A DNA stretch of 64,000 nucleotides, taken from positions 104,842,001 through 104,906,000 of the forward strand of contig OZ024744.1 in the NCBI GenBank assembly GCA_964016885.1, written 5' to 3'. The DNA comes from Eledone cirrhosa. Its lineage: Eukaryota. The notes below the pieces were generated by a model. It did not search any database and was not told the DNA's origin. It worked only from the letters and a program-made list of their open reading frames with translations. A program made the position numbers and the translations under genes. Below are positions 1-64,000 of the stretch, piece by piece (the stretch's first letter is position 1; every line of letters starts with the position of its first letter).

Positions 1-200
1 TAGGCAACACGGTAAAAACCTCCCAGCCCCACACTGTAAATGTGGTTGGTGTTAGGAAGGGCATCCAGCTGTAGAAAACCCGCCAGACAGTCCTATGCGA
101 GCAAGACAACCACTCTTGCCTCAAGTGGGAAAACTCCCGTCCAAACCCATGCAAGCGTGGAACACGGACGCTAAACCTGATGATGATGATGATGATGATG
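1..200 (+). mobile_element. SINE/RTE-type 3' tail fragment ending in (GAT)n
   Basis: ggttggtgttaggaagggcatccagctgtagaaa motif shared with 9400, 57800(-), 58350(-) and 59510; (tga)n tail at 178-200. Confidence 0.75.
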
Positions 201-261
201 ATATATATATATTACATAACATAAGTCAAAGTAAGGTTTGGGGAAAATATAGAGAGAATAT

Positions 262-490
262 TTAACCCTTTAGCATTTAAACCAGTTGTATCCAGCCAGA
301 ATTCTCTCACCTCTTTCCGTTCAAACCGTCTGTAATCAGCTGCTTATACTTATGTTAAGGTATTGTTCTCAAAATAAATAATATCAAAATCTCATAGATT
401 CAATATTATGTGAGATAATTATATGACATAAAGTATTTACCACGAAAATATAATAGTAAATATAGAGTAATGTAAATGTTAAAGGATTAA
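262..490. mobile_element. piggyBac-type MITE
   Basis: TTAA at both ends; TIRs ccctttagcattta / taaatgttaaagga; second copy at 16977-17205. Confidence 0.8.
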
Positions 491-1136
491 GAGAAACCAA
501 AAAGGATATTGGTTTTCTTATTTTGAAGGATATTTAATGATTATTTCTCAGAGTATGTGATTTTCAATTGTCAAATTTTTTAAAGTTTATCTTAGCAGTG
601 ATGTGTTATTTTATAAAACATCTTAGTGTTACTGAGTAGAACTGAATCTTAGCCACAGTACAACATTGGAGGTTTAATGTAATTCAGTTCTCATCCTGGC
701 TTTGAGATTTTTTTTTTCAATTGTCATATTCTTATTTGTTTCAAAAGGGTTTGTCCTAACTTATCTGAGTTGGGGAGGGAGGGGGTCTTGTAAGATTGAA
801 ATATTTGAAATATTTGGTTGTCAGCTGAATTGGGGGATAAGTTCTAATTAGTATTAGTTAAGAATTGCACATATTCAAGTTGGAGAGAGAATTCTTATAA
901 GGACTGCTGATTGAAGCTAAAACAAAACTAGGTCTAATTTTAGCCAGATCAAATTTCTTTATTTAGTATATTATAGTTATTGCATCATCAAACATGTCTG
1001 GTGGATTGTATGTACTATGCTGAGTGGCTCAATTTTTAGACAGAGGCATGTTTCAACAGCTTTTGGTCTGGACTACTTGAGAAAGTGTAATGTTTTCACA
1101 GTTGATGTATTTCAACATCAAACAATCTTAAATATG

Positions 1137-2407
1137 GTGATGGGGGGGGGGGAAGTGATGAGAGTGGTGTGGTGGTGGTGGTGGTGGTGGTGGTGGTGGT
1201 GGTGGTGAGAGTGGTGTGGTGGTGGTGGAAGTGATGAGAGTGGTGTGGTGGTGGTGGAAGTGATGAGAGTGGTGTGGTGGTGGTGGTGGTGGTGGTGGAA
1301 GTGATGAGAGTGGTGTGGTGATGGTGGTGGTGGTGGTGGTGAGAGTGGTGTGGTGGTGGTGGTGGAAGTGATGAGAGTGGTGTGGTAGTGGTGGTGGTGG
1401 TGAGAGTGGTGTGGTGATGGTGGTGGTGGAAGTGATAAGAGTGGTGTGGTGGTGGTGGTGGAAGTGATAAGAGTGGTGTGGTGGTGGTGGTGGAAGTGAT
1501 AAGAGTGGTGTGGTGATGGTGGTGGTGAGAGTGGTGTGGTGGTGTGGTGGTGGTGGTGGAAGTGATGAGAGTGGTGTGGTGATGGTGGTGGTGGTGGAAG
1601 TGATGAGAGTGGTGTGGTGGTGGTGGTGATGGAGGTGATGAGAGTGGTGTGGTGGTGGTGAGAGTGGTGTGGTTGTGGTGGTGATGAGAGTGGTGTGGTG
1701 GTGGTGGAAGTGATGAGAGTGGTGTGGTGGTGGTGGTGGTGGTGAGAGTGTGGTGGTGGTGGTGATGAGAGTGGTGGTGGAAGTGATGAGAGTGGTGTGG
1801 TGGTGGTGGTGGTGGTGGTGAGAGTGTGGTGGTGGTGGTGATGAGAGTGGTGGTGGAAGTGATGAGAGTGGTGTGGTGGTGGTGGTGATGGTGAGAGTGG
1901 TGTGGTGGTGGTGGTGGTGGTGATGAGAGTGGTGTGGTGGTGGTGGAAGTGATGAGAGTGGCGTTGTGGTGGTGGTGGTGGAGGTGATGAGAGTGGTGTG
2001 GTGATGGTGGTGGTGGAAGTGATGAGAGGTGTGGTGGTGGTGGTGGTGATGGAGGTGATGAGAGTGGTGTGGTGATGGTGGTGGTGGTGGAAGTGATGAG
2101 AGTGGTGTGGTGGTGGTGGTGGTGGTGGAAGTGATGAGAGTGGTGATGGTGGTGGTGGTGGAAGTGATGAGAGTGGTGTGGTGATGGTGGTGGTGGTGGA
2201 AGTGATGAGAGTGGTGTAGTGGTGAGAGTGGTGGTGTTGGTGGTGGTGGAAGTGATGAGAGTGGCGTTGTGGTGTGATGATGATGATGATGGTGGTAGTG
2301 GTGACAGCAGTGTGGTGATGAGAGTGGTGATGGTGGTAGTGGTGTGATGACAGTGGTATGGTGATGGTGGTGGTGGTGGTGGTGGTTATGGCAGTGGTGA
2401 TGATGAT
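1137..2407. repeat. G-rich compound minisatellite, (GGT)n interspersed with ggaagtgatgagagtggtgt
   Basis: Read directly from the sequence; explains the His/Thr/Pro ORF 1128..2438. Confidence 0.95.
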
Positions 2408-2520
2408 ATAGCCGAACTACAACAAATTTATCCATCATTTGATTTCAAAGTTCTAGCCTAAATTAGACAAAACAACAACAAGCATTCTAAAGTCATTTTA
2501 AAGCCCTGCTAAAACAAGGG

Positions 2521-2840
2521 TTAGCCTTTCAGGGCCCTTGAGAAGTTTCTCCATTTTTCCCTACCATTTACATCCCTCTTCATGTATACTCTGGCTTTCA
2601 TTTCCTCTTCTGTCATCTTTAGCCAAGTCTTTCCTCTACTTCCTTCCACATTCATTCCCATCACTTCTTTCACCCAGTCACTTCCATCTTTCCTCAACAC
2701 ATGACCCAACCATCTCATTCTATTTCTCTTCACATCACTGGTTCTATTCCCATCACATCTCTCACCCAGTCGCTTCCATCGTTCCTCCACACATGACCCA
2801 GTCATCTCATTCTATTTCTCTTCACATCACTGGTTCTATT
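2521..2840 (-). mobile_element. RTE LINE 3' fragment with an internal ~92-bp duplication
   Basis: Translation RMRWLGHVLRKDGSDWVKEVM...SRGKTW is typical of the RTE C-terminus. Confidence 0.8.
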
Positions 2841-5341
2841 CCCATCACATCTCTCATCACATCTCCCATCACATCTCTCATCACATCTCCCATCACATCT
2901 CTCATCACATCTCCCATCACATCTCCCATCACATCTCCCATCACATCTCTCATCACATCTCTCATCACATCTCCCATCACATCTCTCATCACATCTCCCA
3001 TCACATCTCCCATCACATCTCTCATCACATCTCCCATCACATCTCCCATCACATCTCCCATCACATCTCCCATCACATCTCCCATCACATCTCTCATCAC
3101 ATCTCTCATCACATCTCCCATCACATCTCCCATCACATCTCTCATCACATCTCCCATCACATCTCCCATCACATCTCTCATCACATCTCCCATCACATCT
3201 CTCATCACATCTCCCATCACATCTCCCATCACATCTCTCATCACATCTCCCATCACATCTCCCATCACATCTCCCATCACATCTCCCATCACATCTCCCA
3301 TCACATCTCTCATCACATCTCTCATCACATCTCCCATCACATCTCTCATCACATCTCCCATCACATCTCTCTTCACATCTCCCATCACATCTCTCATCAC
3401 ATCTCCCATCACATCTCTCATCACATCTCCCATCACATCTCTCATCACATCTCCCATCACATCTCTCATCACATCTCTCATCACATCTCCCATCACATCT
3501 CTCATCACATCTCTCATCACATCTCCCATCACATCTCCCATCACATCTCTCATCACATCTCCCATCACATCTCTCATCACATCTCCCATCACATCTCTCA
3601 TCACATCGCTCATCACATCTCCCATCACATCTCTCATCACATCTCCCATCACATCTCTCATCACATCTCTCATCACATCTCCCATCACATCTCTCATCAC
3701 ATCTCCCATCACATCTCCCATCACATCTCTCATCACATCTCCCATCACATCTCCCATCACATCTCTCATCACATCTCTCATCACATCTCCCATCACATCT
3801 CCCATCACATCTCCCACCACATCTCTCATCACATCTCCCATCACATCTCCCATCACATCTCTCATCACATCTCCCATCACATCTCTCATCACATCTACCA
3901 TCACATCTCCCATCACATCTCTCATCACATCTCCCATCACATCTCTCATCACATCTCCCATCACATCTCTCATCACATCTCCCATCACATCTCTCTTCAC
4001 ATCTCCCACCACATCTCCCATCACATCTCCCATCACATCTCTCTTCACATCTCCCATCACATCTCTCATCACATCTCCCATCACATCTCCCATCACATCT
4101 CTCATCACATCTCCCATCACATCTCCCATCACATCTCTCATCACATCTCCCATCACATCTCCCATCACATCTCTCATCACATCTCCCATCACATCTCTCA
4201 TCACATCTCTCATCACATCTCTCATCACATCTCCCATCACATCTCCCATCACATCTCTCATCACATCTCTCATCACATCTCCCATCACATCTCCCATCAC
4301 ATCTCCCATCACATCTCTCATCACATCTCCCATCACATCTCCCATCACATCTCCCATCACATCTCTCATCACATCTCCCATCACATCTCCCATCACATCT
4401 CTCTTCACATCTCCCATCACATCTCCCATCACATCTCTCATCACATCTCTCATCACATCTCCCATCACATCTCTCATCACATCTCCCATCACATCTCTCA
4501 TCACATCTCCCATCACATCTCTCATCACATCTCCCATCACATCTCCCATCACATCTCTCATCACATCTCCCATCACATCTCCCATCACATCTCTCATCAC
4601 ATCTCCCATCACATCTCCCATCACATCTCCCATCACATCTCTCATCACATCTCCCATCACATCTCCCATCACATCTCTCATCACATCTCCCATCACATCT
4701 CCCATCACATCTCCCATCACATCTCTCATCACATCTCCCATCACATCTCTCATCACATCTCCCATCACATCTCTCTTCACATCTCCCATCACATCTCTCA
4801 TCACATCTCCCATCACATCTCTCATCACATCTCCCATCACATCTCCCATCACATCTCTCATCACATCTCCCATCACATCTCCCATCACATCTCCCATCAC
4901 ATCTCTCATCACATCTCCCATCACATCTCTCTTCACATCTCCCATCACATCTCCCATCACATCTCTCATCACATCTCTCATCACATCTCCCATCACATCT
5001 CCCATCACATCTCTCATCACATCTCCCATCACATCTCTCATCACATCTCCCATCACATCTCTCATCACATCTCTCATCACATCTCCCATCACATCTCCCA
5101 TCACATCTCTCATCACATCTCCCATCACATCTCCCATCACATCTCTCATCACATCTCTCATCACATCTCCCATCACATCTCCCATCACATCTCTCATCAC
5201 ATCTCCCATCACATCTCCCATCACATCTCCCATCACATCTCCCATCACATCTCTCATCACATCTCTCATCACATCTCCCATCACATCTCCCATCACATCT
5301 CCCATCACATCTCTCATCACATCTCCCATCACATCTCTCAT
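2841..5341. repeat. 12-bp tandem satellite (C[C/T]CATCACATCT), about 208 units
   Basis: Read directly; two main variants (cccatcacatct, ctcatcacatct) plus rare ctcttc and cccacc variants. Confidence 0.98.
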
Positions 5342-5539
5342 CCAGGCGGCAATGGCGTGTGAGAAATTAGTGGTCAGACTGGATTTTCGTGAAGGGAGAT
5401 TTGACAGCGTTAGTGAAACCTCCTCTCTTGTCTGTATTATCACTTTTCTGCTGGGCATAAAAAAGTGTTGTATTTATAACCTCGTTGAAGTTAGAAGGAT
5501 GGATATATGATCTGACTTGTGGTTAGTATCTCCAAAGGG

Positions 5540-5685
5540 GTTGAGGTCACAGGTCAAATGGAATGTCATCCATCATCGTTGACAGGACAAAGGCGAAAAC
5601 TTTCAACTACGGCTTGTCCCAGAGGCGGGAAAGCTCAGATTCGGTTTCGAATCTTCGCCAGTAAAATGTAGGAGTATTCCATTAT
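5540..5685 (-). repeat. Interspersed repeat homologous to 11110-11261, possibly a Penelope terminal region
   Basis: Shared ggtcacaggtcaa...ctcagattcggtttcgaatcttc...taggagtattccatt. Confidence 0.55.
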
Positions 5686-5722
5686 ACATTCAATTGATTA
5701 ATGTGTGATTGTTTTATTGCAG

Positions 5723-5921
5723 AATTGAGAAAACTCGAGTTGTAATTCCATTAGTGGAGGCAGCAATTATGAAGAAAAACGCAAATCAGCAGTTGAAAGC
5801 TGATAAAATCTACGATCTTCTCTTTACCAGAAATAATCTCAAGATGGTATATCCAGACTGTCATTGCAAAAGACCTCGTAAAAGAACTCTTCAATGGAAA
5901 GATTTTATAATAAACAAATAA
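5723..5921 (+). CDS. Possible terminal exon of an unidentified host gene
   Basis: ttttattgcag acceptor followed by a non-repetitive 65-codon frame (IEKTRVVIPLVEAAIM...FIINK*); no homology recognised. Confidence 0.25.
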
Positions 5922-6059
5922 TGATCTTAGGATCATCATCATCATCATCATCATCACCATCATCATCATTTATAATTTTCACATCAACTTTTCCATGCTG
6001 GCAGGCTTGCTCAGGACATTTCGGGGGCAATGCTTTACAGCCTTATGCTTTTCCTGACA

Positions 6060-6775
6060 TGTACTTATTCTAAATGAGATACATGCAAAGTACATCTGTA
6101 AAATTGTCAAGAAGACCAAGGGTGTCTTGGCATCACTCAGCAAGACCTTTGTCAGCCGCTCTCCAGCTATCTATTTAAAGCTGTATATAGTTATGGTGCG
6201 GCCACACTTAGAATTTGTATCACCAGTCTGGAACCCCTATCTGGCTTAGAACATTGACCCCCTGGAAACTATTCAGAAACGTGCAACCAAGCGAATACCC
6301 TCCATCAGGCATCTACCATACTCTGAATGCCTTACTTCCCTGGGCATGGATACATTGAAGCTCCAATGCCTGGCAACTGACTTGGTAAACACCAACAAAG
6401 TTATTAACCATCTTGCCAACAACAACCCTGAGCACCTTTTTGAATTCCATGTGTCTAACACACGTGGACATGCCTACAAAGTCAGAAAGTAGCACAGCTC
6501 CTATGACTTTCGGAAACATTTTTTCACGTTCAGAGTTGCTGATAAAATCTATGATCTAACATCAGTTGTTAGCTGCCGAGACACTGCATCCTTTAAAACC
6601 TCCATGCTTCCTGAAATTCACCAACACTACACCTGATATCCCCCCCTCCATACACATGCACACATGTATATCATGACTCGTTCACTTTCCTGACATTTGT
6701 ACATTATTCTATGTACTATACATGCACCTTTGATGAGTTGTAGTGCACCTGAGCACTGTACACAATAATTTCATT
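6060..6775 (+). mobile_element. CR1-type LINE 3' fragment (decayed)
   Basis: LYIVMVRPHLEFVSPVWNP...IQKRATKRIP; 3' tail gatgagttgtagtgcacctgagcactgtacacaataatttcatt, also found at 43040-43300(-). Confidence 0.85.
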
Positions 6776-6960
6776 GGATTGGCAGTATCAGTAGAGGGTC
6801 GGACGCCAAGCTTTGATGCATAGAGTTACTGCCCTTATCATACTGAGTTCAAATCCCACCGAGGTTAACTTTGCCTTTCATCCTTACGGGGTCGATAAAA
6901 TAAAGTACCAGTAATGCACTGGGATTATTGCTGGCCTTGTGCCAAAAGTAGAAACAATTA
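6775..6960 (+). mobile_element. tRNA-derived SINE with Deu/Nin domain
   Basis: A-box-like tggcagtatcagtag, B-box gagttcaaatcc, gcctttcatccttacggggtcgataaaataaagtacc core. Confidence 0.9.
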
Positions 6961-6980
6961 TATCAAGAACCATAATATTA

Positions 6981-6982
<2 letters not shown>

Positions 6983-7055
<73 letters not shown>
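6983..7055. repeat. (CT)n microsatellite
   Basis: Read directly. Confidence 0.95.
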
Positions 7056-7354
7056 CTGGAATCTACCCATGTGCTCCTAAACAAGGCTCAACCTTTACAA
7101 ATGAACCATCTCAATGATTGGATGAACAACAATAAAAAACATACATTTTTTCATAATTAATTTACATTGGCAAATTAACTGAGATTGAAAAACTTGAATT
7201 TTTAATCAAATATTTAATGGAATTTGATATTTTCTAAAACATTTTACATCAAATAAAGAAATTCTAAATTTTATAATATTATCATGAAAATAAAATAAGA
7301 TAAAAGATTATTATTGATGTTTTTGGTGTTACTGATGTCGTTGTTGTCGTTAGA

Positions 7355-7545
7355 ATGTCAGTTTAGCAGTATTGGTTCCAGACCTTCGCGTTCAATGTTC
7401 AAATCCCCTCAAGATCAACTTTATTTTTCATTCTTTGAGGGCCAATAAAATAAATTACCAGTCACATACTAGGGTTGATGTATCTGACTTTCCCTCTCCA
7501 CAAATTCTTAGCCTTGTGCCTAAATTAGAGAGCATTATTTTTTTT
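7355..7545 (+). mobile_element. Degenerate Deu/Nin SINE
   Basis: gttcaaatccc...aataaaataaattaccag...gccttgtgcctaaattaga. Confidence 0.65.
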
Positions 7546-7589
7546 CAAGAAATTAGTTTTGAATATTTAGGAAAATAACGTTGGTAAAA

Positions 7590-7966
7590 TAATAAAACTA
7601 ATGGATCAAGTTGAAAGTGACAGAAAGAGTTATAGCACAACTAATTAGGGAAAGAGTCAAATTAGATGAGATGAAGTTTGTTTTCATACCTGGGAAAAGT
7701 ACTACAGATGCCCTCTTCTTAGTGAGACAACTACAGGAGAAGTTCCTAGCTAAAAAAAGCCACTATATTTAGTTTACCTCAATCTATTATCTGGTGGTCC
7801 TTAAGGAAATTAGGTGTAGAAGAATGGCTTGTGATAGCAGTGCAAGTCATGTACAGAGGAACTGTCAGTAAAGTAAGAGAAGGAAGTGAATTTAGTGAGG
7901 AATTCAAGGTACAAGTAGGAGTGCATCAAGGTTCAGTTCTTAACCCACAGTTGTTCATAATTTTGA
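7590..7966 (+). mobile_element. RTE LINE RT fragment
   Basis: GKSTTDALFLVRQLQEK and VGVHQGSVL motifs. Confidence 0.85.
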
Positions 7967-7984
7967 TGGAGCTATACAAGGAGG

Positions 7985-8560
7985 ACATATAAATTTTCTC
8001 ACTGGAAAAAGTAGTAAAGTGTTATCTATTTGTTGGAACTCAAAGAAAATACATTGTGTTGTATGAAACTCTGGCAATAGTTGATGGAATTGACATGGGT
8101 GTTTTTCTATCAACATTATTTGGGGAATTAAATGGACAACAAAATCCAGCAGTTTTGTGCATCACAGACTGTCACACCATGTATGATGCAGTACACTTTA
8201 ATAAACCAGTGACTGGAGATCAGTGGAATCAAGGAAATGGCAGAGAATGGACCTGTACAGTGGATAAACACAGACCTAGTTAGTAGACTGTTTGATAAAA
8301 AAAATGGGGTTTCACCAATGAGACTATTGAAAGTTCTTGAACAAGGGATCTTAGAGAGTTTAAAGAACTGTTTTAAAGTTTTTTTTTTATTTTAGAAGGG
8401 GAGATTGTTAACATGGTATCATGTGTCAGTTGGACTTGTACATTACAATGTTTTGAAGGAAGTGGTAACTGGACATTACTATAGCTGCACATGTACAGTT
8501 TATAGAGGAAGTGGATTATCAGATGTTTTGACTGTTGCTGATATAAAAGTTGGATTATAC
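7985..8560 (+). mobile_element. Ty1/Copia remnant: RNase H C-terminus, PPT and start of 3' LTR
   Basis: ETLAIVDGID...CITDCHTMYDAVH...QW...LVDCL resembles GalEa-like Copia RNase H; agaaggggaga PPT followed by TGTT at ~8406. Confidence 0.6.
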
Positions 8561-8569
8561 ATAGGAGAA

Positions 8570-9010
8570 AGGTATCGTGTGGTAATCTTTTCATGGTTCC
8601 AAGAGTGAAACTGGGATGGAAAAAGTTCAGGGAACTGGTAGCTATAAAAGGTTTTCCCCTCAAAATAAAAAGCAGACAACATGAACAGCTTTGTTGCATG
8701 GTAGTGAGGCCTGGACACTTGTGTGCAGAGGATCTATAAAGATTGGAAAGAAATGAAGCTCGCATGTCCCAATGGGAGTCTAATAGTTGTTTGCATGAAC
8801 AGCAAAGTATCAACGAACTGAGAGAGAATCTGAGCATAAGAGGGATCAGATGCAGTGTATGGGATGGTTTGGATATATGATATATAAGGAGGATGACAGC
8901 TGTATAAAAAGGTGCAGGGTAATTAAAGTCGAAAAAAACTATGGAATTAAACCTATTAAAGGAGATGACACAGGATCAAGATCTCTGGTATCATGCTGTA
9001 ATGTAGGACA
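8570..9010 (+). mobile_element. RTE LINE 3' fragment
   Basis: GWKKFREL, HGSEAW, RLERNEARM, WFGYM. Confidence 0.8.
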
Positions 9011-9604
9011 CCTACTTTCCTATGTACACAAAATGAAGTGAAACAAACGTAGAGGACTCACTAGTCTGCACTAATCTTATCTTCACCCCTCCCCAGTCTT
9101 AATACCCTGCCTTCACCTGCTAAATATCCCACGCACTTCATCTATGTCAAACTTACTTTCTTGTCCTCCTCCTCCCAACCCTCACCTCTGATACACCTCA
9201 CCTGCCCAACCCACACATACAAACATGAAAGCTGGACATACTCTATATCTGATCTCCCACAATGTCATTGCTATGACAAAAGCACTAAGTTCACCCTGTA
9301 AGGTGGTCGTGTTGGTGACATAACAAAAAGCATGCAGACCTCTGTTAAGTGATAATTTCAGTGCCACAATGAAAAGCAACCTGTCCAAACTGTAAAGAGG
9401 TTGGCATTAGGAAGAGCATCCAGCTATAGAAACCAATCCCAAATACAGATCTGTATGAGCAACACATGGTCTCCATACTTGACTTCTCTCATCACACAAG
9501 TGTAGAAAATTTCTAATTGATGCTGGGCCAGCAACTTCTCTGTAAGCAAATGAGTTTCAACAGTTCATAAACATAATTGGAATTCAATAAGAATCCAGTT
9601 TTGA

Positions 9605-9702
9605 TAGCTTCAGCAAAAGTGGAAGGATATATAGTGTTGATAACCACTAAGAAGTGAGAAATAGTGGCCATCGATTATTTTGCCGTGTTTTTGCTGAAGC
9701 TA
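9605..9702. mobile_element. ~98-bp MITE-like element
   Basis: Perfect 14-bp terminal inverted repeat tagcttcagcaaaa / ttttgctgaagcta. Confidence 0.55.
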
Positions 9703-9774
9703 GGTATGTGAGGTTAGTCACTACCTGAAAAATTATAGCAAACATTCAAAATGTTTTTAGATAAACATACAGTA

Positions 9775-10545
9775 TAGATGAAATGCAGTTTTGGGTTTGT
9801 GTCAGGAAAAAGTACCACAGACGCTCTTTTCCTTGTTCGACAACTACAGGAGAAGCACCTAGCTAAAAGTAAACCCCTATACTTAGCTTTTGTTGACCTG
9901 GAGAAAGCCTTTGACAGAGTCCCCCGCTCCATTATCTGGTCGGCTCTTAAAAAACTAGGTGTTGATGAATGGCTCGTGAGAGCTATACACGCCATTTATA
10001 AAGAAACAGTCAGCAAGGTTAGAATTAACAACGAATATAGTGAAGAATTTAGTGTAAAATTTGGTGTTCATCAGGGCTCTGTTCTTAGCCCCCTCCTATT
10101 TATTATTGCCCTTCAGGCTATAACAGGAGTTCAAGACCAGCTGCCCATGGGAACTTCTATATGCAGATGATCTAACGCTCATAGCTGAATCAATGGCTGA
10201 ACTAGAGAAGAAATTCCAAACATGGAAGCATGGCCTAGAATCAGAAGGCCTTAAAATTAAATTGTCTAAGACTAAAGTTCTAGATTGTAGGAAGGAAAAT
10301 AGGGCACTGGTCCCATCTGGGAAATGGCCATGCTCAGTGTGTAGGAAAGGAGTAGCAGAAATTCCATTTTATGTCCCAAATACAAAGTATGGGTGCATAA
10401 AAGATGTAGTGGGATCACAGGTAAGCTAACTAAGAACATAGATTTTATATGTGGCCGGTGCTCAGGTGCAATAAGTAGTAGCAAGTGCCCACAGGATACT
10501 AGCTCCTCCCATTGCCCAGATGGTTCTATAGAAATAGTAGACATT
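9775..10545 (+). mobile_element. RTE LINE RT fragment with Cys/His (PHD-like) insert
   Basis: FVDLEKAFDRVP, GVHQGSVLSP, YADD region, GKWPCSVC...HKRCSGI...CGRC; frameshifted. Confidence 0.9.
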
Positions 10546-12040
10546 GTGTTCATTAGACGCTCGCCAATAAAATATGGCAGCTCAAAGATACAAACCAGGA
10601 ATACAGAATTAGCTGGGTGAAGTTATCAATGACAATGGCCTATAGAATTGGGAGGTCCCATTGTAGACTTTGCAATATGGAATTATTCCATATTTTAAAA
10701 TATAACAAAATGCTGCTTAACCGCAAAATTGTCCTTTTCTCTTCTTTCTTTTTTCTCTATATCTTTTTCTTTTTTCTTTTTTCTTTTTTCTTTTTTCTTT
10801 TTTCTTTTTTCTTTTTTCTCTCTCTTTCTTTATTAATGATGTTGTAATTGGAATTCGTAAACGCTGAGTATGTTTTTAACAGTCCTTTCCGATGGTCTGG
10901 TTACGCTAACATCGTATTTAAAATTGAGTGGCACAGCTTCTAGTGTTCAGCAATTTTTAGACAACTTAATCAGTGAAACAATTGTTAATACTGTAAATAA
11001 AACCCTTTTTTGTACTGTTGACCATGTTATTCTTCACTCTTTCAATATTATTATTCCAAGATAAACGTTGATTTATGATTAGCCATCCGTGTTTCCTCTG
11101 TCTACAAGCTGGGGTCACAGGTCAAGTGGTATGTTTGTTTATCATACTTGTATCTTGACAGGACAATCGTGGGAAACTCCCAACAATAGGCGGTTCTAGA
11201 GGCGAGAAACCTCAGATTCGGTTTCGAATCTTCATCGGTAAAACATAGGAGTATTCCATTAGTTATATTGGTGCTACTTCTTCTAAATTTAAAGAAGGGT
11301 GGTATAACAATCGCCACTCATTTAAAAGAAAAGATAAAAGATTTAGCACGGCCCTCTCTGAATTGATTTGGTCACTTAAAAATAATAATATTGAACTTGG
11401 TAGAAACTTTCTCTTCCTTTGCCTTATGAAAATGCATCTATATCTAAGGGATGTGACCTCTGTACCACAGAGATTCTCCACATCATTCATAATAGGCAAT
11501 TAATTATAAATAAACACTTGGAAATCTTTAGTTCTTGTCTTCATAAGTTTAGCAAAATGTTTAATAGGGTATTTAGTTAAATTTTAAATAAAATTTAATA
11601 GACTTTTAAATAAGTAATATAAAATTTCTTTATATAAAGTTTTTAGCTATTTTATTTTTAAATTGTTAATAAAGCTAAATAGAACAAATAAGTATTATAA
11701 TATTTTTTCATCATAACTTTTACATCTATTTAACTTTAGTATTAGTATATAAGTGAATTCATTTTAATATAAATTTACATTTTAGACTATAATACGTGCA
11801 TTTTTCCTTTTAACTAATTAGGCTACAACAAATACATCTTTTCCTTTGAACCAACTGATTAATCCCATATAATGATAACTTAGCCAGTTATAAATTAGCA
11901 AAGCCAATTGTTAAATATTTTTTCTCCACTCTCATAATATTTACTAAATTAAATTGTATACATAAACTAACATAAATTGTCTTGAAATTAGTAATTTATA
12001 AATTTTTCTCTATTATATAGTTACATTATTACTTTAGCAC

Positions 12041-12337
12041 CGGTGGATTGGCAGTATCGGTAGAGAGTCGGACACCATGCTTTCCAGCATAGTTACGATC
12101 TGAGTTCAAATCCCGCCGAGGTTGACTTTGCCTTTCATCCTTACAGGGTCGATAAAATAAAGTACCAGTAATGTACTGGTTAATTGCTGGCCTTGTGCCA
12201 AAAGTAGAAACAATTATTACTTTAGCACCAAATCTCGTCGAGGTTAACTTTGCCTTTCATCCTTACGGGATCAATAAAATAAAGTACCAGTAATGTAATG
12301 GGGTAATTGCTGGCCTTGTGTCAAAAGTAGAAACAAT
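12041..12337 (+). mobile_element. Two tandem Deu/Nin SINEs (one full, one 5'-truncated)
   Basis: SINE consensus twice; 15-bp target attattactttagca at 12025, 12213 and 12336. Confidence 0.9.
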
Positions 12338-12625
12338 TATTACTTTAGCATCTTTGAATATATAGTTTAGTATAGTATCTAATTTAATCTAACATAAGTT
12401 ATAAATAAATAGACTAACGGTCAATATTGGTTTTTGTTTTGATTTACCAATCGGGTAACGTCATACTCTTGCCAGTTCAAATACGTCAATAACAGCTGTA
12501 ATATTTCTCCCACTCATAAATCTTCTGTGTTGAGGTGGTTTTTCTATCTCATACGTTTGCTGGCCACGGATCTGAACAGCTCGTCTATCTGCCTGCATAT
12601 CAAATGATTCCTACGTCTCCTGTGG

Positions 12626-12688
12626 ATTTTATCTGAAGAGAACATGTTATACATAAGACTTGCATCTTCGAAATACGTATAATAAAAT
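12626..12688 (+). ncRNA. Type I hammerhead ribozyme (canonical core)
   Basis: Stem I attttat/ataaaat; core CTGAAGA; stem II gaacatg/catcttc (1 mismatch); GAAA; palindromic stem III atacgtat; cleavage triplet ATA. Confidence 0.8.
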
Positions 12689-12870
12689 AAATTGGGTTTC
12701 CGTGTGTGTGTATATATAAGCTAATGTGTTTGTGTCCGTATGTGTATATATATGGATGTATATGTAATGTATTTTGCAATACACTTTATGCTTAATTAAA
12801 AGCATTTTGAAGACCGTAAGCTATTGTTTTAAAGTAGTGACAAATTCACTCACTTTGAACTCAGCAAACA

Positions 12871-12932
12871 GGGGAGATAAGCCGACAAGACTTGTTTCGC
12901 TTTGGTTGAAGCTTATCAAGGCCAACTACCCC
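12871..12932 (-). ncRNA. Type I hammerhead ribozyme, U3:A8 variant (inverted copy)
   Basis: Exact reverse complement of 13142-13203. Confidence 0.8.
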
Positions 12933-13141
12933 ACCTGTCTACTGAGATCATTGATGTTATATTCTTATAGAAATCTAGTAAATAATCAGGAGCTGATTAT
13001 GCAGAGCGGTTGTTGGTCAGGCAGAAATTAAAATTCTAATTTTTAATTTCTGCCTGACCAACAACCGCTCTGCATAATCAGCTCCTGATTATTTACTAGA
13101 TTTCTATAAGAATATAACATCAATGATCTCAGTAGACAGGT

Positions 13142-13203
13142 GGGGTAGTTGGCCTTGATAAGCTTCAACCAAAGCGAAACAAGTCTTGTCGGCTTATCTC
13201 CCC
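13142..13203 (+). ncRNA. Type I hammerhead ribozyme, U3:A8 variant
   Basis: ggcc-TTGATAA-gctt(caacca)aagc-GAAA-caag t cttg-TC-ggct; predicted GUC cleavage after 13190. Confidence 0.8.
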
Positions 13204-13724
13204 TGTTTGCTGAGATCAAAGTGAGTGAATTTGTCACTACTTTAAAACAATAGCTTACGGTCTTCAAAATGCTTTTAATTAAGCATAAAGTGTATTGCAA
13301 AATACATTACATATACATCCATATATATATTGGTATTTCAGAGCTCCAATTCTAATTTTTATATATATATATATATATATGAGCTGATGTGATTGTGTGT
13401 GTGTGTATGAGCTGATGTTTTTGAGTGTGTGTGTGTGTATGTGTGTATATATGAGCTGATGTGTTTGTGTGTTTGTGTGTTTGTGTGTGTGTGTGAACTG
13501 ATGCGTTTGAGTGTGTGTGTGTTTGTGTGTGTATGTGAACGGATGTGTTTGAGTGTGTGTGTGTGTGTGTTTGTGTGTGTATGTGAACGGATGTGTTTGA
13601 GTGTGTGTGTGTGTGTGAACTGGTTTGTTTGAGTGTGGGCGATTGTGAATTTGTTTGTTTTTTTACAACAGGTCTCAATAGTGAAAGTATAATGCAGACA
13701 CACCCAATTGTATGGATTTCTTAA

Positions 13725-14679
13725 TCTATATATATAAAACTGTGGTTGTCTGTCTGTCTATCGATTTTTGGCACACATCTCCTCTTAGAATCTCTCACGG
13801 AATTGCAGCGAAATTGCTATACTTGTACATTGAGCCCTAGCGAAGACATCGAAAAAAGAATATTTCAAATTGACCCACCCTATGTGACGAAATCGAATAT
13901 AATGTATCGATTTTTGCGCGTAAGTTATCAGTTATTTCCCTTTGTTCTGTTTACATTGAGCGTCTTACGTAAAAAATTACGCTGGCTTTCTCAGCGTTTA
14001 AAATGACATTAACACAATGCACGAACAAAATTCATCAGTTCGAACACTAAGCTTCCGTTTTGCTTCATTTCCATTTAAAAGCATTTTAAAACAATATTTT
14101 TACTTGAAAACAAGTCTATTTAAAGACTACGTAAAACAAGCAAATATTTCGTCGTTAGGCGTGCAGACAGACAGTCGTGCAGACAGACAGTCGTGCAGAG
14201 AGGTGATATACGCGTGCAGACAGATAGTCGTGCAGAGAGGTGATATAGGCGTGCAGACAGATAGTCGTGCAGAGAGGTGATATAGGCGTGCAGACAGATA
14301 GTCGTGCAGAGAGGTGATATAGGCGTGCAGACAGACAGTCGTGCAGAGAGGTGATATAGGCGTGCAGACAGACATAACTGATAATTTGGTTACGCTAATG
14401 TTTTTCTCTGCGTTGCAGTGTTTACATTTTCGATCTTTGTTAATAAATAACCAGTGCAGTTTCTATCCCCAGCATCCTCTTTTGTTATAACATTCGGGTT
14501 ATCGTTATGTTTTCTTAACTTCATAAGGCATATTGTTGGTTGAGGGAATATTAATCAAAAACACCACATGCAAGTCTGCACAGTAGACACTACAGTTTTT
14601 AAGCCAAGAAAGAAACTTAACATTGTAACTTTAACACAGCTACTGAGCGACCCCGAGCAGCGCCGGGCTTTACTGCTAG
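13725..14679 (+). mobile_element. Non-autonomous Helitron with internal 37-bp minisatellite (14157-14372)
   Basis: 5' TC(tatatatataaaa), GC hairpin cccg..cggg before 3' CTAG, A^T target with no TSD; empty site seen in the inverted copy at ~15140-15170. Confidence 0.9.
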
Positions 14680-14680
14680 T

Positions 14681-15182
14681 ATATATATATGTGTGGGTGT
14701 GTATATGTGTGTATATATATGTGTGTGTGTATGTATATATATATATATATGTGTGTTTGTATATATATATGTGTTTGTGTCATCATCATCGTTTAACGTC
14801 TATCTTTCACGCAAGCATGGGTTTAGACGTATATATATGTTTGTGTGTATATATGTGTTTGTGTGTATATATATGTGTGTTTGTGTGTATATATATGTGT
14901 CTGTATATATATATGTGTGTATGGGGCCACATATATATACACACAAACACACATACATATATACACAAACACATATATACACACAAACATATATATACGT
15001 CTAAACCCATGCTTGCGTGGAAGATAGACGTTAAACGATGATGATGACACAAACACATATATATATACAAACACACATATATATATATATATATATATAC
15101 ATACACACACACATATATATACACACATATACACACCCACACATATATATATATTAAGAAATCCATACAATTGAGTGTGTCT
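14681..15182. repeat. Inverted duplication (core of a larger 13640-16886 fold-back)
   Basis: Arms mirror around ~14925 and include catcatcgtttaacgtctatctttcacgcaagcatgggtttagacg. Confidence 0.85.
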
Positions 15183-15183
15183 C

Positions 15184-16820
15184 AATTATAAACATCGAAT
15201 GAAATATGTAGCAAGTTGGCGAGAATGTTGTAACAGGCTTGAAAATTACGAGAAAAGAATATTTGCAAAAATCAATGATAGATATCAAGGTAGCCAACCG
15301 CTCTTGGCCAGAGAACGACAGGACATCTATCTATCCATCACCCAAAGATACAATGTAATAAAGTAAGAGAAGAGCTCAAAGTTCAAATGTACAAAATATA
15401 GTTCACAGGTGTGCAATCACATGACAGCAGGAAAGAAAGTGTGTTCCAGAGAATGAATGCAGGTGGTTTCTGTTCTGTGGTATATCGTGAAATTTCCAAC
15501 CTCCGAATGGATTTTCTCACAGGAAGAGTGCTGCAAAAATAAATTCTCTGGCTTGTTCTGCTGGTTTTGGTTGTTGGTGAAGCTGTGTTGCTGTTGATGT
15601 TGTTGTCTCGCTGAGTGAGCGTATTCGGTGTTTAAATTCACAGTAAAAAAAAAAATTTTTTTTCGGAAAAAATTAGTTGCGCAAAAGTGCTAGAAATAAC
15701 AGCCGAAGTTGATGGTCGATGTTGAGAATGCGTTGACCTGGAAGGGTCAAGAGGCCAGCGACCAAAGAAATAAACATTCTGAATAAATGCGCAGTTTTCA
15801 ACGGCAAATTTACGTGGTAAATTTTTAAACCGGCAAATAGGAGAATATAGCTTAAGGCTGAAGAATCCTTGGCGAGAAACGTTATCTCTGGCGTGCGGCT
15901 ATCTCTGTGAGTCGAGATATCTCTGTGAGTCGAGAATTTGTGCTGCCTACACGTGCCAATACAAGGTTAAGTTAGGTTTAAAAAATAATATTTCTACCGC
16001 GCGAGAAAATGATAGTGCAAGTGTGAAAGTGACAATGATGAAAAAGAAAGGCTTCACTTAGCATAATTATTGGTGTGAACTTTGGAAAAAAAAACTTGAA
16101 CGATGAAGAAAACGATGAAAACAAAAGGCAATGGTTCATCGAAAATAAATGTTCCTGTTGAAATGTTTTTTAAAGAATATCAAATTTTTTTGTTTTTTTT
16201 TGTTTTTTTTTTTGTTTTGTTTTGAAAGTGTTCGTTGTAAGAAACGAGAAACATATATATATATCGTGAAATTTGACAGTTAGTTGATGCGTGAGAGAAA
16301 AAGTCTGTCTGTGCGAAAATTTCACATGTGCGTGGTGTGTTCGTTTCTTTGACTGAGTATTTTCATAGTTTGTCAATAAATTTGCTGTGTATTCGTAATG
16401 TTACTCACACAACTCCAGAATCTGCTATTTTTTTTCTTTTTTTGGGGTGACCACTTATAGCGATGAACGGCTGCGTGTTCGTATCACGTCAGGGTTACCA
16501 ATATAGCGAAGAACTCGGTGTGTATTAATTAATTAACAATCATGGATATATATAGAACAGTATAGTTGACATGTCAAAGAAATAGATGATAGAATGTCAA
16601 TGAAATAGATGAAAGAATGAAGCAAAGTTAGTAGTTACCGTTTTGATTGCCAGGCAAACGCAGGCTGGCAGAAGACGCCTGGCAGAGGCCAGGCGCCGGA
16701 AGGGCAAATGAGAGGGTGAGAACTTAAAGTTGTTAGTTTTATAGGGTTCTGACCGGAAGTTACAGAAAGGGTTCTACTTCCCGTCTAGATGTTAATCTAT
16801 TGGGGTTGTGAGTCACAACA
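15184..16820 (-). mobile_element. LTR element 5' part: LTR 16820-16501, tRNA-Trp PBS, non-coding internal region
   Basis: TGT start, TATAAAA, motif ctagac..gggaagtag shared with the LTR at 26636; PBS tggtaaccctgacgtgat. Confidence 0.7.
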
Positions 16821-16976
16821 AGGGAGGCCACTGCTACACTTTCACTATTGAGACCTGTTGTAAAAAAACAAACAAATTCACAATCGTAAAATTAGTTTCC
16901 CTTTTGAGACCGCCCGTCTTGACGTATGCCGAGTATAATATTCTTTCTAAGGATAATAACATATATCAACGATACA

Positions 16977-17205
16977 TTAATCCTTTAGCATTCAAACCAG
17001 CCATATCCGGCCATAACTATCTCACCGCTTTCTGTTCAAAACGACCATATCTGACCGCTTATACCTACTTTAAGGTAGTGTTCTCAAAATAGATAACATC
17101 AAAATCTCATAGACTTGATATTATATGAGATAATTATGTAAGATAAAGCCTTTACTGTGAAAATACAATAGAAAATATAGAATAATGTAAATATTAAAGG
17201 GTTAA
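16977..17205. mobile_element. piggyBac-type MITE (second copy)
   Basis: TTAA ends, TIR cctttagcatt / aatattaaaggg, internal similarity to 262-490. Confidence 0.8.
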
Positions 17206-17209
17206 GAAG

Positions 17210-18620
17210 ACTAAAAAACACTTGGTATGATCAGCTAGGTGGAGTTCAAATAGCATCTAATATAACTTAGTTATTTTTCGATATAATTTATAAGAACTTC
17301 CCCCATAAATACCATAAAGTAATGAACAAGAACACTGAAAATGTTCTTTGTCAACTACACCTAACTTATCAGATTATATAAGCTTTAATAGCTTAATAGC
17401 CATAAGAAAATTAATAAACAAATCGATAACGAACATCAGGAAAAATATTTTACAACTAATCCATTTGCCAATTTAAATAAAGAAACTAAAATTGTAAATA
17501 TTTATTCTAAAGAAGATATTAATTCTAATCCTATTCTAAACATTTCTATCTCCCAAGATAAAATGCCTTATACATCTACAAATAGCAATTCTGAGTGTAA
17601 TTGTACAGCACATGACAATTGCCCTTTTAAAGGGCATTCTCTGTTAGTACCGCAAATAGTTTAAGTTATTATATCGGTGTCATTTCTATCTCCTTTAAAA
17701 ATAATATATTATTTGCGTTTACATTCGTTTAAGAACGAAAATAAGAAACTTTCGATTTCACTCACACAATGGATTTGGAATTTATGCAAGTCTATATAGA
17801 TAGGAGGGCGGAGATTACCAGCGATTCGTATAATCTGTATTTTGTCTGAAAACTGATGTTGCTTCTCCATATTCTTGCAAATTTGGCTATCACTGCCATA
17901 GATGGGGCAATCTGTATGCGGATTTCTGCGTTGCAGGTACCATCTTTTGACAAGACTGCTCCCAAGTATTTGAAACTGGACAATTCCTCCTATAAGGGGG
18001 TGAGACCTGGACACTTTTGGCAGAAACAGAGAGAAAGATCCAGGCATTTGAGGACAAATGCCTGAGAAAACTCCTTCATATTTCCTATTGGGAACGTAAA
18101 ACTAATGAATATGTGCGGAGTAAGGTTGAAGGTTTTGTGGGTCACCAGGAACCTCCTCTCACCACTGTCAAGAGGAGGAAACTGGCGTGGTTTGGCCACA
18201 TCACATGACATGACAGCCTGTGCAAGACCATCATGCAAGACACCGTTGAAGGTGGACACAGGAGGGGACGCCAATACAAAAACTGGTTGGACAATGTCAA
18301 AGAATGGACACAAATGACAACACCAGATTTGTTGACGGCCACTATTGATAGATAATTTTGAGTGTGTGCTGCTTCTACAGTAAGATCCCCCCAGCAACTA
18401 CAGAAATCAAGGGACTGATGATGATGATGATGATACATATAGCCTTCAGTGGTCTGCCATTAATGTAGGAAAACTTAAAAAAGATGGCAGATCAGAATGT
18501 AACTTATGCCTAACTGAAGCCTTTGAAATAATTGTCTAGCTGTAAACTCTGGAATCTGAAAAATTAGACCTTTATATGATGCTTACATAAACTCTTTCTT
18601 TTTCTTTAATAAGATTCAGC
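17210..18620 (+). mobile_element. Decayed Penelope-like element (RT thumb/linker 17210-17670; EN C-terminus 18437-18620), interrupted by an RTE
   Basis: KNFPHKYHKVMNKNT, ECNCTAHDNCPFKG, QWSAI...ECNLCLTEAFEII. Confidence 0.7.
17800..18435 (+). mobile_element. RTE LINE insertion with inverted 5' segment (17800-17984 on minus)
   Basis: Minus: FKYLG...LVISALL; plus: LL*GGETWTLLAETERKIQAFE...LAWFGHIT; (gat)n tail. Confidence 0.85.
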
Positions 18621-19056
18621 ATAGACCAGAATTTTTTCTATTTTGGACGATTATGATCCTGACATTACATTTTAGTTGCCTATTGTTCTGATGACTACAC
18701 ACTTTCAATATAAGCCTTTTCCTTTCTAGTTTTCAGTTTTAACTAATAATTTATATTGATATCCTGATCTGCTTAATAGTTTATACTATTTGCTGATTTT
18801 TATAGGTATTAATAATGCACAAACTTTTTTCAATTTTCATCTTGATATATTTTTTATTCTATCTTTATTCCATCTTTTTACATGCAGTTTTGATTTCATT
18901 TGAATTTTCATCAGAAGTAAATTAATTGCAGTTTCATTAAACATTGATTATTATTTAATTAAAATCTATATGTATCCACACATATTTATTTTGATATATT
19001 TATATATATGTATTATATGGTTGTATGTGTATGTATGTATGTGTCAATGCTACTGG

Positions 19057-19402
19057 TAACATATAACCCAGTACAACCTGTGCATGGTTTAACCAAATTT
19101 GCTTGGTGAGGAAGGTGATTTTGGTAACCCTATGGGATGAAAAATAAAACCCGTCAAATGACAAAGGAAATCTGGAGAGTCAATGACCATCCAATAAAGT
19201 AGAGCAATTAAGACATCTCTCTAGGAGAAGGTCACTCTGATATAAAACCTGCAACTACATTTGCATCCAATGAAGTAAATCAGTTCTTCTTTTTGGACAA
19301 ATGCATTCGATGTTCAGAGTGGGATTGGCCCCATGCAAAGCCTTTCCTCGCGTAAAAAAGCTTCAAGCTATAGCATTACTTGAAATTGAGTTGCAGCCAT
19401 CA
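19057..19402 (+). mobile_element. Non-autonomous RTE-derived element (5'UTR plus 3' end)
   Basis: Homologous to 27886-28468; ctaggagaagg..actctga motif; ends gcagccatcat. Confidence 0.6.
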
Positions 19403-19424
19403 TATATATATATATATATGTATG

Positions 19425-19945
19425 TTCTTCTGGTTTTATAATTTCACAAATTTTTTCCCAATAGAGAGAGAGTCGGTTTCTAACATAGACACAAGACTCT
19501 CTCATTGGAATTTACACAACATCAACTAGGTAGATTATGTATGCATGCATGTGTAGATATGGATGTGTATGCTTTGAGTTGTACGTGTGCATATGCATAT
19601 GCTTTGTATCTGTACATGTGTATATGCAGTTATTAGATGCAAAATGTTTGGAATGTTTTACATATTTTTACTGTTCCATTAATGGATTGTACTTGTAATT
19701 TCCTAACTAGTTGTGTTCTTTCTGTTCCTGTGAAGCTCAGCTTCTCAAGATTTGTTTTGAGGCAGTTACTAACATACCTAGGCATAAGTCTGAAGGTGTA
19801 ATAAGGGTGGAGTATCTGCAGATTTCTCATCAGTTCTGCATAAATATTCTCCTTTTTGCTAATCCTTGATATTATATTGGCATCTGCTGGGCAGCTAATT
19901 TCCACTACTGTGCATGCTTTCTTCTCCCTGTCCCATATCATATGT
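19425..19945 (-). mobile_element. R4/Dong-like RLE LINE 3' fragment
   Basis: IWDREKKACTVVEISCPAD...GTVKICKTF. Confidence 0.8.
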
Positions 19946-19956
19946 ATGTATGTATG

Positions 19957-20928
19957 TTTGTCTACCTGGGAAGCACTGTCAATCAATACAGCAATCTTGA
20001 TAATGAAATTCAACTCAGGATTAGGAAAGCAAGTGATGCTTTCCGAAAGCTAGAAAGGCGCCTCTGGAGTTGGCGAGACATATGCAAGAAGACAAAGGTA
20101 AAGGTGTACAAGGCATATGTGCTCTCTTCTCTTCTTTATGCCTGCTAGACCTGGGTCGCATATTGACACCATCTTAAACAGCTGGAACGTTTCCATCAGA
20201 TGTGTCTCAGACAGATCCATGGCATTCACTGGAGGGACCACATCAGTGATGTCAAGATTTTGGAAAGCTCTCTGTGTGAAAGCATTGAAACTCTTGTGCT
20301 TAAGCAAAGACTCCGATGGAGTGGTCACCTTGCCAGGATGAAGGATTCTAGGATACCAAAACAACTCTTTTATGGAGAGTTAGTTAAAGGAAAATGACCT
20401 CCATAGAAACAAAAGAGAGCTATAAGGATCCGTTGAAGGCCTCCTTGAAAGATGATAACATCTCTGCTGATACATGGGAAAGCGTAGCTGCTGATCTTAG
20501 TAAATCGAGAAGAACTGTATATGAGGGGAAAGTTGCTTTTGAAACATCTCGAATCACATACAAGACAGTTGAAACAGATGTGAGGAAAGGCATTGCTGTT
20601 ACATTTCCAGAGAGCGAAGGTCCTCCTATGGCACTGACATGCAGCATCTGTGCTAGACTCTGCCTCAGCAAAGCTGGACTCAAAAGTCATCTTCGCAGTC
20701 ATAAAGTGAGACCAGTGGTTGACTACCAGGCTGCTGTTGGAGATGCTACTCATCATGCCTGTCAAGCATGTGCAAGAGAGTGCAGGGGGGCTCAAACGAC
20801 ATGCAAAAGTATATGAAATCCAACCACAGCTGGCTACTGCTAATGAATGTTTTGGTTGCCAACTCTGTGCAAGATATTTTAGATCATTGGCTGGGCTAAA
20901 AAGCCACATTCAATTGCAGCACCATTAA
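19957..20928 (+). mobile_element. Decayed copy of the C2H2-finger RTE
   Basis: Collinear with 30480-31460 but with stops and frameshifts. Confidence 0.9.
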
Positions 20929-21019
20929 TTGTTAATATATATATATATATGTGTATATATATGTGTACATGTATGTGTGTATGTATGTGTATATGTATGT
21001 ATGTGTATATGTGTGTGTG

Positions 21020-23215
21020 CGAGCACATAAGCCAGATTGACTTCTTGCTAGTTAGGCAGTGAGACAGATGGATGGTGTCAAATACTAAGGCTTACCCTGG
21101 GGAAGACTGTACCCCACAGCATAGGTTAGTCGTTAGTGACATCTCAGTAAGCAAGAGAAAGAATGAGACATACAGGAAGGTGTGGAAAAGAAAGGTCTGG
21201 AAGCTAAAAGACCTTTCATTAAAACATAAATTTAGCAAAGCATTTCAAGATGCGTACAATGAAAAAGAAGATGATTTAGAGTTGTATGACATAGATGATA
21301 ACTGGAATTTCTTGCGTGACAACTTACTGCAGGCTACTGAAGAAACTTGTGGTTGGGGCAGGGCTTCAACCAGAGAGAGAATGACCATGGTAGATAGGGC
21401 CATTAGAGACAAAAGACTGGCATGAAAGCTTGGAAAAATGGTGGGAGTAGAGACGGATACACAGCGCTAAGAGAGAAGCTAGACGTCAGGTGTTTCTTAG
21501 CATGCAGGGACACTGAGAGTAGGAGGTTTGCCAATGTTCTGCGACGGGAAGATCAGAGACGTGCGGTGTTCCGCATTGCAAGGCAGTGTGTCAGTGAAAA
21601 TCAGGATGTTGTTGGAGATAAGTATGTCTGAAATGATGCCGGTGTACTTAGTGTCATGAATGATCAGAAAAAGGAGGCCTGGAAATGTCATTACGAGAGA
21701 CTGATGAATGTGGAGAATGAATGGGAGAGAGAGAAATTACCCTCAGTAGATCCGACAGAGGGACCAGCTATTGAGATTGACGAATATAGGGTACAAGAGG
21801 CAACTAAGGAAATGAAGAATGGTAAGGCTGCTGGGCCATCGGGGATAGTTGCTGAGATGCTGAAGGCTTTAGGAGAAGTAGGCACTAAACTAGTTGCATG
21901 CATCATCAATCAAGCTATATATGGTGGTGTCATACCCAAAGACTGGTGCAGCAGTATTTTCATAAATTGTTTCAAAGAGAGGAGCAATTATAGGGGCATA
22001 AAGCTGATAGATCAGGTTATGAAAGTGGCAGAGAGAATATTAACGCAACTGATTAGAGAAAGGGTCAATTTAGATGAGATGCAGTTTGGTTTTGTGCCTC
22101 GGAAAAGTACAACAGATGGCCTCTTCATAGTGAGGCAACTACAAGAGAGGTTCTTTGAGAAGAATAAGCCACTATACTTAGCTTTTGTTGACCTAGAGAA
22201 GGCCTTTGATAGGGTACCCTGATCTGTCATCTGGTGGTCCCTAAGGAAACTAGGTGTTGAGGAATGGCTTGTGAAGACAGTGCAAACTTTGTACAGAGGT
22301 GCTGTCAGTAAAATGAGGGTAGGAATGGAGTTTAGTGAGGAATTCCAGATACAAGTAGGTGTACATCAAGGTTCTGTCCACTCTTGTCCATTATAGACCT
22401 TCAAGCCATAACGGAGGAGTTTAAGACTGGATGCCCATGGTAACTTCTCTATGCTGATGATCTGGTTCTTATAGCAGAATCAGTAAAGTAGCTAGATTCC
22501 ATCAGGGAAATGGCCATGTTCGATATGTAGGAAAAGAACTGGCATAAATTCTATAAAATGTACGCAATGCAGATCTTGGGTACACAAGGGATGTAGTGGG
22601 ATAGCAGGCAAACTAACAGGTAGGGAAAACTACATATGCAGTAGATGTTCAGGGAAAGTTGGCAGTATTAATCGCTGTGATAGACTCATTTTTCCAATGC
22701 AGGTGGGTTCTATAGAAGTGGTTGATAGCTTCCAGTACCTAGGTGATCAGATTAGCATGGGATGGGGGTGTTCCGAGGCCATAGTATCTAGAATAAGGAT
22801 GGGTTGGAAGAAGTTTAGGGAGCCGCTTCCTCTGTTGACAAAGAAGGGTTTCCCTCTGCATACGAAAGGACGGTTATATGATGCCTGTGTGAGATGCGCA
22901 ATGCTGCATGATAGTGAGACATGGGCAGCAACTGTAGAAAATATGCAACGGCTGGAGAGAAATGAAGCACGTATGCTCCGTTGGATGTGCAATGTCAATG
23001 TGCGTGAACAACCAAGCATAGACAAGTTGAGAAAGAAACTGGGTATAAGAGGGATAAGTTGTGGTGTGTAGGAGAGAAGACTGAGATGGTATGGACATGT
23101 AATGCGCATGGAGGATGCCCGATGGGTGAAGAAGTGCCAGGAAGTCCCAGTGGAGGGAAGATGCAGTAGAGGTAGACCACGAAAAACATAGGCGGATGTG
23201 GTGAGAGCAGACCTC
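21020..23215 (+). mobile_element. RTE LINE pseudogene (EN end, RT, C-terminus)
   Basis: IDFLLV, QHRLVV, KAAGPSGI, FVDLEKAFDRVP, YADD, LRWYGHV; many stops. Confidence 0.92.
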
Positions 23216-23216
23216 A

Positions 23217-26200
23217 GATTGCTGAGACTCACTTCATGGTCGACACAGGATCCAGTTGCAGTATTTGGCCTCTTCGATTCAGCTCTACCAAGCCAAATTT
23301 TTCCGGATTTCCTTGTATGCAGTAAACCAGTCTCCTATAAAAACTTATGGACAAATATCTTTATCATTGGACCTAACTTTGCGTCGAGATTTCAAATGGA
23401 TTTTCGTCATTGCGGACCTACCTCATCCTATTCTCGGTGCTGATTTTTTACACCACTATTCACTGTTGGTAGATGTCAGGAGACAGAAACTTGTGGATGG
23501 TGCCACATCCTTATCTACGCCTGCTCGTAGGTCTATTGCTACTGTCATAAGTCCCACGTGTTTTATAGCTGCCTCTGGAAACCAGTTTCATTCACTTCTT
23601 GCCTCGTTTCCAGAGTTAACTGACATTTCATTTAAACCGAACCAAGTAGTCCACTCGACTCGACACTTTATTACAACAACTGCTCCGCCTGTTTTTTCTC
23701 GTCCACTTAGGTTGGCTCCGGACAGGCTAAAGAAAGCCAAGGATGAGTTCGAACACATGCTTCAGCTTGGTCTTATACAACCGTCCACCAGCCCATGGGC
23801 ATTTCCGCTTCACTTGGCTCGTAAGGGTGAAGCGAATTTTAGACCTGTGGGAGATTATAGACGACTTAATGGCATCATTACACTTGATTGTTATCCTTTA
23901 CCAAATTTACAGGATTTTTCATCCGTTCTGCATGGATGCAAGATATTTTCTAAAATAGATCTGGTACGGGTTTACCATCAAATTCCCATGCCTCCAGAAG
24001 ACATACCAAAAACAGCTGTGACCACCCCTTTTGGTTCATTTGAATTTCTGTCCATGCCTTTTGGTTTGCAGAATGCCTCTAGTACGTTCCAACGTTTTTC
24101 GATGAAGACACGCGTGGATTGGATTTCGTGTTTTCTTACGTGGATGATCTCCTGATAGCCAGTGATTCAGCTGAGCATCATCATCAACATCTATCTCAGT
24201 TATTTCAACGTCTTCGATCGTACCAAGTCAGAATCAACCCAGCTAAATGTGTGTATGGTACAGCTTCACTGGAATTCCTTGGACATCTTATAGATTCGGA
24301 AGGCATACGATCTTTGCCATCTAAGGTAGAAGCGATTCAGCATATCGCACCACCCACCTCCCTGAAACAATTACGTCATTTCTTGGGATTAATTAACTTT
24401 TATCGTCGCTTCATTCCTAACTGTGCGGACAAGTTGTTCCCCTTGACACAGTTTTTAAAGGCTACAAAAAAGAAAGATGCTCCTATTTCACTTTCTGCCG
24501 ATGCTTTGCAGTCTTTTGAATCCGTCAAGTCTGAGCTAGCTGAAGTTTCCTTCCTCGCCCATCCTGTTGCAAACGCGAGACTTTCTTTATCTGTTGATGC
24601 ATCCGATCATGCTGTTGGAGCAGTTTTGCAACATGCGATCGACCACCAGGTTCAACTACTGGCGTTCTTCTCACGCCAACTAAAACCAGCAGAGCAACGT
24701 TACAGTACTTTTGACAGAGAGCTTTTAGCAGTTTATCTTGCTGTGAGACACTTCCACCATCTTCTTGAAGGTCGGGAGTTCAGGGTATTCACAGACCATA
24801 AACCACTCACATTCGCTCTTCAAACCAATTCCGACAGGTACTCTCCGAGAGCGTATAGGCATCTGGATCTCATCTCCCAGTATACCAGTGAGATTCGTCA
24901 TAGAGCTGGAACTGCCACCATACCTGCGGATGCACTATCTCGACTTTCTGTGTGTTCTCTTGCATCTCCTGGACACATCGATTTGGTTGCCATAGCAACT
25001 GACCAACCTACTTTGGATTCGTTGGACATTTCTTCTACCCAGCTTTCCTGCTGTAAATTAGAATATTTACTTCTTCCGTCTTCTGAAGGAAAAATTCTTT
25101 GCGATATTTCTACTGGTTCACCCAGACCACTTGTTCCGGATTGTCATCAGCGTACCGTTTTTGATGCACTTCATTCCTTGTCACACCCTGGCATAGCTGC
25201 CATGGTGAAGCTTATTACGGCTCGATTCTTCTGGCCTAACATGCATCGTTTAATCACCGGTTGGGCACGCTCTTGTTTGAAGTGTCAGCGCTCTAAGATT
25301 TATCGGCATGTCCGCGCTCCTCTTGGGAAATTCAGCCCGCCAGATGCACGTTTCCGTCATATACACATGGATATAGTTGGTCCGTGGCCCGTTAGTCGTG
25401 GGTTCACATATATATTGACTTGTATTGATCGTTTCTCTCAGTGGCCTGAAGCCATACCCCTCATGGACATAACAGCAGAGTCTGTTGCCCAAGCTTTCAT
25501 TTCCAATTGGATTGCTCGCTTTGGTATTCCTACTAAAATAACTACGGATCGTGGATGCCAATTTGAAGCTTCCTTATTTCATGAAATATCACGACTCTTG
25601 GGTGCTTATCACATTCATACGACCAGCTATCACCCAGCCTCCAATGGAATGGGGGAGAGGTTTCATAGACAGTTGAAAGCTGCACTTTGCGTTACTTCTG
25701 ATCCGCAACGTTGGACCAAATTTTTGCCAATCGTGCTTCTTGGTTGTCGTTCTGCCATTAAGACAGATTTAGGTTTTTCTTCTGCTGAACTTCTTTATGG
25801 TACCACATTGACTCTTCCTGGACAAATGTTAGCACCAGTAGATTCATCGCATCTTGACCCAGCATCATATGTCACCAGGATTCGTTCGTATTTCTCGGAT
25901 CTTCCACCAATGAACCCTCGTGACCAGTCTATTTCTTCTGCTGTCCGATCAGACATCTCTACATGGACATACATTTTTATAAGGAATGATTCCGTCAAGG
26001 GACCGCTTATGTCACCCTACAATAGACCTTTTCGTGTGCTTTCGCACACACCCAAACATTTCACAGTGGCTGTCAATGGTCGAAAAGAGACAATATCCAT
26101 TGACAGAGCAAAGAAGGCTTTCTCTGAAAGTCTCATTACACTGCCTGACATACCTCGTACATACACTCCCACACCAACACCTTCACCTCCACCGCAAACA

Positions 26201-26284
26201 CTACATACCAGACAACCTTATGTCACACGAGGTGGCAGGACGGTAAAATGGCCACGAAAACTCTCAAAAATAATATACATCTAA
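23217..26284 (+). mobile_element. Ty3/Gypsy pol (CsRn1/Kabuki-like): PR-RT-RH-IN with two frameshifts
   Basis: FMVDTGS at ~23233-23253, ILGADFL, DYRRLN, YVDD, VDASD, HPG..CLKC, integrase DDE motifs. Confidence 0.93.
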
Positions 26285-26621
26285 CCCCTAGTGGCATTAA
26301 CAAACCTTTTTTTTCAGTTTTCAGATAGAACTAGTGTCAGAAAAGTCTGTACACTGGTGATGTATGAACTATTTGACTTTGAAAAACTTTGAACTTACCA
26401 TTGAGCATTAATTTTTCTCTGCTCCCTTATATTGACTTTGAATTATCAGTTTGTTACATTCACATTTTTCTTTGTAAAATGCATTTACTTGTTTTGTACT
26501 TTTTTGTTATTTGCTTGCTCATGTTTTTATTCATTTACTTTCTTGTACTTTTTGCTATGCTCCTCATTTCTTACGGGTTCTCGCTACAATGACCTTCGAT
26601 TGGTTATTCGACTTCTCGTCT

Positions 26622-26893
26622 GAGAGGGGAGTCTTGTAGCGCTCTCTAGACAAGGGAAGTAGCTAGAGTTACTTCCCGTTGAAATTCTAGAACCTTCCTT
26701 TTAAATTCCGTTCAAGGGATTATAAAAGATGGAACTGAAAGTCATCTTTCTCTCTTTGCCGGTTAACCCTTGAAGTAATCACATTGAGTGCAAGCATGCT
26801 AACCTTTTTCCAACCACCTCTTATGGTTCAGGATTATACTTTGTCATGCCACGAGGTACATTTGCTTACCTCATATGTAATTGACGGACTACA
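26622..26893 (+). mobile_element. PPT and 3' LTR of the Gypsy (LTR starts 26636; end uncertain, about 26860-26893)
   Basis: gagaggggagtct followed by TGTAG; TATAAAA at ~26721. Confidence 0.7.
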
Positions 26894-27885
26894 ATAAACG
26901 CAAGTCATTTTGATACTTGTTTTGAGAAACTTATACGCTTTAGTTATTACTTCAAATGTAGTGAAAGATAATTCTCACGCGAAATGAAATTGTATGAAAA
27001 TTCTCCTATCTCATATTTCTATTAAATTTAGTAGTTGGGATCCGGTGGTACTTACTGGAGTAAGTAACCCTGGGACCAGCTCACTAAAGTTATTTCCAAT
27101 AAATTAATAAAATAGCTGTTTTGTATTATCGTGGTTTATTTATATATATTCATTTTCTGCGTGATCAAGGAACTATCATATCATCATCATCTTATTGAAC
27201 ACTTACTGCACACATGCAACCTCTGGTCACACTGTATCACACAACAGTGACCACACGGCACAGCAAGCTACAAGTGAGCACACACACACACAACAAACGA
27301 ATCAGCACAACACAACCAACTGTGAATAAAAAACGATTTCCTTTTCTCCTGAGAACATGAAATTTTATATTGCAGCAATGTAAATAGTTTTGATTTTATT
27401 ATTTGATGTTGTTTTTTTAATGAGTAATAAAAATGTTGAGCTGAAATTTAAACTAAACATTTTAAGGTCGATATAAGATACGTCATAATTTATGAGTTAA
27501 CCTCTGTGTGAGTCAGTATAAAGCTGTGAAGGTATGAAAGTCGCGATGTGGTGTGCGTTAGACTATAATATTCTTGAATGGCTTCAAGCAGTCCAACGAA
27601 TATAACACCGCATTGTTTCAATCAGTCGACAAGTACTTGACACACACCATAAACTGAATGCTAACTTGTACTCACATATATATATACGGAAATAAGTATG
27701 TAATATGTATGTATCTGTGTGCATGTATGTATGTATGTATGTATGTGTGTATGTATGTGTGTATGTATGTATATGTATGTATGAATCTATGTATGTATAT
27801 GTATGTATGCATGCATGTATGTATGCATGTATGTATGTATGTATGCATGTATGTATGTATGCATGTATGTATGTATGTGTGTATG

Positions 27886-28468
27886 TAACATGTATCCCAG
27901 TACAACCTGTCTCATGGTCGGGTCGTTGGCGACTAAACTGGCAACCCCACCAAGGTTTCTTGGTGAGGAGGGTGACTTTGGACATCCTGCAGGACTAAAA
28001 ACAAAACCTGTCAAAGGGCAAAGGAGCTCTTAAGAGTCAATGGCCATCCAAAATCACCGGGAGAGATGACCCCTTAGCCTTTGTCAAGGCAGAATTCTAG
28101 GAGAAGGAAAACTCTGATGTAACACCTGCAACCCTGATGGTATCCAATGATGTTGACTTGTTCTTCTTTTTGGTAAATATCATCTTGGTTAAGAGAGTGG
28201 GACTGGCTTTGTGCAGTGCCTTTGCTCACTATAAAAGCTTCACGGCACAGGCATTGCTTTATATCTGGAGATCTCTCTGCACTTGTTGTCACATGGTACC
28301 ATGGGCCCAGCACTATGTGTCAATAATTGTCACAAGTGTAGTGTTTGTACCAGAGTTTTCAAGTCGCTGGCTGGACTAAAAAGTCACAGTCGTTCAGCGC
28401 ATCGGTAGGGGTTCTCCTACATGGATATAAAGTAGTGGCCGTACTCGAAAACGAGTTGGCAGCCACCA
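27886..28468 (+). mobile_element. Non-autonomous RTE-derived element inserted in (TATG)n
   Basis: RTE 5'UTR-like ctaggagaaggaaaactctga; 3' end tactcgaaaacgagttggcagccacc shared with 31659-31700 and 37790-37830(-). Confidence 0.65.
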
Positions 28469-28712
28469 TGTGTGTATGTATGTATGTATGTATGTGTGTA
28501 TGTATATGTGTATGTGTGTATATGTATGTATGAATCTATGTATGTATATGTATGTATGCATGCATGTATGTATGCATGTATGTATGTATGTATGCATGTA
28601 TGTATGTATGTATGTATGTATGTGTGTATGTATGTATGTATGTATGTGTGTATGTATATGTGTATGTGTGTATGTATGTATGTATGTGTGTATGTATGTG
28701 TGTATGTGTGTA

Positions 28713-31460
28713 TGGCATCTTTTGGACTACGTCCTAGTCAGGATGCGTGACAGACAGGATGTGCGGTGTGTTCGTGTTCTTCGTGGAGCTGAGTGCTGGA
28801 CGGACCACCGCCTGGTACGCGCAAAAGTGAATCTAATCACCAAACGTAAAATCCGGGCTCCTGGTGTTACCCTGCCCAAAAGATTGAATGCTGCTCGTCT
28901 TAAGGATAAAAATGTGAAGAGGACATTGGAAGAAGAGATGCAGGCTGCAGATCTTGGTGAGGATTGGCCGACCCTTAAAAAGTCGGTTTATGATGTAGGC
29001 AGACGTGTTCTGGGATTGGTGCAGAGAAAACATCAGGACTGGTTTAATGAGAAAGATGTGCATATAGATGACTTGTTGGCTGATAAGAGGCGCGCTCTGT
29101 CACGCTACTTGACGGCAAGACCACAGGAGAGGAATACGTTGCATGAGGAGCTCAGGGATGTAAAATCACGTGTTAGGCGGAGTCTTTCTCAGATGAAGGA
29201 TCAGTGGTGGAGTGAGAAGGCTGGTGAGATACAAACTGCGTCTGATTGCAATAACACAAAGCTGTTGTACAGTCTCTTGCGTGAGGTTTATGGACCGTCT
29301 TCTTCTCTGGTGACACCGATTCGCAGCAAGGATGGCAAAGAACTTCTTCGTGACTCACAGGGAATTCTACGAAGGTGGCGGGAGCACTTTGATGATCTTT
29401 TGAATCAGCCGTCTGTCGTCAGTGAAGATTTCCTCAATCTCATTCCGGAAAGTCCTGTGAAAGTAGCTCTCGCAGAGCCTCCGACACTTGTGGAGGTTGC
29501 AGTGGCTATTTCGAAGCTGAACAGTGGAAGATCTCCAGGTATGGATGGCATACATGCTGAGCTCCTACAATATGGTGGTGAGAGACTCCTGCAATATCTT
29601 CACTCTCTGTTTGGAAGGATATGGGCTAATGAATCCGTGCCTGAGGACTGGAGAGATGCAGTAATGGTGGTCTTGTACAAGGGGAAGGGTAACAGGAATG
29701 ATTGTGGGAACTACAGAGGTATATCATTGCTTTCTGTCGTGGGGAAAGTTTTATGTAGGGTGCTTCTGGACCGTCTGCTGACACACATTGCAGATTGTGT
29801 CCTTCCTGAAAGTCAATCTGGTTTTCGTGTTGGACGCGGCACTACTGATGTGATCTTCTCAGCTAGACAGCTCCAGGAGAAGTGCATTGAACAGGGCTTG
29901 GATCTGTATCAGGTTTTTGTCGATCTGACAAAGGCTTTCGATACTGTCAACAGAGATGCATTATGGAAGGTTCTCCAGAAACTTGGTTGCCCTGATAAGT
30001 TCCTTGCTTTAGTTAGGTCTTTCCATGACGACATGAAGGCTTGGGTTAATGTCGGAGGTAACATGTCGGAGCCTATCTCAGTAAAAAATGGAGTGAAACA
30101 GGGGGATATTCCAGCACCGACCCTGTTTGCCATATACTTTGCAATGGTTTTCTGTATTGCATTCAGGAATTGCGAGCATGGTGTTTACATCCGATATCGA
30201 ACCTCAGGCAGCATATTTAACATCAGGCGCTTTGCTGCGAAGACAAAAGTATTTACATCAGTCATAAGAGACCTCCTGTATGCAGATGATTGCGATCTTG
30301 TAGCGCACACAGAGAGTGATATGCAGCACATTTTGAATGTATTTTCTGACGCTTGCACTGCCCTGGGTTTGACTGTCAGTCTCAAGAAAACCGTCGTCAT
30401 GTACCAACCTGCACCTGGTAGGCAGTACACTGAACCAAACATCTATGTGTATGGCAAACGACTTGGAGTGGTTGATCAGTTTGTCTACCTGGGAAGCACT
30501 GTCAATCGATACGGCAACCTTGACGGTGAAATCTCACTTAGGATTAGGAAAGCAAGTGATGCTTTCGGAAAGCTAGAAAGGCGACTCTGGGGTCGGCGAG
30601 ACATATGCAGGAGGACAAAGGTAAGGGTGTACAGGGCATGTGTACTCTCTTGTCTTCTTTATGCCTGCGAGACCTGGGTCACATATCGACGCCACCTTAA
30701 GCAATTGGAGCGTTTCCATCAGATGTGTCTCAGACGGATACATGGCGTTCGCTGGAGGGACCACATCAGTGATGTCGAGATTTTGGAAAGCTCTATGTGT
30801 GACAGTATAGAAGCTCTTGTGCTTAAGCAGCGACTCCGTTGGAGTGGTCACCTTGCCAGGATGAAGGATTCTAGAATACCAAAACAACTCTTCTATGGAG
30901 AGTTGGTTAAAGGAAAACGACCGCCACATAAACCAAAAAAGAGGTATAAGGATTCCTTGAAGGCCTCTCTGAAAGACGCTAACATCTCTGCTGATACATG
31001 GGAAAATATTGCTGCTGATCGTAATAAATGGAGAAAGACTGTATATGAGGGAAAAGTTGCCTTTGAGGCATCTCGAATCGCACACGAGAAAGTAAAGCGG
31101 GACGTGAGGAAGGGTATTGCTGTTGCACTTCCAGACGGCGAGGGTCCTCCTATGTTTCTGACATGCAGCGTCTGTGCGAGACTCTGCCTAAGCAAAGCTG
31201 GACTCGAAAGTCATCTTCGCAGTCATAAAGTAAGACCAGTGGTTGACTACCAGGCTGCTGTTGGAGATGCTACTCATCATGCTTGCCAAACATGTGGTAG
31301 AGAATGTAAATCAGCAGGAGGACTCAAGCGACATGCAAAAGTACACGAACTCCAACCACAGCCGACTATTCCCAGTAAATGTTTTGGTTGCCGACTCTGT
31401 GCAAGACATTTTGGATCATTGGCTGGGCTAAAAAGCCACATTCGATCGCAGCACTGTTAG
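28713..31460 (+). CDS. RTE LINE ORF: 5'-truncated AP endonuclease, reverse transcriptase, three C2H2 zinc fingers; no stops
   Basis: LLDY..TDHRLV, SPGMDGI, NYRGISLL, FVDLTKAFD, GVKQG, LLYADD, FVYLGS, LRWSGH; CSVC..HLRSH, CQTC..HAKVH, CRLC..HIRSQH. Confidence 0.95.
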   Translation, partial: WHLLDYVLVRMRDRQDVRCVRVLRGAECWTDHRLVRAKVNLITKRKIRAPGVTLPKRLNAARLKDKNVKRTLEEEMQAADLGEDWPTLKKSVYDVGRRVLGLVQRKHQDWFNEKDVHIDDLLADKRRALSRYLTARPQERNTLHEELRDVKSRVRRSLSQMKDQWWSEKAGEIQTASDCNNTKLLYSLLREVYGPSSSLVTPIRSKDGKELLRDSQGILRRWREHFDDLLNQPSVVSEDFLNLIPESPVKVALAEPPTLVEVAVAISKLNSGRSPGMDGIHAELLQYGGERLLQYLHSLFGRIWANESVPEDWRDAVMVVLYKGKGNRNDCGNYRGISLLSVVGKVLCRVLLDRLLTHIADCVLPESQSGFRVGRGTTDVIFSARQLQEKCIEQGLDLYQVFVDLTKAFDTVNRDALWKVLQKLGCPDKFLALVRSFHDDMKAWVNVGGNMSEPISVKNGVKQGDIPAPTLFAIYFAMVFCIAFRNCEHGVYIRYRTSGSIFNIRRFAAKTKVFTSVIRDLLYADDCDLVAHTESDMQHILNVFSDACTALGLTVSLKKTVVMYQPAPGRQYTEPNIYVYGKRLGVVDQFVYLGSTVNRYGNLDGEISLRIRKASDAFGKLERRLWGRRDICRRTKVRVYRACVLSCLLYACETWVTYRRHLKQLERFHQMCLRRIHGVRWRDHISDVEILESSMCDSIEALVLKQRLRWSGHLARMKDSRIPKQLFYGELVKGKRPPHKPKKRYKDSLKASLKDANISADTWENIAADRNKWRKTVYEGKVAFEASRIAHEKVKRDVRKGIAVALPDGEGPPMFLTCSVCARLCLSKAGLESHLRSHKVRPVVDYQAAVGDATHHACQTCGRECKSAGGLKRHAKVHELQPQPTIPSKCFGCRLCARHFGSLAGLKSHIRSQHC

Positions 31461-31468
31461 TTGCTATC

Positions 31469-31508
<40 letters not shown>

Positions 31509-31587
31509 GCTTATGTGCGTGCGTGTGTGTGTATATATATATGAATATGTATATTATTATTGTTGTTGTCGTTATTATTATTATTGC

Positions 31588-31633
<46 letters not shown>

Positions 31634-32019
31634 TTTTTTATTTTTTTTTTTTTTTATTGTGCAATGGCCATACTCGATAACGAGGGGGCAGCCATCATCA
31701 TGTATGTGTGTATGTATATGTGTATGTGTGTATATGTATGTATGAATCTATGTATGTATATGTATGTATGCATGCATGTATGTATGCATGTATGTATGTA
31801 TGTATGTATGTATGTATGTATGTATGTATGTATGTATGTATGTATGTGTGTATGTATGTGTGTATGTATGTATATGTATGTATGAATCTATGTATGTATA
31901 TGTATGTATGCATGCATGTATGTATGCATGTATGTATGTATGTATGTATGTATGTATGTATGTATGTATGTATGTATGTATGTATGTGTGTATGTATATG
32001 TGTATGTGTGTATGTATGT

Positions 32020-34054
32020 GTTTCTCTTTCTCTTAATTTAAAGTCCATTTTTGACCTGCCACCTTCCTGTTGGCAAGGTTGTAAAAGAAAGGAAATTGTC
32101 ATCCCTTGAATTGCAAGAATATTTTGCAAATTTTGAAGGTGCCAGCTATCACAGCCATTTGTAGTCTATGAATTAGGGAGCTGCGCTCTTTGTCCACAAA
32201 TCCAAGTTCAGTTATACTTTGGCCCTGGGCGGGTATATAACCTGTAGCTCTCATCATGATGGGTATGAAGTTGAAGGTGTATCTTGGATACTGGATCTGC
32301 AAACTCCTCATCAATGGCCCGTAGATGTCCTCCCCCTCTTGTATTTTTCTTACAACATTGACATCAAGTGGGCAGCTGATCTCTACAACAGAGCACATCT
32401 TCAATGTGTGCCCCCAAACAACAATATCAGGCCAGTTGTGCTTTAATTTGATGGCAGTTTTTATTTTCAGGTTCCACCAGTATTCCTTAGTGCCATCTAT
32501 CTCAACATATTCCTCCTTATTTGTTTTTAATTTTGTTTTTCTTAGTGCATTCCAGATGGTTCTAGTTATCACATCGTGTCTCATAGGGAGGTAGTAGCGA
32601 GACGACATTCTTTCGCAGTTGGCAACAATGTGGCTAACATCTTAGATCTTTGTTTTACATAGCCTACATTTATTGTCGACTGATGGCCCTCCTCTTTTAT
32701 GTAGCAGATATTTGGTAGGAATTTCTTGTTCCTGTACTGGATAGAGATATTGTTCAAGGTGGGATGTCATAAACTTGTCAGAACTCCATGCCAGGCTCTT
32801 TGGATGATTTATCTCCTCTTTGGTCTGTGTTTTTTGTCTTATGTACATTTTCTCTGTAAATTAGTTCATTTTTTAATCTTGTTTAAGCATTGAATACGAT
32901 CTTCCAATGTTCCGAGGAGAGAGATTTATATCAGGCCTTATTCCATGTCTCTCTTCCAGAGCAACCTATCCTAATGATATTATTTCCTTCATATTCATAA
33001 ACCTGGGCAAGATGGTTGCTGACCTTTTTCTTCAGTGTTACTATCCAAGTCTCGTATGATGTTAATATGGATTTTAGACCCCAGCCACCTTCCTTGGATT
33101 TAATATGGATTTTAGACCCCAGCCACCTATCCACAACACCATTGATGTTAAAGTTTCCAGTAACACTGAGAAGATTGCAAGTTATTACATCCATCTCACT
33201 TAGTTCTTGCAATGACCAGTTCAGCAGACCAAATGTTGGTGTTAGGATTGGTGGCATAAAATAAGTATTGTGGGCAATGTTTTTTTTTGTACACTGATAG
33301 TTCTAATGACCATATTTCCTTTAATCTCTTGAGGTATTCAGTTCTGGTTCTCTCCTTATTTATGGGTCCATCATATCTGACATTCTCATCCTGCCCAAGA
33401 TATCTGTAGTTATCACCTGATTGTAGAGGTTGTATTGTCAAGCCATTCATCCCTAGATTTCCAGAGGAGGGCACAACCCTTCCACATTTTAGTGTCAATA
33501 TGTACATTTGGGCTCACCATATTTTATTCTGATGTCTGCAGAAAATTGTGTAATGAGGTCCAATTGTTTTTGATATAATTGATATTTGGCCCATACAACT
33601 TCAGGTCATCAACAAAGAAAAGATGGGAGATACTTCTGGACCCACTTCTATGACCACTTTGTTTTGTGAGCAGGTATGATAGTGGGTTTAGTGAGAGGAC
33701 GAAAAGCAGCACTCAGAGGCATAACCAGGGAAAATAGCACCTATGGCAAGCAGTGATATTGTGCCCCCGCCCAGCACTGTATTTTTTTACCTAGGGGTCT
33801 AATAATTTATATAAATAGTTTAATGATCCAGCCACCATAGTGTTCTCACCCATGATAGAGACAGATTATATACCTGAAGGAGTTTCTTTTTTCACTCTCT
33901 GACAAGGCTTATTTGACTTTAATGGAACGTGCTCTTAGTCCAGGTGGCGCCCATGGCACGTGCCATGCTTGCCAATACCCAAGTTATGCCTCTGGCAGCA
34001 TTGACAATCTGAAAGGTGCCTTTCTTGTAATGTATCGTATCAATCTGGTGCATG
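32020..34054 (-). mobile_element. R4/Dong-like non-LTR retrotransposon (RT, CCHC, restriction-like endonuclease), decayed
   Basis: LFVLSLNPLS, SHLFFVDDLKLY, YRYLG, EGGWGL, CRLC..HIVANC, RHD, PDIVVW..EISCP. Confidence 0.9.
33714..33994. mobile_element. hAT-type MITE nested in the Dong RT
   Basis: TIR cagaggcataac/gttatgcctctg; 8-bp TSD gcagcact/gcagcatt. Confidence 0.85.
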
Positions 34055-34056
34055 TA

Positions 34057-35345
34057 AGAGGGGGCTTCAAAAAGTTTGTGGGAAAAGTACATCATATGCA
34101 GGGATTTGATCTCATTGCACCTGTATGTTCTTGTACTAACGTGTCATAACATGTTCTAACATGAACCCTTAAATGCATGTTGCAACATGGCGCTGCCAGC
34201 CGGAAGTCAGCACCCGCTCGTGCAACATGGCTTCAATCAAAATTGAGGCCAGGATAAAAACATCAAATTCATGATGAAGCTAGAGTAGAAAAGCAGCCAA
34301 ATCATTGATGCTCTCAAGCAAGTTTATGGGGACAATGCCCCAAAGAAATCAACAACCTACAAATGAATAAGTCGTTTTAGAAGTGGAAGAGATGAAGTTA
34401 AAGATGATCCCCACAGTGGCAAGCCATCCACGTCAGTCTGTGTGGAAAACATTGATACTGTTCACGACCTAATTGAAAAGAGTAGGTGAATAACCACTGA
34501 ATCAGTAGCTGACACACTCAAGATCTCCATGTGTTCTGCACATGCAATTCTGATGGAGAGTTTGGAGCTGAGCAAGATTTCCACTTGATGGCTGCCAAAG
34601 CTGTTGAGTTCAGATCAGCAGCAAACAAGGGCAGATCTTTCGATGTAAATTTTGAACAAGTGGGATGAAGACCCTGAAGTTTTTCTACAGAGAACTGTTA
34701 CCAGGGATGAAACATGGCTCTGCCAGTACAATCCTAAGGAGAAGACTCAATTGAAGCAGTGGCTGCCAAGGGGTGGAAGTGGACCAGTCAAGGTAAAATT
34801 GGAATTTTCAAGCGGGAAGGTCATGGCCACTGTCTTCTGAGATGCAGAGGGGATTTTGCTGGTTGACTTCTTCGAGAACAAGAGAAGAATTACAGTTGCA
34901 TATCATAAAGGCGTTTTGAGAAAACTGGCCAAGAAAATCACGGAAAAATGCCTGGGGAAGCTACATCGGTGCATTCTCTTCTACCACAACAATGCGCCTG
35001 CTCACGGAACTCGGTGGACTTGAGCTGTGTTATGCGAATTTCGATGGGAAATCATTTGACCCCACCATACAGTCCCAATTTAGCCCCATCCAACTTCTTT
35101 TTGTTTCCAAACCTGAAAATATTGAAAGGTTCCCATTTTCCAACAGTTAAAAGATGTAAAAAAAACTACTTTGACATGGTTTAAATCACATGGTCCTCAG
35201 TTTTACACAGATGGACTTAAAAGCTGGTATCAATGCTTGCAGAAGTGTATTGACCTAGATGGAGCATATGTAGAAAAATAAACATCATAACTTAAACCGT
35301 TTTTGACAAATGTCCTTTTTCCATAAACTTTTTGAAGTACTCTCG
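34057..35345 (+). mobile_element. Full-length mariner (Hsmar2/irritans-like) with pseudogenised transposase (~34227-35283)
   Basis: TA TSDs, ~30-bp TIRs (cttcaaaaagttt), WLPK, TRDETW, HNNAPAH, YSPNLAPSNF. Confidence 0.92.
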
Positions 35346-36142
35346 TATGTATGTATGTATGTATGTATGTATGTATGTATGTATGTATGTATGTATGTAT
35401 GTATGTATGTATGTATGTATGTATGTATGTATGTATGAATGTATGTATGTATGAATGTATGTATGTATGTATGTATGTATGTATGTATGTATGTATGTAT
35501 GTATGAATGTATGTATGTTTTCTCTTTCTCTTAATTTTGAGTATATTTTTTTGACCGGCCACCTTCCTGGTGGCAAGGTTGTAAAAGAAAAGAAATTGTC
35601 ATCCCTTGAATCGCAAGAATGTTTTGCAAATTTTGAAGGTGCCAGCTATCGCAGCCATTTGTAGACTATGAAATAGGGAGCTGCGCTTTTTGTCCGCAAA
35701 TCCAAGTTCAGTCATACTTTGGTCCAAGCGGGTTGGTATATAACCCGTAGCTCCAATAATGATGGGTATGAAGCTAAAGGTGTATCTTGGATACTGGATT
35801 TGTATGAATGTATGTATGTATGTATGTATGTATGTATGAATGTATGTATGAATGTATGTATGTATGTATGTATGTATGTATGTATGTATGTATGTATGTA
35901 TGTATGTATGTATGTATGTATGTATGTATGAATGTATGTATGAATGTATGTATGTATGTATGTATGTATGTATGAATGAATGTATGAATGTATGTATGTA
36001 TGTATGTATGTATGTATGTATGTATGTATGTATGTATGTATGTATGTATGTATGAATGTATGTATGAATGTATGTATGAATGTATGTATGTATGAATGTA
36101 TGTATGTATGTATGTATGTATGTATGTATGTATGTATGAATG

Positions 36143-36173
<31 letters not shown>

Positions 36174-36402
36174 GTATGTATTTATGTATGTATGTATGAA
36201 TGTATGTATGTATGTATGTATGTATGTATGTATGAATGTATGTATGTATGTTTGTATGAATGTATGTATGTATGTATGTATGTATGTATGTATGTATGTA
36301 TGTATGTATGTATGTATGTATGAATGTATGTATGTATGTATGTATGTATGTATGTATGTATATATGTATGTATGAATGTATGTATGTATGTATGTATGTA
36401 TG

Positions 36403-36436
<34 letters not shown>

Positions 36437-36702
36437 TGTATGTATGTATGTATGTATGTATGAATGTATGTATGTATGTATGTATGTATGTATGTATGTA
36501 TGTGTGTATGTATGTATGTATGTATATATGTATGTAAGTATGTATGTATGTATGTATGTATGTATGAATGTATGTATGAATGTATGTATGTATGTATGTA
36601 TGTATGTATGTATGTATGTATGTATGTATGTATGTATGTATGTATGTATGTATGAATGTATGTATGTATATATGTATGTATGTATTTATGTATGTATGTA
36701 TG

Positions 36703-36736
<34 letters not shown>

Positions 36737-36782
36737 TGTATGTATGTATGTATGTATGTATGTATATATGTATGTATGTATG
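35346..36782. repeat. Long (TATG)n array containing a 5'-truncated Dong-like insertion (35518-35802, minus)
   Basis: Read directly; the insert matches 32020-32300. Confidence 0.92.
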
Positions 36783-38180
36783 AGAACCAGTGAACTATGA
36801 AGCGCTTGAATATAGATTGTATGAAAGATGGGGGGGGGGGGGTCAAGGAAGAGCTGCGTTGCAGGCTTGAAAGCATTGATTGTGCGAACAACTGAAATAA
36901 CTTCAGGAATTTGGTCTGTGATGTTTCAACAGTGGCCCTTGGCTTTGTCACAAGAAAACATAAGGATGGTTTGATGAGAATGACCGGGAGGTCAAGACTC
37001 TGCTGGACAAAAAAACAAAAGAAGGCACTCTATGCAGTTCTTAAAGGTGGTAACTCTGTTGGTGACAATTATGAATGTTACAGACAGGTAAAAAGGAGGT
37101 GCAGGTGAAACTCGGGGCCATGCAAATACCTGGTGGAGCAACAAAGCAGATGAGGTTCAAGCAGCATCTGATGGCAACAATGTGAAACTGCTGCACTCTC
37201 TACTCAGGGAAGTGTATGGCCCTTTCAGCTCACTAGTGGCACCTTTGAGATCGAAATATGGCAAGCAGTTACTGCACAATCCAAAAGATGTACTCGACAG
37301 ATAGCGAGATCACCTTGATGAGCTCTTGACTGAAACATTCCACCAGGGGTTTTGACTGAAACATTCCACCAGTACTCTTTCATACTATATATATGTATGT
37401 ATGTATGTGAGGAAGGGCATTGCTTTTGAATTTCCAGACAGTGAAGGTCCTCTTATGGCGCTGACATGCAGCATCTGTGCGAGACTCTGCCTCAGCAAAG
37501 CTGGACTCAAAAGTCATCTTCGCAGTCATAAAGTGAGACCAGTCGTTGACTACCAGACTGCTGTTGGAAATGCTACTCATCATACCTGCCAAGCATGTGG
37601 AAGAGAGTGTGCTTTGAAGGTTTTTTTAAGTGGGGAAAGGCCTTGCACTCGACCAATCCCACTCTCTGAACATCGAAAACCCTACCCAAAAAGGAGAACT
37701 AGTCAACATCATCAGATGCTTCCGAAGCCACAGGTTTTTTTTCAGAGTTTCCCTTTCTTAGAAAGGTGTTGTGATAACATACATACATACATGATGGCTG
37801 CCCCCTCGTTATCAAGTATGGCCATTGCACGAAAATGGGGTTCTTCCGAAGGGTCTTTGGAGTAACATGACTCGATAAAGTGCATAGCTCATAGACCAGA
37901 GAGTCACTCCAGGTAGAGCTGTTACTTCTCTGAATTGAGAGATCACAGCTCCAATACTATGGACATGTGGTTAGAATATCCCAGGAAAGAATCGCTGGAC
38001 AGATTTTAAGGCTAATACCAACTGGCAAGATGGTTGGATAACATCCATGAGCTTGGTAGGTCTCGCTTGGAGATCCAGCTGGATCAGTTGGAGACAGTTG
38101 CTTCTGATAGGACCTGTTGGTAGGAGTGTTTGGGGACTCTGCCTCCATGGTGCTCTCAGGAGTAAGTGGACGAAGAAGTG
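36783..38180 (+). mobile_element. Cluster of RTE fragments
   Basis: RKHKD, LLREVYGP; zinc-finger fragment 37406-37610; QYYGHVVR at ~37950. Confidence 0.75.
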
Positions 38181-38614
38181 TGTCTATGTATGTGGGAAAA
38201 AGCGTTAATTACAACATTTTAGGTGGTATCCTTTTTGGGAAAAAGAAAAAAGAATTGTTTTTTGTGAATCTGAGTGACAAAAGTCTCAAAAGTCTCAAAG
38301 GATCAAGCATGACTTTTCAAACAATTTCACTTTTGGAAACCTTAATCAGCATGTTTTGCAATCCCCTCACAGATTGTAACACATCATCATTTGCGCCCTT
38401 GTAACCCTTGTTCTTCGTGTAAACAGTATTATCAACAGCAAAATATATTTAAAGCCATTTGGATTTATGAAGTCTTTACAAAGATATATTCCTTGAAAGG
38501 AGTGAATATGAGCCAATTCAGATTTGAAAGATTATTCATAATATAGATCAGGTGGAAATTTATTAGTATGAGTCGCATTATTAGAAGGTGGATTGGCAGA
38601 ATCGGTAGAACTGT

Positions 38615-41600
38615 CTATTGGCACCATGAGGAGATGGGTCGTGTGAAGATAGACGCTTGTGGACGTACCTCATGTGGACGGTGGAATGAGTGACAGAAAG
38701 ACGCAAGGTAAGTCCAAATGCCTCCGGCTACAAGCTATTTTGGTATTTAAAGAATGTTCCCATCTTTCGGCATTCTTACTCCCGACAGCGTTTTAGTTTA
38801 CCTATTTTTTTTTTTTTTTTTTTTTTTTTTACGTGGGGTATTGTTGACTTTTCTGATCTCGCAGGGGAGATGCCTACAAAATTGAAAGTGAGTAGTGAGG
38901 CCATCAAGGTTTTTAACGGCGAGGGAGATGTTGTTGCCTGGTTGAGAAAAGTTACATTGGTTGCCTCGCTGCAAGGCATTGACAACATAGGTGGCTTGAT
39001 CGCTCTGTATCTTGATAGAGATGCACTGGCACTGGACCTCAAGATGGACGAGAGAGATCAACTGAATGCAGAGAAGATAGGGCAGCGACATAAGGAAGCG
39101 TTCACTGAGGGGCTGTATGGTGCTTTTGCCAAGCTAGGCAGAGCGAGATAGAAGGGAGAACACGTGGATGTGTTCGCAACGGAGTTACGGCAGTTGGCTA
39201 CGTTGGCCGGATTTGCGGTAGAACGCGAATGTGTTGTGTGGGCAGCGTTTATGAATGGGTTCCCCGACGAAATCTCATTGAGGCTCCAACAGCTGGCTGG
39301 CAACAGAGAGATGAGTATGAGCGAGCTAATCACGCACGCCCACGTAATAACACAGGACACGAAGTGGAATGTTGCAGCGCTGGCAGACGACAGCAACCGA
39401 TGTACGACGAAAGGAGACCAGCTGCTGTGAATAGTCATCCGCGTGCGTGCTTCAGGTGTCAGGGCCCTCACATGGTAAGGGACTGCAGAGAGCTGAAGCC
39501 AGCTATAGTCTGCTATTGCTGAAAATGACTAGGCCACATTGCCAATAATTGCGACCAGGGAAATGGTCCATGGGGTCTACAGCACCAGTAACCACTCCTG
39601 GAAGCGATTAGAGGTGCCTTTGCAGTCGTTGCCCGTAGTGGAAGTTCTGGTGGGGAGGAAGTCATCGCGAGCACCCATGGACACGGGTTACACGACAACA
39701 CTAGTGACCACGGAAGTGGTTAAAAAGTAGAGCGGGATGAGCAGTATAAGGGCAGTCGACGGCAAGGAGATTAGATGCAGAGGTAGCAGCGAGGTGTCGA
39801 TGGTGGTACAGGGAAGAAAAATTAGGCTTCGAGTGATCGTGATTGACCATGTGGTGGATGGAATCGATGTAGTAATGGGCATGGAAGTGATTGACTGCTT
39901 AGGAGGTGCTACAGTGAGTGAAGTCGGGGTGACATTTGGTAGCGACAGGACATCATGTGCTGTAAGCGTACTGGGAAAATCCACAAAGAAAATACCATAC
40001 AGGACAAGGATTTCAAGGATTTCAGGGCGGTGTTCAATGGGCAGCGGTGGGTAGTTGAGTGGTACTGGAAGGGAGATCCACCAACGCTGATGAATAGAGT
40101 GGGCTGCTATCAGCATACCTTGAAAGGAGATGCCAGAAGCGAGTTTGAGGGAGCGGTACAGAGATGGATCGAGGAGGGTATACTGCTTCCCTGAAAGGAG
40201 GAGGTAAAGTGTGAAGTGTTGCCACTAATGGCAGTGGTGCAGCTCACGAAGAATAAGGTTAGGTCGGTGCTGGACTTTCGTGGGCTGAACGAACACGTGT
40301 CATGCCACACAGGCGGTGACGTCATGGATGTTTGTGGGGAAACCTTGTGAGAATGAAGATGAATGAGGGGGGGGGGGGGGCTCCACGATTGTCGACTTAA
40401 AGTTGGCATATCTGCAGTTACACATGGATGAGAAGCTGTAGAAATATCAGCTGGTCAGGTTTAAGGGCCAGACATACTGCCTGACCAGGATTGGCTTCGG
40501 GTTGAACTCTGTGCCAAAAATCATGGCGACGATCCTCAAGGCCATTCTGGGGAAAAGCAGACAAGGTCAGGAGGGCCACCAACTCCTACATCGACGACAT
40601 CTTGGTGGACGAGATAGTGGTGTCAGCAGCAGAGGTCTCAGGCTACTTGGGAAGGTTCGGACTGACTGTGAAACCACCGGAGGCGATGGAAGGAGGAGCC
40701 GCACTAGGACTGATAAGACAGGCACACTGGGGTTTCGGAGGGGTAACAAAGTCCCGGTACTGGGCCCTGATATGAATAGACGAGAACTTTTCTCAATGTG
40801 TGGTAAATTGATGGGACACTATTCGATCGCAGGGTGGCTCCGGATGGCATGCAGCTATATCAAGAGACGAGCAGAGGGGGGGTGAGCTGGGGTGACAGGG
40901 TTGGAGAGAGGACAGTGGCCATGATGCAGGAGATCATGGAGAGGGTAAAGGCAGATGACCCAGTGAGAGGAGGCTGGTACGTCCCCAAATCGGAGAGCGG
41001 GACCATATGATGCCAGCAGCATAGCACTAGGGGTCACTCTGGAGATAGGGGCCGTCAAGGTCGAGGACGCAGCCTGGCTCAGGAAGAAGACGGACTGCAA
41101 CCACATCAACGTGGCCAAACTGGATGCTGTGCTGAGAGGAGTGAATCTCGCCCTGAGATGGGGGTTGCGCACTATAGAAATGCATACTGACTCAACCACT
41201 GTACTTGGATGGGTGAGATCAGTGCTTACCAGTGAGAGGAGGGTGCGAAAGAGAGGGGCAGCATAAATCTTGATAAAGCGCCGCCTGTGAACTATGGGAG
41301 AGCTGTCCACCAAGTTCAGCCTGGAGTTGTGTGTGGGTTTTTGTACCCCCAGAGAAAAACAGGGCAGACATATTAACCAGGGTGAAGAAAGCCTGGCTGG
41401 AAATACCAGAGGACGCAGAGAAGGGGATAGCGGCAGTGTGATTTGGAGTTGAGGGGACTGCATGCCATTCACCACATGGGGGTGGGTAGGAATCTGTTCC
41501 TAGCCAGAAGAATTGACTCTGATGTTAGCAGACAGAGTGTCCAGAGAGTGGTCGGAGGTTGCGACAGATGCCAGTCTATTGACCCTGCCCCGGATGTGCA

Positions 41601-42572
41601 CGAGACAGGCAGCATCCCGGTAGAACACAACTTGAAGTGATTAGCGGTGGACGTGACACATTACCGACAAGGAACGTATCTCTCGATGGTCGATTGTGGC
41701 CCGAGACGGATGGAGATATGGAGGGAAATGAAGACAGAGATTACGGAGGAATTCGCGCGGACACTGAGAGAGATATTATTGGAGCAGGGCCCTGTAGATG
41801 AACTGCTGATGGACAAGAGCACGGCATTTCGCTCAGAGGTGCTGTGGGAAATGCTTGACAAGTGGAAGGTGAACCACTTCTTCAGAGCGGCATACAGGCC
41901 AAGCGGAAATGGAATCGTGGAGAGACACCATCACACGATCAAGGCCATGGCGGAAAGGGGGCACATTTCGCCAATGGAGGCAGTGTTCTGGTACAACATG
42001 TCTCCTCGGGTTGGACAGGCCGGGGAGTCGGTGCCGCACAGGGCAATATATAGATACGAATGGCGACACCCGTGCACGGTACCACAGCAGCCGGTGGAGA
42101 GAGAGAGAGCGCATTCGTACGAGTGGGCAAAGAGGTATGGGTCAAGCCCCCCGAACGCGCGTTGCACATCTGGGGAAAGGGAATGGTAACCGCCGTAAAT
42201 TCCCAAAACAACGTGTCTGTGGATGGAATGCCACGTCACGTCTCGGACATTCCATAGAGTCGTTGTTGTGATGTGATGGGGGGGGGGGATCCTTGAGATC
42301 GGAGAGGGAAGGGGGGGGGCTGCCGTGAGATAGATAGAGGGGTGTGTAGAGCTGCCGTGGGAGGGGGATTGCCAGCAGTTGGGGGACACCTGTCCGGAAG
42401 CAGGAGGACGGAGGGTGACACGAGGAACCAAGCGGTGGGCAGCGGTCACTTGGCTGTTGGCACCGTGAGGAGACAGGTCGTGTGAAGACAGACGCTGTTT
42501 GGAAGTATCCCACGTGGACGGTGGAACGAGTGATAGAAAGACGCAAGGTAAGTCCCAATGCCTCCGGCTACA
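38615..42572 (+). mobile_element. Divergent Gypsy-like LTR retrotransposon, near full length but decayed (partial 5' LTR 38615-38732; 3' LTR 42345-42572)
   Basis: Matching LTR sequences, TGTAG..CTACA ends, PPT; gag FNGEGDVVAW with CCHC, DTG protease, YIDD RT, RH, HHCC and DDE integrase. Confidence 0.92.
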
Positions 42573-42639
42573 AGAAGGATGAACGAAGAGTTATTTCATT
42601 TTATCAAGCTCAATTGTATGAGCCCGAGATAACCTCGAG

Positions 42640-42835
42640 GGCGGTGCATTGGCAGTATCGGTAGAGGGTCGGACGCTATGCTATGCTTTGCAGCAAAGAA
42701 TTACGGCCCTTTATGGTCTGAGTTCAAATCCCGCCGAGGTTAACTTTGCCTTTCATCCTTACGGGGTCGATAAAATAAAGTACCAGTAATACACTGGGAT
42801 AATTGCTGGCCTTGTGCCAAAAGTAGAAACAATTA
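42640..42835 (+). mobile_element. Deu/Nin SINE, full length
   Basis: Same consensus as 6775 and 12041. Confidence 0.9.
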
Positions 42836-43019
42836 CTATAAACAGCAAACATCCAATCCAACATTTTGAGTTATAAAGATGGCAGACCTATATTTTCTTT
42901 GGAGTATCGTAAAGTAAAACCATTCGGAATTTTTTTATTATTAATTGATTGGGCAGAAATTTGTCAGCCCGAGTCATGACGTTGAGTTATAACAAGTATT
43001 ACAAATCAAGAATGAATAA

Positions 43020-43305
43020 AATGATAATAATAATAATAATAATAATGAAATTATTGTGTACAGTGCTCATGTGCACTACAACTCATCAAAGGTGCATGTA
43101 TAGTACATAGAATAATGTACAAATGTCAGGAAAATGAACAGTGTATGAGTCATGATATAATAATAATAATAACAATAATAATGAAATATTGTGTACAGTG
43201 CCCAGGTGCACCACAGCTCATCAAAAAGTGCATGTACAGTACATAGGGCAATGCACAAACAAATGAACAGTGCACGAGTCATGATACACACATGTGTGCA
43301 TGGGG
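43020..43305 (-). mobile_element. Two tandem CR1 3' tails ending in (ATT)n
   Basis: Reverse complement of 6650-6775, present twice. Confidence 0.85.
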
Positions 43306-45881
43306 GCAGGGCTCTGGGTTTCCACCTCTTCTTGGGTTTCCTCTTCCTCGGAGTCCGTCGACACAGTGATTCTTCTTACATCCAGGACATGACGTGGTAC
43401 CCCGTCCACGGACACATTGTTCCTTGAATTTACGGCCGTCACCGTTCCCCTTCCCCATTGAGATGTGAACCGTGCATCTGGGGGCTTAACCCAGACTTCT
43501 TCGCCCACCTGCACGAATGCACTCTCTCTCCCCACTGGCCGTTGTGGTGGCGTGCACGGGTGCCGCCACTCGTATTTGAATACTGCTCTGTGTGGCACCG
43601 ATTCCTCGACCTGTCCAACCCGAGGGGACATATTGTACCAGAACACTGCCTCCATTGGTGAGATATGGCCCCGCTCCGCCATTGCCTTGATCGTCCGGTG
43701 GTGTCGCTCCACGATTCCATTCCCGCTCGGCCTGTGCGCCGCTCTGAAGAAACGGTCCACCTTCCATCCATCGAGCATCTCCCTCAGTGCCTCCGAGCGG
43801 ACCGCTGCGCTGTTGTACATCAGCAGTTCATCCACAGGGCCCCGCTCCAAGAACACCTCTCTCAACATCCGCACGATTTCCTCGGCCGTTCCAGTCTTCA
43901 TCTCCCTCCATATCGCCATTCGACCTGGTCCACAGTCGACCATCGAGAGGTACGTTCCCTGCCGGTAGTGCGTCACATCCACCGCTAATCGCTTCCAGTC
44001 GCGATCCACCGGGAGGCTTCCCGTTTCGTGTACACCCGGGGCGGGATCAATGGACTGACATCGGACGCAGCCTCTAACCACCCCCCGAACACTGTGTCTG
44101 CTAACGTCCGAGTCAATTCTCCTGGCTAGGAACAGGTTCCTATCCACCCCCATGTGGTGCATGTCATGCAACCCCTTCAGGTCTAACTCGGTCAGCCGAC
44201 ACACGGCAGCTATCTCATCCTCTACCTCCTCCGGCGCTTCCATCCAGGCTTTCTTCACTCTAGTTAAGATGACCGCCCTATTTTTCTCTGAGGGCACGAA
44301 CACTACGCTCAGCTTCAGGTCGAACTCGGTGGCCAGCTCTCCTAACGTTCCCAGGCGGCGCTTTATCAGCATCTCCGCCGCGCCTCTCGTTCGCACTCTC
44401 TTCTCACTGGTGAGCACTGATCTTACCCATCCGAGTACGGTAGCCGAGTCGGTGCGTATCTCGATGGTGCGCAGCCCCCACCGCAGGGCGAGGTTCACCC
44501 CTCTCAACACCGCGTCCAGCTCGGCCACATTGATGTGGCTGCAGTCGTCCTTCTTTCTAAGCCAGGCTGCATCCTCGACCTCAACACCTCCTATCTCCAA
44601 TGTGACACCCAGCGCTATGCTGCTGGCATCGCACCATACGGTCCCGCTCCGTGATTTGGGAACGTACCAGCGTCCCCGCACTGGGTCGTCAGCGTTCACC
44701 CTCCCCACGATCTCCTGCATCATGGCCACCGTTCTCTCTCCCACTCTGTCACTCCAAGTCACCCCTCCCGCTCGTCTCTTGACATAGCTGCATGCCGTCC
44801 GGAGCCACCCAGCGATCGGGTAGTGACCCACCAGCTTTCCACACACCGAGAAAAGCTCCCGCCTATTCATACTTGGGCCCAGTTCCGGAACTTCGTTTCC
44901 CCTCTGGAACACCAAAACGCCCGTCTTATCTCGCCGTAGCCTAAGTCCCAGCGCGGCTCCTCCCTCCAATGCTTCTGATGGCTTCGCAGTCAGTCCATAC
45001 CTCCGCAAATGGCTCGTGACCTCCGCCGTCGACACCACCGACTCGTCCACTAGGATGTCGTCAATGTAGGAGTTAGTAGCCCTCTTTATCTTGTCGGCCC
45101 TTCCCAGAGCGGTCTTGAGGACCGCCGCCATGATCTTCGGTGCGGAGCTCAGCCCGAAACCGAGCCTGGTCAGGCAATATGTTCGGCCCTTATACCTGAC
45201 CAGCTGATACCGCCAGAGCTTCTCATCTATATGCAACTGCAAGTAAGCCGACTTTAGATCCACGATCGCTGAACCCCCCCGTCATGCGTCTCCACTCACG
45301 CAGGGTTTCCCCGCAGACATCCGTGACCTCGCCACCCGTGTGGCATGACACGTGCTCGTTCAGCTCAAGGAAGAGTACCAACGCGTCGCCCTCGAGGTAC
45401 AATGCAATGAGACCGGCCACGTCTTCTATCTTCTGCAAGCCCGCGACCAGCCGAATCTTCCGCAGCCAAGCGACAACATCACCTTCCCCGGTGAATGGCC
45501 TGATAGCTTCGTTCATCCGTAGTCTTGTCGCCATCTTCTGATTTGTTTTGCGACAAGTGTTTTCTTTTTTTTTTTTTTTTTTTTATTCAGTCGCCGAAAT
45601 AGCTTGTGGTTAGAAAAAGCTATCTCACTTACCGCTTTTCACAGGCGCCGCTAAATTCCACTGCAGGTACTCCTCTTCCACGTGCGTCCGACTGCTTAAC
45701 ACCGGGAGCTGCCCAAAACGCGTCCTCACCGTATGCTGGTCACCACTAGAGAGAGGCCCTCTCCTGGCCCTTCCGGTCGAGCATCCTTCCGGTCAAAGAC
45801 CCCTTCCGGTCGAGCACTCAAAAACCCCTTCCGGTCGAGCACTCCCCCCCCCCGGCCACCGCACGCCACACCATACCCACA
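43306..45881 (-). mobile_element. Second divergent Gypsy-like element: 5' LTR 45881-45605, gag start fused to RT by deletion, open RT-RH-IN frame, no 3' LTR
   Basis: TGTGG..CCACA LTR; FTGEGDVVAW; DLKSAYLQL, YIDD, WCDAS, HHMG..CVRC, GNGIVER. Confidence 0.92.
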
Positions 45882-48600
45882 AATTCCATAGTTGTTATGG
45901 AATTTGATGTTAGAGATGGTGGAGACGGTACATTCTGGTTTTCAACAGTAAAAATACTTGCATAGCACTCAGCAATGAATTCTGCGCATTCTTTGGGATC
46001 GTCAGTGATCTGGCTTGTGTGGGTATTGCGAAGAGGACCAACTGGAGAGTGAGGTCTCTGCTTTGAATGAACATATTTCCAGAACACCTTACTGTCAGGA
46101 TTGGTTGCGATGCACTGTTCAAATTCAAGCACTGCCTTCTTTGTCACTTGCTTGAGATGGTTAGAAGATTTATTCCGCTTTTTTCTGTTGGCATCTGATA
46201 TATGCAGTTTATATTCCCGTTCAGCGTTCCGACGTTCTTTCCTGGCAAGTCGGACCGCTGAAGTTTCCCAAATTGCACTTTTGAGGTGGTTATTTTTTCC
46301 GCTTACGTGGCACCGATGCTGCACACGCTATCCATATTGAGTCCAGGATGCTCTGGAGTATAGTGTTCACATCTCCAGAGTTATACATCTCATGCCAGTT
46401 TGGGCGCTGTAGCTCAGTGCAGTACAAGTTCCAATCCGCCCTCTTCCAATCAAAGCAAGCAGATTGGAGATGGCTCTGGTTTTTGTTGCTGCCCTCAAGT
46501 GCCAGATTGGCAATGATCATAGCATGATCAGAGTCGCCTAGAGGTTCCTCAGTAGTACAACTGATAACCACTTCAAGAGTAGTGGTGAAGATCAGGTCCA
46601 AAGTGTTGTCACCTCTTGTTGGAGAGGTGACTACTTGTGACCAGTTTGAGTCCAGCACTAGTTCAAGGAAATCGTTTGCACCTTGTGGCCAACGAAAGGT
46701 TTCCCAATCGATCTCAGGATGATTGAAGTCACCTGCAATAAACACATAAGTGGCTGTTTTCTTGGCAGCAACTCTGAGGATATCGCAAAGCTGTGTGTCT
46801 TGATGGTAGTTTGGGGGGCGATAAACAACACCAAGCAGAAGTGTTGACATGGTCATACGTATGTCACAGAAAAAAACTTCTTCCTGTGATTCGTTCAAAT
46901 CAACGCAAGGAATTACCGAAAAGTTTGAACGAACGTAGACCATCACACCACCACCACGGCGATTAATGCGGTCCTTGCGGAAAAGGTTGTACCCAGTAAT
47001 GCTGAAAACCCCATCACAGAGTAAGGAATGTGCCCATGTTTCTGTGACTGTGATGAAGTCAGGGTCGATGCTTCTGACGTAGGATTCAAACAGATGTATC
47101 TTGTTGCATAAACTGCGAGCATTTAAGGACAACAATTTGTACCCTGCTCGCAGTATATGATGGTGTGTAGAGGGTGGCAGGTTGTTCTGGTTTAGTTTCC
47201 CAGAGTTGAAGCAGTTTTTTCATTGCCAGTTATTGTGGGTAGATCACACTCAGACCAGCTGGTATCTCTCCTCCACGTTTCACCAGCCTTGACAAACCTC
47301 CAGATCTGCCCATCATCACGCAGACTAAAACTTTCATGTTGTGCTGAGTTCCGATTCAAGGAAGCTGCAGCACGGAGCTTTGGACGTACATGGGGTGGTA
47401 GGCCTGGGCGTGTTCGGAAGGTAATCCGATTTTCACGCCCAGCTTTAACAGAAGCCAGATGGTATGAGGTTGCCTCAGCGGGGTCCGAAAAAGACAGCCT
47501 GGTGAGTCTGGGTTTTGGACCAGGTCGACCAAGGCAGAGAGCACCTTTTGGGGGAACAGAGCCTAGATCTTTGGCTGAGCTGGCAGCAAATGCCTGAAGA
47601 TCAGCCTTGTCCTCTGGTACCCCAATGGCAATCACTTCATGGGTAGCAGATTCCGCAGCCTTTTCAGTGTGGCCAGATACGGCAAGAGGTACAGGGAGAT
47701 TCTTTAGCAAGGCATTCCGATAAGACCCCTCATTGTGGGGTCCTACCCGAATGCTTGCCTTTATTCCTGTTACTTCCCTTCTTAAAGCAGAAATCATTAG
47801 TTGCAATTCTGCAAAATCTGTACTGGTCGGTTGTTGTTGTTGTTGTTGCTGCTGTTGCTGTTGTTGTTGGTGATGATGATGTTCCTCCACGGGAATGGTA
47901 GGGGAAGACACAGTCGCAGGTTGTTGCTGCTGTTGCTGTTGTTGTTGTAGTTGTTGGTGATGATGATGTTCCTCCACAGGAATGGTAGGGGAAGACACAG
48001 TCACCAGTTGTTGGTGTTGAGATGTACTAGGAGCGTAAGACATGGGTTGTTGTTGTTTTTGATGTTCTTCCACAGGAATAGCAGTAGAAGCCAGTGTCAT
48101 AGGTTTTTGCCGTTGTTCAGTAACAATGGTAGAGGAAGATACAGTCATTGGTTTTTGTTGTTGGTGTTGTTGTTTTTCAATAACATTAGTGGAGGCAGGC
48201 ACACAGGCCAGGCACTGAAACACCAGGATTTTAGCTTGATCATCTCCCAGATTCCATCCATCATAGCATTATGATGTCTCTTTTTTTGGCCTGGGATCCT
48301 CCGGAAGCCTGTGGCGCATTGAAGGCAGACAGAGATGCGACAGGTTCCACATTCGACCCAGCGATTACGGAACGAGTTTTCGGGTTCCGCACAGATATGG
48401 CAGATGTGGTTTTCTAGGCAATGTTCTATTTTGGAACATCGACCAGTTTTGTCGCATACTTCATCGATGGATATCACCATGGCAATTTTGTTATTTCTAC
48501 CCATCCGTAGAAAAGCACAGAATGTAAACAATATAGGTCTGAGACATTTCTTGTGGGTTTGAAATAGACATGACATTTACAGCACTCGAGCTCATCCCGA
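45882..48600 (-). mobile_element. CR1-type LINE 5' half: ORF1 (PHD-like finger, Q-rich; 48576-47192, frameshifted) and ORF2 AP endonuclease (47135-45882)
   Basis: CHIC..WVECGTC..CLQC; LNARSL, VTETW, RGGGV, VYRPP, AGDFN, LDLIF, SDH; FWKYV. Confidence 0.9.
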
Positions 48601-48796
48601 GTAGTATTAATGTTGAAGTCACCACTGATAAATGTGCGCGCGTGTTTTTATTTACTTGAACGTATGTGCGCGCGTGTTTTTATTTACTTGAACGTATTGT
48701 ATATAGTAAACTAGTGTTGATAGAAAAATCTATAAAATAAATTCTATTAAAATCGAGACACGTATTGATTATAAATATACACAAACAATTGTATAT

Positions 48797-48891
48797 AATT
48801 GTTTCTACTTTAGGCACAAGGCCAGCAATTACCCAGTGCGTGACTGGTACTTTATTTTATCGACCCCGTAAGGATGAAAGGCAAAGTCAAC
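48797..48891 (-). mobile_element. 5'-truncated Deu/Nin SINE
   Basis: SINE 3' half; TSD gtatataat. Confidence 0.85.
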
Positions 48892-49467
48892 GTATATAAT
48901 GGGTACATTTATTGAACGACACTTTCGCTGATTTTAGTGGAAAATAATTGTATGGTGCAAAGGACTAACCCCCCCCCCCCCCCGGGAAATATGTTACGGA
49001 GAAGCTGGGGACCCTCGGACATTTAATCTCCCCACCCATCGATTTTTCTTTCCCATTTCATTTTTTTTTGTTTTTTTTTTTCGAACCTCACCCTCCCAGA
49101 GTTTTCTTTACCCCCTAACTCCAACCCAAATCCAAACTTCAACTCTAATCCCCGGGGATTCCTCATACTTCCCCTCCCGTTTCCAGGAAAAGTCATTAAG
49201 ACCAAATTAGGGGGTAACTTTAATTGATAGCACACACACAAAAAAAAGAAAAAGATACTTTATAAAGAATAGGATAAGATAAAAAAAAAACAAAACAAAG
49301 CATATCATGTTTTACACACTCACACACACATATATATGTAGTGAATATACATATATACAAACATTCAATCACATACATATATAAACACTCACACACACAT
49401 ATATATATATATGTTTGTGTGTGTGTATATATATATATACAAACATACATAAACATACATATATATA

Positions 49468-49581
49468 TAATGTATTTTGCAATACACTTTATGCTTAATT
49501 AAGCATGAAGTGTATTGCAAAATGCATTATATATACATCCATATATATATTGCTATTTCAGAGCTCCAATTCTAATTTTTA
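49468..49581. mobile_element. Short fold-back copy of the 12745-13361 element
   Basis: Hairpin tgtattttgcaatacactttatgcttaattaagcatgaagtgtattgcaaaatgca followed by the same end gagctccaattctaattttt. Confidence 0.8.
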
Positions 49582-50513
49582 TACACACATATATATATAT
49601 ATATATCCACAAGCATACATGTATTCATTTATAACTTGCCACGAAGGGAGGTATCTGTGAAAACCTTTGTGTTAACCGTAGTACCAATCGTTAAATTATT
49701 TGCTTCAATATTCGCTCCCTATCGCACTCCAAATTATTTATTCTCCATCCAATTTGTTCATCATAAACAATATATTTCGTAATATCGCTTGGCATAGTGA
49801 CAGCGGAAATATTATTTTCAATACAAGTTGAAAATGTAATTATACTACAGGCAAGTGTTTCTAATTGTTAAACTTTATAACGTTTATTAGATTTTTAAAA
49901 ATGCATCATTATCAATAATTAATATATATTAGCATTATTAATATCAATGATTAAGTTTGTTAAATCTTTTTTTTTTTTTATCTTTAGAATATTTTTATCT
50001 TTTTTATATATTCGATCTGCTCCTTTTCGCAGTCACATTACATTTTTTTTTTCTTCCTTACAATATAAACTATTGTGTATTTATGTAATTGTTCAATTGT
50101 TGTTAACATAAGCGCACTTGCAACTTCACGGCTTTCTACCATTAACATCTTACTCTATTTACCTTAATTTATAATTAATCTTTCCTAATTAACTTGCGGC
50201 GCTGTTATAACTTATGTCCTATACAAATGATAAGCTTCATTTTAAAATCACAAACAATTTCCAGATTGAAAATAAACATGTTTTAAAATTTTTTTAAGAA
50301 CATAATCGTAATGTACACCTTCGAAAAAAATTATCCATGAAAAATGTAAATTAACGTTACGGAGAATGAAAAGGAGGAGGAAGAAATAGTTTTTGTCGTT
50401 TCGTGTTTAGCGGATGAATAATTTCGAACGTGTAGAGTAACACCTAAAATTAAGTGATAAAAACTGCTTTATTCTTCAACAATGGTATACTACAGCTTTT
50501 AATATCTTAAATA

Positions 50514-50704
50514 ATTGTTTCTACTTTTGGCACAAGGCCAGCAATTTCCCAGTGTATTACTGGTACTTTATTTTATCGACCCCCGTAAGGATGAAAGGCA
50601 AAGTTAACCTCGGCGGGATTTGAACTCAGAATGGCAAGGGCCGTATATCTATGCGTCAAAGCATGGCGTCCGACCCTCTACCGATACTGCCAATTCACCG
50701 CCCT
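50514..50704 (-). mobile_element. Deu/Nin SINE, full length
   Basis: SINE consensus; 14-bp TSD atatcttaaataat. Confidence 0.92.
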
Positions 50705-51480
50705 ATATCTTAAATAATGCGACTCATACATACAGAAAAGTTGTGAATCAACTATTTTGAATTCGCCACTAAGTATTGTAAGTCAGCAATAAACAAACAT
50801 ATAAAAGCTGTTCATATATATTTCTTGGTTAATTTTCTATATATTTTCATTTTTATTACCATTCCGCACTAACACAGAAAATGGCGATACACTAAAATTA
50901 CATGAATTTAATTTTCTACCACAGCGAATTAAATAGATAAAGCTAGATTCCATACAGCTTGCTACTCTTCAAAACGGTGTTTATTTAAAAGACAATCGTC
51001 CCCGTAATTAATAAGAGGCTCTTCATCAAAATTATTTGACATACTTTATATATAATGACCAATGATGAAAACTGTGATATTATTTTTTAATGAGATTTTA
51101 TGAAACGTCATTTAATGTGTTGGCAGTGTTCTTCGTTAGTCATTAGATGTTGACGATAACCAGCTGAACCACGATTGCATAAACTTGTGATTAAAGTCAT
51201 TTCAACCATGGCAGTCCTGTCTTTTTAAAAGATTGCATGACTCATTTCTTTTCCTTATTTAAGACAGTAGGTTGGGATTGGAGAGAGTCTTGGATACAGA
51301 ACACTCAATTCGATTTCAGTGGGAAAATATTTTCCTCCGTTATTTCGGGTGCTATCAACTCATCTAACCTCCAAGATTCTGGCAATTAAATTTTTTTTCC
51401 CGGAGAACGGAGGTGATGACGCCCCCATCGGAGTTTTCCCTACAAGCTTTTGGTCTTTTTCTCCTGTCATCAAGAATATG

Positions 51481-51852
51481 ACTTCCAAACCAGCCGGAAC
51501 CGACTAGATTTGTAGAAAAGGTAGGGTGAAAGGAGCTGAAAAGACCATTGGAGTTTCACGGATCTACACACTTCTCGCGTTTGGTGGGAAATAATTATCT
51601 TTCCTCGATTTTTTTCTGGGCCTCTTAGATGCTTGCAATCCACTTTTTTTTACCCGGATTAGGCTTAGGGTTTCCGTTTTCCAAGGAAGAAAGCCGATTG
51701 CAAGTATCTAAGAGGTCCAGAAAAAACAAGGAAAGATAATTATTTCCCACCAAACTCGAGAGATGTGTAGATCTGTGAAACTTCGATGGTCTTTTCGCAC
51801 CCTTCACCTTACTTTTTCTACAAATCTAGTCGATTCCAACTAGTTTTGATGT
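51481..51852. repeat. Fold-back/MITE-like inverted repeat with ~150-bp diverged arms
   Basis: cgactagatttgtagaaaa...gcttgcaatc mirrored at 51696-51832. Confidence 0.75.
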
Positions 51853-52129
51853 TTAGCCGTAGGTTGAGTCTTATGAATCAGACTGGATCAAATGCTTTCC
51901 AACCGTTACCTAACTTTTTAAAGCTATATTCTCCAATGAGTCCTTTCCTAGCTGTTATTTTTTTGCATATTCAGTTACTGTGGGAAGGCTTCCTTCCTCC
52001 CTAATCTCTTTCTCTCTCTCAAATAAGACATGCTACATTGTGGAGGAAGACCTAGGAAATATTTGTATGATGTGAAAGGCAACCATTTTTGTATACTGCG
52101 CATGGCTATTTCCATGATGGAATTATGGC

Positions 52130-54060
52130 CTTGTTGTCTTGCCTACTGACAAGGACTTAAGTCTTCGCTAAGTTAATTTTGAGACCTTTTGAATTCAGAA
52201 TTTTCTTCCAAGTTTAGAATTTCTTCTCCGGTTCCAGAGCAGATTCAGCTAGGACTAGATTATCTGCATATAGGAGTTCCCAAGGAAAGGCAATCTTAAA
52301 CTCTTTTGTTATGGCCTGAAGGACAGAAGAGGGTTAAGGACAAAACCCTGCTGGACACCCACCCACTGACTGAATTCATTACTATATTCATTGTTAGTTT
52401 TCACTTTATTGACTACATCTCTATACCTGGCCCTTACTGCCCTCACAAGCAATTCATGTGTCCCTAGTTTCCTAAGTGCTCATTAGATTAATGAGCAACG
52501 TACTCTGTCAAAAGCTTTCTCGGGGTCATAACGGGGTTAGATATGTCATAACAGATCAGTCAGCACACAAGCAGTCTCTGACCTCCAGTGGGGTGGGGGG
52601 CTGACATCCAATTTTACACCATGCTGGGTGCATTTTAACATGGCACCAACACTAGACAAGTTGTTATCATTGGCAGAGCTGAAGAGTTCTGACCCTTTCT
52701 TTGGCAGGTTTTCTATGGCGGATGCCCTTCCTATCATTAACACTAGCAAAGTTATCATGCCCCCTGACACAACTAAAAATTTCTCTCAACTCCTTTTGGC
52801 TTATTTTCTTCAGCAGAATGCTCTTCCTATTGACAACTACCTTTTAGAGTGTACTAGGTGATCATTTATCATGTAGATCACCAACACTAGGGTAATTTGT
52901 CATTTACACAACTGGATGGTCCTCCCGACCCTTTGTGTGGCAAATGTTCTGACTGGATGCTCTTCCTATTACCAAGTACTTTACTGAGTGTACTGGGTGT
53001 ATTTTTCATGGCACAGGCACTAGAGAGGTTGTTGTTGTCAACTGAAGCGCACAGACATACATAGGATATATGACATGAGTGAGTGCCAAGGGAGGAGGGA
53101 TTTGATAGGGTGAGAAGTGATTTGTGTCGGAAGGAATGTATAGTGTTGGGGATGCAGTGATAGGAATATCACTTTGCTGTTAGTAAAAGTATCAGCTCTC
53201 TAAATTTTTTCTGATCCTAACTATCACACTTTCAGTACATGCACCACTGCTAATTTGATTACCTAGGTAACAAAAGCTGTTGAGAACTAAAGAGCCTCCC
53301 TGGCTCTACTTTGCGGTGTGTTCTTAGTACTATGTATCTGCCATAAACATAGTCTATCTTTCCCGTTAGCCTTCCTACGACACCACTACACCATTTTGCA
53401 TCTATAGATTACACCATGTACACTTCATAGAATTTTTGCTGACCCTTTTCAACACATTGAGCAACGCCACTTTCCTGACTTATTCATCTTCCTACTTACT
53501 AACAGTTTAGTTTTCGTTAGATTAGCTTCTAGGTATTTCATTTCTAATTTTTTCTTCCATGCTTGGAATTTTGCCTCTAACTTTCGTATAGATTTGGCTA
53601 TAAATACTAGATTTATCAACATACAAGAATTCTCTTAGCATACTAGTTGTAAACAGCTTAATGATGGTCGTAAGAAAAATGATAAACAGAGATGGTCTAA
53701 GGACCTCGTTCGTTGCACTTCTATACAGTGCTTACATGATCCTACGAATCCATTTGTCTACACTTAGATTCTTTAGTAACCACAGGATTACAAAGCAGTT
53801 GATTCCGAAAAGCTTTCTCCAGATCCGCTAATGACATTAATAGACTCTTAGCTAATTACTTCTGCAGTTGTCTCATCAAAAAGAGGGCATCAGTAGTTCT
53901 ACTTGAACATCACTCTGTCTCTAATTATTTGTTTCATATCCCTTTCAATAACTTGTATTACCTGGTCCATCAACTTCATGCTTTTTTACTTACCACTCTC
54001 TAGTGCATGTCCTTTACCCTTGTAGCAATTCTCAATGAACTACTTGATATCACCACCACC
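52130..54060 (-). mobile_element. Old RTE and SINE fragments
   Basis: EKAFDRV-like sequence at ~52510 and ~53810; SINE tail motifs 52700-53010. Confidence 0.6.
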
Positions 54061-54133
54061 CCACTCTCAAGAGCGTGAAATTAATAAACATTCGTTGTAC
54101 TGCCTCTCTGTCTTGTTCCTGTTCAAATTTTCC

Positions 54134-54176
<43 letters not shown>

Positions 54177-54258
54177 ATAATAATAAATTTGAAGACTAAA
54201 ATCCAAAGAGGGCTCGATAAGGATAAATATATATCAAATATATAAGAACCGTAGAGCA

Positions 54259-54386
54259 AATATTTATTAAAATAACCGATTAAAGTTTAAGCAAAGAATC
54301 GCTGCTTTCACCCTTCATAAGATCCCGTTAAGGGTGAAAGCAACGATTCTTTGCTTAAACTTTAATCTGTTATTTTAATAAATATA
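54259..54386. repeat. Hairpin with ~57-bp arms and a ~13-nt loop
   Basis: tatttattaaaataaccgattaaagtttaagcaaagaatcgctgctttcaccctt mirrored. Confidence 0.9.
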
Positions 54387-54659
54387 TATATATATATATA
54401 AGTTAAAACAAAAAACAACAACGAAGAGTGCAGTACAAAGTGTTAGTATTAGGTTCACGCTTGAGAGTGGGGGTGGTTTTCTGCTAGCATGTGTAGTGTG
54501 TATATTGATATTATACGCAAGTATATATACATGTAGATATGATACATCAAATAAAACCGTAATTGACAATATACACAAAAATTGAACGAAGACTGTGTTA
54601 CACCCTCTTTTGTAATCAGTAACGTAATCCATGATACATTAAACAAAGACGATATTATA

Positions 54660-54826
54660 TAGAGTCGAGTCGGACGCTATGCTTTCCAGCAGAATTACGT
54701 CCCTTTACGGACTGAGTTCAAATCTCGTCGAGGTTAACTTTGCCTTTCATCCTTACGGGGTCGATAAAATAAAGTACCAGTAATGTACTGGGTAATTGCT
54801 GGCCTTGTGCCAAAAGTAGAAATAAT
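54660..54826 (+). mobile_element. Deu/Nin SINE
   Basis: SINE consensus. Confidence 0.88.
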
Positions 54827-55471
54827 TATATATAAACTGTATTAGGAGAAAATTAGTGACGGAAATACATTTTATTTAAGCGATCGCTAACCAGAAGTGT
54901 TGACATTTGAACTCGTTGACATTTAAAGAAATGGATCTTTAAATAAGCAATATATTTAATCAAAAGCTACGAAATTTAGCAGATAAATTATGCAATATTC
55001 ATTCATTATTTATTCAAAGTAATCCAACTTATTTTACAAACGGGATAAAAAATTATATTCTGAATGCAGTCCCGCACCCCTTTCTTTATTATAGTTAAAG
55101 ATATGTATTACTTGTGTGCGCTAAAGCTGTGTTAGAGACGCTGAGATGAGACTTGGAAAAAACGGTTTGAGACAGAGAGTAGATTTCTTTAGATGTTCAT
55201 ATATATATATAAAGTCTGTGACATTTATCTGTTATTTCTTCAAAGTAACATTTTAAACTTTGCTCCGTTTAATTGATTATTTATCTTGTTGATTTCTACG
55301 GACTAAGGAGGAAAAGAATTGGATATATTTTGTCTGACTGTTCTTCAAACTTATAATTTTATATAGCTCTGATTAATAATTATTTGCTCAATTCATTTTT
55401 TCATTGAGCAACACCGTTGGAGGTAGCCACACTCATATATGTATCTGTGACTATGTCTAAATATATACATA

Positions 55472-56615
55472 CTAGCAGCAGGACCCGACGTTGCACAGGG
55501 TAGGAAACGAAATAGCAACACACATATGCAAAGATTGAGGAATGTAGCTGTGTATTTTTTTGAATTCCCTTATTCTCAGGGAATGATTGTTCATCTACTG
55601 GAAACGTAGAACACCAGCAGGCCCGAATCGTGAAACATCTGCATGCATGTGCAAAATCTGAAGAAAATCAGCTGGATACTCTTTAAGCGTACTAAATCTT
55701 AGAGTATGATTTTTCTTCCATTTGGAGGGAATCGGTTAGGTACTTTTCGAGTATTATAGATTCGCAGCCAGTCATCCGGACAGACATCATCTGAAGGAAC
55801 AACGTAGTCAATTGTGTGAAAACCAAGTAGGGATGTATGTTTAAGTAGGGTTATTGAGATGACGAAATCAGCGTGGCAACGCAGCTGCAGCAGAAGGTGC
55901 AATTAACACAAAGGCACTGGTTGCACTGCGTTTACACAGCAACAAAGGTGCGACAAAAGGTGTCACCGCGGAATTAGCAGAACTTGCGCGGGGCGTTCAT
56001 ACTGCGGTGTAGGTGCAACAAAAGGCGTCTTAGTAGAAGTAGCACAGACGTGAGTTTTACGGTGTCAATAACACGGTAACGTACACAGGGCCCGGATTTG
56101 CGCGTGATAAAACATGAAGTGTCAACAGGGTGGTAACAAAATTTTTAAGGTCCTCATTTCCTTAATGTTCCGAAGATGGTCCTGCTTAAAAGTAAGTCCT
56201 CTGTTAAATAAACCAAATTTTTAACAAAATATTATATGCTACTTACGATGTTTAAGTAGCGTTTATATTGAAAATGAAAATGGCATCTAATGCCCAATGC
56301 TAATTCGTAAATTTCCTAGAAACCATTAATGGAATTGGAATTATTTTTTGTCCACAGCAATGCGAGGGGACTAACTAATGTGTGCTGCAAATTTCGAGGA
56401 AATTGGCTGGATTATCTTTAAGTTACGCTTCAAAAGAACCTTAAAATGCAGTTTTTCGCCTAATGCAGGCCCTAGGGCAGAAAAAGTTGAAATTTTTTTA
56501 GGCCATTGCACTTCAGGAAATATAAGTAACGCATGTGTAAAGTTTGAAAAAAATCGGTCGGGTACTTCTCGAGATTTAGGGATTTACACAGACAGACATC
56601 TTTTGTTTTATTTAT
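55472..56615 (-). mobile_element. Non-autonomous Helitron-like element
   Basis: Minus-strand 3' end ccctgtgcaacgtcgggtcctgctgCTAG-T; cagacagac and tttatttat at the other end. Confidence 0.65.
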
Positions 56616-56809
56616 CCTTATGAATTTATTCTATACTCCCTTACGGCCGAGTAAACCTTAGGCAGTAACTAACTGCTTCTTCTATCAATTAACTTACTTG
56701 CCATCCAGACTACCCTTCTACTTTGACTGCTAGCCATGTGATGTTTTTCACCCCTTTTGAATTCGTTACTGGCGGCGATCACTTCAGAAACTTTAGTCCT
56801 AACCAAGGA

Positions 56810-56897
56810 AGTCTATTGAAAAGCTCGAAGCCTCATGGATAATATTAGGATTAGATATATCCACAAAGTACGAGCGAAACTATCGATAGTCGGGACT
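56810..56897 (+). ncRNA. Type I hammerhead ribozyme, U3:A8 variant with extended stem II
   Basis: agtcta-TTGAAAA-gctcg...cgagc-GAAA-ctatcgatag-TC-gggact; palindromic stem III. Confidence 0.72.
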
Positions 56898-57094
56898 GGG
56901 AGAATTTTGGTAAAGTGTATCTACATTTTTTCTTCAATCTTACATTTTAGACTTAGCTCCGTTTAATTGATTATTTGTCTAGTTAATTTCTACAGACTAA
57001 GAGGAAAGACTAGGTAAATGTTATCTAACTGTTCCTCATGGAGGAAAGTCTATGACATTTATCTGTTCTTCAAACTTATAATTTTATATATATA

Positions 57095-57560
57095 CTAGCC
57101 GAATTACCCAAGCCTTGCTGTGTTTCACACATAAAAAAGTAGAGGCATTAACTAATAATTTTTGTTGTCAAAACACTAGTGATGTTTTGACATAGATAAA
57201 ATGTCTAAATTAGCCAAATTTAACTATAAAAGAGAGGTTCTTTTTTTTTTTTGTTGATTTATGTTTAATTAATAGAAAAACCTCATGATAATAGAGGTTC
57301 CAATACTCAAGTTATGGGCTTAATTTGCTGAAATTTTGTGAATAGGCATCATATCTTGTCATTTACCTATGGTTTAAATTTCATATAAATCGAAGGGAAA
57401 AAGTTTTCAGCAGGGGTTTGTGCCCCCGGGGAACCCTTTGATTAAAAGGAAATATACTTATCCAAGTACCCTGGGCAATTGGGGGTCTATCTCCCAGACC
57501 ATAGGAGGAGTTCCTGAACAAACAAACAAACAGACAGGAACTACAACTTTATATATATAG

Positions 57561-57561
<1 letters not shown>
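57095..57561 (-). mobile_element. Non-autonomous Helitron
   Basis: Minus strand starts TCtatatatataaag then (tttg)n, ends CTAG, A^T target. Confidence 0.8.
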
Positions 57562-57591
<30 letters not shown>

Positions 57592-57672
57592 ATTATATAT
57601 AGCTGTATGTATGTGTGATTATATAGCTGTGTGTGTGATATATAGCTGTATGTGTGATTATATATATAGCTG

Positions 57673-57883
57673 TCATCATCATCATCATCATCGTCACCGT
57701 TTTACGTCCGTTCTTCCACGCTAGCATGGGTTAGACGGGTTGTCCTGTTGTGGGCAGTGTCTGGTCGGCTGACCATGCCTTGCTCATACAGGAACTGATT
57801 TGGCTTGGTTTCTACAGCTGGATGCCCTTCCTAACACCAACCTCATTTACAGTGAGTGCTGGGTACTTTTTTTCCGTGGCGCC
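57673..57883 (-). mobile_element. RTE-tailed SINE 3' part inserted in a gtgattatatagctgt minisatellite
   Basis: (cat)n tail, ggatgcccttcctaacaccaacc. Confidence 0.8.
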
Positions 57884-58654
57884 TGTGTGTGTGATTATAT
57901 ATAGCTGTGTGTATGTGTGATTATATAGCTGTATGTGTGAGTATGTGTGATTATATATAACTGTATATATGTGTCTATATACAGTGGCAGAGTGGATCTA
58001 AAAATATTGGTTAATTTTTATAATGAATAAAGAATATTTCAAAAAAATACATGTGAAAACAAAACAGTGCAATCAAATTTTTGCGGAATGTGTATTTTTT
58101 ACTAATTATAGAGTATATATACTGTACATATTACTGGCAGTGTACAGTAATACAGAATGTTATAATTGAATTTTTAAATAATTGTGAATGTATAGTACAC
58201 TGTCTTATCTTCAACAATAAAAAATTATACACATCCAGAGGCTTTCAATAATGACCTTTGGCCTTTCACACTCACTCATCATCATCATCATCATTGTTTA
58301 ACGTCCAGGGTGGCCGTGTCTCGCTCATATAGGACTATCTGGCAGGTTTTCAACGGCTGGATGCCCTTCCTAACACCAACCACATTTACAGTGTGGAACT
58401 GGGAATTTTTTACCGTGTTACCTACACGACCACATTACAGCGTGGACTGTGTGTTTTTTTTTGTCGTGACACCTACACAATCTCATCATCTCATTTATTT
58501 GGACTGAATGTTGTGGTACCAACTTTACAGAGAGGGTGGCGTTGGTGGGAGTGGGAGGATAGGGTAGGGGTAGTGGATTGGGGTGTATATTTGGTTAAGA
58601 GGTGCCTACTGACTGTAGGTTTCGCTTTGTACATAGGTAAGGAGGGTCTTCTGT

Positions 58655-59050
58655 ATTACTGAGAAGCGCCAGAGATATCGGTCCAGAGACATTGTCTTAG
58701 AGAGGTGCAAGTGTGTAAGGTCGGAATTTGTCAGATCGTCCCAGGTTTTTCTGGGTCTACCTACTCCATAATTTCCATCAATTTTGATCACCCTGCACTT
58801 TTTATACAGCTGTCGTCTTTAATGCGCATCATGTGACCATACCAACGTAGTCTTCTCTCGAGTAAACAGCATCTGATCCCTCTTATTCCTAATTTCTCAC
58901 TTAGTTCATTTATGCTTTCCCGTTTGTGTATATTACTATTACACATCCAACGGAGCATGCCTGCTTCATTCCTTTCCAATCTGCACACAATGCCCATGTG
59001 TCACTGCCATGTAACATTGCTGTTCGTATTCAGGCATCACACAATCTGCT
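58655..59050 (-). mobile_element. RTE 3' fragment
   Basis: RLERNEAGMLRWMC, RRLRWYGHM, GRPRKTW. Confidence 0.85.
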
Positions 59051-59249
59051 TTTCATTTTTATATAAATATCTGTGTGTACATGTGTATGTGTATATATAG
59101 ATTTATATATGTCTATAATACGAAGAGGGTGTTTAACTCCAACACACTCCAGTATTTTAACCCTTATATGTGTATATATACATGTTTTCAACTTGTACAA
59201 ACATTATTTGAGATCCAGAGTGTGGTGTTAGTCATCTAAGGAACTGAAA

Positions 59250-59279
<30 letters not shown>

Positions 59280-59284
<5 letters not shown>

Positions 59285-59615
59285 TTAGTGGTTAGAGCAT
59301 TGGCCCATTGGCCTTGCAATTGAAAGGTTGTGTGTTCAATTCTCGGACCGGGTGTTGTGTTGTTTCCTTGAGCAAGACACTTTATTTCACATTGCTCCAG
59401 TTTACTCAGCTGTAGAAATGAGATGATAGGGACTGGGGTCCCTATCATTCCACTGCAAAGTGGTTGTGGAGGTGCCACAGCAAAAAAGCACCCAGCACTC
59501 ACTGTAAATAAGGTTGGTGTTAGTAAGGGCATCCAGCTGTAGAAATCAAGCCAGAATCAGTTTCCCGTCCCACCCTGACAAGCAGGGAAAAGCAGATGTA
59601 AAATGATGATGATGA
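59280..59615 (+). mobile_element. tRNA-derived CORE-type SINE with RTE-like tail
   Basis: A box tggcttagtgg, B box gttcaattc, ccttgagcaagacacttta core, (gat)n tail. Confidence 0.82.
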
Positions 59616-59860
59616 TTATATACATATATATATATGCACAGAGGTATCAACTGTAAGTTGTGGGGTCTATTCTGGATGAAGAAATCAATGTAATCCATAC
59701 GTTGAAAATGTTGTAGGTTAAGATAAATCTCAGAAAAGGAAAACAGTCATGATATAAGTTAAAACAATGAAATAAAAAATCAAGTCATTAGAGATATACT
59801 TCACTGCTTTACAATCGTTTCTAGATGGTGATAATACATTGTATCTATACTCAGTTATTG

Positions 59861-59976
59861 ATCTGAGTTCAAATCCCGCCGAGGTTAACTTTGCCTTTCA
59901 TCCTTACTGGGTCGATAAAATAAAGTACCAGTAATACACTGAGTAATTGCTGGCCTTGTGCCTAACGTAGAAACAG
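59861..59976 (+). mobile_element. 5'-truncated Deu/Nin SINE in the left arm only
   Basis: TSD cagttattgatct at 59852 and 59974; empty site at ~63425-63437. Confidence 0.92.
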
Positions 59977-60793
59977 TTATTGATCTATGTAAGTTTACAA
60001 ACTATCAGATAGAGAGAATATTTACTTACATGTTTATCACCAGCTGTTTTCAAAAGCAATAATAATTTTATTCAATAATAATTATTTGGAGGTAGTGAAA
60101 GAACTAACAAATCTAATTGTTTTTTTCATATGGTGTTAAGATGAAAAGTAATACACTTTAGTTGAGGTCATGACTCTTTGAAAGGTGTTAGTAGAAATGG
60201 CATAAAAATCTATTAGGAAGGAAGGGGATTGTCAAACTGATAGTTGAATGTATCTTGTATAGTGAATTTAAAAGGAATGTCAAAATAAATGGTGATTAGT
60301 GTTGTATTGAGTTTTAAGGTGAATATAAATTAATGTTATGGCTAGGAAAGATAGTATATTAAAAGATGAAAATTATAATAAGATAATGTGATGTAGTAAT
60401 GCAATAATATACAACTTAACCAACAGAATATAGTACGGTGTGGTAAATTGCACTCAGTATAATATAACATATTATACGCTCTAAAATATCACTAAGTATG
60501 TTTATGCATAAACAATCAAACTCAGATAAGTACATGTTGGCATAGTTAAAACACATAAATTTCATAGTCTACAAAGTGCATATATTCACACCACATACAG
60601 AGAGAGGTACAGTTATATTGATATCTAACCAAAATATACATACATGCAAATAGATGCAAACCTAAATACACATCCACACGCATGCATATAATCATATATA
60701 TACATATCCATACATATCTATATTCACACATACACATCTATACCCCCATATATACATATACATATACAGAAACATACACATATACACACACAC

Positions 60794-60824
<31 letters not shown>

Positions 60825-60827
60825 TAC

Positions 60828-60860
<33 letters not shown>

Positions 60861-61009
60861 CATATACATACACACATATATATATATATACATATACAAC
60901 ACACATACACATATATATATACACACTTGTGTGAGCATATGTACACTCCTCTTACATGTGCACATACTCATATTTAAATATTCATACACCTATACTCACA
61001 TATACACAC

Positions 61010-61046
<37 letters not shown>

Positions 61047-61362
61047 CACACACACATACACATATATATATATACACACCCATATATACATATATATATA
61101 TACATATAAAAACACATATACATACCCATACATATACATACACACATACACATACATACACAAGCATATACATATATACACATATACATAAACATATATA
61201 TATATAAATGGAATAGAATGAAACGAAATTTCATTTCTCACTCTTAGTACGGCACTTACTTAAATGTAAGTATGTATGTATGTATACGTACATAGATATA
61301 TGTATACAGACGTACAGTAGTACGTATATATATACATACATGCACACATATATATATGCACG

Positions 61363-61402
<40 letters not shown>

Positions 61403-61531
61403 AATATATACATACATAAATATATTTCCATATCATACATAGATGTTTATTTTCACTCATGCAATTACGGGTGGCTGTGTACCTTGTTGCCTTTAGTCAT
61501 TAACGCATAAATCTAAGGAAGCTAAAACATA

Positions 61532-61920
61532 ATGGAAACTTTGATTAATAATGTAGTATATAAATGCACTGTGTCTACTACAGACTCCAACAAAACATAT
61601 ATAGGATCTACATCAAACACTTTTAAGAAAAGATTTTACGCACACACTAGTAGTTTCAACAATACTAAACTAGCAAACACCACATCTTTAGCTGAAGCGG
61701 TAAATAATTATAAAAAGAAAAAAATAGATTTTAAGTTATCGTGGAACACCATTCTACAAAAACTCCATATCTTGGAAACAGGAGGAAATGCGGATTATGT
61801 TCAGGAGAGATCTTGGAAATTACTAAATCTAAGGACGATTTATTAAATAAAAGACAGGAATTGATCATAGTCTGTAATCACCGTATACAAAAAACATTTA
61901 AATACTATAAACCTAATTAA
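61532..61920 (+). pseudogene. GIY-YIG endonuclease of a Penelope-like element (frameshifted)
   Basis: VVY..YIG motifs, catalytic R, C-terminal LLNKR..C.H. Confidence 0.85.
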
Positions 61921-62152
61921 ATATTCTAAATAGCAACTCGCTATAATTCCGTATAGAATAACATTTATTAGTACCTCTTTCCCCTAATTATATGCTTTCA
62001 TGCTTATTTTTGCCTTTTAATGTTTTAGCTTCCTTAGATTTATGCGTTAATGACTAGAGGCAACAAGGTACACAGCCACCCGTAATTGCATGAGTGAAAA
62101 TAAACATCTATGTATGATATGGAAATATATTTATGTGTGTATATATTTGTGA

Positions 62153-62224
<72 letters not shown>

Positions 62225-62498
62225 GTATGTATGTGTATATATGTATATGCTTGTTTGTGTATGTATATATGTATATATATATATGTATATATGGGTGTGT
62301 ATATATATATGGGTGTGTGTGTGTGTGTGTATATATATATGTGTGTGTGTGTGTATATATATATATGTGTGTGTATATATATGTGTGTGTGTATATATAT
62401 GTGTTTGTGTGTGTGTATATGTGAGTATAGGTGTATGAATGTTTATATACGAGTATGTGCACATGTAAGAGGAGTGTACATATGCTCACACAAGTGTG

Positions 62499-62563
<65 letters not shown>

Positions 62564-63602
62564 GATGATGATGATATATATAAATGTATATGTGTATGTA
62601 TCTGTATATGTATATATGGGGGTATAGATGTGTATGTGTGGATATAGATATATATGGATATGTAGATATATGATTATATGCATGCGTGTGGATGTGTATT
62701 TAGGTTTGCATCTATTTGCACGTATGTATATTTTGGTTAGATATCAATATAATTGTACCTCTCTCTGTATGTGGTGTGAATATATGCACTTTGTAGACTA
62801 TGAAATTTATGTGTTTTAACTATGCCAACATGTACTTATCTGAGTTTGATTGTTTATGCATAAACATACTTAGTGATATTTTAGAGCGTATAATATGTTA
62901 TATTATACTGAGTGCAATTTACCACACCGTACTATATTCTGTTGGTTAAGTTGTATATTATTGCATTACTATATCACGTTAAGTTGTATATTATCACATT
63001 ACTATATCACAGTATCTTATAATAATTTTCATCTTTTAATATACTATCTTTCCTAGCCATAACATTAATTTATATTCACCTTAAAACTCAATACAACACT
63101 AATCACCATTTATTTTGACATTCCTTTTAAATTCACTATACAAGATACATTCAACTATCAGTTTGACAATCCCCTTCCTTCCTAATAGATTTTTATGCCA
63201 TTTCTACTAACACCTTTCAACCATTCCTTTCAAAGGGTCATGACCTCAACTAAAGTGTATTACTTTTCATCTTAACACCATATGAAAAAAACAATTAAAT
63301 TCATTAGTTCTTTCACTACCTCCAAATAATTATTATTGAATAAAATTATTATTGCTTTTGAAAACAGCTGGTGATATGCATGTAAGTAAATATTCTCTCT
63401 ATCTGATAGTTTGTAAACTTACATAGATCAATAACTGAGTATAGATACAATGTATTATCACCATCTAGAAATGATCGTAAAGCAGTGAAGTATATCTCTA
63501 ATGACTTGATTTTTTATTTCATTGTTTTAACTTATATATATATATATATATATATATAAGAGTATTGAAGTTTGCTTGGAGCATTGCGGAATAATAAGAT
63601 TT

Positions 63603-63910
63603 ATTTTCTTTTTAACGGAAAACACCATGCTGTCTGGCTATCTCTATCCCTATCTACCTCATACGATCTACCTCTTTTTTATTAATCCCTTGCTTGTCTT
63701 TCAAGCAAGTTGGTCTTTACTCCTATGGACGTATAAACCTTTAAACTATCTCATAACCATTCCTATGTTCGTCTTTCCAAGTCATATGCTTTTACACTTT
63801 GAGCCCAGTTTACATCAATATATCCCTATATATCTCTATTTTCCTTTTAATGGAAAACACCATGCTGTCTGTCTATCTCTCTCCCTATCTACCTCATACG
63901 ATCTACCTCT
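63603..63910. repeat. ~73-bp direct repeat at ~235-bp spacing
   Basis: ttttaa(c/t)ggaaaacaccatgctgtctg...catacgatctacctct present twice. Confidence 0.8.
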
Positions 63911-64000
63911 TAAGGTTATCTGTCGGAGAGGAGTGATACGTCTCCTCTGCTGTTCGTTGTTTTGAATAACAGGTATTCAGCAGAGTGCGCAGAATAAGTC

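Follow-up and report, generated by a model that had tools for sequence, protein, structure and literature searches.

The sequence comparisons presented here suggest that a lineage of compact LTR retrotransposons characterized by a DUF7047 domain, which we call Gypsy-like, primes minus-strand DNA synthesis from a 12-nt 5' piece of a tRNA that ends at nt 12 (we give this reading a probability of about 0.8). The evidence for such a form of tRNA-fragment priming includes a 12-nt site that lies flush on the end of the 5' LTR and takes different forms matching the first 12 nucleotides of different tRNAs.

Two elements of this lineage are present in the 64,000-nucleotide stretch of Eledone cirrhosa DNA that was analysed (the window). 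Element 1 lies on the minus strand, with a 277-bp 5' LTR (45881-45605, TG...CA) that starts with TGTGG and ends with CCACA, and AGCTATTTCGGC abuts it at 45604-45593 with zero spacer. This 12-mer is the putative primer-binding site, and the earlier note on this DNA was right both about its position and about its being a 12/12 complement of tRNA-Phe nt 1-12, as the host tRNA-Phe(GAA) genes (L021, L061-L072) start with its exact complement. All but three of the tRNA-Phe gene copies listed, the three belonging to two variant genes, share that start. Behind the site, a gag fragment (45352-45534) is fused to the RT region through an internal deletion of ~1.2 kb, and the pol remnant (43300-45366; open frame at 43221-45281) retains part of the RT followed by DUF7047, RNase H and integrase, with no 3' LTR after it. 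A LINE-type endonuclease frame (45818-48268, minus strand) adjoins the LTR of this element. Element 1 is thus a broken copy with a single LTR within the window, so its boundaries depend on other copies, and for this reason 40 protein-selected copies of the genome were taken for anatomy; the LTR ends were set by copies that are complete, having two LTRs and a 5-bp duplication of the target.

These 40 copies were drawn in score order from the 150 DUF7047 matches listed for the host genome, skipping most of those on one contig (C1) and on small contigs. The 5' junction is visible in 34 of them, and the site is found within one mismatch in 32 (24 exact and 8 with one mismatch), being deleted or different in the other 2; the 12-mer is therefore conserved across copies, one of the points on which the earlier proposal depended. 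The complete copies measure 4.1-4.5 kb and have the hallmarks of LTR retrotransposons, with two direct TG...CA LTRs of ~210-380 bp. Their 3' LTR is preceded by a polypurine tract, and the target site is duplicated over 5 bp; the duplication is exact in 15 of the 22 copies that could be evaluated (6 were without an exact one, and 1 was scored as 6 bp owing to a misplaced start). Genome-wide, the 12-mer has 853 exact matches compared with 24 for a reversed-pattern control; among the first 30 matches, 25 come after the end of an LTR, one belongs to a tRNA-Phe gene and the other 4 are unrelated sequences. A conventional TGG site, located no more than a few bases from the 5' LTR and already noted as missing after the LTR of element 1, is absent from every visible junction of the host copies and of the metagenome homologues described below. 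Furthermore, no complement of the tRNA-Phe 3' end was found at the junction in any of the seven host copies searched for it, the only matches having 2-4 mismatches and lying away from the junction.

Element 2, on the plus strand, belongs to a second LTR family. The recognisable part of its 5' LTR spans 38612-38732 and is followed directly by a putative primer-binding site, AGCTATTTTGGT, at 38733-38744, a position confirmed by comparison with the 3' LTR (42345-42572; 88% identity over 124 nt), whose end at 42572 fixes the end of the 5' copy. Between them lie a gag-PR-RT-RNase H-IN region decayed by stops and frameshifts (38870-42266) and a short palindrome with a purine-rich tract (42288-42344) that precedes the 3' LTR. 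The site differs from the tRNA complement by two C>T substitutions, which had been interpreted as changes tolerated through G:U pairing. We reject such a G:U-tolerant variant, as the pattern across the family fits decay: 11 of the 30 loci of the second family are 5' LTRs, and the site is exact in 5 of them, has one change in 4 and two changes in 2 (element 2 being among these last), and the changes in the six inexact sites are scattered and mostly differ between copies. As five family copies are exact and the others carry mostly different changes, the two C>T changes of element 2 most likely reflect decay after insertion.

Beyond the host genome, 150 relatives were confirmed in a metagenome scan, which yielded 78 loci with 37-57% identity. 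Of these 78 loci, 54 have the site at the junction, in 12 versions of the form (A/C)GCTA-four variable bases-GGC, an invariance that is partly built in at positions 1-5 and 10, which were fixed in the search pattern. The 53 site-bearing loci with a protein segment represent 47 families at 90% identity. Regarding the remaining 24 loci, 22 have no junction in the contig, one (L142) has a partial site at the contig edge and one (L133) departs from the site after 7 bases, near its contig end. In five metagenome families (L128, L131, L132, L144 and L117/L119) the LTR ends are fixed independently by a 3' LTR that runs into flanking DNA. In 53 of the 54 homologues the site is preceded by A, when G would be required opposite tRNA C13, and the following base varies (A in 27, C in 17, G in 5 and T in 5), so that the match spans exactly from tRNA nt 12 to nt 1 and stops at the tRNA 5' end.

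The versions of the site follow different tRNAs. The host version, corresponding to tRNA-Phe, is carried by 14 metagenome loci; that of L159 and L170 corresponds exactly to nt 1-12 of host tRNA-Lys(CTT) genes, and that of L152 and L182 to nt 1-12 of host tRNA-Met(CAT) genes. These Met genes have G at nt 12 and the Met-type site has C as its first base, opposite this G12, so the base adjoining the LTR varies together with tRNA nt 12. Three further versions (7, 7 and 12 loci, 26 in total) correspond exactly to nt 1-12 of tRNA-Phe genes of eukaryote type from other records (L213; L296, L298 and L343; L281). One of these matches (L213) is among 34 loci retrieved with the acceptor stem left unspecified in the scan, and the other two came from a purpose-built pattern that also gave many archaeal hits and for which there is no chance level. 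The non-host Phe-like versions have no tRNA gene in the host genome (3 hits compared with 3 for the control). In all, 44 of the 54 sites were matched by the host Phe, Lys(CTT) and Met(CAT) versions and the three Phe versions from other records; for another 7 the only matches are tRNAs of prokaryotes or phages, whose isotypes are mixed and which we did not count as support, 1 has no match and 2 are one change off. The apparent covariation across isotypes is scored against the tRNAs of this genome and of other records, not those of each element's own host. With this covariation, priming by a 12-nt 5' tRNA piece remains the best reading of what had been described as a tRNA-Phe primer-binding site; the restriction to tRNA-Phe does not stand, given the Lys(CTT) and Met(CAT) versions.

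A quick tree of 80 RT-RNase H segments shows the versions scattered, one of them needing 10 changes in 11 rows and the host version 6 in 14. The Lys and Met versions share a single branch with 97% support, and the two Met-type and two Lys-type families may each represent one event. The three matched tRNAs (Phe, Lys and Met) have in common their first three bases and most of nt 8-12, a resemblance that would allow mispriming by a near-cognate tRNA and thereby conversion of the site. Could the site instead complement the 3' end of another conserved small RNA? A single other RNA would need to mimic three isotypes, and in the host genome the matches of the three verified versions that lie in gene clusters outside the elements are tRNA 5' ends, which makes this the least probable of the alternatives considered. 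Two observations on the tRNA genes themselves can be added. About 65 tRNA-Met(CAT) genes with a 22-nt intron form a tandem cluster in the host genome (L255-L274; G000:C2, 102.02-102.14 Mb) that the default tRNA scan missed. Eukaryote-type tRNA-Phe genes also occur in contigs labelled as bacterial MAGs (L281-L283, L286, L287, L308, L309; L296, L298, L343), one of them within a 3.7-kb tandem repeat, and their presence there is likely to be contamination.

The short site and the no-spacer layout recall Tf1, in which the transcript primes itself, and in host family 1 a U5 stretch located 13 nt upstream of the site (45618-45627, minus strand, in element 1) is predicted to pair with it in a 10-bp stem that includes G:U pairs. 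Self-priming by the 5' end of the element's own transcript, with an incidental tRNA match, nevertheless seems very improbable. Host family 2 has the same site without this U5 stem, the site follows three tRNA isotypes, and among 45 distinct metagenome elements the best run of pairing found in up to 450 nt upstream does not exceed that of shuffled controls (mean 5.7 vs 6.2), with a run of 10 in one element and the full 12-nt complement in none. We therefore reject self-priming, self-complementarity being at the level of the shuffled control; a full-length complement of the site is absent from that interval in all 45 elements, complementarity of the motif to the transcript 5' end being one of the outcomes that the earlier note had listed as overturning its proposal.

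Another explanation would be a longer primer, namely a host 5' tRNA fragment or half whose nt 1-12 anneal and from which priming takes place further along, U5 providing additional pairing. In the host families U5 is indeed predicted to pair with tRNA nt 14-27 (p<0.05 in 3 of 6 related copies), but this pairing is not general, as the 45 metagenome elements gave -5.7 kcal/mol compared with -5.4 for shuffles (p=0.56), leaving extended U5:tRNA pairing unsupported as a common feature. Moreover, priming inside U5 would exchange the LTR end for tRNA complement, and the 3' LTRs retain their CA end, so we consider a longer fragment highly unlikely. A separate observation is that the host U5 (45610-45622, minus strand, in the window, and L001, L010 and L073) is predicted to have two alternative pairing partners, the primer site and tRNA nt 14-27, an arrangement that is not general in the lineage; in these modelled structures it is possible that the alternative acts as a switch in the host families.

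According to the mechanism that we propose for the 12-nt primer, the tRNA 5' end would anneal to the site, a step that would open the acceptor and D stems, and the tRNA would be cut or trimmed back to nt 12, leaving a 3'-OH from which the RT would extend into U5, starting at the last base of the LTR. Plus-strand synthesis copies up to the PBS in the general scheme, as described in PMC7175516; here it would run off the 5' end of the primer and rewrite the site as exactly 12 bases, and this regeneration of the site by copying of the primer would be the reason why it tracks different tRNAs. The duplex alone has a predicted energy of -18.7 kcal/mol, and the 12-bp duplex forms in both host families in cofolds of the LTR-end RNA with unmodified host tRNA-Phe, which ignore modifications and tertiary structure. 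The cut is a predicted step, and pairing of nt 1-7 would release the 3' acceptor strand; both points leave room for an intact tRNA that binds through nt 1-12 as an accessory contact (for packaging, dimerization or docking) while its freed 3' end, or another RNA, does the priming. Extra tRNA boxes do exist in Ty1 and Ty3. However, the LTR end is set by the minus-strand start and no other primer site is found there, and an accessory box need not be flush with the LTR nor stop at nt 12, so that we regard an accessory contact as unlikely.

Priming by the 12-nt piece raises the question of what cuts the tRNA. The element's own RNase H is our first candidate because the geometry mirrors that of Tf1, in which, according to PMC7175516, the RNA's first 11 bases pair with the PBS and RNase H cleaves between bases 11 and 12; by this analogy the enzyme would do the same in trans, a guess to which we give about even odds. 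A host nuclease followed by trimming is less favoured, albeit a serious candidate. A bolder proposal, which we hold only tentatively, is that this is a deep, eukaryote-wide lineage with its own type of RNase H whose RT/RNase H would act as a tRNA endonuclease, cutting any tRNA annealed to the site after nt 12, as a form of the Tf1 trick in trans; it would constitute a fourth priming class and may link tRNA priming with self-priming. The old question of what cuts the tRNA in fragment priming would become testable with one enzyme and one tRNA, and very short 5' tRNA fragments would gain a possible function.

Three primer types are listed for LTR elements in PMC6317226, so the use of a 12-nt 5' primer by a Gypsy-like lineage would, if true, represent a fourth priming geometry, one that is kept across proteins diverged to ~40% identity. 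PMC10886601 names priming from the 3' end and from the anticodon loop and links truncated primers to Copia, and between them these two sources describe half-tRNA priming in copia, Ty5, Osser, Bryco, Bianca and fungal Copia/Helenus elements. The lineage resembles these in the 3'-truncated tRNA primer, the site next to the 5' LTR and the use of several isotypes. However, those primers terminate in the anticodon arm and their reports concern Copia lineages only, whereas here the match is to nt 1-12 and reaches the tRNA 5' end, the site does not complement the anticodon arm and the pol order is PR-RT-RH-IN. With Tf1/Sushi self-priming, as described in PMC7175516 and PMC4600332, it shares the pairing of the first 11-12 RNA bases and a primer that would arise from a cut just past the duplex, but the RNA would be a host tRNA acting in trans instead of the element's own transcript, no self-complement above the control level is found and the role of RNase H is here a prediction. 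In comparison with the CCA-end priming of Ty3/Gypsy, BEL and retroviral elements, the TG...CA LTRs, the 5-bp duplication, the polypurine tract and the PR-RT-RH-IN order are alike, but there is no TGG site, the opposite end of the tRNA is matched, and all 50 aligned members have an RVT_3-type RNase H and DUF7047.

Our literature search, which did not extend to Repbase, GyDB or most subscription journals, found no report of priming by tRNA nt 1-12, and searches for the motifs and DUF7047 returned unrelated papers only. The available text of the mollusc clade survey PMC6238403 does not contain the words primer or PBS, the supplementary files searched for PMC6238403 and PMC8556966 have no match for the motifs of the lineage, and the accessible parts of PMC4600332, PMC13524379, PMC3286476 and PMC3587641 describe other sites. 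There is some chance, albeit a small one, that the elements have already been catalogued and their site remarked upon. PBS searches with 12-nt tRNA 3' ends, as used in PMC13524379 according to its accessible text, illustrate how the site can be overlooked, since PBS finders that test CCA ends alone would call these elements primer-less.

At the protein level the lineage is found in molluscs, crustaceans, annelids, nematodes and sponges, with at least 850 proteins matching at E≤1e-20 among 7995 scored. Named relatives occur in Argonauta, Oratosquilla, Petrolisthes, Aplysia and Trichuris suis and, more distantly, in Sycon, and locus L144 was found in annelid runs (23 runs from 16 studies, 3 of them RNA). 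The sponge Sycon ciliatum has a distant DUF7047 sub-lineage with proteins of 1380-1400 aa (P0239, P0243 and P0256). Besides the two domains found in all 50 aligned members, 48 have rve, and the Gypsy-type RNase H (RT_RNaseH; PF17917/PF17919) is detected in a single one, weakly (E 0.008), compared with a score of 9e-28 for an ordinary Gypsy element in the same window. The PR-RT-RH-IN order is that of Ty3/Gypsy and not that of Copia, in which integrase precedes RT. BEL/Pao elements are marked by the Pao peptidase A17 and DUF1758/1759/5641, and none of these is among the 18 families matched by the 50 members. A profile comparison with the ordinary Gypsy of the window gave 20% identity and a probability of 93%. 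Fold searches retrieved retroviral RTs at 11-14% identity, a result biased by the library; searches of the PDB by sequence and fold gave no placement, the ESM Atlas returned only unnamed RT clusters and no relative of the protein was found in viral contigs.

Some other features of the elements deserve mention. A perfect short hairpin precedes the polypurine tract across the lineage (L113-L190, L073 and L088; 42288-42300 in the window), with a stem of at least 4 bp in 39 of 42 distinct loci (mean 5.6 vs 3.0 in shuffles) and many compensatory versions; in family 2 it is separated by ~45 nt from the LTR that follows, and it perhaps serves to position the polypurine tract. A motif resembling a splice donor is present in the U5 of the host families at 45 of 48 junctions (in the window at 45633-45627 on the minus strand and at about 38707-38713 on the plus strand), and element 2 has a T-rich, acceptor-like stretch at 38850-38864, ahead of the gag ATG; splicing, if real, would take the primer site out of the mRNA.

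Elsewhere in the window, the ordinary Gypsy pol (21632-26284, plus strand) has RT_RNaseH and integrase, its LTRs not having been found, and an RT open frame of 1009 aa, which has a C-terminal zinc finger, occupies 28431-31460 (plus strand). Finally, the window contains a 12-bp tandem array of more than 200 units (2700-5500), a perfect inverted repeat of 289 bp around a 7-nt spacer (12745-13329) and a 3.5-kb nested inverted structure (59974-63437).
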